From: Pseudomonadota bacterium
Lineage (GTDB): Bacteria; Myxococcota; JACRCW01; JAFGSX01
Reading direction: 5' to 3'
Length of the DNA stretch: 64,000 nt
Assembly: GCA_043821645.1 (NCBI GenBank)
Contig: JBDRCO010000101.1
Coordinates: forward strand, 1 to 64,000
The notes below the pieces were generated by a model that was not told the DNA's origin, made no database searches, and worked only from the letters and a program-made list of their open reading frames with translations. Both the position numbers and the translations under genes were made by a program. Numbering within the stretch: the first letter of the stretch is position 1; each line of letters begins with the position of its first letter. Shown piece by piece: positions 1-64,000 of this stretch.

Positions 1-109
1 CCACGGTCTTTGGCGCCTTGTCCCAGTAAAGCTCGGCCACCATGTCGCCCATTGAAGTCTTGAAGGTGGCCTACAGCTTCTGCCCTGCCTGAACTCCGAA
101 GTCTGTCAT
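1..109 (-). pseudogene. Cyclophilin-type peptidyl-prolyl isomerase, N-terminus (runs off window), interrupted by in-frame TAG at codon 13
   Basis: Manual translation from ATG at 109: MTDFGVQAGQKL*ATFKTSMGDMVAELYWDKAPKTV. The part after the stop resembles the cyclophilin N-terminus (..ATFKTS.G....EL..DKAPKTV). TAG at 71-73; in-frame restart ATGs at 52 and 43. Confidence 0.65.
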
Positions 110-222
110 GAGGTATCCCCGTCCGGTGAAGTGAAGCACGATCCATAGCCAGCCTGGGCGTCCCTCGCAAGGCGCGTACATGCCTCGTTGTCTCGGCGCG
201 AGGGCGACGCTACCCTGCGCAG

Positions 223-1110
223 ATGTGGATCGCAGCACCCCTGTTCTGCGCGCTGACCGTGGCGGCGAGCGACGGACAACCCTCGTCGCTGGCCCTCGCC
301 TGGGTTGCCGAGGCCCGTGGAGGCCCTCCCCGCGGGCTCGTCGCGAGCTTCGTGGACCTGTCGGAGCCTGGCGCACCCCCTCCTCGTCGCTATGCCTACG
401 CCGCCCAGTTGTGGCGAGGCGAGCAGACCGATGCTGTGCTGCGCTTCGCAGAACCCACAGGTGGCGCTGTCGCAGTGGGTGTCCGTTTCGAGGCCACACC
501 GGCCCTCGAGGGCTTTCCAGAACGAGAATCCCTGGGCCTGCGCTGGCGCAGCGACGATCGCATCGAGCTGCGCGTCGGAGCCGAGCGCCCCTGGCAGCTG
601 CTCACCGAGGCTCTGGTTCTCCCGGAGGGTCCGACTGCGGACAGCTCGGTCTGTCGCCTGACCGCGACCCGCGCCACGCTCCGCGGTCCCGGCGAGTTGC
701 GCCGCGGGCTGGCTCTGGTCGAGGTCTGTGATCACGGGACGCCCGTCGTTCTGCTGCGGCCAGGTGCCGTCCTGCTGGTCGACGAACAGGGCGCTGGAAC
801 CCTGTGGTGGCCTGACCAGGCCCAGGTCTTCGCGCTGATCCCTGGCCAGGCCCCGGGTGCGCCCGGCGCGGGCGCGCAGGCGCAGATCGTCGATCGCAGG
901 CCATGCCAGGCGAGCTGGACGCCGCGGGTGATGCGACTTGTTGTCGACGACAGCAGCCTGGTGCTGGAGCCGACGCTGACCCAGGACCCTGGCTCGTCCC
1001 TGGCTGTGGACAGCCCACGCCTGGGCTGCAGTGCCCTGCTCAGCGGTCTGCGCCTCGACAAGAATCGCGTGCAGGGTGTGAACGCGCTGGTGATCCCTGT
1101 GGACCGCTAG
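223..1110 (+). CDS. Hypothetical secreted protein
   Basis: 295-aa ORF with hydrophobic N-terminus (MWIAAPLFCALTVAA). Its stop overlaps the convergent OmpA gene stop (CTAG at 1107-1110). Confidence 0.6.
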   Translation: MWIAAPLFCALTVAASDGQPSSLALAWVAEARGGPPRGLVASFVDLSEPGAPPPRRYAYAAQLWRGEQTDAVLRFAEPTGGAVAVGVRFEATPALEGFPERESLGLRWRSDDRIELRVGAERPWQLLTEALVLPEGPTADSSVCRLTATRATLRGPGELRRGLALVEVCDHGTPVVLLRPGAVLLVDEQGAGTLWWPDQAQVFALIPGQAPGAPGAGAQAQIVDRRPCQASWTPRVMRLVVDDSSLVLEPTLTQDPGSSLAVDSPRLGCSALLSGLRLDKNRVQGVNALVIPVDR

Positions 1111-2138
1111 CGCAGCCGGTTCCAGTGCCCGTCAAAGCCCTGGATCTCGACCCGCGGCTCGTTGACCGAGATGATGTACTCGGCGCGCCTGTTGCGCGGC
1201 TCGTCGGTGTTGTCAGGGGTGGGCACCAGCGGTGCTTCCTCGCCGAAGCCCAGGTAGTAGACGTCGACCTGGAGCCCCTTCTTCTTGAAGGCACTGGCGA
1301 TGGAGCGCGCCCGCCGGTTGGACAGGTCGCGGTTGAAGCCCTTGTCGGCGACGGTGTCGGTGTGGCCAGCGATGTACAGGTTGGGCTTGCCCCACTTGCC
1401 GTACTTGGCCAGGGCCTGGGCGATGGCCTGGTAGCTGGCGTCGAGCTTGACCGCCTCGTCCGCCGCGATCACGTCGCTGCCCGAGGCAAACCGCACCTCC
1501 TCGTGCTCGATGGGATAGCTCCACGGAAAGAAATGCTGCTCCTTGAACACGCCGTCGCTGCAGGTGGGCTTGATCACGATGCGCAGGACCGGGCCAGGCT
1601 TCTGTTCCCAGCGAAAGGTCAGGGGCGTGTTGGGCGGCGCGCCATGGTGCTCCGTCGTGAGCTGGGCGAGCACGCCGTCCTCACCGTCGATCTCGATGTC
1701 CAGCTTGTCCACCTCGCAACCGATGCGCACGGTGCCGGTCTTGCCCGCGAGGTCCAGATCGTTCTCGGTCATGTTCACCGCGAACTGGCCGCTGGTGACC
1801 TCGACGGTGAACTCCAGGGGCATGGCGGCCTCGTTGTCCTCGGAGAACACCACCACCAGCTCTCCCTTATAGCTGTGCACGCCGATGTCCTGGTCGAACT
1901 CGATGGCGGCCTGCTTGCCAAGCTTGGGCTTCTGCACCGCGGTGTTGACCTTCTTCCCGTCGTCACGGGTCAGGTGCAGCTCGATGCGGCGCACCTTCTT
2001 GTTGGGGGTCACCAGCACCGCCGGCCGGTTCTTTTCCTTGAGCACCTTCAGGCGCGCGGCCACATCCACGTCGTTGGCCCGCAGGGGCGTCGACAGCAGC
2101 AGGGCGAGGGAGAGCGAGGAGAGGATGAGGGTACGCAT
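1107..2138 (-). CDS. OmpA-family peptidoglycan-binding protein
   Basis: Signal peptide; C-terminal OmpA motifs VRFASGS, IAGHTD, NRDLSNRRA, GFGE, NRRAE. Confidence 0.9.
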   Translation of the reverse strand: MRTLILSSLSLALLLSTPLRANDVDVAARLKVLKEKNRPAVLVTPNKKVRRIELHLTRDDGKKVNTAVQKPKLGKQAAIEFDQDIGVHSYKGELVVVFSEDNEAAMPLEFTVEVTSGQFAVNMTENDLDLAGKTGTVRIGCEVDKLDIEIDGEDGVLAQLTTEHHGAPPNTPLTFRWEQKPGPVLRIVIKPTCSDGVFKEQHFFPWSYPIEHEEVRFASGSDVIAADEAVKLDASYQAIAQALAKYGKWGKPNLYIAGHTDTVADKGFNRDLSNRRARSIASAFKKKGLQVDVYYLGFGEEAPLVPTPDNTDEPRNRRAEYIISVNEPRVEIQGFDGHWNRLR

Positions 2139-2234
2139 CGCCAGACCTCCGGGCGCAGGCTAGCACGGAGCGGCAGGGTCTGGGTACGGTGCCGCGCGTG
2201 GTGCGAGCGGTGCACGTACACCAGGGGCGGCGGC

Positions 2235-3218
2235 TCAGGGCAGGGGCACGCTGCTCGAGCCAAGCGGGCAGTAATTGATCTCGCGCGGCTGCATGGGCTG
2301 GCAGCTGCGGCTGCCGCAGGTGGCGCCGCTGCAGGTGTCGGCGTCACAACTCTGGGGAGCTGTGCAGTCCCCGGCGCTGTAGCAGGTCGTGCCACTGGAC
2401 GAGCACACGTTGCTGCAGTCACTTGCGTCCTGGCAATAACCGCCGCCCTGGCCGCACTGGCCCACGCAGTCTCCGTCGTCCTGGCAGGCCGAGCCGTCGC
2501 CACAGGCACCGAGCCCGCACTCGCTGGACTCGCACTGCACATCGGCGCTGCAGGTCTGGCCTGCTCCCAGCCGCGCTTTGCAGGTGCCGTCACAGATCAG
2601 GTTCTCGGCGCACTCGTACGACGAGTTGCAGGCGGTGCCCGAACCCTTGAGCGAGGCGCACTGGCCGCCATCACAGAACAGGCCGCTGGCACAGCCGAGG
2701 CTTCCGCACGACTCTCCCTTCTTGGCCAGTGCCTTGCATTTTGCCTCGATACACACTGTGTCGACGGCGCATTCGAAATCCCAGAAGCACTCCTCGCCCG
2801 AGCCCTGGGCGCCCTCGAAGGGGCTGTCCGAGCAGGGCTCGGCCATGGGCGATTCCTCGGCCACGATCACGCACTTGCCATCCTTGGGGCGCGAGGCGTC
2901 AAAGCAGGCCGCGGCCGTCTCCTTGTTGAAGGTGCTGCGCCCCTCGGACACCGAGTAAATAGGCTCGGCGTAGTAGCTGCGGCACAGCAGTTCCATGTCT
3001 TGCTTGCAGCGTCCCTCGTCGTTGACATTGTCCTCGGCCAGCAGGGACTCGCGCTGCCGGCTCGAGCAGCACTGGATCATGTTGGCGCACATGAGGCTGG
3101 CCCATTCGGAGCAATAGCTGTCCGCCGACCCGAACAGGCCGAAGCAGCCACTCGAGCCAAGGCTCGCCAGCAGCGCGATGACGAGACCGGGTCGAGCCAG
3201 AGATACTCGTTGGTGCAT
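2235..3218 (-). CDS. Cys-rich secreted lipoprotein (Dickkopf/EGF-like Cys repeats)
   Basis: Start re-assigned to ATG 3218 after AAGGGGGG; lipobox-like LGSSGC; dense GxxC-xxxxxC repeats. Confidence 0.75.
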   Translation of the reverse strand: MHQRVSLARPGLVIALLASLGSSGCFGLFGSADSYCSEWASLMCANMIQCCSSRQRESLLAEDNVNDEGRCKQDMELLCRSYYAEPIYSVSEGRSTFNKETAAACFDASRPKDGKCVIVAEESPMAEPCSDSPFEGAQGSGEECFWDFECAVDTVCIEAKCKALAKKGESCGSLGCASGLFCDGGQCASLKGSGTACNSSYECAENLICDGTCKARLGAGQTCSADVQCESSECGLGACGDGSACQDDGDCVGQCGQGGGYCQDASDCSNVCSSSGTTCYSAGDCTAPQSCDADTCSGATCGSRSCQPMQPREINYCPLGSSSVPLP

Positions 3219-3506
3219 CACACCCCCCTTGACGTGAATGGCGAGAAGTTCGCTCTGGGCGGGGAGCAGACCACGGGGCCGCACCTGGGGGCAAGGTCGT
3301 GTGCTGTTGTCAGCGAGATCTCAGAAAACCGATGATCTGCGGTGTGGACGACTCACATCCTGTGGGTTCAAGGGGGCGCAAATCGTGCAGCATCTAGGTG
3401 GGCGTCCTCCCGAACTCTGTGATAAAAAGAAAAGGGTCAGCAATCACGGGAAGATCGCGGCTGTACCCGCGGTCCGGAGCCAACTACGGTCGGTGATCAT
3501 CACGAA

Positions 3507-3529
3507 TGGCCAGAGCTATGCAAGTGCCA
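3507..3529. promoter_or_regulatory. Two overlapping, oppositely oriented sigma54-like -24/-12 elements
   Basis: Plus strand 3507-3522 TGGCCAGAGCTATGCA; minus strand 3529-3514 TGGCACTTGCATAGCT. Both have GG-N10-GC spacing and lie between divergent genes. Confidence 0.4.
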
Positions 3530-3630
3530 CTCGCGAGGTCCTGTCCAGAGCTCTGGCCGAGGCAAAGCTGCCATGCTGGCGAGACGGCTGAACAGGGCAG
3601 GCCCCAGGGCCGAGTCCGTGGTGAGGAACA

Positions 3631-4758
3631 ATGCGCAAGATCCTTGAAAAGGTCGGTTTCACACCCCGCATCTGCGTCTGGGAGCTAACCCTCGCCTGCA
3701 ACATGCAGTGCGGTCACTGTGGATCTCGCGCAGGCAAGGCACGCCCCGACGAGCTGAGCTCCGAGGAGGTCCAGCGCGTGGCCAACGAGCTGGCGGACCT
3801 GGGATGCAAGCGCGTCACCCTGAGCGGCGGCGAACCCATCCTGCGCAAGGACTGGCCCGAGATCGCGCGCACCCTGACCGGGCGCGGGGTCAAGGTCAAC
3901 ATGGTGTCCAACGGCTGGGCCTGGACCCCCGAGACCGTGCGCACGGCCAAGGAGGTCGGGCTCGCCAACGTGTGCTTCAGCATCGACGGCCTCGAGGCGA
4001 CCCACGACGCCATCCGCAAGCCGGGCTCCTATGCCCGGGCCATGAAGGCCTTCGAGTACTGTCGCGAGCTCAAGCTGCCCACGGCCTCGATCATGACCAT
4101 CAACCGCCGCAACCTCGGCGAGATCGACGCCGTGCACGACATGCTGGTCGAGATGGGCGTCACCCTGTGGCAGCCGCAGCTGTCCGACCCCATGGGCAAC
4201 CAGCGCGACAACATCGAGTGGGCCTTTCACCCCGAGGAGCTGCCCGAGATCGAAGACAAGCTGGGCGAGATCATGCGGCGCTCGTCCATGCGCGTCACCG
4301 TGGGCGACAACATCGGTTTCTATGGCCCCAACGAGGAGCTGTTCCGCCAGGAGTCGACCTTTGGCTTCTGGGTCGGCTGCTTCGCCGGTTGCCAGGTGGT
4401 CGGCATCGAGGCCGATGGCAACATCAAGGGCTGCCTGTCGCAGCAAGACCCGGCCTTTGTCGAGGGGAATGTGCGCACCGAGTCGCTGGCGGACATCTGG
4501 TGCAGGCCCGGCGCCTTTGCCTTTAACCGCGAGTTCACCACCGAGCAGCTCGGCGGCTTTTGTGCCGAGTGCCGCTACAACGACATCTGCCGCGGTGGCT
4601 GCACCTGCTCGGCGCACTTCGCCTCGGGCAACAAGTTTGACAATCCGTTCTGTGTGTATCGCGTCAATGAACTTAAAAAGCGCGGAATTGTTGAAAAAAT
4701 TGGTACAGAGCGGGATATCGACGTGGAAAAGCTGCCCATCCAGCCGATCGCTCGATAG
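3631..4758 (+). CDS. Radical SAM/SPASM peptide maturase, PlpX (splicease)-like
   Basis: WELTLACNMQCGHCGSRAG (CxxxCxxC), SGGEP, SIDGLEATHD, WQPQL, GDNIGFYGP; SPASM cysteines GCFAG..GIEADGNIKGC, CAEC-x5-CRGGC, NPFC; GAGGA RBS; directly upstream of small YG-rich peptides. Confidence 0.9.
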   Translation: MRKILEKVGFTPRICVWELTLACNMQCGHCGSRAGKARPDELSSEEVQRVANELADLGCKRVTLSGGEPILRKDWPEIARTLTGRGVKVNMVSNGWAWTPETVRTAKEVGLANVCFSIDGLEATHDAIRKPGSYARAMKAFEYCRELKLPTASIMTINRRNLGEIDAVHDMLVEMGVTLWQPQLSDPMGNQRDNIEWAFHPEELPEIEDKLGEIMRRSSMRVTVGDNIGFYGPNEELFRQESTFGFWVGCFAGCQVVGIEADGNIKGCLSQQDPAFVEGNVRTESLADIWCRPGAFAFNREFTTEQLGGFCAECRYNDICRGGCTCSAHFASGNKFDNPFCVYRVNELKKRGIVEKIGTERDIDVEKLPIQPIAR

Positions 4759-4806
4759 GGAGCGGATCGCCCCTGGGGGGTGTACAATGAGTGAGCGGAG
4801 GAAGCC

Positions 4807-4989
4807 ATGACAGAGCGAGAGATGCGGACCAAGATCGACAGCGTGCTCCGGGATCTCGAAGTGCAAGAGCTCGAGGAGCGCATCGCACCCGTCAAGTGCG
4901 ACAAGAACCCCGACGCGCCCGAGTGTGCCCCCGTGGCGCGCTACGGTGTGGTCGAGGACCCTGTGGTGCGCTACGGCATCGGATTCTAG
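4807..4989 (+). CDS. RiPP precursor peptide A1 (60 aa; 2 x RYG)
   Basis: MTEREMRTKIDSVLRDLEVQELEERIAPVKCDKNPDAPECAPVARYGVVEDPVVRYGIGF; GGAGG RBS; paralog of the next two ORFs. Confidence 0.9.
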   Translation: MTEREMRTKIDSVLRDLEVQELEERIAPVKCDKNPDAPECAPVARYGVVEDPVVRYGIGF

Positions 4990-5011
4990 ACGCGATTCGC
5001 AGGAGGCTGAC

Positions 5012-5206
5012 GTGGACGACAGCAAGATGCGCGACAAGGTCGATCAGGTGCTCAGGGACCTCGAGGTGCAGGCGCTCGAGGAGCGCATCGCACCGGTCAA
5101 GTGCGACAAGAATCCCGAGGCCCCGGAGTGCGGCATCGTGGCCGAGTACGGTGTGGCCCTGTACGGCATTCAGCCGGACTATGGCATCGATCCGGGTGGT
5201 GGTTGA
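5012..5206 (+). CDS. RiPP precursor peptide A2 (64 aa; EYG, LYG, DYG)
   Basis: GTG start at 5012 after AGGAGG (5001-5006): MDDSKMRDKVDQVLRDLEVQALEERIAPVKCDKNPEAPECGIVAEYGVALYGIQPDYGIDPGGG. Confidence 0.9.
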   Translation: MDDSKMRDKVDQVLRDLEVQALEERIAPVKCDKNPEAPECGIVAEYGVALYGIQPDYGIDPGGG

Positions 5207-5235
5207 GCGACGCCACGGTAGTGAGGGAGGCTCTC

Positions 5236-5430
5236 ATGAATGATCGCAGCATGCGCGATCGCATCGACCACGTGCTGGCGACCCTCGAGGTGCAAGCGCT
5301 CGAAGAACGCATCGCACCGGTCAAGTGTGACAAGAACCCCGAGGCGGCCGAGTGCCAGGTGCAGCCCATGTACGGCGTCACCATGTACGGCATCGAGCCC
5401 ATGTATGGCGTCGACCCGGGCGGCGGCTGA
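5236..5430 (+). CDS. RiPP precursor peptide A3 (64 aa; 3 x MYG)
   Basis: ATG at 5236 after GGGAGG (5225-5230): MNDRSMRDRIDHVLATLEVQALEERIAPVKCDKNPEAAECQVQPMYGVTMYGIEPMYGVDPGGG. Confidence 0.9.
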   Translation: MNDRSMRDRIDHVLATLEVQALEERIAPVKCDKNPEAAECQVQPMYGVTMYGIEPMYGVDPGGG

Positions 5431-5446
5431 GCGCTGAACCCCGACC

Positions 5447-6658
5447 TTGAACCCTCCCGTTGCTGAGCCCGGGCCCGCGCCCGCGCGGCCACACCTTCGA
5501 ACCGATCTGCAGCTCGCTCCCGCGGTCGAACGCGGTGAGCCGTGCACCTACGTGCGCGATCCCGTGCGCCGGAGCTTCTACAGGTTGGGGGACACGGCGC
5601 TGCGCGCGGTGCAGCTGATGGACGGTGAACACGACGCCCGCAGCATCGCCGCCGAGGTCTCGGCCGAGCTCCACGTCGACATCCCGGTGGCGTCCATCGA
5701 GAAGCTCATCACCACCCTCGACGGGCATGGCTTCCTCTCCAATGGATCACCACCTGCGCCTGCTTCCCGCGTGCGTGGTGGGGTGTTCTTCCTCGTCATC
5801 CCGCTCATCGATCCCGATCGCTGGTTGCAGATCCTGGCTCCGCTGTGGCGCGTGCTGGTGTCGCGCCCGGTGGCCGTCGTCATCGGCGTGCTCATCACGG
5901 CGGGCGCGCTGTTGCACCTGCCGTGGCTGGGAGGGGCGCACACCTGGACCGGCGGCACGCTTGGGATGCGCGACCTGGTGGCCTTTTACCTGGTGGTCTC
6001 CGCCGCCATCGTGCTGCACGAACTCGGTCACGCGGTCACGCTCAAGGCCATGGGCGGCGAGGTCCACGAGATGGGCCTGCTGCTGCTGTACCTGCAACCC
6101 TGCTTCTACTGCAACGTGAGCGACGCCTACCTGCTGCCGCGCCGGCGCCGACTGTGGGTCTCCTTCGCCGGTCTCTACGTCGAGCTCGGGGCCTGGGGCG
6201 CGGCCTCGCTGGTGGCCCAGGCCCTGGGACCGGACCATGCCGCGGGGCGGGTGGCGCACCTGGTGACGACGGTGATCGGGCTCAAGGCGCTGCTGTTCAA
6301 CCTCAACCCGCTGATCAAGCTCGACGGCTACTACCTGCTGGTCGACCTGGTACAGATCCCCAACCTGCGCCAGCGCGCCTTTTCCCACCTGGCCCGGACC
6401 CTCGGCCTGCGCCGCGGTGACGACGGGCCCACCCCCCGGGACACGAGGGAGAAGGGCATCCTCCTGGCCTACGCGAGCCTGGCGCTGCTGTTCCTGGTGG
6501 GGCTGTTCGGGGTGCTGGCGCAGCGCCTGTGGCGGGTGCTGCAGGACGGGGAGTGGACCGTCTCGGTGCTGTTCCTTGCAATCATCTGCGCTTTCTTGCT
6601 GCTGCGCGGGTTGCGTTTCGCGTTCGGTCTGCGCCGCGCCGGGTCCGCGCAGGTCTGA
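5447..6658 (+). CDS. PqqD/RRE domain fused to site-2 (M50) membrane metalloprotease
   Basis: N-terminal LRTDL..YVRDPVRRSFYRLGDTALRAVQLMDGEHDARSIAAEV..LDGHGFL has the PqqD/RRE pattern; HELGH zinc motif; NLNPLIKLDGY motif; several TM helices. Start codon (TTG) uncertain. Confidence 0.85.
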   Translation: MNPPVAEPGPAPARPHLRTDLQLAPAVERGEPCTYVRDPVRRSFYRLGDTALRAVQLMDGEHDARSIAAEVSAELHVDIPVASIEKLITTLDGHGFLSNGSPPAPASRVRGGVFFLVIPLIDPDRWLQILAPLWRVLVSRPVAVVIGVLITAGALLHLPWLGGAHTWTGGTLGMRDLVAFYLVVSAAIVLHELGHAVTLKAMGGEVHEMGLLLLYLQPCFYCNVSDAYLLPRRRRLWVSFAGLYVELGAWGAASLVAQALGPDHAAGRVAHLVTTVIGLKALLFNLNPLIKLDGYYLLVDLVQIPNLRQRAFSHLARTLGLRRGDDGPTPRDTREKGILLAYASLALLFLVGLFGVLAQRLWRVLQDGEWTVSVLFLAIICAFLLLRGLRFAFGLRRAGSAQV

Positions 6659-6660
6659 AC

Positions 6661-7026
6661 TCAACCCCAGCGCCCCGCCGAGCTCGACGACGGCAGCCGC
6701 CCCAAGTCGCGATCCATGCGCCGGCTCAGCTTGTACCAGCGCTGCACCGAGTTCTCGAGCAGGGCATAGTGGAAGATGTATGGCACGAGCAGCGCGAGCA
6801 GCAGCACCAGCAGCACCAGGCTCCACAGCTGTGGCCGGGCCAGGTAGATGACGAAGGCCGCCAGGCTGAATACACCAAAGGCGAGCAGCACCAGCAGGTG
6901 GGCCAGGCGTTCCGCCTGAAGGTATCCCACTTGCCTCTCGTGATAGGCGCGAAAGCGACTCAGGGTGCCCGGCTCGGCCAGGGCCAGTTCCGCGGCGGTC
7001 TCGTGTTCGCGGATGAAGTGCTTCAT
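6661..7026 (-). CDS. Small membrane protein (2 TM), hypothetical
   Basis: MKHFIREHE..QAERLAHLLVLLAF..PYIFHYALLENSVQRWY; start re-assigned to ATG 7026. Confidence 0.7.
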   Translation of the reverse strand: MKHFIREHETAAELALAEPGTLSRFRAYHERQVGYLQAERLAHLLVLLAFGVFSLAAFVIYLARPQLWSLVLLVLLLALLVPYIFHYALLENSVQRWYKLSRRMDRDLGRLPSSSSAGRWG

Positions 7027-7161
7027 GGCGGGCTCCGGGGCGCGTCGGTGCGTTGCCCTGGAGCACAGCACGGACAGCGCCTGGCGAGAAGCCCGACGCC
7101 GCGACAGCGTGGACCGGAGAGCGCGCGGGGGGTATGGTCCACGCCGTCCCCGGGAGCGTGC

Positions 7162-7941
7162 ATGGACCTCGCCGTCGAGAACTACTGCAACGATATATGG
7201 CCTCTGGTCTACGAGCCCTACTACGCCGAGGACCACGCCAGGGAGTTCCCCTTTTACAGCGCCGTCGCCGCCGAGCGCCCGGGTCCGGTGCTCGAGGTGG
7301 GAAGCGGTACCGGCGTCCTGTTCTACAAGCTGCTGCGTGGCGGTGTCGACGTGCAGGGCATCGATGTGTCGCCCACCATGCTCGACGCGCTGTACCGGGC
7401 GGCGCGCGACGATGACGAACGTGTACAGGCGCTGCAGCGGGTGCGAATGCAGGACATGACCGCGCTCGATCTGGAGACCCGCTTCTCGCAGATCTTGGTG
7501 CCGGCCCGGGCCTTTTTACACGTCGCCGCGCTGGAGGCACAGCTGGCGACCCTGCGCGGCTTTCATGCCCAGCTCGCCGAGGGTGGCCGCCTCGCCCTCA
7601 ACTTCTTCGTGCCCGACCTGCAGCAGATCCTGGACGCGCATCGCAGCCCGCAGGAAGAACCCTTCGACGCCTTCGTGCATCCGCGCAGCGGCGCACCCAT
7701 CGAGCTGACCATCCGTCGCGAGGTGCCGGACCTGAGCGCGCAGCGGTTCATCGTGACCTGGCGTTTCAGGTGGGAGGACCAGGAGCGCGTCACCCGCATG
7801 GATCTGCGCTGGGTTCACCGTGACGAGTTCGAGCTGATGCTCCGGCTGGCTGGGTTCCGGTGCTGGAAACTGTTCGGCGAGAACGATCGCTCCGGGTTCG
7901 GGCCGCACAGCAACGAGATGTTCTGGCTCGTCGAGAAGTAG
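7162..7941 (+). CDS. Class I SAM-dependent methyltransferase
   Basis: VLEVGSGTG, GIDVSPTML, QDMTALDL, LAEGGRLAL; start re-assigned to ATG 7162. Confidence 0.9.
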   Translation: MDLAVENYCNDIWPLVYEPYYAEDHAREFPFYSAVAAERPGPVLEVGSGTGVLFYKLLRGGVDVQGIDVSPTMLDALYRAARDDDERVQALQRVRMQDMTALDLETRFSQILVPARAFLHVAALEAQLATLRGFHAQLAEGGRLALNFFVPDLQQILDAHRSPQEEPFDAFVHPRSGAPIELTIRREVPDLSAQRFIVTWRFRWEDQERVTRMDLRWVHRDEFELMLRLAGFRCWKLFGENDRSGFGPHSNEMFWLVEK

Positions 7942-8006
7942 CCAGGGCTCGCGCCCGCGACGGGTTGTGTGATAGCACTGGGTCGCCACCGTGGAGGACA
8001 CGACGC

Positions 8007-8906
8007 ATGATGCGTGCGCCGCTCGCCAGTGCGCTGCTGCTGATGCTTCTGGGCTGCCCGACCTCCCGGCCACAGGCAGCAGCGGAGCCAGCCCAGGCAC
8101 CCGCTCTGCCCCAATCATCGCCAGGCCTTCCGGCCTCGCTCACCACCGCCCATGATCTGCCGCCGATCGCGGTCACCGAGAGCTCGACGGCCTATGACCG
8201 CGCCGCCATGGCCTTGCCGGGTTTCGACGGGTCGCGCCAGGACCACTGGGTGGTCCGGGGGGACCAGCTGTGCCGTGGCGATCGGCCTCGCCAGGTCATC
8301 GTCGACGTGGATCAGACCGCGGTCAGCGGTAACTTCGTCGCCAAGGTCGAGGTCAACCCCGCGGCGCGCGAGGTCCTGCGCACGCTCGATCAGGCTCACG
8401 GTGTGACCTACCTCAGCGCCAACTTTGCCATCGACCGCATCGTGGCCTTTTTGGATCGCACGGGCTATCCGCAGGTGCCTGCGATCGCACGCCCTCGCAA
8501 CTACTGGAAGCCCGACTACGGCAGCTGGTGCAAGCAGGGCGCCCGCTACGAGCTGTGCGAGAGTTCGTACAAGCTCGACGCCATCGAGCGCATGGTGCAG
8601 CGCTGCCCCCAGCGTGACGTGCCCCTGATCGGCCTGGGGGACAAGTTCAGTGACTATCTCGCCTACGCTCAGGCCGGAGTCTGCCCCTTGATCGTGCGCG
8701 ATGGACACGTTTTGGAGACCAATGCGAGCGAAATGGCCGCAGGTTGCACGCTCGATCCAGACCGACGCTTTGCCTGGATGCCCGACGACAGGGGCCTGGG
8801 TGATCGCTGTGCCGTGGTGCCGGATCGCTTCGTGGTTGGGTGGGATCAGATCGAGGCACGCGCCGAGGCCGTGCTGAGCGGGTCCGTGGCCTGCGGTGCC
8901 TGGTAA
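8007..8906 (+). CDS. Lipoprotein with HAD-superfamily phosphatase domain
   Basis: Lipobox LLGC; HAD motifs DVDQT, YLSA, YK, GDKFSD; GGAGG RBS. Confidence 0.7.
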   Translation: MMRAPLASALLLMLLGCPTSRPQAAAEPAQAPALPQSSPGLPASLTTAHDLPPIAVTESSTAYDRAAMALPGFDGSRQDHWVVRGDQLCRGDRPRQVIVDVDQTAVSGNFVAKVEVNPAAREVLRTLDQAHGVTYLSANFAIDRIVAFLDRTGYPQVPAIARPRNYWKPDYGSWCKQGARYELCESSYKLDAIERMVQRCPQRDVPLIGLGDKFSDYLAYAQAGVCPLIVRDGHVLETNASEMAAGCTLDPDRRFAWMPDDRGLGDRCAVVPDRFVVGWDQIEARAEAVLSGSVACGAW

Positions 8907-8916
8907 GGAGTTTTCG

Positions 8917-9921
8917 ATGCATGAATCCATGACGCGTCCCACGCTCGTCCTTGGTGCCCTCACGGCGCTGTCCTGTGCCATGACCTCGTGCGCCAGCGAC
9001 AAGGCGGCCAAGGTCGAACCCACGGCCGCCGCTCCGGCGGTCGCGCTGTCGCCGGCCGATCAGGAAGAGCGGGCGCGCCTGCAGAAGGTCTTCCAGAGCA
9101 TCTTCGATGTGCCGGCCGACGCCACCATCGCGCCGGAACTGCTCGAGCCCAAGACCCTGGCCGATGCTCAGAACATCGTGCGCAGTGACAACGTGTCGCT
9201 GTTCCCCCGGGCCGACGCCGTGTTCACGGCGCATCTCGCCCAGAAGCCAGACGACCTGGACAACCTGACCTGGCATGCCCAGCTGTACCTGGCCTGGGCC
9301 GATTCCACCGCCCTGACCGGCAAGACCCTGAGCACCAGCCTGCAGAAGCTAGGTGGCCAGCGTGACGAGCTGAAGCAGAAGCTCGACGCGGGAGAGCTGG
9401 AGGGGGCGGCCAAGCTCAAGGCCCGGGCCCGGCTCGACGAGATCGACTGGCTGCTGCCGCTCGTCGAGGAGGTGCAGGGCCGGCTGCAACAGGTCGCGCG
9501 CGAAAAGATCGCCATCGGCGAGACCAAGACCCAGGCCATCCTGGCCAGGCACGGTGACAGCTACAAGGGCTTCCGCCTCGGCGCGGACCTGGCGCGCATC
9601 AGCGAGGACTGGGACCGTTATTCCGAGCGCGTGCAGAAGCTCGAGCAAAGGAACCCGGACTCCAACGGGCTGCGCTTCCTCAAGGGTGTGGTGGCCTTCT
9701 CGCGGGACAAGGACTACGCCGAGGCCGTGCGTTTCTTGCAGGAGGCCATCGCCAAGGATCCGAAGTTCACCAAGGCGCAGTACTACCTGGCCCTGACCTA
9801 CCTCAACCAGCGCAAGTTCGACGACGCCGTGCAGGCCCTGGATCGCACCCTCGAGCTGAGCCCGGGTCACCCCTTCGCCAACGCGGTGCGCAGCTACATC
9901 ACCCGCGCCCGGGGATACTGA
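8917..9921 (+). CDS. Tetratricopeptide-repeat lipoprotein
   Basis: Lipobox-like MTSC; C-terminal TPRs (YAEAVRFLQEAIAKDPKFTKAQYYLALTY..ALELSPGH); AAGGAG RBS. Confidence 0.85.
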   Translation: MHESMTRPTLVLGALTALSCAMTSCASDKAAKVEPTAAAPAVALSPADQEERARLQKVFQSIFDVPADATIAPELLEPKTLADAQNIVRSDNVSLFPRADAVFTAHLAQKPDDLDNLTWHAQLYLAWADSTALTGKTLSTSLQKLGGQRDELKQKLDAGELEGAAKLKARARLDEIDWLLPLVEEVQGRLQQVAREKIAIGETKTQAILARHGDSYKGFRLGADLARISEDWDRYSERVQKLEQRNPDSNGLRFLKGVVAFSRDKDYAEAVRFLQEAIAKDPKFTKAQYYLALTYLNQRKFDDAVQALDRTLELSPGHPFANAVRSYITRARGY

Positions 9922-12291
9922 GACCGGGCGCCCTGCGTCGCAGTGCGAGCCCCAGCAGCAGGGCGCCGCCCCACAGCAGACCAGAACGCGATGTCACGGT
10001 GAGGCCGCTGCACAGGCCCACCTGGTGTGATCCGCCCAGACTGCCGTCGCCATAGTTGGACCCACGGCGGCGACAGTCCTCGTCGACCCGGCCATCGCAG
10101 TTGTTGTCCACGTCGTCGCGGCACAATTCCTCGACATCGGGGCGGATCTCGGCATTGCCGTCGTCACAGTCCCGCTCCTGGCAGAAGCCGTCGCCGTCGC
10201 CGTCGACGCAGCTCTGGCAGCCGTCGTCGACACTGCCGTTGCAGTCGTTGTCGAGGTCATCGCCGCACTTCTCGGCGTTGCTCGGGTAGACGCTGCTGCG
10301 GCTGTCGTCGCAGTCAACGGGTGCGCAGAAACCATCGCCATCCGCGTCGGTGCAGGCGTCGCAGCCTTCATCCGTCTGGCCGTTGCAGTTGTTGTCGACC
10401 TCGTCGCCGCAGCGCTCGAGGACTCCGGGGTGCACACCGGGATGGTTGTCGTCACAGTCCACGGCCTCGCAAAAGCCGTCGTGGTCGCGGTCCACGCAGG
10501 TGTCGCAGTCCTCGTCGGTCCGGCCGTCGCAGTTGTTGTCCCTGCCGTCGCCGCACAGCTCGCTGGCGCCCGGGTGGTCGCTGGCGTTCTGGTCATTGCA
10601 GTCCTGAGCCTGGCAGCTGCCGTCGCCATCGGCGTCGATGCACAGACACACCCCCACGCCGTCGAGACCCTGGAACACCGGCGCGTCGCAGGCCTCGTCG
10701 CTACCGCAGTCGGTGTTGCCCAGGCAGAAGGGGACGCAGCGGCCGGTGGTCGCGCCGCTGGCTCCAGCGCACATCAGGCCGTCGGCGCACTCGAGCAGAT
10801 CCCCGAGCTCGACATTGCAGGCCGCGCCCTCGGCGATGCCGTGACTGGCGTAGCAGCTGGTGGCACCGGTGCGCGTCGGATAGCAGCCCAGGCCGCCGGA
10901 GCAGCCTCCGCCACGCAGGTCACAGTTGTCGGGGGGAAAGCACACGTCGATGGCACCCGCGCAGCTGCTGTACACGCAGTCGAGCCAGGCCGTGTCGTCG
11001 GTGATGGTGTCGCACGAGGTCGAAAAACAACCGTTCATGGTGTCGAGCTGGTCCTGGGCCGTGACCGTGCCGCGTCCGTAGCAGGCGGCGGTGCAGGCGC
11101 TGTCCCCCGACGTGCAGTCGACCATGCAGGTGTAGATCTGCTCGCAGCTCTCGCTCCCGCTGGCCTGTGGAAAGCACGCGCTCTTCTGGGCCCCGCACGA
11201 GCTGTCCGCGCAGGTCCAGTACGCGTCATCGCTGAGCCCCGCGCAGTTCTCATCGAGGCAGGCGAGCAGTGTGTTGAGCTGCGAACGCGCATTCTCGGTG
11301 CCCTGCAGGTAGCAGTTGCTCTGGCAACCCTGGTCGCTGCCGCAATCGCCCATGCAGCTGTAGATCTCGTCGCAGCTCAGGGTCTCGCACAGGGCGTTGC
11401 TGCAGGTGCCATTGCTCTGGCAGGCCTGGGCGCAGGTGCAGACCGACGGCGAGGTGAGGCAGTTTGGCGGTGCCACGCCCATCTGCTGCGCGATCCACGT
11501 CGAGTAGTGGTCGACGCGCATGTGGTTGTAGACACCCATGCAGGGATCGCCACCGCTGGAGCCAACTGTCGAGTTGACCCCGATGACGCGATAGCCATCC
11601 GCGAACTGGTACAGTCCTGGCCCGCCCGAGTCGCCAAAGCAGATCCCCGAGCCGCTGTATTCACCGCTGTAGGTGGCGCTGTCCACCCAGGACACTGCCA
11701 CGGTGGCCGAGCGCTTGATGCCGCCGCCTGTGCGGTTGATGCCCTCGGTGACCCCGAAGCCCACGTAGAGGACACTGCCATCGACGAAGGCACCGTCCAT
11801 GGTGGTGGTGTTGTAAGGGTAGGTCGGGACGCCGACGGCGGGCTGAGACAGATGGACCAGGCCCACGTCGTTCTCGATGGTGCTGCTGTTCCACTGCGGG
11901 TGGACGTAGAAGGCGTCGGTGGGCAGGAAGGTCCCTGTCGACGGGCGCTGTGCCGAGGCCGTGGGATTGGCGTCGCTGCCCACGAAGAAGCGCACCATGC
12001 TCGGGGTGAGCGCGAGGTCCTCGCTGGTATCCAGGCAATGGGCTGCGGTCAGGACCCATTGCGGGGCGATCAGGGTGCCGGTGCAAAAAGAACCCTGGTA
12101 GCCGTAGCCCGGAACCTCGTAGGTCAAGGCACCCACGCCGAGCCAGCCACTCTCGCTGACGCCGCCCACGATGGCTTCACGCTGCGAACCCGCACGGGAG
12201 TCCAGGTCGCCTGGGGACAGGCGGTGGCGAGCACGGCCACGATCCAGGTTGCGGTCAGGCACATCTGCCATCGAGTCGCGCTGCGTGTCAT
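9899..12291 (-). CDS. Trypsin-like (S1) serine protease lipoprotein with Cys-rich and DxDGDG repeats and C-terminal MYXO-CTERM-like anchor; apparent frameshift near 12213-12216
   Basis: AIVGG, LTAAHC, ENDVGL, CFGDSGGP. Signal peptide MTRSATRWQMCLTATWIVAVLATAC (ATG 12291, AGGGAG RBS) is in a different frame from the protease body. Ends C..hydrophobic..RRR. Confidence 0.85.
10073..10642 (-). repeat. Four 48-aa putative metal-binding repeats (CxDxDGDG..DCDD..HPG..E.CGD..DNNCxG..DE.C)
   Basis: Visible in the translation of the protease C-terminal region. Confidence 0.85.
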
Positions 12292-12871
12292 TCCGGTCTC
12301 CCTGTCGCTCATCTCTTGAGAGGACGCCGCCGTGCAGCTGCCGTCGCAGAGCCCGGCTGTGTGGCCGTAGAGGAATATCCGCAGGGGTGCTGATTGATCG
12401 AAAAAAGTCATTTATTTCATATAGATGTGACGAAGAACACATCTCGCAGGTCGCCTTTCGTGAGCGGGCGCACGTTGCGCTGCGTGGATGTGATCGACGG
12501 CACGCGAGATCTTGGGGCCTGTGCTGGAACCTCGATCCGCCCCGGGAGCTTTGGCGGATAGCGCGCAAATACCGCTCGCCGACGAGGGCGGGTTACTGCT
12601 TCAGGAACTCAGGCTGACCGCGTCCGGTGGCGTCGGACGTCGAGTCGGGCGCCGGTGCCACGCATCGAATAACCGTCGCTGGAAGTTGCCATGGTGCGGG
12701 GCTGCGACCTCGTATCCGGGGAGACGTCTCAAGAATGCAGCGGCAAGAACGTGTGCTGTGCGCGCGGTCACACCGCGGATGTGATGCAGCGCACCCTCGT
12801 CGAGAAAGCTCGGCGCGGACCGCCAACTCCAGGGGTCGCGAGATAAGCTGATCGACATGCGTCACCATGAA

Positions 12872-14641
12872 ATGCATACGCCCCGACCGGTCTGGTTCGT
12901 TCTCGCCGCAGTGCCAGTCGTGCTGGGGCTGGTTGCCTGCGAACCTCCCGTACAGGGTCCCTCGTCCGGCCCGCCTTCGTTGCGGCGCGATGCGGGTCTG
13001 CCTCCCGTCGACGCGGCCGTGCTCGACGCGACCGCGATGCTGGATGCCCAGGGCGCCGACCTGAACCTGCCGGACAGCTCGCTGCCGGACCTGGCCATGC
13101 CGGACGGGGCTGGCTCGGATGCTGCCGTCGCGGACAGCGCCCGCCCCGACGTGCTCGCGGACTCGGCGAGTGCGGACGCCAACTGCGGCGCGGGTTGTCC
13201 TGGGCCCGAGAACACCCCGGAGCGCTGCAGCGATCACGTCGACAATGATGGCGATCCCTACATCGACTGTCGCGACCACGACTGCCTGCAGGTCTGGCCC
13301 TGCAACATCCCCGAATCCACCACCGAGGCCTGCAGCGATGGCCACGACAACGACGGCGACGGCTACCTCGACTGCAAGGACTTCAACTGCGATCTGGTGT
13401 GGCCCTGCAATGTGCCCGAGAACACCATCGAGGCCTGCCTCGATGGTTACGACAACGATGGTGACGGCGCCAGGGACTGCGCGGACCCCAACTGCGCGAT
13501 CTTGCCGGTGTGCCTGCCCTACGAGAACACGGCGCTCACCTGCACCGACGGCGTGGACAATGACGGCGACAGCGACCAGGATTGCATCGACACCGAATGC
13601 CAGAGCCTGTCCGTGTGCGCCACTCACGAGGACGACGAGGCGACCTGCGCCGACCTGGTGGATAACGATGCTGACGGGGCATTCGACTGCCGGGACCCGG
13701 GCTGCGCGGCCACGACAGTGTGCAACGTGGCGCTGGTACGCATCGCGACATGGAACGTGGAAGCACTGTCCGCACCCGGGAGCACGCCCTATGGCGCGGC
13801 CCTGGCCGTGATCCAGCGCATCGCTCCCGACGTGATCTGCCTGCAGGAAGTGGAGGACATCGAGAGCGCATCCCTGACCTCGCTGGCCCAGGCGAGTGGC
13901 CTGGTGCACAGCTTCCAGGGCAGCATCTCGACCGCCATGTCCGGCGGCCTGACTGTGGCCTGCCTGTCGCGCTGGCCCCTGGACGAGGCCGCATCGCGCT
14001 CCTCCGATGACATCTCCAGCGACTCGAATGCCAACGAGACCGGTCGCGACATCGTTCAGCTTCGCGTGGCCGTGAGGCCGGGGAGTCTCTACCTCGGCGT
14101 GTTCAGTGTTCACCTCAAGGCTGGTTTCACCGATCTCGATCGCTTCCGGCGCCAGATCGAGGCACTGCGCCTGGCCCAGGTTGTGGCCCAGTACCGCGCG
14201 CGCTTCCCGACCGATCCCCTGGTGGTGATGGGAGATTTCAACGAGACCATCGACGACAGCAGCCTGGGCGCGGTGTGGGGTGTGGCGCCCGGCGGACTGC
14301 CGGTCAGCTATCGCCTGGGCAACGATGTCAGCTTCCCGCAGACCTACAGCCCCTTTGCCGGCCTCGACCAGCAGGGCTTCTCCTACACCTCGCCGACCCT
14401 CGAAGATCGCACCGACGTCGAGGCCACCCGCTTTGATTCCACGCGCCGCATCGACTACCTGATGTACCTCGGCCCGCGCTTGCTGGGCGACGAACTGTAC
14501 GACGCCTGCGAGGACAATGGCGTGGACGACGCCCCACTCGGCAACTGGCTCCCCAAGGCGGGTGCCCCCCTGGCCTGCAGCACCGTGCAGACCGCCTCGG
14601 ATCATCGTCCGGTGTTCGCTGACCTCGACGTTTCACCCTGA
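12872..14641 (+). CDS. Lipoprotein with five Cys/Asp repeats and C-terminal endonuclease/exonuclease/phosphatase (EEP) domain
   Basis: Lipobox LVAC; RIATWNV, PDVICLQEV, SVHLKA, MGDFNE, RIDYL, SDHRPV. Start 12857 or 12872. Confidence 0.9.
   Translation: MHTPRPVWFVLAAVPVVLGLVACEPPVQGPSSGPPSLRRDAGLPPVDAAVLDATAMLDAQGADLNLPDSSLPDLAMPDGAGSDAAVADSARPDVLADSASADANCGAGCPGPENTPERCSDHVDNDGDPYIDCRDHDCLQVWPCNIPESTTEACSDGHDNDGDGYLDCKDFNCDLVWPCNVPENTIEACLDGYDNDGDGARDCADPNCAILPVCLPYENTALTCTDGVDNDGDSDQDCIDTECQSLSVCATHEDDEATCADLVDNDADGAFDCRDPGCAATTVCNVALVRIATWNVEALSAPGSTPYGAALAVIQRIAPDVICLQEVEDIESASLTSLAQASGLVHSFQGSISTAMSGGLTVACLSRWPLDEAASRSSDDISSDSNANETGRDIVQLRVAVRPGSLYLGVFSVHLKAGFTDLDRFRRQIEALRLAQVVAQYRARFPTDPLVVMGDFNETIDDSSLGAVWGVAPGGLPVSYRLGNDVSFPQTYSPFAGLDQQGFSYTSPTLEDRTDVEATRFDSTRRIDYLMYLGPRLLGDELYDACEDNGVDDAPLGNWLPKAGAPLACSTVQTASDHRPVFADLDVSP
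13208..13725 (+). repeat. Five 105-bp (35-aa) coding repeats ExxxxxCxDxxDNDxD..DCxDxxC
   Basis: Units start at 13208, 13313, 13418, 13523 and 13628. Confidence 0.85.
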
Positions 14642-14732
14642 ACTCCGTCGACACCGGGCGTTGACCCGCCGAGACCGTCCTCGTAAACTGTCCTGGTTAT
14701 CCAGGAGCGTGATCCCGCGAGGAGCCGGTCCC

Positions 14733-15584
14733 ATGCCGACATTGCCGCGTCTTGCATTGCCTCTTAGCGCCACGTGTCTGGTTGCCGTGCTTGCGGCCTG
14801 TCCCCCCGAGGTGGAACCCGCGCCCGAGGATCTCGATGGCGTGGCGCACTGGCTGTGGCTCAACTACACGCTTGCCGACGACACCGCCGTGGCCGACGCC
14901 GTGAACAAGCTTCACCGCGCCGCCGACGGGGAGACGCGCAGCGAACCCATGCGGGGTCGTCTGACGCGGCTTCAGTCTGCGGATCTCGCCGTGGTGGGCA
15001 TGGAGCACAAGGATCCCAAGAAGGCGGTTGGCATCTTCGCCTTCACCGCCCTGGACTGCGACCTGAAGACGGTGGAAGAGCTGGTGTACGAGCTCGACCA
15101 GAAGCGATTCTTTCCGGAGGGCTACCAGTCCTACAACCGCCGCTACACCTCGGACTTCGACGCCTACAAGCGACGCGACGATCCATTTCTGTCCTGGGAT
15201 GTGGACATCGACGCCATCATCTCCGGCGGAGTGCTCAATGTGCCCTACTCCGAATCCATCAAGGGTGGCATTCGCTACACCGGAACCCTCGATGGCGTCG
15301 AGGGGCAGTCCGGACCCTTCCTGGTGAGCCACACCTGGATGCCCGAACCCGCGGTGTTCGAGGACGACGTCAACAGCTTCAGCCAGGATTATCAGATCTC
15401 CGTTTACTACGAGCCGAAGCCGGGCCGGGTCCTGCACCTGTACGGCATCTGGCGTCAGATGTACTTCGGTGGCATCGGCCTGGGCACCGATGACAACTGG
15501 GTGCAAGACATACAGCTCGACAACCTGATCAAGTGGGACGAGCGCGTGCAGGAGATCTGTGCCACCTGGCCGGATGTGCCCTGA
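14733..15584 (+). CDS. Hypothetical lipoprotein
   Basis: ATG 14733 after GAGGAG; lipobox LAAC. Confidence 0.75.
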   Translation: MPTLPRLALPLSATCLVAVLAACPPEVEPAPEDLDGVAHWLWLNYTLADDTAVADAVNKLHRAADGETRSEPMRGRLTRLQSADLAVVGMEHKDPKKAVGIFAFTALDCDLKTVEELVYELDQKRFFPEGYQSYNRRYTSDFDAYKRRDDPFLSWDVDIDAIISGGVLNVPYSESIKGGIRYTGTLDGVEGQSGPFLVSHTWMPEPAVFEDDVNSFSQDYQISVYYEPKPGRVLHLYGIWRQMYFGGIGLGTDDNWVQDIQLDNLIKWDERVQEICATWPDVP

Positions 15585-15624
15585 GCGACCCGTACATCGC
15601 AACCCGCTCGAGCCGAGGCACAGC

Positions 15625-17712
15625 ATGGGTGCTCGTCCTTTGGTGCAGGGGCCTCGATGCGGCCAGCGAGGACGTCGTTCGGTTGTCCTTGTCACCTGCC
15701 TTGCCGCGATGTGCGTGCTGGCCTTTGCAGGCGCATCGGTGGCCACGACCGCTCCCTCCCTGATCTTCAACACGGACGTGGACGCGGACTTCTTCGACCT
15801 GCCGTTTCCACTCGACGCCCGGCGCCTTCCCGACGGCACGCCAGACCTGACCGGTTTTCCGAACCCGCGAGCTGTGGGTTTTGTGAACCGCGCCCTGGCC
15901 GCGTGCGCCGAGCGCTGCCAGGGTTTTTCACCCGCCACCTCGGTGTTCTTTCGCTTCACGGGCCTGCTGGATCTCAAGCAGGACGATCCCAGGGTGAGCC
16001 TGTCGCCAGCGGCGCAGAGCTTCGTCGTCGACGTGGATCCCTGGTCCGCAGGATATCTGCAAAGGCACCCGGTGCTGGTCCAGGCGACAGTGGATGGCGA
16101 CAGCGTGCGCCCCGCCAACCTGCTGCAGTTGATGCCGCCCGCTGGACTGGGTCTGCGCCCCGGAACCACCTACGCGGCCGTGGTGCTGCGGCGATCCCCG
16201 GGTTCAGCCCGGCAGCTGGGGCGCTCCGAGACCCTCGAGGCCCTGCTGCGAGGCGAGCTTCCGCGGGGCGTCGCGACGACGCAGGCGAGTATCCTGCGCC
16301 AGGCCTACGACCCCCTGGCCCGAGCCCTGCCTCTGCTCAACCTGCGCGCTGGTGACATTGCTGCGGCCACGGTGTTCACCACCGACGATCCCACGGCCCT
16401 GCTGCGCGCCCAGGTGGCGTGGGCACGGGAACAGGCCCCGCTTCAGCCGAGATCGCTGCGCGTGGTCGAGGTGCGGGCGGGTTACAGCGTACTCCGCGGC
16501 AGCGTCGACATGCCCCGCTACCAGGAGGGCGTGCCCCCCTATCTGTTCCTTGGGGGCGCCCAGGTGCTGGACGAGCGCGGTCGACCCGTGGAGCAGGCGC
16601 GGACCGAGGTGGAGTTCGAGTTCTCCATTCCGCACGGCCGGATGCCCGCCTCGGGTTTCCCGCTGTACTTCTACGTCCATGGTACCGGCGGCGAGGCGCA
16701 CCAGCTGTCGACCCGTGGCTACCGCCTGGCTCCGGGCCAGGATAGCCAGCCGGGTACCATGCTCACGGATCTCGCGGCCGGACTGGGCTGGGCGGCGTCG
16801 TGCATCGATGGGCCCTACAGCCCGAATCGCATCGGCCTGCGCGCCCTCGACGGGTACGCGGCTTACAACTTCTTCAGACCCGCCGTCATGCGGGACAACA
16901 TCCTGCAGATGATCCTCGAGCAGGTGCACTTCCTGGATCTGCTCCGCTCCCTCCGCCTGGACCGCGCCCTGCTGCCCCAGGTCGACCTCGACCCAAACGG
17001 GGACGGCCAGATCCGTCTCGACGTCGAGCACATGGTCGTGGGTGGGCAATCTCTTGGCAGCTACCTGTCGGGCATGCTGGCCGCGCTCACCGATGACTTC
17101 AGGGCAGCCATCCTCACGGGCGCCGGGGGGTCCTGGATAGAGTTTGCCTTTGGTCCCAAGGACCCTGTCGACCTGCTGGCCACCCTGGAGCAGCTCACCC
17201 TCGCCGGCGGTGAGCACTACGACCGCTTTCATCCCTTCTTGACCCTGTTCGAGATGGCGGTCGGGCCCGCGGACAACACCTTTTACCTGCCGCGCATCCT
17301 GCGTCGTCCGGAATTCGGACGCCGGCCGCCCCACGTGCTGGTCATCGAGGGCCACGTCGACCTGCAGGTGCCGACCAACCTGCAGCGAGCCCTGGTGCTG
17401 GCACTGGGCGTGGACCTGCTCGGTGACGACGTGGGTGACACGGCCGAGGGGAGGCTGGATCCTGTGCTGCCCTGGGCAGAGTTGAGGACATTGCAGGGCT
17501 CTGCGGAGGGAAATCGACTGCTGCCCTCGGGGGAACCGCGCACGGCTGTTGTCGTGCGCTATGCCGAAGACGGGATCTTCGAGGGGCACTACGTCGCTTA
17601 CCAGTGGCAGGCGCCCCGCGATCAGATCGCGAACCTGCTGCGGGCCATTGCCATCGACACGGTGCCCGTGATCCAGGATCTGTCCCGCACGCCAGGTGCG
17701 CGCCCGAGATGA
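15625..17712 (+). CDS. Secreted alpha/beta-hydrolase (lipase-like) with N-terminal Ig-like region
   Basis: PFP.D.R..PDG N-terminal motif, YVHGTGG oxyanion region, GQSLG nucleophile elbow, GHY near the C-terminus. Start uncertain. Confidence 0.75.
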   Translation: MGARPLVQGPRCGQRGRRSVVLVTCLAAMCVLAFAGASVATTAPSLIFNTDVDADFFDLPFPLDARRLPDGTPDLTGFPNPRAVGFVNRALAACAERCQGFSPATSVFFRFTGLLDLKQDDPRVSLSPAAQSFVVDVDPWSAGYLQRHPVLVQATVDGDSVRPANLLQLMPPAGLGLRPGTTYAAVVLRRSPGSARQLGRSETLEALLRGELPRGVATTQASILRQAYDPLARALPLLNLRAGDIAAATVFTTDDPTALLRAQVAWAREQAPLQPRSLRVVEVRAGYSVLRGSVDMPRYQEGVPPYLFLGGAQVLDERGRPVEQARTEVEFEFSIPHGRMPASGFPLYFYVHGTGGEAHQLSTRGYRLAPGQDSQPGTMLTDLAAGLGWAASCIDGPYSPNRIGLRALDGYAAYNFFRPAVMRDNILQMILEQVHFLDLLRSLRLDRALLPQVDLDPNGDGQIRLDVEHMVVGGQSLGSYLSGMLAALTDDFRAAILTGAGGSWIEFAFGPKDPVDLLATLEQLTLAGGEHYDRFHPFLTLFEMAVGPADNTFYLPRILRRPEFGRRPPHVLVIEGHVDLQVPTNLQRALVLALGVDLLGDDVGDTAEGRLDPVLPWAELRTLQGSAEGNRLLPSGEPRTAVVVRYAEDGIFEGHYVAYQWQAPRDQIANLLRAIAIDTVPVIQDLSRTPGARPR

Positions 17713-19019
17713 GCGGTGTCCTCGCCTGGCTCGCGGCACTGGCCATGGCCTCGCCCGGCGATGCCGCCAGCCCTGCAGCCCTGCGCTTGTCCACCGCAGC
17801 CTCGACTCCGACGGCCACGCACGTGCCGAGTGCCGACGAGAATCCCCCATTTGCCGAGGGGCTTGGTCTGGCAGCGGTCCCGACACTCGCCTTCAACAGC
17901 GACGAGGGATTCGGCACGGGAGGGGTGGCCACCCTGTACCATCGTGGCGGCGGCGTGCTGCCGTACCGCAACGCATGGACCCTGCGCATCTTCATCTCGA
18001 CCCGGCTGGTGCAGGCGCACAGCTTGACCTGGGACGCCGTGCGGCCGGCCGACCTGCCTCTGCGTGCCATTGCCCGCGCCGGGTTTTACAGCACCATCAC
18101 CCAGAACTACTGCGGCGTTGGCAATGCGGTGCGCTGTGAACTCAGACACGCCGAGCGCGCAGCCGATGCTGCGAGCTTGCCGCGCGGCAGCGACGAGCGC
18201 GAAAGCTTTATCCGCCACTACTACCAGCTACGTTTTCTGCGCTTCTTTGGCGATGCCTTCGGGCGCTGGCGCCTGCGCGAGCTGCCACATCGCATCGAGC
18301 TCGTGGCGGGCTGGCGGGGGGCCTACTACTGGCCCGGCGAGTTCTTTCATGCCGGTCCCTATCCCGGAAGCCTGTATGCCGTGGACCATCCTGCCGGTGA
18401 GGAGGGTTACTCGAACCAGTTCCTGGGTGGCGTGATCGCCGACGACAGGGATCACGAGACCTATCCCACGCGGGGCTATCTGACCCAGGTGGTCCTGCGT
18501 GGCGCCACTCGTCTGCTCGGCTCGACCTGGGAGTACGGTGGGTTGATGGTCGACGCGGCGTGGTTTCATGCGCTGCTGCCTCACCAGCGTCTGGTGCTGG
18601 CCCTGCGGGTGCTCGGCGATGGAGTGCTCGGCAATCCTCCGGTCGACGAGATGGCACGCGTCGGTGGCATCCTGGATGCCATCGCCTTTGGTGGTCAGGC
18701 CCTGGGGCGCGGCATTCGGGAGCACCGCTACGTGGGCAAGCTCAAGCTGATCCATCAGCTCGAGCTGCGTAGCCAGCTCGTCGACGTCACCGTGCTGGAG
18801 CAGGACCTGAGCTTTGGTGGTGCGCTGTTCTATGACCTGGCCTGGATCGGTTACGACGTCGAAGAGCTGCGTGGAGAACCCCGCACCCTGCTCGGTGGTG
18901 CCGGGATCAGTTTTCGATTCATCTGGAACCGCGATTTTATCGTGCGGACGGATGTCGCGGTGAGCCCCCTCGAACGCTTCGCGCCGGGCATCTACATCAT
19001 TGTCGGGAACGTGTTTTGA
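17709..19019 (+). CDS. Omp85/BamA-TamA family outer-membrane beta-barrel
   Basis: PTLAFNSDEGFG, DDRDHETYPTRG, GRGIREHRY (RGY-like), C-terminal YIIVGNVF; ATGA overlap with the upstream hydrolase. Confidence 0.8.
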   Translation: MSGVLAWLAALAMASPGDAASPAALRLSTAASTPTATHVPSADENPPFAEGLGLAAVPTLAFNSDEGFGTGGVATLYHRGGGVLPYRNAWTLRIFISTRLVQAHSLTWDAVRPADLPLRAIARAGFYSTITQNYCGVGNAVRCELRHAERAADAASLPRGSDERESFIRHYYQLRFLRFFGDAFGRWRLRELPHRIELVAGWRGAYYWPGEFFHAGPYPGSLYAVDHPAGEEGYSNQFLGGVIADDRDHETYPTRGYLTQVVLRGATRLLGSTWEYGGLMVDAAWFHALLPHQRLVLALRVLGDGVLGNPPVDEMARVGGILDAIAFGGQALGRGIREHRYVGKLKLIHQLELRSQLVDVTVLEQDLSFGGALFYDLAWIGYDVEELRGEPRTLLGGAGISFRFIWNRDFIVRTDVAVSPLERFAPGIYIIVGNVF

Positions 19020-19052
19020 GCTGGCGCCGCTCTCCTTCGGGCGTCCGCCGAG

Positions 19053-20033
19053 GTGTCCATGTCCATCCCTGAGGGTTTTCGATTCTACTCTCCTGACGAT
19101 GCGCTGGCCGAACGGGCGCGCTGGGCCCTGACTCGAATCTTCAAGCTCGCCGAAGTGGCCGCCGACGCGCTGCTCGAGGACCCGGCGCGGCGCATGCTGA
19201 TGCGGGTGGCTGACGACGGCACGCTGGCTGGCTTCATCGTGTTCAAGGACTACAAGAGCGTGCTGCTGTCACCCGACAATGCCTTCATTGCGCGTGACGA
19301 CAAGGACCTGCTGGCGACACCGGGTCTCAAGGTCTACTCCTTCGAGCAGGTCTGGTACCGCGACAACGACTTCGACATGGCCCGCATCCTGCGAGAGGTG
19401 CTGCCCGCCATGAGCACGATCCTGGACGGTGAGGCTGTGCGCTATGCCCTGCTGTGCCTGTTGCCCGACGGTCCGTCGAGCCAGGCGCTCGCTGACCTGC
19501 TGCTGGAGCAGGGCTTTCACATCAACCCCAACGTGTATTGCGATTATCGGTTCTCTCTCGGCCAGGTGCCGCAGGTCGCCGACGATGTCCCCGAGGCTCC
19601 TGTGGGCGTGGACCTGCGCAGCTTCGCTCATCCCCCCGACATGACGGCGCTGGTTACGACCTTCAACCGCGTGTTCGCCGGCGGAGCCGAGGCGCTGGAG
19701 CCCGCCCACGTGCAGGCCATGCTCGAGCTTCCAAGCTTCGCGCGGGACCTCAGCTTCTGGGTCGCGCGCGAGGGCAGGGTGGCCGGCTTCGTGTGGATGT
19801 TCTGGCAGGCACCAGGTGTGGCGAAGCTCAACCTCGTCGCCACGGATCCAGATTTTCGCGGTCAAGGCCTCGTGCTGTCATGCACGCCGGTGTTCATGCG
19901 CGCCTGCCAGCGCGCCGGGGTGCACTCCCTGAGCTTCACCATCCAGTCCGAGAACCGCGAGCCGCAGAAGATTGCGCGCAGTCTCGGTGCCGTGTTGACC
20001 CAGCGCCGCCAAACCTACATCCGCGCCAGGTAG
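19053..20033 (+). CDS. GNAT-family N-acetyltransferase
   Basis: C-terminal VATDPDFRGQGL motif A and N..P..I...LG motif B. Confidence 0.75.
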   Translation: MSMSIPEGFRFYSPDDALAERARWALTRIFKLAEVAADALLEDPARRMLMRVADDGTLAGFIVFKDYKSVLLSPDNAFIARDDKDLLATPGLKVYSFEQVWYRDNDFDMARILREVLPAMSTILDGEAVRYALLCLLPDGPSSQALADLLLEQGFHINPNVYCDYRFSLGQVPQVADDVPEAPVGVDLRSFAHPPDMTALVTTFNRVFAGGAEALEPAHVQAMLELPSFARDLSFWVAREGRVAGFVWMFWQAPGVAKLNLVATDPDFRGQGLVLSCTPVFMRACQRAGVHSLSFTIQSENREPQKIARSLGAVLTQRRQTYIRAR

Positions 20034-20048
20034 TCGCGAGGTCTGTCG

Positions 20049-21674
20049 CTACAGAATGAAATCCGTCGACAGGAAGGCCGAGCGCCGGTGGCGCACGATG
20101 TCCGTCACCAGGGCCTTGTTGTCGTCGCTGACCTTGGCCGCCACCATGGTGCGGATGCCGAAGACGCGCAGCGCATCCGAGACCGAAAGCGTGCCCTCGG
20201 CCGAGTCCTTGCGGCCGGTGAAAGGGAACACGTCGGGGCCGCGCTGGCACTGGCTGTTGAGGTTGACGCGGCTCACCTGGTTGACCAGTGGATCGATGAG
20301 CTCCGCGATGGTCCCCGGGTCGCGGCCAAAGACGGACGCCTGCTGGCCATAGGGCGACTCAACCACCCAGCGCGTGGGTTCGCTGATGTCGTCGTACACC
20401 GCGATGGGCACGGCCGGACCAAACTGCTCGACGTGGTGGAGCTTCATGGAAGCCGTCACAGGGTAGACCACCGCGGGGTGAAAGTAGCTGTGGTGCACGG
20501 TCCCGCCGCCCTCATTGAGGACGCGCGCGCCCTGGTTGGTGGCGTCCGCGACCAGCTCTGCCAGGTACGCGGGTTTGTGCGGATCGGGCAGCGGTGTGAG
20601 TTTGACTCCGTTTGTCCAGGGCACGCCGAAGGCCAGGGCGCCGACACTGGAGGCCAGGCGCCGGGCAAATTCCTCGGCGATGGAACGATGTACCCACATC
20701 AGCTTGAGGCCGGTGCAGCGCTGACCGTTGAAGGACAGCGCGCCGAGGGTGCATTCCTGGACGGCGACGTCGAGGTCGGCATCCGGCAGCACGATGGCGG
20801 GGTTCTTGGCGCCGAGGCCGAGCACGCTGCGCAGCCGGTGCGGCGCCGGGTGCTGGTCCTTCAAGATATCCGCCACCTTGCTCGAACCGATGAAGGCCAG
20901 GCAGTCAACCTTGCCCGACGTCATGAGCGGGCCGATCACGGTCGATCCATCGCCGTAGACGCTGTTGACCACACCTGCCGGGAAGGCGTCGCGGAAGCAG
21001 GCGAGCAGGGGTTGATTGAGCAGCACTCCGTATTTGGCGGGCTTGAACACCACCGTGTTGCCCATGATCAGCGCAGGTATGAGCGTGGTGAAGGTCTCGT
21101 TGAGCGGGTAGTTGTAGGGACCCATGCACAGCACCACGCCGAGGGGCGCGCGCCGGATCTGAGCCATCACGCCGTCGACGATCTCGAAGCGACTGCCCGA
21201 ACGGTCGAGCTGCTTGCAGGCCTCGACGGTGTCTCGGATGTAAACCAGGGTGCGGTCGAACTCCTTGCATGAATCCGAGTAGCTCTTGCCGATCTCCCAC
21301 ATGAGGAGCCGCACCACCGTGGCGCGCTGCTCTTGCATGCGAAAAGCAAAATCCTCGACACAGGCAATGCGTTCGGACACCGAGAGGGTGGGCCAGCGAC
21401 CGCGGCCGTGGTCGTAGGCGCGACAGGCAGCGTCGAGGGCACGCATCGAGGCCGCCGCATCCATCCTGGGGGTCGAACCCAGGTGGACCCGGGTATGCGC
21501 GTCGCCATCGCGCTGGCAGACCGCGGCGTAAACCGGCTCGGTGGCCCCCTCCCAGCGCTCGAGGACTCCATCGATCAAGATCTCGCGCTGCTCCAGGAGT
21601 GACGGCAGGCGGTGCTCTTGCGGCACCTCGTTGGCACGGGGGAAGAGGTTCGCGATCTGCTCGGTGATGCTCAT
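20049..21674 (-). CDS. Aldehyde dehydrogenase family, non-phosphorylating NADP-dependent GAPDH (GapN)-like
   Basis: GPYNYPLNE, GNTVVFKP, FIGSS, FNGQRCT, EQFGP, FPFTGRKDS. Confidence 0.85.
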   Translation of the reverse strand: MSITEQIANLFPRANEVPQEHRLPSLLEQREILIDGVLERWEGATEPVYAAVCQRDGDAHTRVHLGSTPRMDAAASMRALDAACRAYDHGRGRWPTLSVSERIACVEDFAFRMQEQRATVVRLLMWEIGKSYSDSCKEFDRTLVYIRDTVEACKQLDRSGSRFEIVDGVMAQIRRAPLGVVLCMGPYNYPLNETFTTLIPALIMGNTVVFKPAKYGVLLNQPLLACFRDAFPAGVVNSVYGDGSTVIGPLMTSGKVDCLAFIGSSKVADILKDQHPAPHRLRSVLGLGAKNPAIVLPDADLDVAVQECTLGALSFNGQRCTGLKLMWVHRSIAEEFARRLASSVGALAFGVPWTNGVKLTPLPDPHKPAYLAELVADATNQGARVLNEGGGTVHHSYFHPAVVYPVTASMKLHHVEQFGPAVPIAVYDDISEPTRWVVESPYGQQASVFGRDPGTIAELIDPLVNQVSRVNLNSQCQRGPDVFPFTGRKDSAEGTLSVSDALRVFGIRTMVAAKVSDDNKALVTDIVRHRRSAFLSTDFIL

Positions 21675-21831
21675 GGGCACTCCTGGCGGCTGCATCCTGC
21701 GGCCGGGGCCATTCTAGTCGCTGTCCCGGGGGTGGCGTCCACGGCAGCCAGGCCTGTGCCTGGACGCTTTCTCGATCCTGTGGGTCGCGTGCACATCGAG
21801 AGAGTGGTCGAGGCGCTTCTGGCGAGAGCTT

Positions 21832-22926
21832 TCAGTCCGGGTCGTGCCAGGTCAGGCTGAGCTCTTTGGCGAGTTCCAAACGGGTGCCATCGGCCAGGCG
21901 CTCCAGCCGGATCTCCCTGTCCTTAAGCTGGGTTCCGTTGGTGCTGGCCGTGTCCACCGCGAGCACGTCGTCACCATGGCGACAGACAAGCAGGTGCACG
22001 CGCGACAGGCGACTCTCCGGGTGATCGGTGATGCCCACGTCGCAGCGATCGTAGCGACCGAGCAGGATGCCTCGATCCAGGGCACGCTGACCCACCACGC
22101 GCTGGATGGCGTCTCGGTGTGTGCGGATCACCAGACGACCGGCCGGGAGCTCGTCGATGGCGCAGAGTTCCTGACCCACGGCCAAGGGGCCGGCCTTGGA
22201 GACCACATGGGTGGTGTCCGCGTCGCCGAACGGACCGGGGCTGGCACGACGCCGCACCATCGGTCGCAGATCACCCGGTCCGCGTTCGTCGAAGAACACC
22301 CGCTCTGGGATGCAGGCGTAGGCATCTTCGGCGCTCTCGATGTCGGACTGGTCGTCGCGGGTGACCAGCAACATCAGGTCGACCTCGCCGAGACGCAAGA
22401 ACAGGCTGCCCTCGGCGGCCAGGCCTCGCAGGACTCGACCGGTCTCGTCCGCGAAGCCCATCCCGGTGCGCAGGTCGATGAGACGAACACGGATCTCGTC
22501 GACCTGTATGGCCTGCACCAGCACTGCGAGGTGGCGCAGGGACACATCGCTGTACGCGGTCGGGATGGCCAGGTCGCACATGCTGTGGCGCCCGATCAGG
22601 GCTCCGCGGGGCTTGTCTGACGTGGCCTTGAGCCACAGTTGCCCGAGCAGTTCACCGTCGCGAGCAAAAGCCATGGTCAGCACCCCGAGCTGGCGGTGGC
22701 AGCGCAGGGCCTGACGGATCAGGGCATACTCGCGCACGAACAGGGCGCGCGGGTCCATGGGCGCCGGGCTCGATAGTTGTCTGGCGAAGCTCTGCAGCGA
22801 GACGACCGAGGTCGCACCGTTTCCAAACTCGTGCCGCGGATCCCGCAGAGCCACCCGGGTGTGGGACAGCGCCGGCAGGGCGAACATCCTGGCCACCAGA
22901 TTGGGATCTGTGATCTCCCGCGCCAT
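21832..22926 (-). CDS. Protein with two FHA domains
   Basis: IGRHSMCDL..VSLRH and LGRYDRCD..LSRVH..DTASTNGT. Confidence 0.85.
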   Translation of the reverse strand: MAREITDPNLVARMFALPALSHTRVALRDPRHEFGNGATSVVSLQSFARQLSSPAPMDPRALFVREYALIRQALRCHRQLGVLTMAFARDGELLGQLWLKATSDKPRGALIGRHSMCDLAIPTAYSDVSLRHLAVLVQAIQVDEIRVRLIDLRTGMGFADETGRVLRGLAAEGSLFLRLGEVDLMLLVTRDDQSDIESAEDAYACIPERVFFDERGPGDLRPMVRRRASPGPFGDADTTHVVSKAGPLAVGQELCAIDELPAGRLVIRTHRDAIQRVVGQRALDRGILLGRYDRCDVGITDHPESRLSRVHLLVCRHGDDVLAVDTASTNGTQLKDREIRLERLADGTRLELAKELSLTWHDPD

Positions 22927-23034
22927 GTGCAATGCACCCCTGGGCGTTGTTGACGCCATCATAGCACAGGTGGGCGGGCTCGGGCCTGGAGCCCACGACG
23001 AGCTGCGTCATGGATCGGGAGCAGGGCCTGGGTG

Positions 23035-23487
23035 TCAGCCCTCGGCGTCGAGGAACTCAAAGACCACGCTGCCGAACTCGAGGCGGTCGCCAGTGGCCAG
23101 GGAGCAGGAGTGAACGTGAAGGCCATTCAGCCGCATACCCGCCCGCGGCGAGAGATCGATGCAGAAATGGATCTGGTGTCTTTGTTCGAAGATCACATGC
23201 CGGGGTTCGAGGCCAGCTGCGGGGATGCGCAGGTCGGCACCCTCGGAATCTCCGATCACCAGCTTGTTGAATGTCCACTCGATATCCCGTGGAGCTCCTG
23301 GACCCTGGACTTGCCGCAGCCGAGCAGGTCGGCTCAGGCGCTGGGGTTTGCGCACGCGCACGTCGATGACGTCGGTGGCCGGCTCCACCTCGGAAAAATC
23401 GTCGTCCCGTTCTTGGGGTGGGCCACCGTCTCCTGGCCACCTGTTTCCAGCCACCTTGGACTCCACTCCCGTGTTTCGCCACCACAC
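23035..23487 (-). CDS. Small FHA-domain protein (degenerate phosphopeptide site)
   Basis: Paralog of the next gene (LRQVQGPGAPR..LNGLHVHSCSLATGDRLEFGS). Start uncertain. Confidence 0.75.
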   Translation of the reverse strand: MWWRNTGVESKVAGNRWPGDGGPPQERDDDFSEVEPATDVIDVRVRKPQRLSRPARLRQVQGPGAPRDIEWTFNKLVIGDSEGADLRIPAAGLEPRHVIFEQRHQIHFCIDLSPRAGMRLNGLHVHSCSLATGDRLEFGSVVFEFLDAEG

Positions 23488-23506
23488 CAGGACCCGTCTT
23501 CACCCG

Positions 23507-23908
23507 CTAACCTGCACGCTCCTCGTACACGAAGGTCGCACTTCCAAACTGCAGCGAATCACCCGTCCGCAAAGTGCAGGAGTGCACCTGGACACCGTTG
23601 AGGAACATGCCGTGGCGGCTCTCGAGATCCGTACAGCGCACCTCCTCGCCTCGCTTCTCAAAGACCGCGTGACGGCGCGAAACATCGCGCGCTTTGATGG
23701 GAATGTCTGTGTCTTCACCGCGGCCTACCACCGTGGAGTCCAGGATCAGGGCGAACTCTCGAGGGGCGCCGGGCCCGGACACCTGGCGTAACAGGGGGGG
23801 GCGCTGGAACTTGATGGGCGAGGTGATCTCCACAGCTTGGGGGTCGGTGACGACCTCCTCCTCGAATTCGATCCCGGGGCGCTTCGCGCGTCTTCGCTTG
23901 CTGGTCAT
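23507..23908 (-). CDS. Small FHA-domain protein
   Basis: VVGR, VSRRHA, DLESRHG.FLNG, LRTGD.LQFG. Confidence 0.85.
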   Translation of the reverse strand: MTSKRRRAKRPGIEFEEEVVTDPQAVEITSPIKFQRPPLLRQVSGPGAPREFALILDSTVVGRGEDTDIPIKARDVSRRHAVFEKRGEEVRCTDLESRHGMFLNGVQVHSCTLRTGDSLQFGSATFVYEERAG

Positions 23909-23977
23909 GGTCTCGCGATCACTCCACCATCCAGGCTAACCCGGGTCCCTGGGTGACGCGAATTCTTGGCCGCTGGA

Positions 23978-25180
23978 TCAGTGGGTATGACCATTCCCGA
24001 AAGGCGCGGAGGCAGGCTGGCGATGTGCCCCATCGATGAGCCGATACAGGACCGGGAACACCACCCCGGTGAGGATGGCCAGGACGACCAGAGCGCTGAC
24101 GTCGGTCTGTCCGACCAGGCCGACACTGCGCCCGAGCACGGCGATGGCCACCATCAGGGTCAGGGGTGCGGACAGCAGACTCGCCGTCGACAGCATGTCG
24201 CGCACAGAAAGACCCTGGCGCAGTAGCAGCAGGCTGGGAAGCAAGCGCACCGCGAAGGCCGCAACCAGCAACTCCCCTGCAAGCAACAGGCTGCGCAGAG
24301 ACACTGCGCGCACGTCGAAGCGAAGTCCCACCACGATGAAGAACAGGGGAATGAACAGGCCGTAGCCCACCACGGTCAGCTTCTCTTCGAGCACGCGCTT
24401 GCCACGCAGCACGAAGGCGATGAGTGTGCCAGCCAGGAAGGCCCCGACGATGGCCTCGACCCCTGCCAGCAGAGCGAGGGCCGAGAAGGCCATCATCAGC
24501 ACCAGGGCGGCCCGCACACCGATCTCGCTGCCATGCTCGGCCTCGACCAGGGCGCCGAACCGTTCCGGTTGCCACCAGGCCACGGCCATGAAGATGCGCA
24601 GGGTGCCGCCGGCGACGAGAAAGATGGCGGTGAGCCTGGCCAGGCCTGCGACCAGTTCGAAAGAAAAACCATGCCGTGCAGTGAGATCGAGCAGAGTCAT
24701 CCCGACCAGGGTCAGGAACTCACCCACCGAGCCGACGAGCAGCACGGTCTGGCCCAGGTCGCTGCGCAGCCGACCGCTCTCCTTGAGCACGGCCACGGGA
24801 AGCCCGATGGAGGTGGCGCCCAGTGCCAGGCCGTACACCGGCGAGAGCTGGAGCAGCGAGGTGACGCCAAAAGCCAGTCCCATGATGCTCAGGCAGATGA
24901 CCACCACGCCGAGCAAGGCGCGTGGTCCCCTGCTTCGTACGCCGTTGAAGTCGATCTCCAGCCCGGCGAGGAACAGCAGCATCACGAAGCCAATCTCGTG
25001 CAGAAAGCTGACGACCTTGCTGTCGTGCAGGAGGTCTAGGGCCGCGGGCCCTGCCACAAGGCCATAGACAATGAGCAGCACGGCCGCAGGGACGCGCACC
25101 TTGCTGGAGACCAAGGGCATGAGCAACGAGCCCAACAGGAGCAGCAGGAAGGCCAGGACGTCGGCGTGGGCGACGTGCAT
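23978..25180 (-). CDS. Cation:proton antiporter (CPA2)
   Basis: About 12 TM helices; LLFLAGLEID, GAFLAG, IPLFFIVVG. Confidence 0.9.
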   Translation of the reverse strand: MHVAHADVLAFLLLLLGSLLMPLVSSKVRVPAAVLLIVYGLVAGPAALDLLHDSKVVSFLHEIGFVMLLFLAGLEIDFNGVRSRGPRALLGVVVICLSIMGLAFGVTSLLQLSPVYGLALGATSIGLPVAVLKESGRLRSDLGQTVLLVGSVGEFLTLVGMTLLDLTARHGFSFELVAGLARLTAIFLVAGGTLRIFMAVAWWQPERFGALVEAEHGSEIGVRAALVLMMAFSALALLAGVEAIVGAFLAGTLIAFVLRGKRVLEEKLTVVGYGLFIPLFFIVVGLRFDVRAVSLRSLLLAGELLVAAFAVRLLPSLLLLRQGLSVRDMLSTASLLSAPLTLMVAIAVLGRSVGLVGQTDVSALVVLAILTGVVFPVLYRLIDGAHRQPASAPFGNGHTH

Positions 25181-26665
25181 TCAAGCTCCGCCGCGCATGG
25201 TGAGCACCAGCACCGAGCAGGGTGCCGCCCGGGCCACGCGCAGGGCCACGTCAGGGTCGGCGAAGCTGTCGCGACGACGGTGGTGGCGCGCCACGACCAC
25301 CAGATCGTGCTGCCGGGCTTCCAAGAGGATGTGGTGCACGGGGTTGCCCCAGCGATGACGGTAGTCGAGCGGGACCTCGTACAGCTCGCACAGACGCCTC
25401 ACCGGCACCACCTCTTCGTGAAGGACGTCGTCCGTGAGACCCGAAAGGTACCGTGGCAGGTCGACGTTGACCGCGGTCAGCGTGGCGCCGAGCTGGCGGG
25501 TGATGTCTATGGCAACCTCGGCGGCCGCGATGTTGAGCTTTGCGTAGGACACGGGGAGCAGGATGCGCCGGTAAGGGAAGCTGCCACGGGTGAACAGGAG
25601 CGGAGGCGGAAGGTCGTCGCAGAGTTCGGCGTCGCGCCCGCGCAGTCCGAGCATACTGGCCACGGGGTGGCGCATCTGGGGAGGTAGGAGTACCACGCCT
25701 GGTCGCTGGGCTTGAATCCGCGCCACGAAGCCCTCGGCATCCCGGGGCAGCAGGGCAAAACTGCGGCGCTCGACGTCGCTCTTGCAGACGGGGCGGGTCA
25801 GGGGCTCCTCGCCCGCGGGGAGCACGGCGGCTTGCTCTCCATCCGGTGTCCCGCGCACGATGGCGGTTGCACCGCAGGCGCAGGCCAGCTCCTCGGCCTC
25901 GGTGCCGAGCTTGTGGTCGCTGCCAGCGAACTCGAGGGTCACCACGTTGGGTCCGAAAGGGCGGGGGAACTGCGGCGTGCCCAGGCGCAGATACTCGGTG
26001 ACCGTGGTGAGCACGGCCGGGTCGCCGACCAGCAGCACGCGATCGTCAACCTCGAGGGTGGTGTCGCCGGCGGGCACGATGAGTTCATCGCCCCTGAACA
26101 CTGCAGCCACACGCCAGCTGTGCAGGGCCAGAGATCGCAGCGGCCTGTGCAGCACCGGGGACGATAGTGTGAGTCGGATCTCGACCAGCTCGCCACGGCC
26201 AAAACCAATGCCGGAGGGAACCACCGCACCCTTGTGGTGCAGCACGGTCTCCACCTGCTCGGCGAGGAGCTGCGAGTGGTCCAGGGCTGTGATGCGTGCC
26301 TCGCGATAGCGCTCGACGGTGGTAGGGTCACGCATCAGCGCCACCACCGGGTCATAGCCCGCGCTCCGCGCCAGGCGGCCTGCCTCGAGGTTTTGCTCGT
26401 CGTCACCCGTGATGGTCACCAGGCCGCAGTGCCGCTCAGCGTGGTAAAGCGATTCGAGCACCAGCCGCGAGGTGCCGTCGCCGCGCACGCAGCGCACTCC
26501 GATGGCCTCCTCGAGACCTTCCACACTGGCGTCGGGCTCCAACGGTGCACCCAGCATGGACAGGCAATCGACGCGGTGGTCCAACAGCAGCACTTGGTGA
26601 CGCTCTCCCAGGCGCGCGGCCAGGGCGCGACCGACGTCTCCAGCGCCTACGATGACGACGCGCAT
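25181..26665 (-). CDS. TrkA-N/TrkA-C (RCK) protein with C-terminal universal stress protein domain
   Basis: MRVVIVGAGDVG Rossmann, GDGTS, AAVFRGDELIVPAGDTTLEVDDRV; USP-like YRRILLPV..GNP..DLVVV..APCSVLV. Confidence 0.85.
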   Translation of the reverse strand: MRVVIVGAGDVGRALAARLGERHQVLLLDHRVDCLSMLGAPLEPDASVEGLEEAIGVRCVRGDGTSRLVLESLYHAERHCGLVTITGDDEQNLEAGRLARSAGYDPVVALMRDPTTVERYREARITALDHSQLLAEQVETVLHHKGAVVPSGIGFGRGELVEIRLTLSSPVLHRPLRSLALHSWRVAAVFRGDELIVPAGDTTLEVDDRVLLVGDPAVLTTVTEYLRLGTPQFPRPFGPNVVTLEFAGSDHKLGTEAEELACACGATAIVRGTPDGEQAAVLPAGEEPLTRPVCKSDVERRSFALLPRDAEGFVARIQAQRPGVVLLPPQMRHPVASMLGLRGRDAELCDDLPPPLLFTRGSFPYRRILLPVSYAKLNIAAAEVAIDITRQLGATLTAVNVDLPRYLSGLTDDVLHEEVVPVRRLCELYEVPLDYRHRWGNPVHHILLEARQHDLVVVARHHRRRDSFADPDVALRVARAAPCSVLVLTMRGGA

Positions 26666-26859
26666 CTCCAAGGGTGGACCTCCGCAGGCTGTAAGCATTC
26701 GGCCGAAGAATCCAACCTAGGGTATTGCCATCGGGCCAGCAAGCGAGGCACACGCCCGGTGCGACACCCACGTCGGCCAATGGCGGACACTGGCGCGGCC
26801 CCCCTGGCGTGCTAGCTTGCCGGTGCATTGACGCAGAAGCGTCGAGGAGGATCCACGTC

Positions 26860-28797
26860 TTGGCCAAGAGTTCCCGTTCGCGCGTTATACCCAAGGCGTC
26901 GGACACCCTGCGTCGCTTCGTGCCCATGTCCCTCGCCGAGCTGCGCGCACGCGACTGGGAAAAGCTCGATGTGCTGCTCATCAGTGGAGACGCGCATGTC
27001 GATCACCCGGCCTTCGGCGTGCCCTTGCTTGCACGCCTGCTGATCGATCGTGGCTGGCGCGTGGGTATCGTGGCGCAACCGCCGTATCCAGGCAGCCAGG
27101 TCCACGTCCAGGGTACCCGGGTGACCACCGCCGAGGCTGTTTCCGCGCTCCGCGTGCTCGGCACGCCTCGCCTGCTCGTGGGCATAGGCAGCGGTGTGGT
27201 GGACAGCATGGTCAACAACTACACCGCCAACCGCCGTCGCCGCTCCGACGATAGCTACGCCCCAGGAGGGCAGGGCGGCTGGCGTCCCGACGAGGCCAGC
27301 CGGGTGTACGCCGAGCTGGCGAGGCAGGCCTTTCCCGAGTTGCCCATCGTGCTCGGCGGGGTCGAGGCCTCGCTGCGACGGCTGGCGCATTACGACTACT
27401 GGAAGAACACGGTTCGGCGAAGCCTGCTGTTCGACACCCCTGCGGACTTCCTGGTCCACGGTATGGGTGAGACCACGCTCGCTGCCATGGTCGAGGCGCT
27501 GGATGCAGTCGAACGACAGGGATCGCTTTGGCAGGACGCGTCGCCGGCGATCCGGTCCCTGCGCGGGATCGCTTTTCGTGCTCATCGTGACGAAGTGGAT
27601 GCCATCGAGGCGCGTCGTGTGCTGCCCAGTTACTCGGAGCAACGCGCGGACCGCCGGAGCTTTGCCCGCACCGCTCGCCTGATCGAGCGCGAGGCCAATC
27701 CCTGGAGCGGACGCACTCTGGTGCAATGGCAAGGTCGCGACGCACAGCAACGTGAGGTCGCAGTGGTGGTCACACCGTCTGCCCTGCCTCTGACCACGGT
27801 GCAGCTCGATGCCATCTATGAACTACCCTTCACCCGCCAGGTGCACCCCAGCTATCTCGAACGCGCCCTGCGCGAGACCGAGGATCCAGCGGATGCCCGC
27901 AAGCGCGCTGGCATCCCGGCGCTGGAGACCGTGCGCCACTCCATCGTGGTCAACCGTGGCTGCTTTGGTGGCTGTTCCTTTTGCGGCCTCGGCCTGCACC
28001 AGGGCAAGACCATACAGTCGCGCTCGGTCGGGTCCGTGCTGCGCGAGATAGACACGCTGGCCAGCGACGAGGGCTTCACCGGTGTGATCAGCGATCTTGG
28101 TGGTCCCACGGCCAACATGTACGGGCTGAGGTGCCTGCGCCCTGACGTCGAGAAAAAGTGCATTCGGCCTTCGTGTCTGCACCCATCGATCTGTCGACAC
28201 CTCGAAACCAACCACGCCGCGCAGATCGAGATGCTGCGTCGTGTGCGTCGCCACCCGCAGGTGAAGAAGGCCTTCATCGCCAGCGGTGTGCGCCACGATC
28301 TGGCGCTGCGCGATCCGCGGTACATCGATGTGCTGGCCGCGCACCACGTGGGCGGGCACCTCAAGGTGGCGCCAGAGCACGCCGACGACGTGGTGCTCGG
28401 CCTGATGCGCAAGCCGGCCTTCGCTCGCTTCGAGGAGTTCAAGCGGGCATTCGAGGAGCGCTCGACCGCCCACGGCAAGACGCAGTACCTCGTGCCCTAC
28501 TTCATCTCCTGTTTTCCTGGCACCACCCCCGAGCGCATGCAGACCGTGAATCGCTGGCTGGGGCGCGAGAACTGGCGCTTGCAGCAGGTGCAGGCCTTCA
28601 TTCCTCTACCCATGACCATGGCCGCTGCCATGTACTGGTCGGGTTTGGACCCGTCGACTGGAAAAGAGGTGCATGTGCCGCGCAGCGAGCGGGAGCGCCG
28701 ACAGCAGCAGGCCTTGTTGCAGCCGCACAAGAGCAAGCCCGGCCGGGGGCGCCTGACCAGGAGCAGACCCCCGAAGACGGACCCCCGGCGACGCTGA
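26860..28797 (+). CDS. ygiQ: YgiQ/UPF0313 family radical SAM protein
   Basis: SGDAHVDHPAFG, DSMVNNYT, EASLRRLAHYDYW, RGCFGGCSFC, SDLGGPTANMY, LKVAPEH; TTG start after GAGGAGG. Confidence 0.9.
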   Translation: MAKSSRSRVIPKASDTLRRFVPMSLAELRARDWEKLDVLLISGDAHVDHPAFGVPLLARLLIDRGWRVGIVAQPPYPGSQVHVQGTRVTTAEAVSALRVLGTPRLLVGIGSGVVDSMVNNYTANRRRRSDDSYAPGGQGGWRPDEASRVYAELARQAFPELPIVLGGVEASLRRLAHYDYWKNTVRRSLLFDTPADFLVHGMGETTLAAMVEALDAVERQGSLWQDASPAIRSLRGIAFRAHRDEVDAIEARRVLPSYSEQRADRRSFARTARLIEREANPWSGRTLVQWQGRDAQQREVAVVVTPSALPLTTVQLDAIYELPFTRQVHPSYLERALRETEDPADARKRAGIPALETVRHSIVVNRGCFGGCSFCGLGLHQGKTIQSRSVGSVLREIDTLASDEGFTGVISDLGGPTANMYGLRCLRPDVEKKCIRPSCLHPSICRHLETNHAAQIEMLRRVRRHPQVKKAFIASGVRHDLALRDPRYIDVLAAHHVGGHLKVAPEHADDVVLGLMRKPAFARFEEFKRAFEERSTAHGKTQYLVPYFISCFPGTTPERMQTVNRWLGRENWRLQQVQAFIPLPMTMAAAMYWSGLDPSTGKEVHVPRSERERRQQQALLQPHKSKPGRGRLTRSRPPKTDPRRR

Positions 28798-28963
28798 GAC
28801 CGGGCTCCATCCCGGGAGCTTGCGGTGGCCTGCCAGACTTCGGGTTCGTGGACCACCCGAGCGATCTCCATTGCGCGGAGGTCGAGGCAGGTCCGACCCT
28901 GGCTGTGAGCGGCCTGGTGTTGGCTGCGCTGCCGTACCGGGTTGCACTCATGCGGAGAAACAC

Positions 28964-30943
28964 TCAGTCGGGAGGCATCCTCGCCGGTGTATCCGGTCGC
29001 CGATTGCCGTGCGACGAGGATGGGGCAGGAACGAGGGATCCTGAGCTCGGGACTTCGGTGCTGGAGCCCGGTGGAAGATGCGCGTTCGCACAATCCGGCC
29101 CCGCCTCGTACGAACCGAGCACGTGGCAGGGCATGCCACCTCCCGCGCTCGGGTCACAGTAGAAGCGGTAGGACTCATCGGGGGATCGCCCCTCGGCCCA
29201 CTTGCCGTAGCTGTAGCCTCCCAGGCTGCCCACGCAGGGCTTCTTGCTCTCCTGGCAGTCCGCCCCACCGCAGCGCAGCTCGACGACCAGCTCGACGTCA
29301 CCGTCGTTGTCGTAGTCTGCAGAGGCCAGGTTGATCTGGTCGCAAGGGAGGTGTCTCGCCGTTGGGCTGGCGGCCTGCAAGCTCTCCACCTGTTGGCGGA
29401 CGTTCGCGAGCGCCCGCTCCCTCATGGACGAAGCCATTCTCCCGCCTGCAGATGGTTTGAGGGCGCTCCCAGTTGTTGGCGTGGGCAGGGGCACATCACC
29501 GGGTACGAGCAAGCACTGATTCACCTCTGAGAGCGAACGCATTGTGGCCTCGAGCACCCCGTGCTCACCCGCAATGGCGATGGGCACTCGCACCCGTCGA
29601 GGTGGACTGGACCCGTGGGCCATGGCGTTCGCGCACAGCGCAGTGCCCACATTGCCCGCGTCCTTCCAAGCCTGCAGCCCGACGCTATCTCGCAAGCGGA
29701 AGCAGCGTGGTGCGTCGACGAAGATACCTCCCCGCGCCAGCGCGGTGGCCAGGTCACCCTCCAGAAGCGATGGACGCTGTGCTTTGCGTAGCCGCTGCAG
29801 CAGCAACTGCTCGCGGGGTGTCGGCGTGCTCGGGCCCGAACTCGGTCTGTACCAGCTGTGGCGTTGAAACAACTGCTGCAGCTCCCAGCGTGCAAAGTCG
29901 TGGCCGTGTCTGGCGTACACGACTTGTTCGAGGAGCCACAGGCATCCATCCGGCAAGGTCTGCAGGACGCTGTCGTCCACCGGCGTGCCGGCGGCGATCG
30001 TCCCAAAAGCCTGGACCAAGTCTGGCAGCGCGGGTAGCGAGCCACCCAAGCAAGCCCGGTGCAGTGCACGCCAGCCCTGCGAGTCGCGGGACGTGTCGCG
30101 CCATAACCACTGCGCATGCTTGCCACATGCCAGCGCGCTGCCGTGGTCGCACGTCAGAGCCCACAGAGGCGACAGGACTTCGTCCTGAGCCTCCCCCAGG
30201 GTATCTGCGATCCCCAGCAAGGCACCGTTACAGAGATCCCGCTGGTCGCCCCAGGTACCATGCTCGTCATAGCCACGGAGCGGCCCCGCCGGACCGCATA
30301 CCCGGGACCACACTTCCGTGGCGGCGGTCTGCCTCGCGGACGATGCGGGGAGGGGAGGACCGGCCAGGAGTTCCCGGGCACTTGCCATGCAGAAACGGGA
30401 ATCCACGGTGCAGGCACCGCGTGCCACGCTCGTGGCGACGAGTTCTCTGTCCTCATCTTCACTGCGAAGGGCGGACGCGATGACCGAAACCATGAGTGGC
30501 GCAAAGCGCTTGTCGTGGACCGGCTTCTCGGTTGCTTGCATCATGTGCTGGCGCTGCTCGCGGCAAGCCTGCACGTCGCCACTCCGGCACAGTGTGTCAT
30601 CGCTGCCCAAGGTCTTCAGGAGCCAGTCGTCCATGCCAGTTTCCAGAGCCTCAGGCCACATCAGCAGGCAGGCCTCACGCACGCCGTAGTCGCACGCCAG
30701 CTGGAAACAGCTCGCGGGGCTCTTCTGCTGTTGCTCACGCGGGAGTCCGAGGTTGCGCTTCCCCAGCGTCATGCAGGCTGCGCTGTCGCCGTCGAAGCAG
30801 CTCTCCCACAGATGCTCGGTGTCGGTGGCGGGCCGGGGCTGACAACTGCACGAGCACGAACACGCCGCCAGGGCGAGGCACAGCGCCCCCCAGTGCAGTG
30901 CTTCACGAGTTCGGCGTCTCAGACGGAGGTCGATGCTGGTCAT
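28964..30943 (-). CDS. Lipoprotein with Sel1-like Cys repeats and YARHG domain
   Basis: Lipobox LAAC; ACDYGVREAC-type repeats; VYARHGHDF..LQQLF..SWYRP. Confidence 0.65.
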   Translation of the reverse strand: MTSIDLRLRRRTREALHWGALCLALAACSCSCSCQPRPATDTEHLWESCFDGDSAACMTLGKRNLGLPREQQQKSPASCFQLACDYGVREACLLMWPEALETGMDDWLLKTLGSDDTLCRSGDVQACREQRQHMMQATEKPVHDKRFAPLMVSVIASALRSEDEDRELVATSVARGACTVDSRFCMASARELLAGPPLPASSARQTAATEVWSRVCGPAGPLRGYDEHGTWGDQRDLCNGALLGIADTLGEAQDEVLSPLWALTCDHGSALACGKHAQWLWRDTSRDSQGWRALHRACLGGSLPALPDLVQAFGTIAAGTPVDDSVLQTLPDGCLWLLEQVVYARHGHDFARWELQQLFQRHSWYRPSSGPSTPTPREQLLLQRLRKAQRPSLLEGDLATALARGGIFVDAPRCFRLRDSVGLQAWKDAGNVGTALCANAMAHGSSPPRRVRVPIAIAGEHGVLEATMRSLSEVNQCLLVPGDVPLPTPTTGSALKPSAGGRMASSMRERALANVRQQVESLQAASPTARHLPCDQINLASADYDNDGDVELVVELRCGGADCQESKKPCVGSLGGYSYGKWAEGRSPDESYRFYCDPSAGGGMPCHVLGSYEAGPDCANAHLPPGSSTEVPSSGSLVPAPSSSHGNRRPDTPARMPPD

Positions 30944-30980
30944 TGCTGGATCCAGGGCAGCACGCACGCACCGGGTGTGG

Positions 30981-32186
30981 TTAGCGCGAGCGTACGTTCG
31001 GGCCCTTGAGCAGATCGCCGAGGGTACCAAAGCCTCCGCTTTCGACATGCTGGCGCGGTGCTCCGGCATCGTCGTCCCGACGACGCGCATCCGGGCCCTT
31101 GGCGGGTGTGTCGCCGCCTGGCAGGCCCAGGGCAATGCGACGCCGCTCCGTATCCACCTCGAGCACGCGCACAGTCAGGCGCTGGCCCTCTTGCACCGCT
31201 TCCCGCGGATTGGCGATGCGACGGCCCTGACCCAGCTCGGAGATGTGCACCAGACCCTCGACGCCCGGGGTCAGCTCGACGAAGGCGCCAAAGGGCGCCA
31301 GGCGCACGACGGTGCCCTCGCGCTCTTGCTCGGGGGCCAGGCTGGCCAGGATGTCGACCCAGGGATCGTCGAGCAAGGCCTTCATGCTGAGGCTGATCTT
31401 GCGGTTTTCCTTGTCGATGGACTTGACGGCCACGCGTACCGGCTGTCCCGTCGCCAGCACGCTCCCCGGGTCCGCCACGCGCTCGTGGCCGATCTCGGAC
31501 ACGTGGAGCAGACCCTGGGTGCCGCCGATGTCGACGAAGGCGCCGTACTTCTGCACCGAGGCGATGGTGCCATCGAAGACCTGGCCGACCTCCAGGTTCT
31601 GCCACAGCTCGCGCGACTGCACCTCGGCTTCGCGCTCGAGGAACTTGCGGCGGCTGACCAGGACGTCGCGCTTGCCCTTGAGCTGGGTCACCAGGAAGTT
31701 GTAGCTGTGGCCCAGGTGCACTGCCGGGTCCTCGCAGTAGGCATTGTCGATCTGCGAGATGGGGCAGAAGGCGCGTACCCCCATGACCTGCACCACAAAG
31801 CCGCCCTTGTTGGTTTCCTTGACCACGCCCTCGACCGGGAGCTTGTTGACCCGCGCCTGATCCAGAGCCAGCAGGGCGGCCTCCTGGTTCCCCGGGCGTT
31901 CTCCGCTGGCGCTGACACCGGCACCGCTGGAGCAGGTGTACACGCCGTCGCGCTCGCCGGTGACGTAGATCGTGACGCGGTCGCCCACGGCCACGCGCAG
32001 CTCGCCCTCCTCGAGCAGATCCAACTTGGGGATCATGCCCTCGGCGTGACCACCGAGCTGCAGGAACACGTACTCCTGTCCGACCGAGAGCACGCTTGCC
32101 TCGATCCTCGAGCCAGGCTCCGGGCCCTTGGTCTCGTCTCCGTAGCTTTCGAGCAGTTCCGCAAAGCTGGGTTCGTCGGTGCTCAT
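30981..32186 (-). CDS. 30S ribosomal protein S1-like protein (four S1 domains; probable short paralog)
   Basis: SFAELLESY N-terminus; NKGGF, YGAFVDIGGTQGLLHVSEI, FGAFVELTPGVEGLVHISEL; C-terminal GFGTLGDLL. Confidence 0.9.
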   Translation of the reverse strand: MSTDEPSFAELLESYGDETKGPEPGSRIEASVLSVGQEYVFLQLGGHAEGMIPKLDLLEEGELRVAVGDRVTIYVTGERDGVYTCSSGAGVSASGERPGNQEAALLALDQARVNKLPVEGVVKETNKGGFVVQVMGVRAFCPISQIDNAYCEDPAVHLGHSYNFLVTQLKGKRDVLVSRRKFLEREAEVQSRELWQNLEVGQVFDGTIASVQKYGAFVDIGGTQGLLHVSEIGHERVADPGSVLATGQPVRVAVKSIDKENRKISLSMKALLDDPWVDILASLAPEQEREGTVVRLAPFGAFVELTPGVEGLVHISELGQGRRIANPREAVQEGQRLTVRVLEVDTERRRIALGLPGGDTPAKGPDARRRDDDAGAPRQHVESGGFGTLGDLLKGPNVRSR

Positions 32187-32320
32187 GCACACTCCTCGTG
32201 GCCTCCGTCTGTCCGGGAACCGTGTCGCGTGTGCCCGGGAGGCGTCGATAGCAGTGCAAGTTTGCACCGGCGCGTCGAGAAAAAAGCGCTACTGTATTGA
32301 AAGTCGAGGAGGTGGCGAGC

Positions 32321-32542
32321 ATGCGATGGTCGGCGCTCAAGATCCTGACCGTGGTTGGCGGTGCAGCCGGTGGCTGGGCTTTCAGTTCGTTCGTGGGGTG
32401 TTACTCGTCTTGAGGCATCCTCGGCAACCCGTGGCTCGCGGGTGCTCTGGGCGCCGTGCTCGCGCTCAACCTGGTGTGGACTCCTTCCCGCAACGTTCCT
32501 GAAGCCGTGGCTCCTGCGCCCGGGGATCCCCCGGTGGTCTGA
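32321..32542 (+). CDS. Candidate small membrane selenoprotein (DUF6132-like, CxxxU), 73 aa by UGA read-through
   Basis: GAGGAGG RBS (32306-32312), ATG 32321; MRWSALKILTVVGGAAGGWAFSSFVGCYSS-UGA(32411)-GILGNPWLAGALGAVLALNLVWTPSRNVPEAVAPAPGDPPVV*. Confidence 0.65.
32414..32455 (+). promoter_or_regulatory. Putative bacterial SECIS hairpin
   Basis: Directly after the UGA: lower stem GGCAUCC/GGGCGCC (one mismatch), upper stem GGC-A-ACCCGU/GCGGGUGCU, apical loop GGCUC starting after a 19-nt spacer. Confidence 0.55.
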
Positions 32543-32618
32543 CCGGGCACAGGTCCTCGTCGACCCGCGCGCCCGCGACCGCTAGGATGCCTCCTTCCCC
32601 ACGCTGCAGGAGGACCTC

Positions 32619-33857
32619 ATGACGAGCCGGTGGTTCAGTGCCTGCGTGCTGGGTCTGGCCATGTTCGTGGCCATGCCCGGCCGCAGCGCCCAGATGGTGG
32701 CCCTGAACATGCGTGCCACCGGTGAAGTCAAGGCTGCCCTGGCCGAGACCCTGACGCCCCTGCTCATCGCCGAGCTGTCGCGGCGCCCCGGTATCAGCGT
32801 GGTCAGCCAGGCCGACGTGCGCGCCCTGATGGAGAACGAGGCGCGCAAGCAAGCCATGGGCTGCGACGACACCACCTGCATGACCGAGATCGCGGGCAGC
32901 CTGGGTGCCGAGCTGCTGCTGTCGTCGAGCCTGGGCAAGGTTGGCCGCAAGTGGATCGTGAGTCTGACCCTGATCCAGGTCGAGCAGGCCAAGGTGTTCA
33001 GGCGCGTCAGCGGCGAGCAGCTCGGTGGCGACGAGGCCGCGGCAGAAGCGGTGATCGCCGCGGTGCAGGATCTTTTTCGTGACGGACTGCCCGAGGAACT
33101 CCAGGGCCCGGCGTCCTTGTCGCGCCTGGGCTTCAAGGCCGCACTGCTGGGTTTTGCCAGGGTGGTTCGCGATCCGAAGCAGGACCCCAAGCCACCGCGC
33201 AGGCGCATCGTCCTCGATCTGGTCAACACCGAGCTCGACTACGACGTGGAGCCCAAGTTCTACCTGCTCGACGTCACCTCCAACCGCGAGATCTCCGACC
33301 TCGACCGCGTGATCCTCGCCGCCCGCGATCGCACCGAGGCCGACCATCTGCTCGACGCCCGCGACCAGTGGCGCCTGCTTCGTCAAGACTGGGATCGCGT
33401 CAAGGAGATCCGGACCCGCGCCCGCGAGCGTGGCGTGGCACCGTCGGGGCGGCCCCTGCGCTTCGAGGACCCGGAGCCCAGGGAGTGGCCCGAGGCCAAG
33501 GAAGCTCAGACCTACTGGAAGACCGTGGCACCGGCGCAGAAGGTGGTGCTGCGCGCGCTCAAGGCCTACCTCAAGCGAGACCCCAAGGCCTTCGGCGCGC
33601 AGTGGGCCAAGGGCTACGAGGGATCGGCCGGACGTTTCTTCGAGGAGCAGCACGCCACCGATCAGCGCAGCAAGTACACCTACACCATCGCCCCGCAGCA
33701 GGTCGTGACACCCTGGGATCTCAAGAGCCTGATCGAGGCCGCCAAGCCCGACGAGATCACCGTGCTGCTGGTGCAGTTCCGCGACGGAAAACCCTACGAC
33801 GACGATCGCGTGTACATGAAGCTTGAGGAAGGAGTGTGGAAGATACGTTCCTGGTAG
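32619..33857 (+). CDS. Hypothetical secreted protein (N-terminal domain resembles those preceding PEGA domains)
   Basis: Signal peptide; GCDDTTCMTEIAGSLGA..SLGKVG motif; AGGAGG RBS. Confidence 0.75.
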   Translation: MTSRWFSACVLGLAMFVAMPGRSAQMVALNMRATGEVKAALAETLTPLLIAELSRRPGISVVSQADVRALMENEARKQAMGCDDTTCMTEIAGSLGAELLLSSSLGKVGRKWIVSLTLIQVEQAKVFRRVSGEQLGGDEAAAEAVIAAVQDLFRDGLPEELQGPASLSRLGFKAALLGFARVVRDPKQDPKPPRRRIVLDLVNTELDYDVEPKFYLLDVTSNREISDLDRVILAARDRTEADHLLDARDQWRLLRQDWDRVKEIRTRARERGVAPSGRPLRFEDPEPREWPEAKEAQTYWKTVAPAQKVVLRALKAYLKRDPKAFGAQWAKGYEGSAGRFFEEQHATDQRSKYTYTIAPQQVVTPWDLKSLIEAAKPDEITVLLVQFRDGKPYDDDRVYMKLEEGVWKIRSW

Positions 33858-33883
33858 AGCTACCCCTGGCGGGCTGCGGTAGC

Positions 33884-36700
33884 CTAGTGCAGCACCTCGA
33901 AGCGCGCGTTGTCCGCCATGCCGCTGGTGTTCCGGTAATTCTTGAACGACGGCCACATCCGGCTCGGCGTGAAGTAGTGGATCGCCGGTACATCGCTGCC
34001 CAGGCTCCGGGTGTCGGCAATTTCTCCTGTGGCGACCACGTCCAGCAGACCGCAGCCGCTGTCCAGTTCCGTCAGCTTCACCACCAGGCGCGCAGCGGTG
34101 GGAGCGAGCTTGTGGACCTCGAGTCGTAGCCTGTACCAGGTGTCCCGTCGAATCAGGCCCGTCAGATCTGCGATTCGCGGTCGGCGGTCGACGGTGGCCC
34201 CGTCCCAGTAGCCCTCGATGTTCAGGCCGCCGGTCTCGTCCGGGTCCAGCTGCACCCCGAAGTTGAGAGCTGAATCCACCGAGGTGCCGCGCAGGCTCCA
34301 GCCCACGCGGTCGTCGTCGAAGCCTGCCGCACTGCTGCTTTGAAAATCCATCTCGAACACGACCCCGGTCAGGCCTGTGTCGTTCCAGTCGAAGGGGCTG
34401 GCCGTGCGGTTGAAGATCGAACGGCCCGGTGCCAGGCCCACCGTGTCACCGCAACCCATACCCGGGGTGACAATGGGTCCGTCGTCATCGAACCAATCCA
34501 CGTGATCCCCGACGTCCACACCCGCGGCGAAGCCGCTGTCGAAGGTCTCGAAGAATCCTGGGTCCGCGGCCACCGGGCCCTGGCAGCTGAGGTCTATGCG
34601 GAGCGCATCCTGGGCGCAGTTGGTGCGCAACTCCTCGATGCTCAATGCGTGGTCGTACAGCCGGACCACCGCGATGTCGCCGTCGAAGGCGCCGGCGGGT
34701 ACACCCGTCGAGTTCAGCATGCGTCCCACGCCCAGAGGGTTGTGGTTGCTCGTGTTCGGGATCACGGACAGGGGCTCCGCGGTGTCGACTCCGCCGTCGA
34801 CGACTAGGGCCCTGGTGATGCCATTGTAGGTGACGGCCACCTGGTGCCAGTCTCCGATAGTCAAGGCTGCAAGGCCGACGAGCGGTGTGTTGAGACTGGT
34901 ACTGGCATCCTCGAGGTCTGTGCCCACCCTGCCATCTTCGGTGATGCCCAGGATGTAGTTGAAGTCGACCAGGCTGTTTTCCTGCTCGTCCCGTCCCTTG
35001 GACACGAGAGGTTCGAGAGGGATGCCACCGGTGCCAGTGATGTTGACCGAACCCACAGCGCGCCGGCGCATCAAGACCTCGACGGTGAAGGTGGGGCTGT
35101 TCAAGACCCCTGAGGGGTCTGCGATCGCGGCCTGATCGTCGACGCCATCAAAAGACAGGCGGTAGGGATCCGTGTCCAGACCCGCGCCTGTCCAGCCCGA
35201 ATTCACGCCGCAGGCCGGTGAGGAGAAGCCGGTGAGGGCGCTTGACCAGGCGCTGTGCAGGTCGAGCCATTGCAGGGGTGCCGATACCGGGCAGGAGGCT
35301 CCGGCAAAGCTGGCGCCATCGCTTTGTGCGGCGTCCAGGTGGAGCAGGAGGCCGGAGCTGACGATGGTACATCCCTCGTCGATCCCGTCCTGGCAGTTGT
35401 TGTCCACGCCGTCGCAGGTCTCAACCTGGCCGGGTGCGATAGCGATGTCCGCGTCGTCACAATCGTTGGCAGTGGCCGTGGCCAGCCAGGTGGTGCCCGC
35501 GCCATCAGGGTCCTGGCAGGACGGGGTCACGGCGGTGTTCACGGTGTAGCCATCGCCATCCGAGTCCCGATACCACAGGGGGGCCAGGTCCTCGCCATCG
35601 TGGCCGTCGCAGTCTTGATCCTGCCCGTCGCAGCTGTCTTGAGCTGGATTGCCAGGATAGCAGTCAGCTCCACAGGCACCCGTGTCATCGTCGCAGTCAA
35701 AAGCCGTGACAGCGGAGCCGGCGATCCATCGAGAGCCATTCCCGTCCGGATCATCACAGGCCACGACGGGATCCAGAGCGCCAGGAGCGCCGTCGCCGTC
35801 GGCGTCGACAAACCACAACCGAAGGTCGTCCTCGCCGTCGCGACCGTCGCAGTTCTGGTCGAGCGCATCGCACAGGTCGCGGGTCGAGTTGGAGGGGAAA
35901 CAGGAGGCACCACACTGCTGGGGGTCGTCGTCGCAGTCGAAGGCAACTAGTCCGGCGGCGGGCAGCCATTCCCCGCCGGTCCCGTCAGGGTCCTCGCAGC
36001 TCACGACCAGCTCCGTCGCCCGGGGGAACCCGTCGCCATCCACGTCGCGGAACCAAGCCCGTCCCTCGGCCTCGCCCTCGACGCCATCGCAGTCGTCGTC
36101 GAGGTCATCACACAGGTCCGGGGCGAGGTTGCCGGGAAAGCAGCCGGCACCGCAGGCTGATGGATCATCATCGCAGTCGAGGGTCGTGGCCACGGCGACC
36201 CAGTGGATGTCCGCACCATCGGGATCCGCGCACGCTCGCAGGGTCGCGGTCGACCCCACGAAGCCATCGCCATCCTCATCCAGGTACCAGTCCAGAGTTG
36301 TCACGCCGGGTCCAGCCATCCCCGTGCAGTGGCCCTGGGCGTCGCAGCTATCGTGCTCGGTGCAGTCCAGGCCGTCGTCACAGGGGCCAGTCACCGGCAG
36401 GTGCTGACAGGTTCCGGAGGCACAGCGGTCGTCGGTGCAGTCGTTCCGGTCATCACAGTGGGCGTCCAGATGGCATGCGGCGGGACTCTCGGCGACGCAA
36501 TGCACCGCTGCGTCGAGGACAAACCCGACTTCACACGCGCAACGCGGCTGCCCGTCGACGTTCTCGCACTGGCCATGGCCGTCGCAGTTCACGCTGCTGC
36601 AGGGGTCGGAACGATCTGGGTCGAAGCCCAGGCGAGTGCATGCAGGAGCTGTCCAGAGCGCGGCGACGAGGAGGATCGTCGGATACCGTGGACGAAGCAT
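33884..36700 (-). CDS. Large Cys-rich lipoprotein with EGF-like domain, four W-x-x-DxDGDG repeats and LamG-like jelly-roll domain
   Basis: Lipobox APAC; CSSVNCDGHGQC..CACEVG; WYLDEDGDG, WFRDVDGDG, WFVDADGDG, WYRDSDGDG; LLLHLDA..LSFDGVDD..WHQVAVTY..FDGDIAVVRLYDHALS. Confidence 0.85.
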   Translation of the reverse strand: MLRPRYPTILLVAALWTAPACTRLGFDPDRSDPCSSVNCDGHGQCENVDGQPRCACEVGFVLDAAVHCVAESPAACHLDAHCDDRNDCTDDRCASGTCQHLPVTGPCDDGLDCTEHDSCDAQGHCTGMAGPGVTTLDWYLDEDGDGFVGSTATLRACADPDGADIHWVAVATTLDCDDDPSACGAGCFPGNLAPDLCDDLDDDCDGVEGEAEGRAWFRDVDGDGFPRATELVVSCEDPDGTGGEWLPAAGLVAFDCDDDPQQCGASCFPSNSTRDLCDALDQNCDGRDGEDDLRLWFVDADGDGAPGALDPVVACDDPDGNGSRWIAGSAVTAFDCDDDTGACGADCYPGNPAQDSCDGQDQDCDGHDGEDLAPLWYRDSDGDGYTVNTAVTPSCQDPDGAGTTWLATATANDCDDADIAIAPGQVETCDGVDNNCQDGIDEGCTIVSSGLLLHLDAAQSDGASFAGASCPVSAPLQWLDLHSAWSSALTGFSSPACGVNSGWTGAGLDTDPYRLSFDGVDDQAAIADPSGVLNSPTFTVEVLMRRRAVGSVNITGTGGIPLEPLVSKGRDEQENSLVDFNYILGITEDGRVGTDLEDASTSLNTPLVGLAALTIGDWHQVAVTYNGITRALVVDGGVDTAEPLSVIPNTSNHNPLGVGRMLNSTGVPAGAFDGDIAVVRLYDHALSIEELRTNCAQDALRIDLSCQGPVAADPGFFETFDSGFAAGVDVGDHVDWFDDDGPIVTPGMGCGDTVGLAPGRSIFNRTASPFDWNDTGLTGVVFEMDFQSSSAAGFDDDRVGWSLRGTSVDSALNFGVQLDPDETGGLNIEGYWDGATVDRRPRIADLTGLIRRDTWYRLRLEVHKLAPTAARLVVKLTELDSGCGLLDVVATGEIADTRSLGSDVPAIHYFTPSRMWPSFKNYRNTSGMADNARFEVLH

Positions 36701-37062
36701 GAACAACCCCTTGGAACAACACCCTGGACCGGTGACAGACTCGCGAGTCCAAGCATCCTGCGGCTGCGTCGGACCCTGCGCGTTCTTCTCGTGACTCCAT
36801 GTTTACCACAGGGTCCAGTAGGTCGGTGCGCAAGCGGCAGCTTTTTACCGTGACCGCGTGCCCTGCGTCGGCCTGGCTCGCCAGAGGATCGGAGAACTCG
36901 AGCAGATCCTGCTCAGCGAGATCGAGAGCGGTGAGCAGCGACGTGACAAGGGCCGGGATACCACGGGGCTGCTACAGGAGTTCGGACCCGCACCCATCTC
37001 CGCGGAGGCTTCCGCGGTGGCCGGGCTGGGCTGAAGGTGCGTGAATCGGCACCGGGCACAGC

Positions 37063-38016
37063 TCACATCTCGTCGATGCTCTTTCCGCCCAGCCACATCA
37101 GGGCCACTCCCCCACCAGCGCTGGCCGCGGCGGTCACGGCTGCGGCGCCGCCGAGCAGCCCCCAGGTGGTCCACAGCGCGGAACTCTGGGTCTGGTAGGA
37201 CTGGGGATTGCTCTGCTCCAGGGGGGCAAGCTGGGACACCAGGTAAGCCCCGTTGGCGATGGAACCCACGGCCGCCAGGGCGCTGACCGCGCCCACGGCC
37301 ACCAGGCCACCCCCGATGCTGTAGAAGGTCAGGGCCTCGCGCAGGGAGCTGTGCGTGTCGACCTCGGCGATGCTGCGCCGCGGGGTCTCGGGCTCCACAG
37401 TCTCTCGAGCGGGGGCCGGCAAGGGCGCCAGTTCGGGCAAGGGCTCCTCGACGGGCTCGCTGGCCAGGGCAACACGGGTCCCCTCGTCCCTGGGCTTTGC
37501 AGGAGCCTCGTCCTCATCGGCGTCACCGTCGGGCAGGGCTGTGCCACTGCTGCGGGATGCGCCATCGCGACTCCGCCGTGGCGGGCTGTCGCTGACCGGT
37601 GGATCCTTTGCGGGCTGCACGGGGCTGCGGGGGCTGGCGGCCGTGGCGCTCTCGTCGGGCTGCACCGGGCGGCGTGCGCCCTCGCGCGCGGGCTCCTCGC
37701 TCCGGCTCGGGGGGGGAGTGGGTTTGGGCTTCGGGGCCGCCTCGGCCGGCGCCTCTTTGGTCCGGCTCGCCGCGGCAGGTGCGTCCTTGGGCATGCAGGC
37801 CTTGACGCCCTTGGTGGCCAGCTCGGCGGCCGGGCCGCTGTCGTTGCGCAGCCGGTCCACGACGTCGTTGCAGGCCTTGCGCCGCTGCTCCTCGGGCAGC
37901 TTGCACACGCCCACGGCCAGCTCGTCGGCGGCGATCATGTCCCCCTGCTTGACCATCGAGATGAGCTGCTTGTGCTCGGGGCTCAGGCTCAGCAACAGGA
38001 ACAGCAATGCGTGCAT
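37063..38016 (-). CDS. Hypothetical Pro-rich protein with two C-terminal TM helices
   Basis: Signal-like N-terminus, low-complexity linker, hydrophobic C-terminus; GAGG RBS. Confidence 0.7.
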   Translation of the reverse strand: MHALLFLLLSLSPEHKQLISMVKQGDMIAADELAVGVCKLPEEQRRKACNDVVDRLRNDSGPAAELATKGVKACMPKDAPAAASRTKEAPAEAAPKPKPTPPPSRSEEPAREGARRPVQPDESATAASPRSPVQPAKDPPVSDSPPRRSRDGASRSSGTALPDGDADEDEAPAKPRDEGTRVALASEPVEEPLPELAPLPAPARETVEPETPRRSIAEVDTHSSLREALTFYSIGGGLVAVGAVSALAAVGSIANGAYLVSQLAPLEQSNPQSYQTQSSALWTTWGLLGGAAAVTAAASAGGGVALMWLGGKSIDEM

Positions 38017-38097
38017 GGTGACCTCGTACGTCGACGGAAACAGCGTTCGATGCTCGCTCTGTATGCGCGCGCCAGGGGCCTCGCAACAAAAAAACGG

Positions 38098-38511
38098 TCA
38101 GGCTCCTGGGCCGTGGGTGGTGAGCTGCGTGGCGAAGTGGTGGTCTGCGGGTGCGAGACGCAGTGCCCCCAGCTTCTCCGGCTCCAACCAGCGGACGGCC
38201 TGGTGCTCGAGTGCCGTGGGCTCACCCGCGGTCGTGCAGGCGTAGAAGCGGATCAGGTAGGGCGATCCCGGATCCCGGGTCTCGTACAGCACGTCTCCTA
38301 TCGTCACCTCGCGCAGGTCCAGCTCCTCCCGCAGCTCTCGACGCAGCGCACTCCCTTCGTCCTCGTCCATGCGCACCTTACCTCCGGGAAACTCCCACAG
38401 CCCTGCGTGGCGGCTCCCGGCGGGGCGCTGACACATCAAGACCTGGCCACCGCGACGTATCACGGCGGCCACCACCACGATGACGGGAGTGGAGGACTCT
38501 GGGACTGCCAT
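38098..38511 (-). CDS. NUDIX hydrolase (MutT/NudG-like)
   Basis: VVAAVI, GLWEFPGGKV..E...ALRRELREEL, APAD. Confidence 0.9.
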   Translation of the reverse strand: MAVPESSTPVIVVVAAVIRRGGQVLMCQRPAGSRHAGLWEFPGGKVRMDEDEGSALRRELREELDLREVTIGDVLYETRDPGSPYLIRFYACTTAGEPTALEHQAVRWLEPEKLGALRLAPADHHFATQLTTHGPGA

Positions 38512-38630
38512 GGCCCCGGACTGTAGCATCCGCCTGCTGGCCAGTATTGCCCAGGGTGCGTTCCTCGGCGTACAACCGCGTCCAGGGGTGATGCATGCAG
38601 GAACGAGCGGGAGATCCCTGGGCAGGGACG

Positions 38631-39935
38631 ATGTGGACACGAGGCCTGGTCCTGGCTGGCAGTGCCGGCGCCGGGCTGGCCGCGCTGGTGCTGGTGCTGC
38701 TTCGCGTGGTCTGTGCCGAGACCACGGGCCCCCTGTGTGGTGGTCTGGCTGCGGGCCCACCCTGGCTCTTCCTGTGGCTGGTCGCGGTGACACCTGCGGG
38801 ACTGGTGCTGTGGGTGCACGCTCACCGGCTGCGTGCCCGGGCCCTCGCGCTGCAGGCCGATCAGCTGGCACTGGAGAGAGAGCGCCTGCAGCTCGCACAG
38901 CAGGGGGAACAGCGTGCTCGCCAGGCACAGCTGCTCATGGACGACGAGCGCCGATCCGCGACGAGCACGTCAGGCGAGCGGGAAGCGGCCGAGCGCTTCG
39001 CGGCGAGCGTGGCCTTGCTCGGAACCGACAAGGTGGAGGCGCGCCTTGGCGCCATTTATGCCCTGGAGCTGGTCGCTCAGGACAGCGCGCGCTTCTGCGC
39101 CGTGGTGGTCGAGACCCTGGCGGCCTTCGTGCGGCAGGCTGCGCCGTTGCCGCTGACCCGCGATGGTGGGCTGACGCGCGCAGCCGAGCGACCCGGCGAG
39201 GACGTGTCCGCGGCCCTGGCCGTGCTCGGACGTCTCCCCCGGGCTGTCCGCAGCGGAGGGAGCGGAGTGGATCTGTCCTGCACCAACCTGCGCCGTGCCA
39301 GCCTGGCCGGCGGCAACTTTGCCGGTTTCAATTTCAAACGCGCCCTTCTTCGCTGTGCAGATCTCGAAGGCGCAGACCTGCACGGGGCCAACCTGTCTTA
39401 CGCCGAACTATCGGGCGATCTGCGCGAGACCGACCTGGACAAGATCGATCGCTTCGACCCGCGCTGGGTGGGGGCGAGCCTGCGCGGGGTGGATCTGCGC
39501 GGGGCTGACCTGAGCCACGCGGACCTGCGCGGGGCGCGCCTGGGAGAAGCTCGCCTGGGCCTTCTCGACGAGGCCGATGCGGGCAGCGGCGCCGAACTCT
39601 ACGATGCGGACCTGCGCTGGGCCGATCTGAGCAAGGCCGACCTCGCCGGGGCGCGGCTCATGGCCGCCAAGCTCCGCAGCGCCAACCTGAGCGAGGCCAG
39701 CCTGCAGCGCGCCAATCTGAGCAAGGCGGTGCTCGTCGACGCCAACCTGCAGCGCTGTGATCTGCTCGAAGCCAACCTGACCCGGGCCGACCTGACCGGG
39801 GCTCGACTGCGCGGGGTCGCGGGCCTGCTGGCCAAGCAGCTCGAGTCCGCCAGCAGCTACGCCCGGGCCGAGCTCGACGACAGCTTGGCCCAGCGCCTCA
39901 AGGACCGCCTCCCCACGCCCGCCGAGCCCGGTTGA
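38631..39935 (+). CDS. Membrane-anchored pentapeptide-repeat protein
   Basis: Two N-terminal TMs, ERFAASVALLG..RLGAIYALE, many ADL/ANL pentapeptides. Confidence 0.9.
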   Translation: MWTRGLVLAGSAGAGLAALVLVLLRVVCAETTGPLCGGLAAGPPWLFLWLVAVTPAGLVLWVHAHRLRARALALQADQLALERERLQLAQQGEQRARQAQLLMDDERRSATSTSGEREAAERFAASVALLGTDKVEARLGAIYALELVAQDSARFCAVVVETLAAFVRQAAPLPLTRDGGLTRAAERPGEDVSAALAVLGRLPRAVRSGGSGVDLSCTNLRRASLAGGNFAGFNFKRALLRCADLEGADLHGANLSYAELSGDLRETDLDKIDRFDPRWVGASLRGVDLRGADLSHADLRGARLGEARLGLLDEADAGSGAELYDADLRWADLSKADLAGARLMAAKLRSANLSEASLQRANLSKAVLVDANLQRCDLLEANLTRADLTGARLRGVAGLLAKQLESASSYARAELDDSLAQRLKDRLPTPAEPG

Positions 39936-40116
39936 ATCGACCGAAATCCCGGCTTGTCGACGTGGCGAGTGCCTGGTCTCTCGACCAGGCCGGGGAGGGC
40001 GTGTCGTGGAGCCCAAAAAAAACGAAGCGAGGCGGTGAAGACCGAAGCGAGCACATCGGTCACAGCAAGAGGTTCCTGCGCCGCAGTCGGTGGATGTTCC
40101 CACCAGGCACCGGGGT

Positions 40117-41172
40117 TCAGGGGCGCGGCTCGTCTGTTCCCGGGTCCGCGGGCTCCAGGTCTTCGCAGCCGAGCAGGACCGGGGTGCCGTCGAGGGTGTA
40201 GCTGTCCTGGCACAGCTCAACCTCACCCTCGAACAGCGTGCAGTTCACCACCTCGGCCTCGGCCATGCAGTCGTAGGACCAGGTGCCGTCGCTGCAGTGC
40301 TGCCACACCAGGTTGTCCGAGCCATCGAACAGGACCTCGCACTGGGTCTCGCCATCGTCGTAGAGACACAGCGCGCCGCCATCGTCCTGTGGCGTGCATG
40401 ACTGCATGACGTCATCAGGGATGTTCTCCTCGCCACGATCATCAGGCTCGTCGACGTAGGCCTCGCAGCCGAGATCGAGGGGCTCCCCTTCCGGGGTGTA
40501 GCTGTCCTGACACAGCAGTTCGCCGTCGACCACCAGATCGCACAGGATGACGCCCTGCTGCGCCAGGCAGTCGTAATTCCAGCTGCCGTCGCTGCACTGC
40601 TGGCTCAGGAAGCTGTCGTCGGGGGCGAACCACACTTCGCACTGCACGACGCCATCGTCATACAGGCAGAGGGTGGTGCCGTCGCTCTGCGGTTCGCAGT
40701 TCTCCACCGGATCCAGGATGTCATCGTCGCAGGTGCTCGAGGAGAGCTGGTACTCCAGATCATAGGTGTCGACGCAACTGCCGCGTTCGCTGGTCAGGGT
40801 GCAGGTGATCTGCGCACCGCCGTTGAGGCAACTGTACTGGCCCCAGGGTCCACTGCACTCCTGAGCGAGCAGCAGCTCATCCGCGTCGACGGTGTAGCTG
40901 CACAGGGTGCCGGCGCCGTCGTCCCACAGGCAGTCCCAGCCTCCGCCGTCCCGCGCTGTGCACTCCTCGCCACTGCCTGCTGCATCCTCCGTGGTGTCGC
41001 CCTCGCCGCCGACCCCGAAGCGGCTGGTCCCGATCGGAGCGATCCCAGGAGCGGCCACGCCTGGCCCCACCGTTCCGTCGTCGCCGGTGGGATCGCACGC
41101 GGGCATGCACAGCACCATGCCCGCGATGGGTAGCAAGGTGAGTGCGGAGAACACAGGTCGAGTCTGGGTCAT
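40117..41172 (-). CDS. Acidic Cys-rich lipoprotein with three ~75-aa repeats
   Basis: Lipobox-like MPAC; repeats C.P..DG..LCLYDDG..QCEV.F....QxCSDG.W.YDC; GAGGAG RBS. Confidence 0.8.
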   Translation of the reverse strand: MTQTRPVFSALTLLPIAGMVLCMPACDPTGDDGTVGPGVAAPGIAPIGTSRFGVGGEGDTTEDAAGSGEECTARDGGGWDCLWDDGAGTLCSYTVDADELLLAQECSGPWGQYSCLNGGAQITCTLTSERGSCVDTYDLEYQLSSSTCDDDILDPVENCEPQSDGTTLCLYDDGVVQCEVWFAPDDSFLSQQCSDGSWNYDCLAQQGVILCDLVVDGELLCQDSYTPEGEPLDLGCEAYVDEPDDRGEENIPDDVMQSCTPQDDGGALCLYDDGETQCEVLFDGSDNLVWQHCSDGTWSYDCMAEAEVVNCTLFEGEVELCQDSYTLDGTPVLLGCEDLEPADPGTDEPRP

Positions 41173-41403
41173 GGCGGACTCCTCGGCAGACCTCGATGGA
41201 GGTCAAGGTTCGACGCCGGCAACAGATCGCGGTGTGTGCAATCTGCGCCCCTGCGCCACGGGGTCTCGTGCTGTGCACCCCCCCGACCCGGGCGGGCACG
41301 TTGTTGCCTTGATAGTGCGCCGCGCAGGTGCGGGTGTTCACGCTGCGCGTGCTCAGAGGTCTTTTTTTTCTGGCAGACGGGCTCTGTCAGGTCCGATCGA
41401 GGC

Positions 41404-42195
41404 TCAGGACCGCGACCAGGGCGCCTCTGGCAGGCCCTCGATCAGCGCCTCGGCCTGCGCCACGATGCTGTCCACCATGGCCTGGCCGTAGGGCAGGGAA
41501 GCCCGGCGCGCGTCGCCCATGCACCCATTGCGGGTGAGCTGATCAAAGGGCAGCGGGATATCGAGGGCCTTGCGCCGGACCAGGGGCACCACGAGATCCC
41601 GCAGCGTGTGCAGGGGTCCTGGCTCCATGGCAGCCAGGGCCTCGCTGCGCACCAGTTTTGGCTGCAGCACCATGGCCAGGCTGACCTCCATGCCGCAAGC
41701 ATGTCCACCTTGTCCGCTGTCGTCGAAGCGCCGATCGATCTCGGGATCGTACATGTTGTAGTACGTGCAGACAGCCACCAGGTCGGGGTTCAGCTCGCGC
41801 TGGATCGACGTGCAGGCGGCGTTGAGGGTGCCGATGTTGCCGCCGTGGCCGTTGACCAGCAGAAAGCGACGCAGCCCGTGGTGCATCAAGGAGGCGATGA
41901 CGTCGTGCACCAGCGCCTGCAAGGTCGACTCGCGAAGGGTCACGGTGCCTGGAAAACCCATGTGATGGGGTGAGATCCCGAAGGGGATGGCGGGCGTGAC
42001 CAGCAGGCGTGGCCGCAAGTTGTTCTCGAGGCGCAGGCAGACCGCTCGCGCCAGGTCCGCGTCACAGGCCAGTTCGAGGTTGGGGCCGTGTTGCTCGCAG
42101 GAGCCCACCGGGATCAGCACCAGTTCCACCTTGGGCAGGATGTCCTGGATCTCGGGCCAGGTCAGGCGCTCGAGCAGCGCCGGGCGATCGGACAT
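41404..42195 (-). CDS. Creatininase/creatinine amidohydrolase family protein
   Basis: PVGSCEQHGP, GISPHHMGFPGT, NGHGGN, GHACGMEVS. Confidence 0.92.
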   Translation of the reverse strand: MSDRPALLERLTWPEIQDILPKVELVLIPVGSCEQHGPNLELACDADLARAVCLRLENNLRPRLLVTPAIPFGISPHHMGFPGTVTLRESTLQALVHDVIASLMHHGLRRFLLVNGHGGNIGTLNAACTSIQRELNPDLVAVCTYYNMYDPEIDRRFDDSGQGGHACGMEVSLAMVLQPKLVRSEALAAMEPGPLHTLRDLVVPLVRRKALDIPLPFDQLTRNGCMGDARRASLPYGQAMVDSIVAQAEALIEGLPEAPWSRS

Positions 42196-42249
42196 GTTTC
42201 ACCTCCGGTTCGCGGGTATGGCCGAGGTCGACAAGAAGCGCCCCGACCG

Positions 42250-42948
42250 TCACAGGAATTCGTACAGCGGGATCAGCGCCACGCCGGCCATGGCGGGGAT
42301 GCGCGCCTGGAGCCCGACCGAGAGGGACCACACCTGGCCGCGCTCCAGCACTTGCCACGAGCCTCCCGCGACCACGCCCACTCCCACCTCGCCCCAGGCC
42401 CAGCCAAACAGCGCGCCGTCCTCGGAGGCCTCGGCCACGGGCTCGGCGTCGTCGAGAAAAGTGGTCCAGTCCAGGGCCAGAGACAGGCTACCTCCACCGC
42501 CACCAGCGAGTCCGGCATCCGCCACAGGCAACAGCAGGTCGGCGCTGGCGAGCACGCCCAGGCGCAGTCCGTCGCTGTCCAGGCGCCGGATCCAGGGGTA
42601 GTAGCCGAACTCGACAAAGGCTCCGTGTCTCGGCAGCTGTGCACTGAAGGGATCTGGATAGCGCAGCAGGTATCCCAGGCCGAGTTCGTAGGGCCTGTCC
42701 CTGAAAGAGCGCAGGGCTTGCAACGGATTCACCGCGGCACGCAGTTCGAGGTCAGGGTGCCCCGGGTGGTTCAGCTGCTTCTGTCCCGGGGCCTGCCAGG
42801 CCACAGGCATGCTCGCGCTCACACTCAGGCGACCGGGCGGAGCGACCATGGGTATGGGCACGCAGGCCTCGAACAGCAGGGCGCAGGCGGCCACAGCGAC
42901 GGCTGCCATATGGTGCAAGACAGGACGGTGGCACAGCATGGCACCCAT
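42250..42948 (-). CDS. Hypothetical lipoprotein/outer-membrane protein
   Basis: Hydrophobic leader ending FEAC; amphipathic beta-strand pattern. Start uncertain. Confidence 0.6.
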   Translation of the reverse strand: MGAMLCHRPVLHHMAAVAVAACALLFEACVPIPMVAPPGRLSVSASMPVAWQAPGQKQLNHPGHPDLELRAAVNPLQALRSFRDRPYELGLGYLLRYPDPFSAQLPRHGAFVEFGYYPWIRRLDSDGLRLGVLASADLLLPVADAGLAGGGGGSLSLALDWTTFLDDAEPVAEASEDGALFGWAWGEVGVGVVAGGSWQVLERGQVWSLSVGLQARIPAMAGVALIPLYEFL

Positions 42949-43064
42949 GCTAACCCCGGCTGGTCCCGGACCAAAGTGCAGCTCGTCACTCGACGCTCGT
43001 GGGTGTCGGCACTATGTTGAGCCCGGTCCTCGGGACTTCGCGAGATCTCAGCCAGGGAGAAACC

Positions 43065-43982
43065 ATGTCACTCGTCGCACTTTTCATGGGCAAGGGCCCC
43101 AATGGCTTTGGAAATGGGAGCACGGCCGAGGAGGTGACCGAGGGCCTGGATCTGAGCGGCAAGACCTACCTGCTCACAGGCTGCAACTCGGGCATCGGCC
43201 TCGAGAGCCTGCGCGTGCTAGGCCTGCGCGGTGCACACGTCATCGCCGCGGCGCGAACCGAGGACAAGGCACGTGCTGCCCTCGAGCAGACTGGGACCGC
43301 GGGCACGCCTGTGGCCTGTGAGCTGTCCGAGCCTGCGTCAGTGAGGGCTGCGGTGGAGCAGGTGCGCGCCCTGCGGCGGCCCCTCGACGCCATTCTGTGC
43401 AATGCGGGTATCATGGCCTTGCCCAAGCGCGAGCTGCAGCACGGCTACGAGGCGCAGTTCTTCACCAACCACATCGGTCACTTCATCCTGGTGACCGGGC
43501 TCCTCGATCAGCTCACCAGCGACGGACGCGTCGTCATGGTCAGCAGCTCGGCGCACCGGACGGCACCGGCCCAGGGCATCGAGTTCGACAATCTCGACGC
43601 CAGCAAGAGCTATGGCGCCTTCCGCAACTACGGACAGGCCAAGCTGGCCAACCTGCTGTTTGCCCGGCAGCTGGCTCGCAGGTTCCAGGGCAGCGGGCGA
43701 ACCGCCTTCGCGGTGCATCCTGGGGTCATCCCGACCAACCTCGCGCGGCACATGAATCCGGTCGCGGCAGTGGGCATGGCCGTGGTGGCTCCCTTGTTCA
43801 TGAAGTCGGCAGCCCAGGGTGCTGCCACCCAGATCTACGTCGCCACGGGCAGCGTGGACCCGAGCCAATCTGGCAGTTACTTCGCGGACTGCAATCCGGC
43901 CAGGCCAGCGCGCCAGGGGCAGGACGATGCCCTGGCGGAGAAGCTGTGGCAGGTGAGCGAGCAGATCGCGGCGAGCGTGTAG
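43065..43982 (+). CDS. SDR oxidoreductase (retinol dehydrogenase/WWOX-like)
   Basis: TGCNSGIG, CNAGIM, TNHIGHF, VSSSAH, YGQAK, VHPGVI. Confidence 0.93.
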   Translation: MSLVALFMGKGPNGFGNGSTAEEVTEGLDLSGKTYLLTGCNSGIGLESLRVLGLRGAHVIAAARTEDKARAALEQTGTAGTPVACELSEPASVRAAVEQVRALRRPLDAILCNAGIMALPKRELQHGYEAQFFTNHIGHFILVTGLLDQLTSDGRVVMVSSSAHRTAPAQGIEFDNLDASKSYGAFRNYGQAKLANLLFARQLARRFQGSGRTAFAVHPGVIPTNLARHMNPVAAVGMAVVAPLFMKSAAQGAATQIYVATGSVDPSQSGSYFADCNPARPARQGQDDALAEKLWQVSEQIAASV

Positions 43983-43986
43983 CGGT

Positions 43987-44895
43987 TCAACTCAGGACGC
44001 GATTCCAGGCCAGAACCGAGACCAGAGCGGCAAGTTGCGCTGCCAGGGCAGCACGATCGATGTCCAGCGGGCAGTTCAGGCGAGCGGCCTCGGCCACGGC
44101 GATCAGTTCCTGGTAGAAGCCTCTCAGCGCGTGGGTGGCATGCCGGCGCTGCGAGGGGTCTGACCACAGGTCCACGGCGTCGACGACATCGTCGCGCAGC
44201 TCGGTGAGCACCTCGTGCAGGGGGCAGCGCGGCCCGGTAGCGCGGCGTCCGCGCAGGGCACGATCGACCATGATGAGCAAATCGTCGCGGTCGTGGCGCG
44301 CTGACTGCCAGCCTCCATCACGGCTGAGCTGCAGGTACTCTGGGGTCAGCACCCAGGCTGGCTTTCGTCCATTGCGTCCGATGAGGATGGCAAAGAACTG
44401 CGCGGGCTCGAGCTCGGTCTCGCCCTCCACGGCGTGGCTGCTGCGAGCCGGATCGTTCCAGCAGCGCCGGCGCAGATGCTGAACGGTCCACTCCGAGAAG
44501 CAGCGCTTGCGGTCCAGGCTATCCATGATCACGAACTTGTCGTCGCGGTGCGCGAGGACCGCGATCCAGTGCTCGAAGTGTCGGGTGAGCACGAGCGCGG
44601 GCAGCTGCTTGTCCAGGTGCTCGGCCAGCTCGGCCGCCCAGCGGCCACCCCAGGATCGTCGCGTCTGCTTGAGCTCGCGGCTTCCCACATCATAGTGGCG
44701 CGCCGCGCGTTGCAGGTCGTGCTCGTCGACGCCCCGGAACTCGCGATCGCTGCGCCACGGGTGTCCGGTGGCGCGTGCCACCTGCTGTGCCGAGGCCTCA
44801 ATGCCCAGGACCCGCAGGCAGGTTGCCAGTGCGGTGGGGCCACAGCCATTGGTCAGCTGGTACTCGGACAGGTGATCAAAAGGTTCACTGGCCAC
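43987..44895 (-). CDS. Stand-alone C39-like (papain-fold) cysteine peptidase
   Basis: YQLTNGCGPTALA (Gln..Cys), EHWIAV (His), IMDS (Asp); GTG start. Confidence 0.7.
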   Translation of the reverse strand: MASEPFDHLSEYQLTNGCGPTALATCLRVLGIEASAQQVARATGHPWRSDREFRGVDEHDLQRAARHYDVGSRELKQTRRSWGGRWAAELAEHLDKQLPALVLTRHFEHWIAVLAHRDDKFVIMDSLDRKRCFSEWTVQHLRRRCWNDPARSSHAVEGETELEPAQFFAILIGRNGRKPAWVLTPEYLQLSRDGGWQSARHDRDDLLIMVDRALRGRRATGPRCPLHEVLTELRDDVVDAVDLWSDPSQRRHATHALRGFYQELIAVAEAARLNCPLDIDRAALAAQLAALVSVLAWNRVLS

Positions 44896-45269
44896 GACGC
44901 TCTACCTGTTCAGTGTCGGGAGCACGGTGTGCACCCGCACTCGACCATCCAAAAATGAGACGGGCGCCGCGTCCGGGCCCTGGCCTGGGCGCTAGTGCTC
45001 CCACTTCCTGTGCGCGACGTCGAGCAACTTTTGGACAGGTCGTTGCATCCCTGTCATGGCTGGCCCAGATCCGTTCTTTCGGGGCCAGCAGGCTCGAGTC
45101 GAGGCGCCCATACCAGGTCTGGAAGAATGTAGTAACCATACAGAATAAAAGGAGAATACTTAGTTTCTTGTGACATCACTCCTGGCTTCTTGGCGGAGCA
45201 GGGCAGAAATCAAGTTGCGTCCAGATATTGTCTCAATAAATAAGGACAACACCCGGACAGGAGTGAAGC

Positions 45270-46031
45270 ATGACCACCACCAACTTTCGTCGACCCATCG
45301 TCCTGGCCCTGGCGGCTGTCGCCGGTGTGGTCGCGTGGAGGCCTGCCATGGCCATCGAGGAACCCCGCTACACCGTCCTGCAGAGCAGCGATCAGTTCGA
45401 GATCCGGCGCTATAGCCCCTACGTGGTCGCCGAGGTCGAGGTCCAGGGAGATTTCGAGGAGGCGGGCAGCCGCGGCTTTGGCCCCCTGGCCGACTACATC
45501 TTTGGCAACAACGTGGCCAACCAGGACACCGAGGTGCCAGGCTCGGGGAGGGCTGAGGGTCCCGGCGAACGCCTGGCCATGACCTCGCCGGTGCTGCAGC
45601 AAGAACGCGACGGTGAGAAGATCGAAATGACAGCGCCTGTCATGCAGCAGGACGTTCCGGGAAGGCGCCTGGTCCGCTTCGTCATGCCGGGCAGCCGCAG
45701 CCTGGCGACCCTTCCGACACCACGAAACCCACGCGTGCAGCTGCTCCAGGTGCCGGGAGACACCTACGCCGTGATCCGCTACAGCGGGCGCTGGACCGCA
45801 GATAACTACAACAAGCACCTGGACGAATTGAGACGGGAGATCCGCGCCCGCGGTTTCGAGGAGACAGGGACAGCGCAGTGGGCGCGTTACAATGCTCCCT
45901 ACACACCGTGGTTTCTACGACGCAACGAGATCCTGGTGCCGGTGCGCTCACCGGCCAGCGGAAAAGCGACCCTGTCGCGCCCTGCGCCGCAGGCTCTCGA
46001 CGCGATAAGCGCTGAACGCAGCGACGGTTGA
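45270..46031 (+). CDS. SOUL heme-binding protein
   Basis: IEEPRYTV, FEIRRY, LADYIFGNN, IEMTAPV, FVMP, ARYNAPYTPWFLRRNEI. Confidence 0.93.
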   Translation: MTTTNFRRPIVLALAAVAGVVAWRPAMAIEEPRYTVLQSSDQFEIRRYSPYVVAEVEVQGDFEEAGSRGFGPLADYIFGNNVANQDTEVPGSGRAEGPGERLAMTSPVLQQERDGEKIEMTAPVMQQDVPGRRLVRFVMPGSRSLATLPTPRNPRVQLLQVPGDTYAVIRYSGRWTADNYNKHLDELRREIRARGFEETGTAQWARYNAPYTPWFLRRNEILVPVRSPASGKATLSRPAPQALDAISAERSDG

Positions 46032-46257
46032 GTCGCGGAGCTCGACTAAGCGCCCATCAAGAGGAGACCCGGATCCGTCTCGAAGGTCCCCGCTGCTGCC
46101 TCATCCGTTCGCGGACAAACTCCATTTTTTTGCCTGCCTCTGCTGGGCCAGGAGCAAGCCACGTCCGCGCATGCCATGGCGGCTTGGCCCGGACAGGAGC
46201 CGGGACTAGACTGGATGCGCGTTCCCTGGTGACCTGACGAGGAGTGTGGCCTCACGC

Positions 46258-49029
46258 ATGAAAACCTGTCCTGGCTGCGGGGCCTGCTTCGAGGACCTCG
46301 ACGACCACTGTGCCTTCGACGGCGGCATCCTGGACGAGGTGTTTCCGGGCTCGCGAGCGCTGGCGGCACGTTACCTGCTCGAGCAGCGCGTGGCCGAGGG
46401 CGCCATGGGAGCGGTGTTCCGGGCGGTCCACCTGCAGATCGGTTCCACGGTCGCGGTCAAGCTGATGCAGCCGCGCAAGGATGAGCTGCAGGTGGGGCTC
46501 GCCAGGTTTCATCGCGAGGCGCAGATCCTGGGTCAGATCAAGCACCCCAACGCCGTGCTGGTCATGGACTTCGGGGTCGAAGAGCGCGAGGGCCAGAGCG
46601 TTCCATACCTGGTCACCGAGTTCCTTCGTGGCGAGTCCCTGTCCGAGCTGCTGCAGCGCAAGCATACCCTGACGCTCGAGGAGGCCGAGCGCATCATCAC
46701 ACCGCTGTGCGAGGCGGTGGAGGAAGCGCACCAGGCTGGCGTCATTCACCGCGACATCAAGCCCAGCAACCTGTTCCTCGAGCGCCTGCGGGATGGCAGC
46801 GAGGTGGTCAAGGTTCTCGACTTCGGCATCGCCAAGTTCGTCGAGGTGGCGCCCGGTTTCATGCAGCAGCTGGCCCGGGACGGCCAGGGCGCACCGGTGT
46901 CCGCGACCGAGCTCGACCTGTTCGACGAGGTCGCCGCGGTGCAGACCGGCGAGCACACCGTGCCCCTTCGCCCGGTGCGCAGCGCGAGCGCCCTGGAGGG
47001 TCCGCGCAGCGACACCATCACCGAGGCGGGCTTCATGGTCGGCACCATCCCGTACATGGCGCCAGAACAGATGACCGGCGAGCGCGTGTCGCGACAGAGT
47101 GACGTCTTTGCCATTGCCAGCTTGTTGTTTCGACTGCTGGTGGGCCGGCTGCCCTTCACCGGGACCGATGACGAGGTCATTGCCGCCAAGCTGCAGGGAC
47201 CGAGACCCCGGCTGCGCGACTTGCTGGGCGGTATCCCCGTGGCGCTTGACGAGGTCGTTTTTGCGGGCCTGGCCCTTCACCCGGGTGACCGGCCGGGGAG
47301 CGCCCTCGAACTTTCGCGCGCCCTGCGTGACGCCACGGCCACATCTCGCGAGGCCACCGACGATCCCACCCTCCATCTGGCCCTGCAGCTGCACAGCCTG
47401 TCGCGAACGGTCGAGAGAATCACCGAGGCTGCACGCGTGCTCGCCAGCGACAGTGACGTCGAGGGCAGCTACCAGCTGTTGCGCGATCGCATCCTGGGCA
47501 TCGACCGGCCACTGGCACGTGCCCAGCAACTGACCGAGCGTCTGCCGGCCCGGATCGACGGCGAGGCGGCGCTCTCCCTGCGCGAGGAGCTACAGGGTTT
47601 CGAGGACAGCCTGGAACCGGTGACCCGGGCACTGCGAGGCGTCGAGCAGGCGCGCAGCGACGAGCGCATGGGCTACCTGTCCGCCCTGTGGTCGCGACTG
47701 CTGCGGCATGCAAGCCGGATGCTGGGGCGCGTGGCCGAGCTGACCGTGCCGACGGAGTTTGAACTCCTGGCGACCACCCGGCCCCACAATCCCTTCGTGG
47801 TTGACGACGAGGAGCCAACCACGGCCCTCGAGGCGCTGGCGACCGCCCTGCTGCAAGAGGATTCCCTGGACCGAACCGAGGCATTCGAATCCCTCATCAC
47901 CGAGCATGCGGTCCGGCTGCAGTCCATGCTGGCTCTGGGCGCTCAGCGCAGCACACCGCTGATCGAGCGGCTGGTCGGGGGCCTGTGGCACCAGGCCGAC
48001 TTGCTGATGTTGATGGAATTGTTTCCGCGTAGCCGCGGCGTTCGTCTGTTGCCCCTCCTCACGGCCTCGCGCGCGGTGCACGCAGCACGGCCCTTCGTGG
48101 TCCTGGCGAGCATTTACACTGGCCAGCAGCAGGGTGACACCACCGCCCATGCCAACGTGGAGGTGGCCGTCAATAGCCTGCCTTCTGCCGCCGACAGGGC
48201 GGTGCTGTGGCGCTGCCTGCTGGCGCACCCCCTGGCTGCGATCCGCGACAAGGCGGCGCAGGAGACCGGACCTGGCGAGTTCTGGGATGTTGTGGTGTAC
48301 GAGCGCACGCCGCTGTGGACCCTGCGCGCCATCTTCGATCGCGTCCGCGAAGAGGCGCCAGCCGAGTACCTCAAGATCTTCTTCCTGTGCGTTCGCGACC
48401 GCCTGTCCGCGGTGCTCGATGCCGACGACGTGCACGAGGCCTTCGGCCTGCTGCAGCGCTTCTTCACCGTGCCGTGTTTTCACGAGGATGTCGTGTTCGA
48501 GCCTCTCCTCGACCTCGATCGCGTCCTGCGCGAGCGAGCCCGGGCTGCCGGTACCTCCGTGCCGGATCAGACCGGCTATGACGAGATGCTGGCGGATTTC
48601 ACCGCCCACGGCGCCGTCGTGAGCCAGAAGCTGGAGCAGATGCGCCACATCCCGTTGCCCATCCAGCGCAAGCTCGCTCGCCAGGGCCACTTCTTGCTGC
48701 ACTTCATCAGCCACAACAACGAGCGCGTGGCGCGGGAGACCCTTCCTCATCTGCTCAGGCTCGACGATGTCACGCCCTACCTGCGTATTCCCACCATCCA
48801 CCGTGCGGTGCTGCTGGAACTGTCGCGGCACCGTCGCTTTTTTCGCAAGGCGTCGGCTCGCCTGGCCCTGCTGCAGAATCCCAAGACACCGGCCCAGGTC
48901 GCGCGCAACTTCGTCCCGCTGGTCGGGCACGAGCAGGTGCGCCTGCTCGCGAGCAACCGCCACGTTGGTGCGGATGTCCGGGCCTTGGCGCGGCTCTATC
49001 TCGAACGCTTGAAGCGTGGCGAGCAATAG
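46258..49029 (+). CDS. Hanks-type Ser/Thr protein kinase with long soluble helical C-terminus
   Basis: EGAMGAVF, VAVK, HRDIKPSN, DFGIAK, GTIPYMAPEQ, SDVF; N-terminal CPGC..CAFDG knuckle. Confidence 0.93.
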   Translation: MKTCPGCGACFEDLDDHCAFDGGILDEVFPGSRALAARYLLEQRVAEGAMGAVFRAVHLQIGSTVAVKLMQPRKDELQVGLARFHREAQILGQIKHPNAVLVMDFGVEEREGQSVPYLVTEFLRGESLSELLQRKHTLTLEEAERIITPLCEAVEEAHQAGVIHRDIKPSNLFLERLRDGSEVVKVLDFGIAKFVEVAPGFMQQLARDGQGAPVSATELDLFDEVAAVQTGEHTVPLRPVRSASALEGPRSDTITEAGFMVGTIPYMAPEQMTGERVSRQSDVFAIASLLFRLLVGRLPFTGTDDEVIAAKLQGPRPRLRDLLGGIPVALDEVVFAGLALHPGDRPGSALELSRALRDATATSREATDDPTLHLALQLHSLSRTVERITEAARVLASDSDVEGSYQLLRDRILGIDRPLARAQQLTERLPARIDGEAALSLREELQGFEDSLEPVTRALRGVEQARSDERMGYLSALWSRLLRHASRMLGRVAELTVPTEFELLATTRPHNPFVVDDEEPTTALEALATALLQEDSLDRTEAFESLITEHAVRLQSMLALGAQRSTPLIERLVGGLWHQADLLMLMELFPRSRGVRLLPLLTASRAVHAARPFVVLASIYTGQQQGDTTAHANVEVAVNSLPSAADRAVLWRCLLAHPLAAIRDKAAQETGPGEFWDVVVYERTPLWTLRAIFDRVREEAPAEYLKIFFLCVRDRLSAVLDADDVHEAFGLLQRFFTVPCFHEDVVFEPLLDLDRVLRERARAAGTSVPDQTGYDEMLADFTAHGAVVSQKLEQMRHIPLPIQRKLARQGHFLLHFISHNNERVARETLPHLLRLDDVTPYLRIPTIHRAVLLELSRHRRFFRKASARLALLQNPKTPAQVARNFVPLVGHEQVRLLASNRHVGADVRALARLYLERLKRGEQ

Positions 49030-49044
49030 CGTTCTGATAAGGGG

Positions 49045-50484
49045 ATGAACACCGACGCACCGACCCTGACCGGCAAGAGCCGGCCCGTGGTTTTGCCACG
49101 GCTGCCTGTCCAGGACGCCCAAGCTGGAGCCGTGCCTGGTGGCTTGCGCATCGAACGCGCGGGGCACGCGCCCGTCGACATGGTACTGGATCCCGAACAG
49201 CGCTACCTGCTGGGACGCCATGACGCGGCGGACATCGGCTTTGCCGCGGCCGAGGTATCCAGGCTGCACGGCGTGCTGCGCGTGGTCGACGGCGTCTGGC
49301 ACTACGAGGACATGGGCAGCCACAATGGCAGCGTGCTCCGTCGCGCGGGGCATGCAAGCCAGGTCGCGCTGCAGGCCCGCGAGGCAATGGCTGTGGGTGT
49401 GGGTGACACCGTTGCCCTTGGCTGCGACGAGGCGCGGCTGCTGTTCGTGGAACGACCGCCACTGCCAGGTGTCCGGCACGACGCCACCGCCCGCTCTGAG
49501 ATCGCCCGGCTGTTCGAGAACAACCTGCAGGTGGCCGCGCGCACCCGGGTCCCAGTGTTCCTGCTCGGTCCGTCCGGCTGTGGCAAGACGAGGGCGGCCA
49601 GGCGCATCCACGATCTCGGCAGGTCCAGCGGGTCGTTTGTGCCGGTCAACTGCGCGCGCTTGCCCGCGGACCCCTCGGCCTTGCACAGCGAGCTGCTGGG
49701 GCACGTCAAGGGCGCCTACACCGGAGCCGAGGCCGATCGGACTGGCAGGTTGGTGCACGCCGACGGTGGGACCCTGTTTCTCGACGAGGTCGAGAGTCTC
49801 TCTCCGCTGGCCCAGGGCTTCTTGCTCGACGTGCTCGAGGGCAGCGGTGACCTGGCGCCCCTGGGCAGCCGGCGGCCCTTGCAGCAGGCTCCCATCTTCC
49901 GACTCCTCTCCGCGTCCAAGCGACCTCTGGGGGAGAGCACGCTGCGCGACGACCTGTGTGAGCGCCTGGCCGAGGGACATTTGTGGCGCGTACCGACGCT
50001 GGATCAGCGGCGCGAGGACATCCCGGGCTTGATCCGGGCCTTTGCCCGCGAGCAGAGCACCTTGCTGGGCGTCGAGGTGGAACTCGCCGAGGACACGGTC
50101 ACGCTGGCTGTCGGGGCGGACTGGCCCGGCCAGATCCGGCAGCTGCGGGCAGCCATCTACGTGCTGGCACAGTGGCTGGTGGCCCGTACCATGGTCGATC
50201 ACGCACCACCACGGCGGGTGCGCATCGAGCGCGTGCACCTGGTGCAACACCTGCGCGAGCGCGACGAGGCCTTTGGTCTGCGTCGAGACATCACATCCGA
50301 TTCCGCGGCGGACTCGCGCGAGCAGGCTCCAGCCCAGAAAGCAGACGCCCGCCGCCTCAGTGCCGCTCAACTTCGCGCCATCTTGCAGGAGTGTGCAGGC
50401 AACCGCAGCGAGGCAGCTCGCCGCCTCGGCATCGCGCGCAATACCCTGGCACGCAAGATTCGCGAGTTCGGGCTGGAGCCTTGA
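49045..50484 (+). CDS. FHA-domain sigma54-dependent Fis-family activator
   Basis: FHA (LGR, VSRLH, GSHNG), GPSGCGKT, GAYTGA, LFLDEV, WPGQIRQL, GNRSEAARRLGIARNTL. Confidence 0.93.
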   Translation: MNTDAPTLTGKSRPVVLPRLPVQDAQAGAVPGGLRIERAGHAPVDMVLDPEQRYLLGRHDAADIGFAAAEVSRLHGVLRVVDGVWHYEDMGSHNGSVLRRAGHASQVALQAREAMAVGVGDTVALGCDEARLLFVERPPLPGVRHDATARSEIARLFENNLQVAARTRVPVFLLGPSGCGKTRAARRIHDLGRSSGSFVPVNCARLPADPSALHSELLGHVKGAYTGAEADRTGRLVHADGGTLFLDEVESLSPLAQGFLLDVLEGSGDLAPLGSRRPLQQAPIFRLLSASKRPLGESTLRDDLCERLAEGHLWRVPTLDQRREDIPGLIRAFAREQSTLLGVEVELAEDTVTLAVGADWPGQIRQLRAAIYVLAQWLVARTMVDHAPPRRVRIERVHLVQHLRERDEAFGLRRDITSDSAADSREQAPAQKADARRLSAAQLRAILQECAGNRSEAARRLGIARNTLARKIREFGLEP

Positions 50485-50579
50485 GCTCTCCCGCGGCGGG
50501 CCGACCGTCCCCATGCTTCCGAGGGGTGAAGGCGTCGGGACCTGCGCCCGCCGCAGAGGGGACGAGCCGACCGTCCCCG

Positions 50580-50650
50580 AAAGAAAACGAAAACCCCGGA
50601 AGCCCTGGCCGCTGACGCGGGCGACTGGCGAGGTCGCGGACTTCCGGGGT
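50580..50650 (-). terminator. Branched intrinsic terminator
   Basis: Minus strand: 13-bp stem ACCCCGGAAGTCC/GGGCTTCCGGGGT enclosing two small hairpins, followed by TTTCGTTTTCTTT. Confidence 0.7.
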
Positions 50651-50755
50651 CGGTGATGCGCGCCCGTCCCGACCGCGGGACGTGATCGCGACGCGCAGGG
50701 TGACCAGTGCGCCGGGCCGTCGACGTGGCCGTGGCCACGCCGCCGCCGGGAGGCG

Positions 50756-50812
50756 CTAGGGCGCCATCACCTCACGTGCCTGTTGAACTGCGAACACTGG
50801 ATCACCTCCTTT
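50756..50812 (-). other. Extended Shine-Dalgarno (16-nt complement of the 16S 3' end) plus 13-codon sORF MFAVQQAREVMAP
   Basis: Minus strand AAAGGAGGTGATCCAG (50812-50797); GTG at 50797, TAG ending at 50756. Confidence 0.5.
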
Positions 50813-50995
50813 CCGGCGAGTGGCGCTGGGCGCCCGCCTCGTGGTCCGCACCCGAAGGTCGCCGCCGTCGCAACGCCCGGGTGTGCGCCGAAACCATCTT
50901 CGACTCGGGGCCGTGTCACCCCTGCCAACCAATGTACCCGTCGTCGGGCGGGCCTGCCATGTAGGTGTATCTTTTTTTGCCTGACAAGCACGCAG

Positions 50996-51856
50996 TCAGG
51001 TGCCTCGGCTGACCCTGGAAATGATCAGGCGCTTGACCGAGTCGCGCACGCGACCTGTCTTGGCCAGCTTGCGCAATTCGGTCTCGGGCAGCCGGCCCAG
51101 GAGCTTCTCCACCAGGTCCATGGGGACCTTTGGGTTGCAGATCAGATTGCGGACCACGCTGCTGTGGCGCAACCACTCGGTCCGGCTGCCGATGCGCTTG
51201 AGCAGCTCGGGCTCGAGGGTCGTCATCGCGGCCATGGCGGCCACCTCGTCGGAGGTGAGGCCGGGGTTGGCCAGAACGTACTGCTGTAGGTTGCGGTCTT
51301 GCAGCTTGAGCACGTGGCGCCGCGCAGCCAGCTGTCCGCGCTTGGCCACCATGATGCGGTCAGACACCGATAGACCGGGCCATTCGATCAGCAGTTTCTC
51401 GATGGGCCAGCCTGCCGGGCCCACCACCCCTGCCGGGCTGGGGTCTCGGTTGCTCGAGTCTGCCTGTGCCGGGTCGGTGCCGCTCCCATTGGCTGGCGAT
51501 GCCGCAGGTGGCTCCTCGCCCGACTCCGACTCCGGGTCCGGGAACTGCTGTGCCTCCATCCACGCGAGCACCGGTTCGAGGCCCCCGGTCCCGGGCTCGA
51601 CACCCTCTAGCAGCTCATCCACCAGGGCGGGTTCCAGCAAGCGAACCACCAGACCGCCGTCGGGCATGAGCTGCAGGACCTCGACCGCGAGCGCGCCAGT
51701 CGCATCGGGCAAGGTCACCTGGAGTTCCAGGCGTTCGAACTGCTTGACCTCGGGCGGGCCCTCGGCGGCTGGCAACAGCCACACCCCGCCCTGGCCCCGG
51801 CTGTCGACGAAGCGGCGCAGGTCCTCGAGGCTGTCACAGCGAAGCTGCAAGATCAT
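50996..51856 (-). CDS. Hypothetical protein with C-terminal helical domain (NPxxP repeats)
   Basis: LANPGL and LICNPKVP motifs; C-terminus aligns by eye with the kinase C-terminus. Confidence 0.75.
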   Translation of the reverse strand: MILQLRCDSLEDLRRFVDSRGQGGVWLLPAAEGPPEVKQFERLELQVTLPDATGALAVEVLQLMPDGGLVVRLLEPALVDELLEGVEPGTGGLEPVLAWMEAQQFPDPESESGEEPPAASPANGSGTDPAQADSSNRDPSPAGVVGPAGWPIEKLLIEWPGLSVSDRIMVAKRGQLAARRHVLKLQDRNLQQYVLANPGLTSDEVAAMAAMTTLEPELLKRIGSRTEWLRHSSVVRNLICNPKVPMDLVEKLLGRLPETELRKLAKTGRVRDSVKRLIISRVSRGT

Positions 51857-52060
51857 GCTCACCCCTCGAGTGTAGCAGGGTGGCCGATCCATAGCCCGGG
51901 TTCAGGCAAACGGCAGGCCCAACCACAGCGGTCGCACGGCGACGTACCCCGCCACCACGACGAGCCACAGTGCTGCAAGGGCCCAGCTTTGCCTGCAGCG
52001 CCCAGGTCCTAGACCAGCACGATCCATCCGAGCAAGGCTGGGTCCACGAATGGACACGGT

Positions 52061-53161
52061 TCAGCGCTCGACCGGGAGCCGTGAGCCGTCCGGTGCGCAT
52101 CCCATGCGCCGCAGGATCTGCTCGCCGGTCACGGCGACATCGACATCAAACCGCCCGTCCTCGTGCGGCTGCACGCGCGCCTGCTCCAGCAGTGAGGCGA
52201 GCTCGCTGTCGCCGTCGCGCGCGGCCTGCAGGCGCCAGGCTGCCAGGGCGCCACCCACGGTCCGGGCCAGGTCCCGTGCCTGTGAGGCATCTGTGGCCTG
52301 CAGATCCAGGCTCATGGCCACGTCGTCGTCGATACCCATGCGCACGGTGGCAGCGCTGAGCATGCCGCGCAGACGCTGGGCGACAGGGTCGGCTTCATCT
52401 TCGAGAAGCGCCTGCAGGAAGGCCGGGCCGAGCTCGCCATAGAGTTCTCCCGCGGCGTGCTCGAGCGAGGGCGACGGATCGCGCGGCATCGAGCCATCTA
52501 GCCGTTGCAGCGCCTGTTGCAGGGCAGGCAGCTCGCTGGCTGACAGCAGAAGGTTCTGGTCCACGATGGCAACGTATTCCTGCTCCGCCGCGGCGTCTCC
52601 ACTTTTGCCTTCGACCGGCAGCGTGTACAGCATGGTGCGCGCATCGAGCCGTTGCCCCTCGCCAAAGACCTCGGGGATGCGCAGGCTCTGGAAGTACCCG
52701 CTGACCGCGAACACATCTCGCGACAGCGCCACGCGGTCGATGTCGCGGTCCAGGTCCAGCCCGAAGTCCTCGCTGACCATGGCCAGACCGTTGCTGAGAT
52801 CGCTGCCTCCGCAGCGCATCATCCTGTCAAACAGCGCACTCTGGCTGATGGCGTTGAGCTCGATGAAGACGGCGCCGCCCGTGCCCGGGGCAAGCACGCT
52901 GCGTTCGAGGGCGTCGGCGGGCAGGGTCGAGCTGCTCCCCACCATCGGGCCACCGTCGCTGCGCGCTGCACGCGCCTCCTCTGGCTTGGCTCGCTGTCTC
53001 GGTGGTCGTTGCCGCGGGTACACGATCTCGCGCGCGGGAGGCTCCCCTTTCTTGACGGCGACGTTGCCAGTGCCCGGGCCCGAATCACAGCGCGCGATCC
53101 ACAGGGCGACACCGAGCAGGGCCACGGCCACGAGCAGGACAGGCCAGCGCGAGTGTCGCAT
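52061..53161 (-). CDS. Hypothetical membrane-anchored protein in ABC transporter operon
   Basis: N-terminal TM; starts 1 nt after the permease stop. Confidence 0.75.
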   Translation of the reverse strand: MRHSRWPVLLVAVALLGVALWIARCDSGPGTGNVAVKKGEPPAREIVYPRQRPPRQRAKPEEARAARSDGGPMVGSSSTLPADALERSVLAPGTGGAVFIELNAISQSALFDRMMRCGGSDLSNGLAMVSEDFGLDLDRDIDRVALSRDVFAVSGYFQSLRIPEVFGEGQRLDARTMLYTLPVEGKSGDAAAEQEYVAIVDQNLLLSASELPALQQALQRLDGSMPRDPSPSLEHAAGELYGELGPAFLQALLEDEADPVAQRLRGMLSAATVRMGIDDDVAMSLDLQATDASQARDLARTVGGALAAWRLQAARDGDSELASLLEQARVQPHEDGRFDVDVAVTGEQILRRMGCAPDGSRLPVER

Positions 53162-53162
53162 C

Positions 53163-53996
53163 TCAGTAGTCCTTTCCGCTGACCACGAAGACCGCCCCGG
53201 CGACCAGGGCTGCAGCCAGCACCAGGGCGCTCGCCACCGCCGGCGTCACCGCACTGTTCCACAGCTCGCCGCGACCGGCCGCCTCGGCACCCGCGGTGAC
53301 CATCCAGTGCAAGCGTGGCAAGGGCGTGATGATCACATCGACGGCGCTGCGTGCGAGACCAGGCTTGAACAGCGCCACGAAAGCAGCGCGGTCAGAAGCC
53401 ACGACACCCGCGATGAGCAGCAGCAGGCCGCAGCCCGCGGCGAGAGCTGGTGAGCGCACCAGCGAGGTCGCGAGCAACATGGCCGCGTACACCGGCAGAA
53501 AGCCCAGGATGGCCATGAGGGCACCTGCTGCGGGCGCCGCGGTGACGAAGCCGGTCTTGGCGAACAGCACGGCCGCCACGCCGCCCACGGCCACCAGCGT
53601 ACACAGCAAGCTGATCACGAGCACACCCGTGAACAGACCCAGCACCAGCTCGACGCGCCGCACCGGCAGCGACAGCAGCAGTTCGACCCGGCCCGGGGCG
53701 AGCATGCTGGCCGCGGTTCCCGAGGTGGCGACGATGCCAAACAGCAAGCCCAGGTAGAACATCGGATAGGCGAAGGCGGCGAAGATATCGCGCATGGCCA
53801 CGTCGAGGGGTACGATGGGATTGTGGAGCTGCAGGCCAAACAGCCGACCCGCTGCGAGGGTTCCCTCGACAACCTCCAGGTCCAGGGCCAGGGCCAGGGC
53901 GAGTACGCCCAGGGCGATGAAGCCCACCGCCGCCAGCATGAAGCGACGCGCAAAGGCCTCTCGCACCACGTCGCGCGCCAGGTTGGCGATGATCAT
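53163..53996 (-). CDS. ABC-2 type transporter permease
   Basis: Six TM helices, ELLLSLPVRR, C-terminal KDY. Confidence 0.85.
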   Translation of the reverse strand: MIIANLARDVVREAFARRFMLAAVGFIALGVLALALALDLEVVEGTLAAGRLFGLQLHNPIVPLDVAMRDIFAAFAYPMFYLGLLFGIVATSGTAASMLAPGRVELLLSLPVRRVELVLGLFTGVLVISLLCTLVAVGGVAAVLFAKTGFVTAAPAAGALMAILGFLPVYAAMLLATSLVRSPALAAGCGLLLLIAGVVASDRAAFVALFKPGLARSAVDVIITPLPRLHWMVTAGAEAAGRGELWNSAVTPAVASALVLAAALVAGAVFVVSGKDY

Positions 53997-54925
53997 GCGT
54001 CCTCCTGGACGAACTCGGCGAGCACCTGCTCGAGGTCGCGGACGCGCGGTGTCACCTCGACGACCTGCAAACCCAAACCGATGGCACGGGCCAGGGCCGC
54101 AGACAGCATCGCGGGATCATTGCCATCCAGAAGGAAGAGGGTGCCGTTCGCCTGCGCCGGATCGGCCCGGAAACCTGCCTGGCTCGCTCGCACCACCAGA
54201 TCGCTGGTCGCCGAGAAACGAACCGCCACGCAGTGCTCGTCGCGGAGTAGGTGCATGGGCCCGGACCTCACCACGCGACCTCGATGTGCAATGGCGACGT
54301 GGTCGCACAGCTTCTCGGTCTCGCTGAGCAGGTGGCTGTTGAGAAAGAGCGTGGCACCGCGGGCCAGGGCTTCGCGGAGCACCTCGCGGATGCGCGCCCG
54401 ACCCAGGGGATCGACGCCGTCGGTGGGCTCGTCGAGGAGCAGCAGTTCGGGTTGTCCCAGCAAGGCGATGGCCAGGCCCGTGCGCTGTACCATGCCCTTG
54501 CTGAAGGTCCCCACCCGGCGCTTCCAGGCGCTGCGCTCGAGCCCGACCTGGTCGAGCAGGTGAGGCACCTCGCGCTCGAGCTGTCCTGCACTCAAGCCCT
54601 TGAGGCGGCCCGCACTGCGCAGCACGTCGACGGCGCGCAGCATGGGCGCGAGCTGGAGGCGCTCGGGCAGGTAGCCGATACGGCGGCGGATGGCAGGATC
54701 GGCAGGATCACCGTCGAGGACCTGGACCCTGCCTGCGCTCGGGTGCACCAGCGAGAGCAGGATCTTGAGCAGGGTGGTCTTGCCGGCGCCATTGGGACCG
54801 ATGAACCCGAAGGAACTGCCACGAGGGACGGTGAGATCAAGGCCTTCGAGAGCTCGAACCGCTCCGTAGCGCTTGGCCAGGCCCACGACCGCGATGGCGT
54901 TGGTGGAGAGGTGCGAGCTGGTCAC
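53993..54925 (-). CDS. ABC transporter ATP-binding protein
   Basis: GPNGAGKTT, FSKGMVQR, LLLDEPT, LNSH; start re-assigned to GTG 54925. Confidence 0.93.
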   Translation of the reverse strand: MTSSHLSTNAIAVVGLAKRYGAVRALEGLDLTVPRGSSFGFIGPNGAGKTTLLKILLSLVHPSAGRVQVLDGDPADPAIRRRIGYLPERLQLAPMLRAVDVLRSAGRLKGLSAGQLEREVPHLLDQVGLERSAWKRRVGTFSKGMVQRTGLAIALLGQPELLLLDEPTDGVDPLGRARIREVLREALARGATLFLNSHLLSETEKLCDHVAIAHRGRVVRSGPMHLLRDEHCVAVRFSATSDLVVRASQAGFRADPAQANGTLFLLDGNDPAMLSAALARAIGLGLQVVEVTPRVRDLEQVLAEFVQEDA

Positions 54926-55309
54926 GTCTTTCTCTCTGGTCGCAGGCCCGGTGACGCGCCCTGTGCCCTCGGGCAGCGGCCAGGCCCAATCTATCAGGAA
55001 CCTCGCGTCGCGCATGCCCGGGGCGTGGAGCCAGGTCCCGTGCCGGACAGAGCGGCTTTTCAGTGGCGTGCGAGTGGATAGGTCTGGCATGAGCAGAGCG
55101 AGATCACGAAACGTGCCATCGCTCGGAATCGCCCGGTTAGGTGACCGTGCGTGCAGGACGTGGCGTCCCGCTTGCACCTTGGTGCTGCCGGAAGTGCGCG
55201 ATTTGCGCAGGGTGCAGCTCGCACTTAACCTGCCGCGCGGAGCTGGATAGGATGCCAGAGGTATCCTGGGCGACCCAAGCACATGCGCGGGTCGAGCAGG
55301 TCCAGGAGG

Positions 55310-57016
55310 ATGGCACAAGAAGAGATGAGCCCCGCGGATGACACGCTCCTCGACGACGAACCTGAGCGTCTGAGCACCTACGATGCTGTCAAGCTGCAGC
55401 ACGTGCTGAGCTCGACAGTGGCCAAGGCCAAGACCGGCGACCGCCAGGCTGTGGCCACGCTGGCGCGCATGCTGGCAGACCGGGAGGCTCGCGCCGGCTT
55501 CGACGAGGAGACCCGGAGCAAGATCGTCCGCAAGGCCTTCGACGGCCTGCGTACCGTCGACAAGCTGCTGGGCAAGAGCGAGATCCTGTCGCTGATCCTG
55601 GTCCTCGCCGAGAAGACCATCGCCGCCGACGTCGAGTCGCTGCTGACCTCGGCGGCCCGTGGCGGTGCGCAGCACGTTCTCCAGGCTCTGCGAGAGACTG
55701 CTCGCTCCGACGACCCGGCCCGGGAGGGCGCACTGCAAGTCCTGGCCCAGGTCCGATCCCAGCTCAACGACGGCGACTATGCCCTGATCGCCTGGGTGGG
55801 GCTGCGCACCGTGCTCGACACGCCTGCCACGCGCCTGATCCGGGAGACCGCGCTCGAGGGAAAGCCCGCGACTCTGGCGGCGCTCGAGAAGACCCTGCTC
55901 GCACCCAAGGAGGGGGGCGATGCCCTGCTTCCCTTCGCCAAGATGCGCGCGGCACGCTTGCTGTGCCAGAAGACCGAGCAGCTGAGGTCCGAGTGGCTGC
56001 CCCGCCTGGCGGAGCTCACCAGGACCGGGGACGCCAAGGACAGGGCCGCGCTCATGGAGGCTCTGGGTGCCGCGGCGACCCAGCAACCCCCCCTGGCCGG
56101 GGCTGCCCTGGCTTTTGTCGATGCCATCAAGGCCATTCCTCCCAAGGTGTCGTTCGACCGTCTGGAGGAATTGCGTGCGGTTGCGAGGTCGCACCTGGTT
56201 GCCGCCTTTGACGCCGCGGAGGAGGCGGGTGACCTCGAGGGCATGACCGTGCTGGCGCCACTCGCGATCCGCCGGGCCAAGGACGCTCGCATCGCCGTCA
56301 CCGCGGCGGAGCTGCTGTACCCCCTCGTGATGGAGGGGGATGTCGACGCCATTGCGGCCCTGGCCGAGACCGCAACGCGCCCCGTGGCCACCGCCGGCGA
56401 GGATGCCTGCAAGCTGGCCGTCAAGATGCTGGAGGCGGCTGCCAAGGCCGGACAGTCGGAGCTTGTGGTGCAGACCCTGGTCGACGAAGCCGGGCGTCGC
56501 GGTCAAAACGACGACGAGCGCGGTCTCGAGGCCCTGGGACGCACGGCCCGGCACCTGCCCGATCAGCATCAACTGCTCAAGCCCGCTCGCGCGGCCCTGC
56601 GTCGCGGCGTCAAGAATCTGCATCCCATGCGCACGCGCGGACATCTGAGCGCGCTGCGCGGCATGCTGGCTCTGGCCGACCGCCTGCGCGACCGCGACAT
56701 CGACACGCTGATGGATCACCTGGGTCCCCAGGCCGGTCAGGTGCTCGCCGCCGTGGTGCCTCGCCTGGCGCGGGAACAGCTCGAGGACATGCGCGCGACT
56801 CTGCGCCAGCGCCTCGACAAGGGTTTGATGGTCAAGGGCGCCTCCGAGGTGCTCGAGGCCATCGAGCCCGTGCTGGCCGCACCGCGTCGGGGGAGGTTGT
56901 CCGAGGCGCCCCCGGTCCTGCCTCGCAAGAGCAAGCGCAGCCCCCTCAAGCCGAGCGGCAAGAGCCTGTCGCAGATCCTGGAGGATACTGCCGAGGATGA
57001 CGATTCGACGGCGTGA
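55310..57016 (+). CDS. Hypothetical all-helical (HEAT-like) protein
   Basis: Long Ala/Leu-rich ORF with typical codon usage; AGGAGG near the start. Confidence 0.75.
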   Translation: MAQEEMSPADDTLLDDEPERLSTYDAVKLQHVLSSTVAKAKTGDRQAVATLARMLADREARAGFDEETRSKIVRKAFDGLRTVDKLLGKSEILSLILVLAEKTIAADVESLLTSAARGGAQHVLQALRETARSDDPAREGALQVLAQVRSQLNDGDYALIAWVGLRTVLDTPATRLIRETALEGKPATLAALEKTLLAPKEGGDALLPFAKMRAARLLCQKTEQLRSEWLPRLAELTRTGDAKDRAALMEALGAAATQQPPLAGAALAFVDAIKAIPPKVSFDRLEELRAVARSHLVAAFDAAEEAGDLEGMTVLAPLAIRRAKDARIAVTAAELLYPLVMEGDVDAIAALAETATRPVATAGEDACKLAVKMLEAAAKAGQSELVVQTLVDEAGRRGQNDDERGLEALGRTARHLPDQHQLLKPARAALRRGVKNLHPMRTRGHLSALRGMLALADRLRDRDIDTLMDHLGPQAGQVLAAVVPRLAREQLEDMRATLRQRLDKGLMVKGASEVLEAIEPVLAAPRRGRLSEAPPVLPRKSKRSPLKPSGKSLSQILEDTAEDDDSTA

Positions 57017-57214
57017 GCCGGGCGCGTCCTTGACCGGGAAAGATTCCGGGTTCGAATCCACCGCAGCAGGATTCCGCAAAAATGGGTGAGTGGACCTGGG
57101 GACCGACAGGATCGAGCGGTGGTGACGACGGGCCGGGAGAGTGAAGCGCCGCGCCTGCGAGTCTTGAAGGACGCGCAGCGGCGACGGCACGCGGGGTGGA
57201 TCTCGACACAGCGC

Positions 57215-58657
57215 TCAGCTCTCGATGCTCTCCGGCGGGGTGAAGAAGGCTGGACCGCGCACATCTGGATCGATGTGCCAGGATTGCTGCAGTGCAGGCA
57301 GCACCCGCTGTATGCAGCCGCTGTGCTGGCACAGGCGGCAGCTCGGCCCGACGGGTACTGCCGCCTTTGTGTCACCAAGGTTCACCACATCCGCGTACAC
57401 CAGCTCGGGAGCGTGCTCGATGCGGCAGCCCAGGCAGAGGGCGCGCTCGGCTAAGGCGTGTTCCGGGCCCCGAGCAGGCCCGGAGATCGTGCGCGCGACG
57501 TCGAGGTAAACCTGGCCGCTCTCCGCTCTCGACAGCTGCACACAAAAGCGCCCTGGCGTCAGGAAAGCCCGGTGCAGGCTCCAGCGCGGACAGGCCGCCC
57601 CATGGCGCGTCAAGGCACGGCCCGAGGCACTGAACCACTTGCTGAGATTGCCGGCGAGGTCGCCCCGGGCGAGGTGAAAAGGGATGCCTTCCTGGCCCGG
57701 GCGCTGCAGCGTGGTCAGCCGGTCACAGACCATCTCGAAGCTGGCGTCGAAGACATTCTGCAGCAGTTCGAGATCGTGACGACGGGAACGGGCGGCATCG
57801 AGGAAGGCCTGGTAGGGCATCAGCACGGCACCGGCGAAGTAGCTGGCGAGAACCTCGCGGCCGAGGTCGCGTGAGGCCTCGGTGGTCAGCGCGGGATCCT
57901 CGACCAGGCGCTGCATCAGGGCGCCCTGGGTGATCCGTGCGATGCGGTGCGCGAGCTGAAAACAGCGGTGGCTGCGGGGAAGAGACTCCGACAGCAGAAG
58001 CTGCCGATCGTTCGCCACGAAGCGCGCCAGCGCGCCCCCATCCTCGGCGGACGGAATGACATGAACGCGAACGCCGAGCTGTTCCTCGAGATGGTGCAGC
58101 AGTCCTTCGAGCAGCGAACTAGGGTGCAGCTTCGCCTCGCGCCACAGGGCCTCGGCCGCGTCCTCCAGCTCGGCAAAGTGATGGCGATGCTGCTGGATGA
58201 AGACCGGGACCTCCTCCGTCGGCAGTCCGGCAGGCGACGTTCCAGGAGAGGACAGCGCCTCAGCGACTCTGTGCGCCAGATGATCTCCCGTCTCCCTGTG
58301 CTCGCAGTAGGAGCGGAACAATCGCACCACTGCGTGGCTCAGGTTGGGGGCCGCAGCCACCATGTCCTTGATCTCCGAGCTGGCCAGCTCCAGGTTCTCG
58401 AACAGGGGGTCGCCAAACACCTCGAGCAGACCCTGGGTGAGCTGAACATCGTGGCCTGCCGCCAGCTGCGCGATGTCGAGCTGGAAATGCCCCGCCATCT
58501 TGATGAGAAGTGGAGCCGGCAGCGCGCGCCGTTCGTGTTCGATGAGGTTGAGGTAACTCGACGAGATGCCGAGTTGCTTGGCCAGTTCCGCCTGGGTGAC
58601 GCCCTGGCGTCGACGAAGCGCGCGGATCTTGCCTCCCAGGTGGCTGTTCTCGTCCAT
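57215..58657 (-). CDS. XRE-family short-chain fatty acyl-CoA regulator (RamB/PrpR/ScfR type)
   Basis: HTH TQAELAKQLGISSSYLNLIE; YFAGAVLMPY, RLTTLQRPG, AGNLSK, ACPRW, VGPSCRLC..C.QR. Confidence 0.92.
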   Translation of the reverse strand: MDENSHLGGKIRALRRRQGVTQAELAKQLGISSSYLNLIEHERRALPAPLLIKMAGHFQLDIAQLAAGHDVQLTQGLLEVFGDPLFENLELASSEIKDMVAAAPNLSHAVVRLFRSYCEHRETGDHLAHRVAEALSSPGTSPAGLPTEEVPVFIQQHRHHFAELEDAAEALWREAKLHPSSLLEGLLHHLEEQLGVRVHVIPSAEDGGALARFVANDRQLLLSESLPRSHRCFQLAHRIARITQGALMQRLVEDPALTTEASRDLGREVLASYFAGAVLMPYQAFLDAARSRRHDLELLQNVFDASFEMVCDRLTTLQRPGQEGIPFHLARGDLAGNLSKWFSASGRALTRHGAACPRWSLHRAFLTPGRFCVQLSRAESGQVYLDVARTISGPARGPEHALAERALCLGCRIEHAPELVYADVVNLGDTKAAVPVGPSCRLCQHSGCIQRVLPALQQSWHIDPDVRGPAFFTPPESIES

Positions 58658-58849
58658 GTGCGGTCTCCCGGAACAGGGGTCGTCCGTGAACTCTGAACGA
58701 CCCTCATGAGCAGTGCCATCATGGTCCCGGATCGCGGACCTGGGAACCGGGAACTCGGCCGCCTGGCCACGGGTGCCGATGGGTCGTTTTTGGCTCACGC
58801 AGCAGGCGACAGTGCGCTATCGTCCGCGGGTCGAGGCGGGGGGACAGTC

Positions 58850-59323
58850 ATGCAGCTGATCATCTGGTTGCGCCAGCAACACGACGAGTTGATGGTACTC
58901 CTGCTCGAGTACTCTCGCCTGCTGAGTGAGCGCGACGTGGCGCAGAGTTCGATGGAGCTGCGCGGTCTGATCACGCGCATCGCCGGGAAGCTGAAGATCC
59001 ACTACGCCATGGAAGACCACTCCCTGTACCAGCCTTTGCTCGCGCATCCCGATGCTGCGATCCGGGCGCTGGCGCGGAGCTTTCAAGCCGAGGTGGGTCA
59101 TCTGGCCGCAGCGTTCCAGGGCTTCCTCGATCGCTGGCCAAGCAGTGTCGCCATCCGTGCGGACGTCGACGGATTTCGCGCGGACAGCGAGGAGGTGATC
59201 AGCAGCGTGGTGTATCGCATCCTGCGCGAGAACGAGGAACTCTATCCCCCGGCTTCCCTGGCCATGGCCACCGAGACCGGGTCCGTCTATCAGCGCGTGC
59301 GGGCCACGCAGGGTTCCCGCTAG
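58850..59323 (+). CDS. Hemerythrin/HHE cation-binding domain protein
   Basis: LRQQH, LKIHYAMED..LY, RILRENEELYP. Confidence 0.8.
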   Translation: MQLIIWLRQQHDELMVLLLEYSRLLSERDVAQSSMELRGLITRIAGKLKIHYAMEDHSLYQPLLAHPDAAIRALARSFQAEVGHLAAAFQGFLDRWPSSVAIRADVDGFRADSEEVISSVVYRILRENEELYPPASLAMATETGSVYQRVRATQGSR

Positions 59324-59342
59324 GCCACGCCATCTCGTCGGC

Positions 59343-60692
59343 TCATGCTTCGATGTCGCGCTGGTGCTTGACCACGCCGGTCTTGTAGGCGGCGTCGGCC
59401 ACCGCCTTTGCCACGGCCTCGTGCAGTTCCTTCTTGAGCAGGCTCGGCACCAGATCACCCTCGGCGGCGTGCTCGGCGATGACGGTGGCGGCGGCGATCT
59501 TCATCAGGTTGTTGACGCGGGTGGCTCGCGCCATCAGCGCGCCCTTGAACAGGCCCGGGAACGCGAGCGCATTGTTGACGCCCTTGCCATCTGCCGCGAA
59601 GGCTGCTCCGGCCTCGATGGCGTCGTCGGGGGAGATCTCGGGATCGGGGTTGCTGAGCGCGAGGATCACCTGCTTGGGCTGCACCAGCTCGGGCTTGATC
59701 AAACCGGGCACACCGGTGGTGGCGATGACGATCTTCGACTCCTTCATCACCCCGGCCAGATCCGTCGCGTTCCCTCCGCCATCCGAGAAGCGCTTGAGGG
59801 CACCCTCGTTGATGTCGGTGCCGCAGATCGTCTGCACCCCGTAGGCCTTGAGCAGCTTGAAGATACCCATGCCGGCAGCGCCAAGACCGATGATGCCCAC
59901 GTTCGATTTCTTGAGGTTGATGTAGGTGTAGCGGGCGATGTTGAGCAGAGCGGCGAGCACCACCACGGCCGTGCCGTGCTGGTCGTCGTGCACCACCGGG
60001 ATGTCCAGGATCTGGTCGAGCTGGTTCTCGATCTCGAAACATTCCGGAGCGCGGATGTCCTCGAGCTTGATGGCGCCGAAGGTGGGGGCGATCGCCTTGA
60101 CCGCCTGGATGATCACCTCGGGGTCCTTGCTGTCGATCAGGATGGGGATACCGTTGATGTCGGCGAGCAGCTTGAACAGCAGCGACTTGCCTTCCATGAC
60201 GGGCATGCCCGCCACGGGGCCGATGTCACCGAGCCCCAGGATCGCCGTGCCGTTGGTCACGATGGCCACGGTGTTGGGGATGCCCGTGTACAGGTAGGCC
60301 AGCTCGGGGTCCTTGTGGATCTTGCGGCAGATGCTGGCCACGCCGGGCGTATAGACCAGCCCCAGGTCATCGATCGACTGCACGGCCACGCGGGGCTGGA
60401 TCTCGATCTTTCCACCGCGATGCACCTCTTGCACCACATCCTTGGTGTCGATGAGGTTGACACCCTCCATGCGGCGCACATCGTCGCAGATCTGGTCGAA
60501 CACCTCCTCGGAACGGACCCAGATGTCGACGTCGCGGATCTTGTAGTTCTTGCCCATGGAGACCGAGCGGATCTCACCGAAGGCGCCGCCGTGGCTGGCC
60601 ACCATACTGGCAAAGGCACCCAGGCTACACGGGACGTGCGTGAACTTGATGCGTGCGCGCTTGATGATGCGAATGGCGGATTCGTGCTTCAT
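59343..60692 (-). CDS. NAD(P)-dependent malic enzyme with N-terminal ACT domain
   Basis: YTPGVA, VTNGTAILGLGDIG, PVMEGK, LEDI, HDDQHGT, GLGAAG, ALSNPDPEI, NNALAFPG. Confidence 0.95.
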   Translation of the reverse strand: MKHESAIRIIKRARIKFTHVPCSLGAFASMVASHGGAFGEIRSVSMGKNYKIRDVDIWVRSEEVFDQICDDVRRMEGVNLIDTKDVVQEVHRGGKIEIQPRVAVQSIDDLGLVYTPGVASICRKIHKDPELAYLYTGIPNTVAIVTNGTAILGLGDIGPVAGMPVMEGKSLLFKLLADINGIPILIDSKDPEVIIQAVKAIAPTFGAIKLEDIRAPECFEIENQLDQILDIPVVHDDQHGTAVVVLAALLNIARYTYINLKKSNVGIIGLGAAGMGIFKLLKAYGVQTICGTDINEGALKRFSDGGGNATDLAGVMKESKIVIATTGVPGLIKPELVQPKQVILALSNPDPEISPDDAIEAGAAFAADGKGVNNALAFPGLFKGALMARATRVNNLMKIAAATVIAEHAAEGDLVPSLLKKELHEAVAKAVADAAYKTGVVKHQRDIEA

Positions 60693-60863
60693 CGAGGACT
60701 CCGGTACCCCCTGCAGCGGGAGCGTCGCAAAGATAGCTCTCTGCGAGGTCCGCACAAGCGTCGCCTGGACGAAATGGCAGGATTCCCTCTCGGTGATGCG
60801 TGGCACTTGCGCGGGGAGCGTGGACCGCTAATCTTGTCCTGCAATCCTTGTAGCGGGGGGGTG

Positions 60864-61856
60864 GTGCAGACTTCAGACAAACGACGCCTGGCGAGACGTT
60901 ATCCCTGTGAGATCGACGTCGAGCTCCATCTTCAGCAACAGCGGCTGTCGGCACGCACCGTCGACGTCAGCCGCCACGGTCTGTTCGTGAGCATGGCGGA
61001 GCCACCAGCCGAGAACCGGGTGGTGTTCCTGACACTGATGGTTCCGGGTGAGAAGCTCGAGACCATGGCGGTGGTCACCCACCGCAAGCTCGAGCCTTCC
61101 AGGGATGAAAGAGGGGCGGGATTCAAGTTCTTCGCCATGTCGCAGGAGGCCCTGCAGCGCTGGGAGAGCTTCCTGGCGAGCCTGGGCAGCGGGCACAGCG
61201 TGCTGCCGCAGCCTCAGGGGGAGGATCGCATCGGCGCCGCCGTGGCCACCTTCTTCATCCAGCTCGACAGCGCGATGGACATGTTCAACTTCTTCGAGCG
61301 CCACGTGGCCAGAGGCGAGATCGTCCGGGTGACCCCGCCAGTCCGCGAGCTCGGTGCCGAGGTCACCATCCTGTTCGTGCACCCGACCACCCAGGAGGAA
61401 TTTTCCCTCAAGGCTCTCGTCGAGGAGCTCTATGCGGACAACCCGCTGCGCATGGGGATCCGCTTCCCTCCTTTGGATCCGGAATTGCGCCGCGCCTTTT
61501 TGCGCTTCCTCGGGCCGAGTGCGGTGGTGGGATCCGATGGCAGCAGCGGGGCCATGCCGCTGCTGGCTGCCGCGCGCAAGGGCTGGACCGAGTACGCCTT
61601 CTTCTCTCCAAAGGTGACCCGGACTCCGGTCGAACCCGAGGTGCGGACCCTGGTGGCCTCGGATGCAAGCCTGCTTTCGATGGAGGGTGCGGACGTCGAT
61701 CTCTCTGATCTGATGGCGACAACTGCCGAGCCCGAAGACGACTTCGATATTGACGTGGTGATGGGGGACGTTCTCGAGTTGCCCGAACTCGAGCATGTGG
61801 ATCCGAAGATGCTGTTCGACTTCGACTGGTTGAAAGGCAACCGCGAGAACAGCTAG
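60864..61856 (+). CDS. PilZ-domain protein
   Basis: RRLARR (RxxxR) and DVSRHG (DxSxxG); second PilZ-like region ending MGIRF; start re-assigned. Confidence 0.8.
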   Translation: MQTSDKRRLARRYPCEIDVELHLQQQRLSARTVDVSRHGLFVSMAEPPAENRVVFLTLMVPGEKLETMAVVTHRKLEPSRDERGAGFKFFAMSQEALQRWESFLASLGSGHSVLPQPQGEDRIGAAVATFFIQLDSAMDMFNFFERHVARGEIVRVTPPVRELGAEVTILFVHPTTQEEFSLKALVEELYADNPLRMGIRFPPLDPELRRAFLRFLGPSAVVGSDGSSGAMPLLAAARKGWTEYAFFSPKVTRTPVEPEVRTLVASDASLLSMEGADVDLSDLMATTAEPEDDFDIDVVMGDVLELPELEHVDPKMLFDFDWLKGNRENS

Positions 61857-62086
61857 AAGCCTCGCCCGCGCAGCATCTTCCGGTACCAGGGTTCGATGGC
61901 GAGTTCGCCGCTGAAGGCCACGGCAAAGGCCGAACCTCGATCCTCGGTGTCCGCAAACTTGATGCCTGGGGGTGGCTGCTTCAGCACGCGGCAGACCAGC
62001 AGCTTGAGGTTGTAGAAGGGATCCAGGGTTGCCAGTTCGCTCTCCGAGGGCTCCAGACTCATCCCTGCTCCGGTGTTGCGCGCCAT
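61853..62086 (-). CDS. Small hypothetical protein
   Basis: 77-aa ORF with strong AGGAGGAGG RBS. Confidence 0.6.
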   Translation of the reverse strand: MARNTGAGMSLEPSESELATLDPFYNLKLLVCRVLKQPPPGIKFADTEDRGSAFAVAFSGELAIEPWYRKMLRGRGF

Positions 62087-62192
62087 GATCGCCTCCTCCT
62101 GATCGCCAGGATTTCAGGATAGCGAGGGGGAGGGGCCAGACACATCCGCAAGTCGACCGATGTCGTGACCACCGTACACTGTCGGGTCCGCG

Positions 62193-63209
62193 CTACACCC
62201 CGAGGTAGCGAGCGCACAGGCTGCGCGCCCGCGCGGTATCGCGGGTGCCCTTGACGATGGTGCGGCCATCCTCGAACACCAAGAGCTCGACTCCGTCGAC
62301 GGACACGCGCGCCATGGCACCGAGCGGGTGAACGCTCACAGCGTCTCCGAGGCGCTGTCTGAGCACGTCAAAGTCAACTCGGACCCCTGGTGTCGGGGAG
62401 ATCTGCACCGCGTCCTGGCCACACAGGACGTCGTTCCAGCTCTGCCGGGCTGGCGTCAAGAAGTCAAAACGCCCCTCGCCACAGCATCGGCAAGCGTCCT
62501 GCCTGGGGACCTGCACCGTGCGCAGCGAGGGCGACCATGCGTCGATGAGGTGTAGCCGACCCGCAGGCTCCGGGTCTCCGACCAGCAGTCGCAGTGCGAG
62601 GCTCACCTGCACGGACGCGACGAGGGAGGGTAGGGCATTCAGCACCCCCACCGTGTCACAGGTGGGCTGGCTTCCTGGCATCGGAGCATCGGGCAGCAGG
62701 CAGCGCAGGCAGGGCCCCCGACCCGGCGTGATGGCCATGGCCATGCCCTCGGTGGCCACCGCGCCACCGTAAATCCAGGGTCGCGTGCGCTGCACGCACA
62801 GGTCGTTGAGAAGGTAGCGGGTCTCGAAGTTGTCACAGGCGTCGACGACCAGATCCATGCCGTCCAGCAGCTCGGCTCCGTTGTGCAGGTTGAGATCCGC
62901 GACCCGGGGATCGAGCTCAACCTCTCGATTCACGTGCCGCAGGTGCTGACCCGCGGCCACGGCCTTGGGCGTGCCGAGATCCGCGTCCACCTCGGTGTAG
63001 AGCAGCTGGCGGTGCAAGTTGCTGCGCTCGACAACGTCGCGATCCACGAGCCTCAGGCGTCCCACACCTGCTCGCGCCAGCAGCTGTGCCTGGGTGCTGC
63101 CCAGGGCGCCGAGGCCGAGCACCAGCACGCTGGCCTGCTGGATGCGCTGCTGGCCCGGATCGCCAATCTGCGGCAGCAGGCGATGGCGTGCATGGCGGTC
63201 GATGTCCAT
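62193..63209 (-). CDS. ThiF/MoeB-family adenylyltransferase
   Basis: GLGALG, DRDVVERSNLHRQ, DNFETR, PCLRC, CRCC. Confidence 0.92.
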   Translation of the reverse strand: MDIDRHARHRLLPQIGDPGQQRIQQASVLVLGLGALGSTQAQLLARAGVGRLRLVDRDVVERSNLHRQLLYTEVDADLGTPKAVAAGQHLRHVNREVELDPRVADLNLHNGAELLDGMDLVVDACDNFETRYLLNDLCVQRTRPWIYGGAVATEGMAMAITPGRGPCLRCLLPDAPMPGSQPTCDTVGVLNALPSLVASVQVSLALRLLVGDPEPAGRLHLIDAWSPSLRTVQVPRQDACRCCGEGRFDFLTPARQSWNDVLCGQDAVQISPTPGVRVDFDVLRQRLGDAVSVHPLGAMARVSVDGVELLVFEDGRTIVKGTRDTARARSLCARYLGV

Positions 63210-63342
63210 CGGTGGGCTCCACACGGGTTCACCGGCATGCTAGCACGTCGTGACGATGGTCCACGCGCCAGGACCTGCCTATGATGCCCGCACTCCCTAG
63301 GTGGTGATCCGGGAACGGCCACACGGCCAGACGAGGTCAGAC

Positions 63343-64000
63343 ATGATCGAGAAGACTCCCACGCGCTTCGATGGCGCCGCGCGCTACGTGCTTGATGACG
63401 AGCTGGCCACGATCGTCAACATCTCCATCGCCCTGGAGATGCCGCTCCTGCTCAAGGGTGAGCCGGGCACGGGCAAGACCATGCTGGCCCACGCCATCGC
63501 CGAGCGTCTGCAGATGCCGCTCAAGGTACTCAACGTCAAGTCGAGTATGAAGCTGGTGGACGCCCTGTACCAGTACGACACCCTGACGCGTCTGAACGAT
63601 AGCCGCTTCGGGGACTCGTCGCGCGACGTGCGCCGCATCGAGGACTATATCCGCATGGGCGTCATCGGCCAGGCCTTCACCGCCGAGCACAAGGTGGTGC
63701 TGCTGATCGACGAGATCGACAAGGCAGACGCCGACTTTCAGGACGACATGCTCGATGTGCTGGATCAGATGTCCTTCGACATCCTCGAGGTGGACCGCAC
63801 CGTCCGCGCTGTGCACCGGCCCGTCATCATCATCACATCAAACGCCAAGAAGGACCTCTCGGATCCCTTTCTTGGGCGCTGCAACTTTCATCACATCGCT
63901 TTTCCGTCGGCCGAACAGATGATGCGCATCGTGCGCGTGCACTTTCCGGACGTGGCGCAGCGGCTGCTCGACGCGACGGCGAGTGCCTTCTACGAGCTGC
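63343..64000 (+). CDS. MoxR-family AAA+ ATPase (partial, runs off window)
   Basis: Manual translation MIEKTPTRFDG..PLLLKGEPGTGKT..LYQYDTLTRL..LLIDEIDKAD..IITSN..DPFLGRC. Confidence 0.9.
   Translation, partial: MIEKTPTRFDGAARYVLDDELATIVNISIALEMPLLLKGEPGTGKTMLAHAIAERLQMPLKVLNVKSSMKLVDALYQYDTLTRLNDSRFGDSSRDVRRIEDYIRMGVIGQAFTAEHKVVLLIDEIDKADADFQDDMLDVLDQMSFDILEVDRTVRAVHRPVIIITSNAKKDLSDPFLGRCNFHHIAFPSAEQMMRIVRVHFPDVAQRLLDATASAFYEL

Follow-up and report, generated by a model that had tools for sequence, protein, structure and literature searches.

A candidate spliceotide-like operon pairing a separate radical SAM/SPASM lineage and YG-rich precursors with an RRE-fused site-2 protease

Results

Gene content of the locus

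The window (the whole stretch of DNA analyzed here, 64,000 nt from an uncultured high-GC bacterium) carries five genes at 3631-6658, called as ORFs from the sequence and all on the + strand: a maturase, three precursors and a peptidase, in that order, with intergenic gaps of 48, 22, 29 and 16 nt and no extra small ORF between them. A preliminary description of this DNA had placed five co-directional genes here and regarded them as a self-contained RiPP operon; each gene lies where it had been placed, and the gene content bears out the operon. The features, with the evidence for each, are as follows.

3631..4758, + strand: radical SAM/SPASM peptide maturase, 375 aa (ORF, RBS, Pfam, NCBIfam, AF2, trees)
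3697..3720, + strand: CxxxCxxC radical SAM cluster motif (C23, C27, C30; CNMQCGHC) (sequence; alignments)
4378..4653, + strand: SPASM region with seven Cys (C250, C268, C311, C314, C320, C324, C341) (Pfam SPASM at residues 250-314; alignments)
4807..4989, + strand: precursor 1, 60 aa (ORF, RBS, family alignment, site count)
5012..5206, + strand: precursor 2, 64 aa from GTG (ORF, RBS, family alignment, site count)
5236..5430, + strand: precursor 3, 64 aa (ORF, RBS, family alignment)
5447..6658, + strand: RRE-fused site-2 (M50) metalloprotease, 403 aa, predicted leader peptidase (NF041824, AF2, Foldseek, homologues)
5492..5731, + strand: RRE (PqqD-like) domain of the protease, approximately residues 16-95 (AF2, Foldseek; Pfam PqqD weak)
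6017..6031, + strand: HExxH zinc site of the protease (H191, E192, H195; HELGH) (alignment of 35 homologues)
6305..6328, + strand: NPLxxxDG motif of the M50 protease (N287-G294) (alignment of 35 homologues)

A promoter scan found one promoter-like site at 3307-3336 (0.4 expected), and a terminator scan 3' of 6658 returned nothing convincing. One RNA library, which may contain DNA, yielded four 151-nt records that match the locus exactly, a weak hint that it is transcribed; RNA runs X11 and X12 gave nothing from the locus, which is no evidence of silence.

The radical SAM/SPASM enzyme

The first gene, preceded by GGTGAGGAA as its RBS, encodes a protein with Pfam Radical_SAM (E 2.1e-25) and SPASM (E 3.6e-8) domains, whose best NCBIfam families are TIGR04103 (300.5 bits, E 1.5e-89, over profile positions 6-360 of 412) and TIGR03913 (296 bits); the third family reaches only 155.8 bits and sactipeptide-type families at most 101 bits. 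Both leading scores fall below the curated cut-offs (725 bits for TIGR04103 and 591.75 bits for TIGR03913); among 37 proteins scanned, the 13 true cyanobacterial TIGR04103 members scored 802-862 bits and the seven true TIGR03913 members 626-1042 bits. TIGR04103, the PlpX family, we take to be equivalent to IPR026482. The literature places PlpX in IPR026482.

The CxxxCxxC motif is invariant in alignments of 15 and of 103 homologues, and the seven SPASM cysteines are likewise invariant. The motif series that had been recognized in this protein is present, and its key residues each occur in at least 95% of 103 superfamily members, bona fide TIGR04103 proteins among them. Superfamily-specific residues (W17, W180, P201, E260, K266 and S270, among others) are absent from 3-4 outgroup SPASM enzymes and occur in at least 95% of the 103 members, some of which score above the cut-off for TIGR04103 or TIGR03913. 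Judged from its sequence, the enzyme is a splicease superfamily member, homologous to PlpX and with its cluster motifs intact.

In the AF2 model (pLDDT 81.2) the barrel begins at residue 14 and there is no RRE. The closest solved folds are those of the cross-linking SPASM enzymes PqqE, SkfB, SuiB and CteB, and the top PDB sequence match is thioether-forming SkfB (E 6.5e-27), the first 100 residues of which have no counterpart here; the earlier view that the maturase has no RRE of its own agrees with both observations.

In a tree without sequences of RhaX or RcsX, the enzyme lies outside a clade with 100/99 support that joins TIGR04103 and TIGR03913, and the same clade, again excluding it, has support of 100* in another tree. 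A constrained tree that grouped the enzyme with TIGR04103 was rejected (-147.8 lnL, p-AU 4.2e-7), the group for this AU test having been named only after the tree was seen. By these trees the enzyme is a lineage of its own, of approximately 370 aa, outside both TIGR04103 and TIGR03913; we know of no characterized member of it. The preliminary identification of a PlpX-type splicease holds in part: the HMM search with the 3631-4758 protein does give TIGR04103 as the top and nearest named family, but by its score (300.5 of the required 725 bits) and by the phylogeny the protein is not a PlpX-type member and forms a separate lineage.

The precursor peptides

All three peptides of 60-64 aa, described beforehand as paralogues with an RBS each, were found as ORFs behind their own RBS: GGAGGAAG for precursor 1, AGGAGG located 5 nt upstream of the GTG start at 5012 for precursor 2 (which has an alternative ATG start at 5027), and GGGAGG for precursor 3. 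The variable core after C40 is APVARYGVVEDPVVRYGIGF in precursor 1 (4927-4986; R-Y-G twice), GIVAEYGVALYGIQPDYGIDPGGG in precursor 2 (5132-5203; E-Y-G, L-Y-G and D-Y-G) and QVQPMYGVTMYGIEPMYGVDPGGG in precursor 3 (5356-5427; M-Y-G three times), and the peptides end in F, G and G. Every Tyr of the window peptides (8/8) stands in x-Y-G-[V/I], as do 35 of the 39 Tyr in the family of 15 precursors, whose leaders are Tyr-free. Over these 35 sites x varies (M9, R9, L7, E5, D2, A2, K1) and the residue after Y-G is always V or I (35/35); exceptions at some Tyr sites of the family and its relatives are YA, YS and YC. The leaders share a nearly invariant block, LEERIAPVKC(D/E)KNP(E/D)APEC, and the precursors start with a predicted helix-like conserved segment. 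A profile search with the 15 precursors gave 18 matches, four of which (proteins of 1021-7497 aa) were set aside as compositional because they lack a RIAPVKC-type motif; the family is rare.

It is very improbable that the small ORFs are not genes, or that the locus is a decayed remnant without a product. The three peptides have no family match in Pfam or NCBIfam, and the protease gene has a TTG start and no clear RBS, both of which would fit such a reading; against it, an RBS precedes every peptide, frame, leader and Tyr sites are retained among the paralogues as well as in 22 more members of the family, the catalytic motifs are all intact, and the operon order is kept across genera.

Cysteines C31 and C40 are retained without exception in the alignments of the family (15 close members, 16 wider ones). 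This invariance, together with the complete seven-Cys SPASM region and the thioether-forming SkfB as best PDB match, could point to thioether (sactionine/ranthionine type) or other bridges from these residues to the core, with the YG sites merely structural. We consider this improbable, given that the Cys count is constant at two while the Tyr sites range from 1 to 3 per precursor, that Tyr sites are common to the superfamily neighbors inspected, while most of those in two of the three sets of loci have no conserved Cys pair, and that sactipeptide-type families score so low; furthermore, the Cys pair of known spliceotide cores was read as a disulfide in the literature.

Tyrosine sites across the superfamily

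At most loci inspected, x-Tyr-Gly sites occur in the neighbors or fused tails of superfamily enzymes: cyanobacterial TIGR04103 enzymes adjoin peptides with a Nif11-type leader and an LYG or VYG core, TIGR03913 enzymes adjoin PYG(V/T)AI peptides, and Myxococcota have repeats of xYGAPPP or QPMYGV as well as fusions of rSAM and substrate. QPMYGV cores like that of precursor 3 adjoin TIGR04103-clade enzymes at two loci (L029 and L102), and the multi-YG cores claimed for the window do resemble those beside true TIGR04103 enzymes. Splicing at MYG and LYG has been shown experimentally, according to PMC11414181 and other papers. Two papers cite Scott et al. 2022, for a total of 939 predicted splicease systems and for YG-rich PlpX-like enzymes in 189 genera. 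A literature search combining splicease and Myxococcota found no relevant paper, and PMC12766979 contains none of the RiPP and radical SAM terms looked for.

Sister subclades also carry Tyr sites of other kinds, LYMAP repeats at one locus (L048) and PPY[SGK]AP at another (L044). These sites, like the YA, YS and YC ones, fit the strict XYG rule of spliceases poorly. Tyr sites without a following Gly, in the precursor family as well as in the sister subclades, were counted against splicing, as was the position of the enzyme below both cut-offs and outside the TIGR04103/TIGR03913 clade. Y-G-[V/I] is compatible with a three-residue cyclophane motif too.

A separate rSAM lineage might instead carry out some other Tyr-directed radical reaction that leaves no ketoamide, such as a C-C cyclophane from the Tyr ring to the beta-carbon of the V/I two positions further along, or another change of the Tyr side chain or backbone. 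The distance of the enzyme from both named families, the invariable V or I after G, the replacement of Y-G by Y-M, Y-S, Y-A and Y-K in related subclades and the cross-linking nature of the nearest solved folds all speak for such a reaction. We regard it as a serious though unlikely alternative, since the splicease-type families are nearest by a wide margin (300 vs at most 156 bits) and the signature residues are common to the enzyme and bona fide members. Moreover, cores beside true TIGR04103 enzymes have I, V, L or T after xYG, and PlpA-derived splice tags contain YGVV and YGLP, so V/I is not special to the clade of the window enzyme. Slightly more doubtful still is the fuller proposal that the lineage of approximately 370 aa consists not of spliceases but of enzymes for an undescribed Tyr-centered modification, at Y-G-[V/I] here and at Y-M/S/A/K in sister subclades, for which the Cys-x8-Cys block would present the substrate and the RRE-S2P would couple modification to cleavage and release.

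The RRE-fused protease

The last gene product matches Pfam M50 (E 3.9e-4) and PqqD (E 4.1e-3), both below gathering, and NCBIfam NF041824 at 208.8-209.1 bits over residues 36-396, approximately 209 bits against a curated cut-off of 300. Its HExxH residues (H191, E192, H195) and N287, P288, L289, L292, D293 and G294 of NPLxxxDG are invariant in 35 homologues. The AF2 model (pLDDT 88.4, pTM 0.84) has an N-terminal beta-beta-beta-alpha-alpha-alpha domain (strands 22-28, 31-37 and 44-48; helices 49-56, 64-75 and 81-93) that Foldseek matches to the leader-binding RRE proteins 6jx3_B (TMt 0.66), 5v1u_B (TMt 0.70) and PqqD 5sxy (TMt 0.61), with prob 1.00 and E 0.07-0.1, and a membrane part that resembles the site-2 proteases 3b4r and 8vjl (prob 1.00; all E above 1e-3). 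As modeled, the protein consists of an RRE fold at the N-terminus and an M50 membrane domain.

Two earlier claims, that the locus encodes an RRE-site-2 protease and that its only RRE sits there, are upheld: RRE fold, S2P match and catalytic motifs were all found, and none of the three other PqqD matches in the genome lies on this contig, two of them being neighbors of different rSAM genes. When the protease was compared by tblastn with 94 loci (L024-L117), matches were found in L024 and L046 only; it thus does not accompany the superfamily in general.

Conservation of the operon

The same gene order recurs in a sister-genus genome (G001) and in two metagenome contigs (L120 and L122), with 5, 2 and 5 precursors, respectively; the rSAM of the sister genus is 78% identical to that of the window. 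Only the rSAM, precursors and protease are shared with the sister-genus locus. A methyltransferase (7171-7941) and a membrane ORF (6661-7026) were rejected as cluster members because neither is conserved next to that locus. The operon arrangement is more than chance.

Discussion

The family matches, the x-Y-G sites across the superfamily and the recurring operon make tyramine splicing the best reading of this operon, one that we hold to be moderately probable. The rSAM/SPASM enzyme would bind each precursor directly, probably by recognizing an N-terminal amphipathic helix together with the conserved LEERIAPVKC(D/E)KNP(E/D)APEC block, and would use a 5'-deoxyadenosyl radical to attack Tyr at every x-Y-G-[V/I] site. 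Eight such candidate targets occur in the window (RYG twice; EYG, LYG and DYG; MYG three times), at which the splicease reaction would be the most likely one. The RRE domain of the protease would bind the leader and the site-2 domain would cut it off at the membrane, a step to which release outside may be coupled. Such maturation would yield short peptides bearing several ketoamides, possibly with a Cys31-Cys40 disulfide loop, and plausibly active as inhibitors of serine or cysteine proteases; it is the combination of a splicease-related rSAM, YG-rich peptides and a membrane protease that makes peptides of the protease-inhibitor type the most likely product.

If splicing is true, each peptide would carry two or three ketoamide warheads. 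Arg-derived sites would give the alpha-keto-homoarginine unit of cyclotheonamide-type trypsin/thrombin inhibitors. The enzyme would be compact (375 aa) and need no Y protein. Peptide and protein engineering would gain a small splicease, recognizing a short conserved block, with which to introduce beta-amino acids, and spliceotide maturation would be tied to an RRE-guided intramembrane peptidase. If it is not splicing, the locus would belong to a large uncharacterized Myxococcota lineage of Tyr-directed rSAM enzymes with new chemistry.

Comparison with known systems

Type I spliceotides (PlpX/PlpY/PlpA and PcpX/Y/A of Pleurocapsa; TIGR04103) are made by enzymes of the same rSAM/SPASM superfamily, approximately 40% identical to the window enzyme and sharing its signature residues; both systems have x-Y-G core sites, including MYG and LYG, and several precursor genes per cluster. 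The window enzyme, in contrast, is approximately 40 aa shorter at its C-terminus, and its peptidase is an RRE-S2P, whereas a protease review gives PCATs for spliceotides. Pfam, NCBIfam and ORF searches of the locus found no Nif11 or NHLP leader and no small PlpY-type RRE partner. The preliminary description was right about the missing Nif11 leader and Y protein but not in calling this layout unusual, as spliceases without either are the norm outside cyanobacteria, according to PMC11414181.

The binary spliceotides of Rheinheimera (type II and other; RhaX/RhaA, RcsX/RcsA and RasX/RasA) also have no Y protein, and a leader alpha-helix is proposed, in the same paper, to stand in for it on the splicease; the window precursors, too, open with a conserved segment predicted to be helix-like. 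RcsA and RasA have two Cys in or near the core, read as a disulfide, and the window precursors also have two, but located upstream of the sites and within the nearly invariant block. The window further differs in its three precursors with 2-3 sites per core and in the dedicated RRE-S2P that follows them. In the TIGR03913 "GDL motif peptide-associated" systems (Pseudomonas, Burkholderia, Chromobacterium, Thermoanaerobaculia), on which our search found no paper for the family or the "GDL motif," neighboring peptides have x-Y-G too (PYGVAI or LYGVAI), but the enzymes are approximately 480-520 aa and the peptides carry a single site at the N-terminal end, with a helical GDL region behind it.

The epipeptide M50 peptidase EpeP/YydH (NF058609) is also a membrane protease beside an rSAM-modified peptide, which it is thought to cleave and export, but the window protease matches it weakly (56.6 bits vs a cut-off of 225, residues 178-309 only). 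The daptide leader peptidase (MpaP type, NF041824) has the same RRE-S2P architecture, with homology along the entire protein, over residues 36-396. An RRE on the protease, which had been called unusual, is thus not so: RRE-S2P peptidases were already described from daptides as leader-removing peptidases, in a daptide preprint. The daptide leader motif given there is ELExMEAP and ends at -1; cleavage after P28 would bring LEERIAP of the window into register with it at L(-7), A(-2) and P(-1), and we infer by this likeness that the cut may fall there. The locus is nevertheless not of the daptide class: the last residues of its precursors are F, G and G in place of an invariant C-terminal Thr, the scanned neighbors include no oxidative decarboxylase or aminotransferase, the partner enzyme being an rSAM, and the methyltransferase at 7171-7941 is unlinked, as it is not conserved beside the sister-genus locus. 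Our literature search did not find spliceotide maturation paired with an RRE-guided intramembrane peptidase. The class of the products is most likely a known one, and what is new here is a precursor family that is rare, an enzyme lineage apart from the named families and the pairing with this protease.

The operon and its surroundings

The five genes at 3631–6658 run in one direction with intergenic gaps of 16–48 nt, and their three precursor peptides are paralogues of one another:

3631–4758 (+), radical SAM (rSAM)/SPASM protein, 375 aa
4807–4989 (+), precursor peptide 1, own Shine-Dalgarno sequence
5012–5206 (+), precursor peptide 2, GTG start behind AGGAGG, own Shine-Dalgarno sequence
5236–5430 (+), precursor peptide 3, own Shine-Dalgarno sequence
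5447–6658 (+), membrane protease (RRE-S2P), 403 aa

We favor, as the probable reading, a binary splicease system: the rSAM enzyme would bind the precursor through its leader, tyramine would be excised at up to eight sites over the three peptides, and the RRE-S2P would then cut the leader away at the membrane.

Within a 7.07-Mb genome (G000; 140 contigs, 94.7% complete), the window corresponds to contig C101; the homologues that bear a name are from MAGs of Myxococcota and “Deltaproteobacteria”. Only an OmpA-family gene, the rSAM gene, the precursors and the protease gene are kept in comparison with the locus in a sister-genus genome; a downstream methyltransferase (7171–7941) and a membrane ORF, not conserved beside that locus, were rejected as members. 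No transporter gene linked to the operon was found. Directly upstream, and divergent, lies a 349-aa Cys-rich lipoprotein-like ORF (2235–3284, −) with no Pfam family and no clear conservation beside the sister-genus locus. About 3 kb downstream (9899–12568, −) is a serine protease of the trypsin family, 889 aa long and secreted-looking, that contains four Cys-rich repeats of the MopE type, and to link it with a putative protease-inhibitor peptide would be pure speculation. At least two further PqqD-family genes lie beside SPASM rSAM genes in this genome, immediately upstream of them at G000:C3:8648–9848 and G000:C87:182436–183250, and probably represent separate RiPP or cofactor clusters.

Four 151-nt records in one metatranscriptome library are identical to 3705–3855, 3840–3990, 4875–5025 and 5099–5249; because DNA can occur in such libraries, they are only a weak hint that the operon is transcribed. 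That the locus is dead strikes us as scarcely credible.

The precursor family

The three peptides matched no family in Pfam or NCBIfam. Relatives carrying the LEERIAPVKC leader, for which the preliminary description had proposed a search, were indeed found: nine proteins (two of them the window's own) came from a word-based search over 5.8 billion clusters, a DNA-pattern scan of metagenome contigs added 10 precursor genes on five contigs, and 1.84 billion representatives searched with a profile gave 18 matches at E ≤ 0.001, 14 of which are peptides of 53–111 aa built in the same way. The remaining four matches, large proteins without the motif, were ruled out as family members. The common plan is:

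N-terminal segment, M(N/D)DxxMRxxVDxVLxxL, moderately conserved
Middle block, LEERIAPVKC(D/E)KNP(E/D)APEC, nearly invariant
Core, 14–26 residues, hypervariable

In some members, on two metagenome contigs (L118 and L121), the core itself contains an additional pair of Cys residues, QAVALYSVECTG(T/S)DCGVPLPTRYGIGF, and Y-S replaces the first Y-G.

Even in the wider family, L22, E23, A27, P28, C31, P35 and C40 are invariant. The leaders of the 15 close members are free of Tyr, Y46 is invariant, and 35 of the 39 Tyr residues fall within x-Y-G-[V/I], where x is M (9), R (9), L (7), E (5), D (2), A (2) or K (1) and Gly is followed by V (23) or I (12). Were x to become the product residue, a constant Y-G next to a changing x is what one would expect; splicing at MYG and LYG sites has been demonstrated for PlpXY, PcpX, RcsX and RasX. 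Thioether formation from the two invariant cysteines, C31 and C40, we consider improbable, and less likely than a different Tyr-directed reaction.

The rSAM enzyme and its relatives

Radical_SAM and SPASM domains (Pfam) make up the enzyme, which is single-copy in its genome (the next SPASM protein there is 30% identical). Its AF2 model (pLDDT 81.2) has a partial TIM barrel from residue 14 and then the SPASM domain, and offers no space in which an N-terminal RRE could fit. Among solved structures, the closest folds are those of PqqE, SkfB, SuiB, CteB and anSME, and a sequence search of the PDB gave no relative closer than SkfB (E 6.5e-27).

The preliminary description likened the enzyme to PlpX-type spliceases. 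This stands in that TIGR04103, the PlpX-type family, which we take to correspond to IPR026482, is the best NCBIfam match (300.5 bits, followed by the GDL motif peptide-associated family TIGR03913 at 296 and a third family at 155.8), but not in that the scores are below both curated cut-offs (725 and 591.75 bits, respectively) and the enzyme lies outside the TIGR04103 clade. One review places PlpX in IPR026482.

A search limited to one genome per species returned at least 600 relatives, from which 79 loci were kept. Among the 37 of these 79 proteins covered by the NCBIfam scan, 13, all cyanobacterial, passed the TIGR04103 cut-off, seven (Pseudomonas, Burkholderiaceae, Chromobacterium and Thermoanaerobaculia) passed that of TIGR03913, and 17 passed neither. 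Both a quick tree (107 rows) and a careful one (66 rows, after removal of 39 near-duplicates and a single row on a long branch) unite TIGR04103, TIGR03913 and several Myxococcota groups in one clade (100* quick; 100/99 careful) and place the window enzyme outside it, in a small clade of its own (nine rows, 99*, and seven rows, 100/97, respectively). Its neighbors are Myxococcota enzymes of ~370 aa and rSAM-substrate fusions, an outer assemblage without support for monophyly as a whole (53/23). When the window's clade was constrained to group with TIGR04103, the resulting tree was rejected (delta lnL 147.8, p-AU 4.2e-7), the group having been named once the tree had been seen. The enzyme keeps W17, W180, P201, E260, K266 and S270, among other residues that ≥95% of the 103 superfamily rows have in common and that are absent from 3–4 outgroup SPASM enzymes.

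The main rival to splicing is that this separate lineage performs another Tyr-directed reaction, e.g., formation of a Y-G-V/I cyclophane. The position in the trees speaks for it and the retained superfamily residues and variable x speak for a splicease; we hold it to be possible, if rather doubtful.

Tyrosine sites across the superfamily

For the splicease reading, the partners of related enzymes are informative, since x-Tyr-Gly sites occur in a neighboring or fused partner at most superfamily loci inspected; a few loci have non-Gly variants, and at some (L071, L062 and L112, for example) no x-Tyr-Gly ORF was found. Cyanobacterial TIGR04103 enzymes adjoin peptides of the Nif11 type that end with ALYGIF, PVYGLPP or PLYGIVIDPPVQALYGVVV, and TIGR03913 enzymes adjoin PYGVAI or LYGVAI peptides; other partners are zinc-ribbon proteins in which xYGAPPP is repeated up to five times and, at L029, a protein of 184 aa in which there are five repeats of QPMYGV.

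In L025 (5178–7124, −), L026 (5558–8098, −) and L027 (5962–7308, +), and also in L047 and L051, the rSAM relative is fused to a Cys-rich tail, which follows a short hydrophobic segment and carries repeated CC-E-C-(D/E)-Y-G-(V/I)-x-P-P units (C(D/E)YG(V/I) repeats in L025–L027). The fusions form their own clade, and each would hold enzyme and putative substrate in one polypeptide.

The pattern is looser within the ~370-aa lineage than elsewhere in the superfamily, with LLYG(I/V)NIW and YYGIGI at L043 and an end in PPYGAPDYGAPVYGF at L076. In the neighboring proteins of sister subclades of this lineage, x-Y-G is replaced by x-L-Y-M-A-P-x-P-D repeats (L048, upstream ORF 3290–3964) or P-P-Y-(S/G/K)-A-P repeats (L044, 177–554), which could reflect either relaxed specificity or different chemistry. 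In a second subclade, represented by two contigs of one MAG (L046, 798–1877; L049, 1245–1868), an RRE-like/M50 protease gene likewise lies close to the rSAM gene, and Trp-rich precursors start with MAHIFFEKLENR and carry LYG and YYG sites.

The protease

The protease, the only one of its type in the genome, matches the daptide intramembrane metalloprotease family NF041824 over residues 36–396 (209 bits, below the cut-off of 300), and H191, E192, H195 and N287–G294 are invariant in 35 homologues. Its AF2 model (pLDDT 88.4, pTM 0.84) is made up of three strands plus three helices over residues 22–93, after which comes a helical membrane domain. By Foldseek (all matches at probability 1.00, yet none with an E-value < 1e-3), the membrane part matches the M. 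jannaschii site-2 protease and SpoIVFB, and the N-terminal part matches leader-bound lasso B1 proteins and PqqD (TM 0.61–0.70 by target length).

Eight proteins are 46–73% identical to it, and their contigs are equal in size (6314, 27724, 13631, 5941, 19862, 6007 and 43685) to those with close rSAM or precursor matches, which suggests the same rSAM-precursor-protease trio at at least eight loci. More distant relatives (31–39%) bear the name “putative peptide zinc metalloprotease”, and many of them are joined to HlyD-type adaptors.

The daptide leader is cut off by an intramembrane peptidase that is RRE-dependent and its motif ELExMEAP ends at position −1, according to passages of the daptide preprint. 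In the window precursors, the RRE may by analogy bind LEERIAP, with the cut after P28, so that the Cys31–Cys40 loop would be retained in the product; alternatively, the cut could follow C40, the point where conservation ends.

Comparison with known systems

The layout, which the preliminary description had thought unusual, is less so, since hundreds of non-cyanobacterial spliceotide pathways, all without a Y protein, are reported in one study, in which a leader helix is said to be a possible replacement for that protein (PMC11414181); the class is thus known. As quoted by other papers, Scott et al. (2022) covered 27 characterized pairs, 939 predicted systems, and YG-rich PlpX-like enzymes in 189 genera. 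An enzyme lineage outside both curated families appears to be new, with the proviso that Scott et al. (2022) may already list it. As far as checked, the rare LEERIAPVKC...C precursor family with its multi-site cores also appears new, as does the pairing of a splicease-type enzyme with an RRE-S2P peptidase: the spliceotide peptidases given in a protease review are PCATs, whereas the window locus has an RRE-S2P.

Follow-up and report, generated by a model that had tools for sequence, protein, structure and literature searches.

A compact radical SAM operon with tandem multi-site XYG peptides in an uncultured myxobacterial lineage: a probable, and possibly new, type of spliceotide-like RiPP cluster

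Our results demonstrate that contig JBDRCO010000101.1 of an uncultured myxobacterial lineage (GenBank assembly GCA_043821645.1) harbors a real and coherent RiPP cluster, possibly of a new spliceotide type, within the 64,000-nucleotide stretch analyzed here (referred to as the window). The locus is probably a compact binary, Y-less spliceotide-type operon, consisting of a radical SAM (rSAM)/SPASM enzyme, three short precursor peptides, and a membrane protease with an RRE. Most likely, the adjacent rSAM enzyme cuts the precursors at their Tyr-Gly sites and re-joins them there, creating keto-amides able to block proteases. The genes and elements concerned are as follows.

Positions 3631 to 4758, forward strand: rSAM/SPASM maturase, putative splicease ("X"), 375 aa, with Pfam domains Radical_SAM, SPASM, and Fer4_12.
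Positions 4807 to 4989, forward strand: precursor A1, 60 aa, ATG start; sites RYGV and RYGI; segment beyond the second Cys at 4927-4986; GGAGG at 4797-4801.
Positions 5012 to 5206, forward strand: precursor A2, 64 aa, GTG start; sites EYGV, LYGI, and DYGI; segment beyond the second Cys at 5132-5203; GGAGG at 5002-5006.
Positions 5236 to 5430, forward strand: precursor A3, 64 aa, ATG start; sites MYGV, MYGI, and MYGV; segment beyond the second Cys at 5356-5427; GGAGG at 5226-5230.
Positions 5366 to 5412, forward strand: three copies of CCATGTAYGGCRTC, coding for (P/T)MYG(V/I), an internal site duplication in A3.
Positions 5447 to 6658, forward strand: HExxH metalloprotease (M50/site-2-type) with a predicted N-terminal RRE (PqqD-like), putative leader peptidase.
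Positions 7162 to 7941, forward strand: class I SAM methyltransferase, with Pfam Methyltransf_25 and a daptide_MTase score of 63.5 bits (cutoff, 175); its membership in the cluster is doubtful.

The cores first quoted for A1, A2, and A3, APVARYGVVEDPVVRYGIGF, GIVAEYGVALYGIQPDYGIDPGGG, and QVQPMYGVTMYGIEPMYGVDPGGG, match the translations exactly. As the sequence-only reading had stated, all eight Tyr residues of the three precursors are followed by Gly and then by Val or Ile, giving two, three, and three xYG[V/I] sites, respectively. The residue before Tyr (X) is Arg at both sites of A1, Glu, Leu, and Asp in A2, and Met at all three sites of A3, and the Tyr spacing of 5 and then 6 residues is identical in A2 and A3, again as described. 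The leaders of A1 to A3 are devoid of Tyr, and the pattern in which every Tyr precedes G[VI] appeared in none of 100,000 shuffles of each core. The internal duplication noticed in A3 is real: the 14-mer CCATGTAYGGCRTC begins at 5366, 5381, and 5399 and is absent elsewhere in the window, with three matches observed against zero expected from 100 shuffles. Two details of the earlier description had to be narrowed. A1 does have fewer sites, but the view that it lacks only the middle one did not hold, as the alignment of 28 distinct family members assigns its second site to a different C-terminal module, (P)VVRYG[IV]G[FYL], which 11 of the 28 possess. In the relative P0009, this module coexists with site 1 and the PMYGV site in a single peptide; A1 therefore lacks both of the later A2/A3 sites and has the other module instead. 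Of the labels basic, acidic, and hydrophobic, those given to A1 and A3 fit, but A2 is a mixture of Glu, Leu, and Asp rather than an acidic variant.

The open reading frame list starts too early for A2 (4925 to 5206, 93 aa) and A3 (5101 to 5430, 109 aa), a point also raised previously, and the true starts are GTG at 5012 and ATG at 5236. Among the 21 precursors that could be read from DNA, 18, including A2 and A3, start 24 codons ahead of the Arg in RIAP; the other three are all encoded in locus L007, and two of them start 28 codons ahead of RIAP. GGAGG lies 5 nt upstream of the start codon in each of A1 to A3, and the third-position GC content (GC3) of the precursor genes, 0.83 to 0.85, is the same as that of the flanking genes. 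The three peptides have in common the leader sequence ...LEERIAPVKCDKNPxAxEC and end in Phe or Gly. An Rfam scan of positions 3000 to 8000 returned no family, and a promoter/terminator scan of the locus gave no usable signal.

The precursors belong to a small family. Eight other proteins were found in a collection of 5.8 billion clusters, a search of 185,579 species genomes led to a single locus (L001, in a Deltaproteobacteria/Myxococcota MAG), and metagenomes provided six true loci (L002 to L007). Three further candidates, L008 to L010, were discarded as false, with a KNPDAPEC match at the C terminus of a large unrelated protein. A1 to A3 are the only members found in the source genome, and the family is present in two of the four genomes examined from the source class. 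The precursor genes occur in tandem, with three in the window, five each in L001 and L002, two in L003, and three in L007. The proposed pattern of a conserved leader and a variable core is borne out by the 28 distinct peptides, all of which harbor the invariant block L-E-x-R-x-A-P-V-K-C-x-K-x-P-...-C, while X varies freely (Arg, 15; Met, 13; Leu, 10; Glu, 9; Asp, 8; Ala, 3; and Phe, Pro, and Lys, 1 each). Conservation of YG in homologous peptides had been set beforehand as a check on the reading, and YG was found at 61 of the 71 Tyr residues of these peptides and at 20 of 29 in 13 more-distant ones. None of the 71 Tyr residues lies in a leader, and the ten outside YG are found in YA (three), YS (two), YC, YD, and YP (one each), and as two C-terminal residues. 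Val or Ile directly follows YG at 58 of the 61 sites, and exactly five residues separate the second Cys from the first Tyr in 24 of the 28 peptides. The number of YG sites per peptide ranges from one to four, with the number of Cys residues constant at two.

A profile search against 1.84 billion representatives yielded 17 matches, of which 14 were retrieved; three long proteins (P0142, P0144, and P0146) were left out of the inspection. Thirteen of the 14 are short peptides that share this leader plan, 12 of them with YG, and the residues after YG in these distant peptides are Val, Ile, Gly, Ala, Glu, or Thr. The same search recovered P0147, a KYGVPRI repeat protein without the leader. Neither Pfam nor NCBIfam has a model for the leader family, a search of the ESM Atlas with A3 gave only matches below 0.9, and the motifs IAPVKC, KNPEAPEC, and VVRYGIGF appeared in no paper in a full-text literature search.

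In the enzyme encoded upstream of the precursors, the rSAM CxxxCxxC motif (C23, C27, and C30) and the SPASM residues C311, C314, C320, and C324 are invariant in 32 homologs. The best NCBIfam matches are TIGR04103 ("nif11-class peptide radical SAM maturase 3"; 300.5 bits, cutoff 725) and TIGR03913 ("GDL motif peptide-associated maturase"; 296 bits, cutoff 591.75), both spanning the full length of the protein and both under the cutoff. The next-best family reaches 155.8 bits and all others score at most 156, including those of the cross-linking enzymes SkfB (101 bits), StsB (90 bits), and WgkB (113 bits), and the same pattern was seen with seven homologs. TIGR04103 is the family that we take to include PlpX, the founding tyramine splicease. 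PlpX is placed in IPR026482 in PMC11002830. A search of the PDB revealed no solved splicease structure, and the best relatives of the enzyme there were SkfB and PqqE.

The rSAM gene is single copy in the source genome. Homologs with E values of 1e-70 or below are encoded in 91 of the 401 genomes searched from the phylum, and identities above 78% were found only in the source genome and in genome G029, with the next at 46%. In a quick tree of 41 rows, based on tblastn-aligned segments with SH-aLRT support only and excluding L017 and L018, which were aligned over fewer than 250 residues, the clade of the window enzyme was recovered with 100% support. Agathobacter L050 and L044 together form its sister group (93%), a join that is unsure in view of the long branches, and the window clade lies outside a 24-row clade (100%) that contains the Nostoc TIGR04103 and GDL TIGR03913 examples. 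L050 has as its neighbor an unannotated open reading frame ending in ...GPVMYGTGVRM, and the peptide next to L044 contains KYGGP/IYGAP/IYGGP. When distant rSAM loci were taken with 1.5-kb flanks, 4 of 28 had a neighboring frame with at least three YG. Inspection by eye indicated plausible single or double XYG motifs near L028, L031, L045, and L050 and a YA variant near L030, and no XYG peptide at 14 other distant loci. The association with XYG peptides is thus not universal across the distant rSAM loci examined.

The five genes of the core cluster are closely packed, with gaps of 48, 22, 29, and 16 bp along the order rSAM-A1-A2-A3-protease. An orthologous rSAM gene (75 to 82% identity) is found immediately 5' of the peptides in the window and in L001, L002, L003, and L004, and a protease ortholog (61 to 62% identity) is found immediately 3' of the precursors in L001 to L003, as in the window. 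The sequence-only reading had named the occurrence of homologous peptides without the rSAM as evidence that would count against it, and here too the reading was largely upheld. Five of nine loci, those whose contig reaches the upstream gene in the same layout, have the adjacent rSAM, and none is adjacent at L005, L006, L007, or L061. A divergent ABC-transporter ATPase is encoded upstream at L005 (1,057 bp) and L061, the peptides of which contain one additional pair of Cys residues; at L006 (3,732 bp), rSAM and protease are both absent, and the L007 contig of 1,523 bp is too short to judge. L061 and the full cluster L001 lie on different contigs of one genome, G029, and orphan precursors acting in trans would explain L061. 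The methyltransferase gene at 7162 to 7941 gave no tblastn match in L001 to L003, and we have left it out of the core cluster.

The protease scores best against the NCBIfam model daptide_HExxH (NF041824; 209 bits, cutoff 300) and matches Pfam Peptidase_M50 and PqqD weakly. Its HELGH motif is at residue 191, and hydrophobic segments begin at about residue 129. With a profile of 30 homologs, positions 8 to 91 matched PqqD (3g2b; E value, 0.0026) and the lasso peptide RRE TfuB1 (E value, 0.011), matches that predict an RRE at the N terminus. Members of this protease family occur widely, frequently as fusions with HlyD-like export domains.

A model of the rSAM enzyme with A3, in which three 4Fe-4S clusters and SAM were included, had a median score of 0.61, against 0.02 for the best of three controls. 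It passes a mark that was attained in 116 of 157 solved complexes and in 2 of 215 mismatched pairs, rates that hold only roughly here because of our own alignments and the included ligands. Contact agreement among runs was at least 82%, and the partner pLDDT was at least 58. In the model, residues 3 to 18 of A3, an N-terminal helix, contact rSAM residues 231 to 246 and 315 to 319, and residues 49 to 63, with the second and third MYG, contact barrel residues 16, 63, 90 to 92, 115, and 181; among the core contacts, those of G58 and V59, in the third MYGV, had the lowest error. The invariant leader block (residues 22 to 40) is outside the confident interface. The model supports binding of the leader helix with a YG site placed at the rSAM barrel, and its passing score may stem from likeness to solved rSAM-peptide complexes.

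These features can be set against the tyramine spliceases, which are reported to remove tyramine at XYG motifs, with XYG placed in the active site by AlphaFold (PMC11414181); the mechanism is backed by PMC11626197, PMC9811515, and PMC10849128. Met, Leu, and Asp are given as natural X residues (PMC11414181; PMC11626197), and engineered splice tags derived from Plp cores include ...GYGVVFP and ...LYGLPI (PMC11414181, PMC11626197, PMC9811515, PMC10533398, and PMC11002830). The XYG core of spliceotides is found at all eight sites of the window and at the 61 YG of the relatives. By analogy with these enzymes, the claim of the sequence-only reading that the backbones of A1 to A3 are modified seems sound. 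The cyanobacterial type I systems are described as requiring a small RRE-like Y protein, and other types as lacking Y, the leader helix of RhaA filling the Y site and activating the enzyme (PMC11414181). Binary systems such as Rheinheimera RhaX/RhaA, RasX/RasA, and RcsX/RcsA likewise have an rSAM/SPASM enzyme beside short XYG precursors (PMC11414181; PMC11626197), a comparison, like those with other validated spliceases, made by description rather than by sequence. MYG, DYG, and LYG, which are known natural sites, are present here too; both kinds of system lack a separate Y gene and have an N-terminal leader helix predicted on the enzyme. Both also have two Cys residues near the splice sites, reported to form a core disulfide in RcsA and RasA. 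Unlike the binary systems, our locus has a leader family with no Pfam or NCBIfam model, up to three to four sites per peptide, two to five tandem precursor genes, Arg and Glu as X, and an RRE-fused intramembrane protease as a conserved third gene.

Type I systems such as PlpXY and PcpXY (Pleurocapsa) share with the locus the rSAM superfamily and XYG followed by a hydrophobic residue, as far as they are described in the papers cited above. The enzyme encoded by L048, a TIGR04103-annotated gene on a plasmid of Nostoc sp. C057, is 41.3% identical to the window rSAM, and L048 adjoins a Nif11 precursor ending in GG-RGSIALYGLPPELF and a 71-aa gene in the "Y" position. In contrast to type I systems, which have Nif11/NHLP leaders, GG cleavage, and an essential Y protein, our locus has none of these, and its rSAM scores under the TIGR04103 cutoff and, in the quick tree, branches outside the clade with the example of that family. 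A1 to A3 matched no Nif11 or NHLP model, the only RRE-like domain of the cluster is the N terminus of the protease, and the intergenic gaps leave no room for a Y gene; we therefore do not assign the locus to type I.

The TIGR03913 systems (Azospirillum L049 and Aureibacter L051) have an equally close rSAM (37 to 40% identity), and their tandem small DUF1843 precursor genes lie upstream of the enzyme. In their peptides, which have a GDL/GDI motif, the single site is N-terminal, with Gly or Ala after the Tyr (PYGA, LYAA, MYAA, and RPYGP), whereas the sites here are C-terminal and repeated. Assignment to a DUF1843 "GDL motif" system was rejected, as the precursors gave no such Pfam match and the rSAM scored 296 bits against 591.75; a literature search produced nothing on the function of TIGR03913.

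The protease has the same architecture as MpaP of the daptide pathway, an N-terminal RRE joined to an intramembrane site-2-type protease, which is reported to remove a leader ending in ELExMEAP (10.1101/2023.03.08.531785). That motif, directly before the daptide core, resembles LEERIAP in our leaders. Daptide precursors differ in their invariant C-terminal Thr, which A1 to A3 lack, and a daptide assignment was likewise rejected: A1 to A3 match no daptide precursor model, and only the protease and the methyltransferase are daptide-like, at scores below the cutoffs. No aminotransferase or alcohol dehydrogenase partner was found beside the cluster.

Taken together, these comparisons suggest how the cluster may work. 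The amphipathic N-terminal helix of each precursor (about residues 3 to 18) would dock on the rSAM enzyme, playing the part of the leader helix in Y-less (binary) spliceases. The enzyme would then remove a tyramine equivalent (C8H9NO, -135 Da) at each X-Tyr-Gly and re-join the backbone, yielding alpha-keto-beta-amino acids, with up to two, three, and three ketoamides in A1, A2, and A3, respectively. The RRE of the protease would recognize the second, invariant leader block, LEERIAP..., and the protease, acting at the membrane, would cut off the leader, possibly between IAP and VKC, a site suggested by analogy because the daptide motif immediately precedes its core. We infer such a two-part leader, with the helix for the rSAM and LEERIAP for the RRE, from the position of residues 22 to 40 outside the modeled interface and from the daptide analogy. 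The products would be protease-inhibitor-like, with the side chain at the ketoamide derived from X, Arg in A1, Glu, Leu, or Asp in A2, and Met in A3.

Splicing leaves the Val/Ile after YG, the Cys pair, and the Cys-to-Tyr spacing unexplained, and these features could mark other chemistry. The same peptides might be substrates of another radical reaction of the rSAM, either a triceptide-like three-residue cyclophane, in which a C-C bond would join the Tyr ring and the Val/Ile beta-carbon, or a thioether from one of the two invariant Cys residues. YG[V/I] formally matches an aromatic-x-x motif, the two Cys residues are present in 28 of 28 peptides, SPASM rSAM enzymes are known for such links, and the window rSAM scores below every curated splicease cutoff. 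A cyclophane is difficult to reconcile with the Gly that follows YG at 3 of 20 sites in the wider leader family, as Gly offers no beta-carbon for the link, and with the YGGP and YGAP motifs next to L044, while one to four YG sites per peptide with a fixed pair of Cys residues fit Cys-to-site pairing poorly. The scores for SkfB, StsB, and WgkB lie far below those for TIGR04103 and TIGR03913, and the triceptide (3-CyFE) family is not among the best 25 of the 76 NCBIfam matches of the rSAM. We consider chemistry of this kind unlikely.

Spliceotide-type processing also has to be weighed against the idea that the peptides are signals or bacteriocin-like products that are exported or processed by the protease alone, with YG as a structural or receptor motif and the rSAM acting on some other substrate. 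Orphan precursors without an adjacent rSAM, those of L005 and L061 beside an ABC-transporter ATPase, and a widespread protease family with frequent HlyD-like export fusions would be in keeping with this. It is nevertheless highly improbable, since rSAM, precursors, and protease are contiguous in four loci, with only 16 to 48 bp between genes in the window, the genome with orphan L061 also has a full cluster, the source genome has one such rSAM and only three precursors, and the rSAM-A3 model passes against its controls. Spurious open reading frames are abundant in high-GC genomes, and the small genes could in principle be chance frames of this sort. Such an origin is refuted for practical purposes by the invariant leader block in 28 distinct homologs, by start codons in register with GGAGG and by GC3 values of 0.83 to 0.85, and by the further relatives detected among 1.84 billion proteins.

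If the spliceotide reading is carried further, the cluster can be viewed as a "programmable" set of multi-warhead protease inhibitors with a two-part leader, a reading that we regard as tentative and somewhat doubtful. In this view, the splicease would be Y-less, would represent a deep lineage outside the curated families, and would be switched on by the N-terminal helix. The separate block LEERIAPVKC...C would be recognized by the RRE of the membrane protease, itself taken over from a daptide-type toolkit, and each peptide would bear two to three ketoamides with a P1-like side chain set by X. If this is true, three genes would cover trypsin-like (Arg), acid-specific (Asp/Glu), and hydrophobic-specific (Met/Leu) proteases.

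Spliceotides are described as bringing beta-amino acids and electrophilic ketoamides into gene-encoded peptides, those tested inhibit serine and cysteine proteases, and spliceases serve in protein engineering (PMC11626197; PMC10533398). A 2022 review stated that the final products in native hosts were then unknown (PMC9811515). The class is well known, with a spliceotide rule in antiSMASH since version 6 (PMC8262755) and a 2022 survey that found such enzymes in 189 genera (as given in PMC10849128). The precursor family described here may already be included in that survey. Scott et al. (Chem, 2022) have reportedly cataloged the spliceotide types and confirmed 27 spliceases by experiment. Our literature search returned no relevant paper joining spliceotides or spliceases with Myxococcota or myxobacteria, radical SAM is not mentioned in PMC12766979, and PMC12710340 contains nothing on an RRE-M50 protease with spliceases. 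Judged from sequence features, the locus appears to differ from described spliceotides in its unmodeled leader family, in an rSAM lineage below both cutoffs, in its tandem multi-site substrates with Arg or Glu before Tyr, and in its conserved RRE-membrane-protease partner. Alpha-keto-beta-amino acids derived from Arg and Glu are not among the natural residues named in the portions of the spliceotide literature examined.

The locus involves no new principle, and its relevance therefore lies mainly in natural-product mining and enzyme toolkits. It adds an enzyme lineage outside two curated families, a new short leader, and tandem substrates that have several sites each and in which X is Arg, Glu, Asp, Leu, or Met, and the conserved RRE-membrane-protease could provide the step of leader removal. 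The operon is a three-part unit of about 3 kb that would lend itself to coexpression. Sequencing runs X2 and X3 contained only fragments of the stretch. A weak hint that the cluster is transcribed, with DNA carry-over possible, comes from metatranscriptomic library X6, in which four 151-nt contigs are identical to positions 3705-3855, 3840-3990, 4875-5025, and 5099-5249, the first two lying within the rSAM gene and the others spanning the A1-A2 and A2-A3 junctions.

Downstream of the RRE-fused HExxH protease, the window contains the following genes.

6661-7026, minus strand (opposite to the cluster): small membrane ORF with no family match
7162-7941, plus strand: class I SAM methyltransferase that weakly matches the daptide methyltransferase (63.5 bits, cut-off 175)
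9899-12568, minus strand: secreted trypsin-family (S1) protease of 889 aa, with four MopE-type Cys-rich metal-binding repeats

The GC3 of both the membrane ORF and the methyltransferase gene is coding-like, and neither is kept after the protease in L001-L003, loci in which an orthologous rSAM gene and the protease gene flank the precursors. For the L001 gene next after the protease (8193-9317, ...MNIPSGFRFY...), the look-alike in the window does not come until 19053, and approximately 12 kb of other genes (about 6700-19050) separate it from the window's protease. The S1 protease lies about 3 kb from the putative protease-inhibitor cluster.

Members of the precursor leader family and further rSAM proteins were also found in other settings.

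L002, 5109-6007: second, different rSAM (34% identical), encoded on the protease's own metagenome contig, ~2 kb 3' of the protease gene
L005, 782-985: orphan precursor, same leader family as the window precursors
L061 (G029:C596): orphan precursor, same leader family
L029, L038 and L040 (Myxococcota genomes G331, G255 and G252): rSAM homologues, 41-42% identity
L050, 2183-2395 (Agathobacter rectalis plasmid NZ_CP143948.1): unannotated small ORF with the C-terminal end ...KNLFGPVMYGTGVRM

In both orphan precursors the core contains an additional pair of Cys (...LYSVECTGSDCGVPLPTRYGIGF in L005 and ...LYGVPPECSGGACRYGVGF in L061), and each precursor adjoins a divergently transcribed ABC-transporter ATPase gene, apart from the rSAM cluster.

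The neighbors of the three Myxococcota rSAM homologues are proteins of ~150 aa in which the xVYG[LAM]P site occurs four times and the C-terminus forms a membrane anchor; they are thus YG-rich proteins rather than short peptides. DUF1843 peptides adjoin rSAMs of the TIGR03913 ("GDL motif peptide-associated") type on plasmids of Azospirillum (L049) and Aureibacter (L051). In these peptides, Gly or Ala comes after a shared N-terminal Tyr (PYGA, LYAA, MYAA, RPYGP), which suggests that the "GDL motif" family also works at a Tyr-Gly/Ala site. The small ORF of L050 is located directly 5' of genes for an rSAM (38.7% identity to the window rSAM) and an MFS transporter, and the ORF and the rSAM likely represent a spliceotide-type pair in a gut Firmicute.
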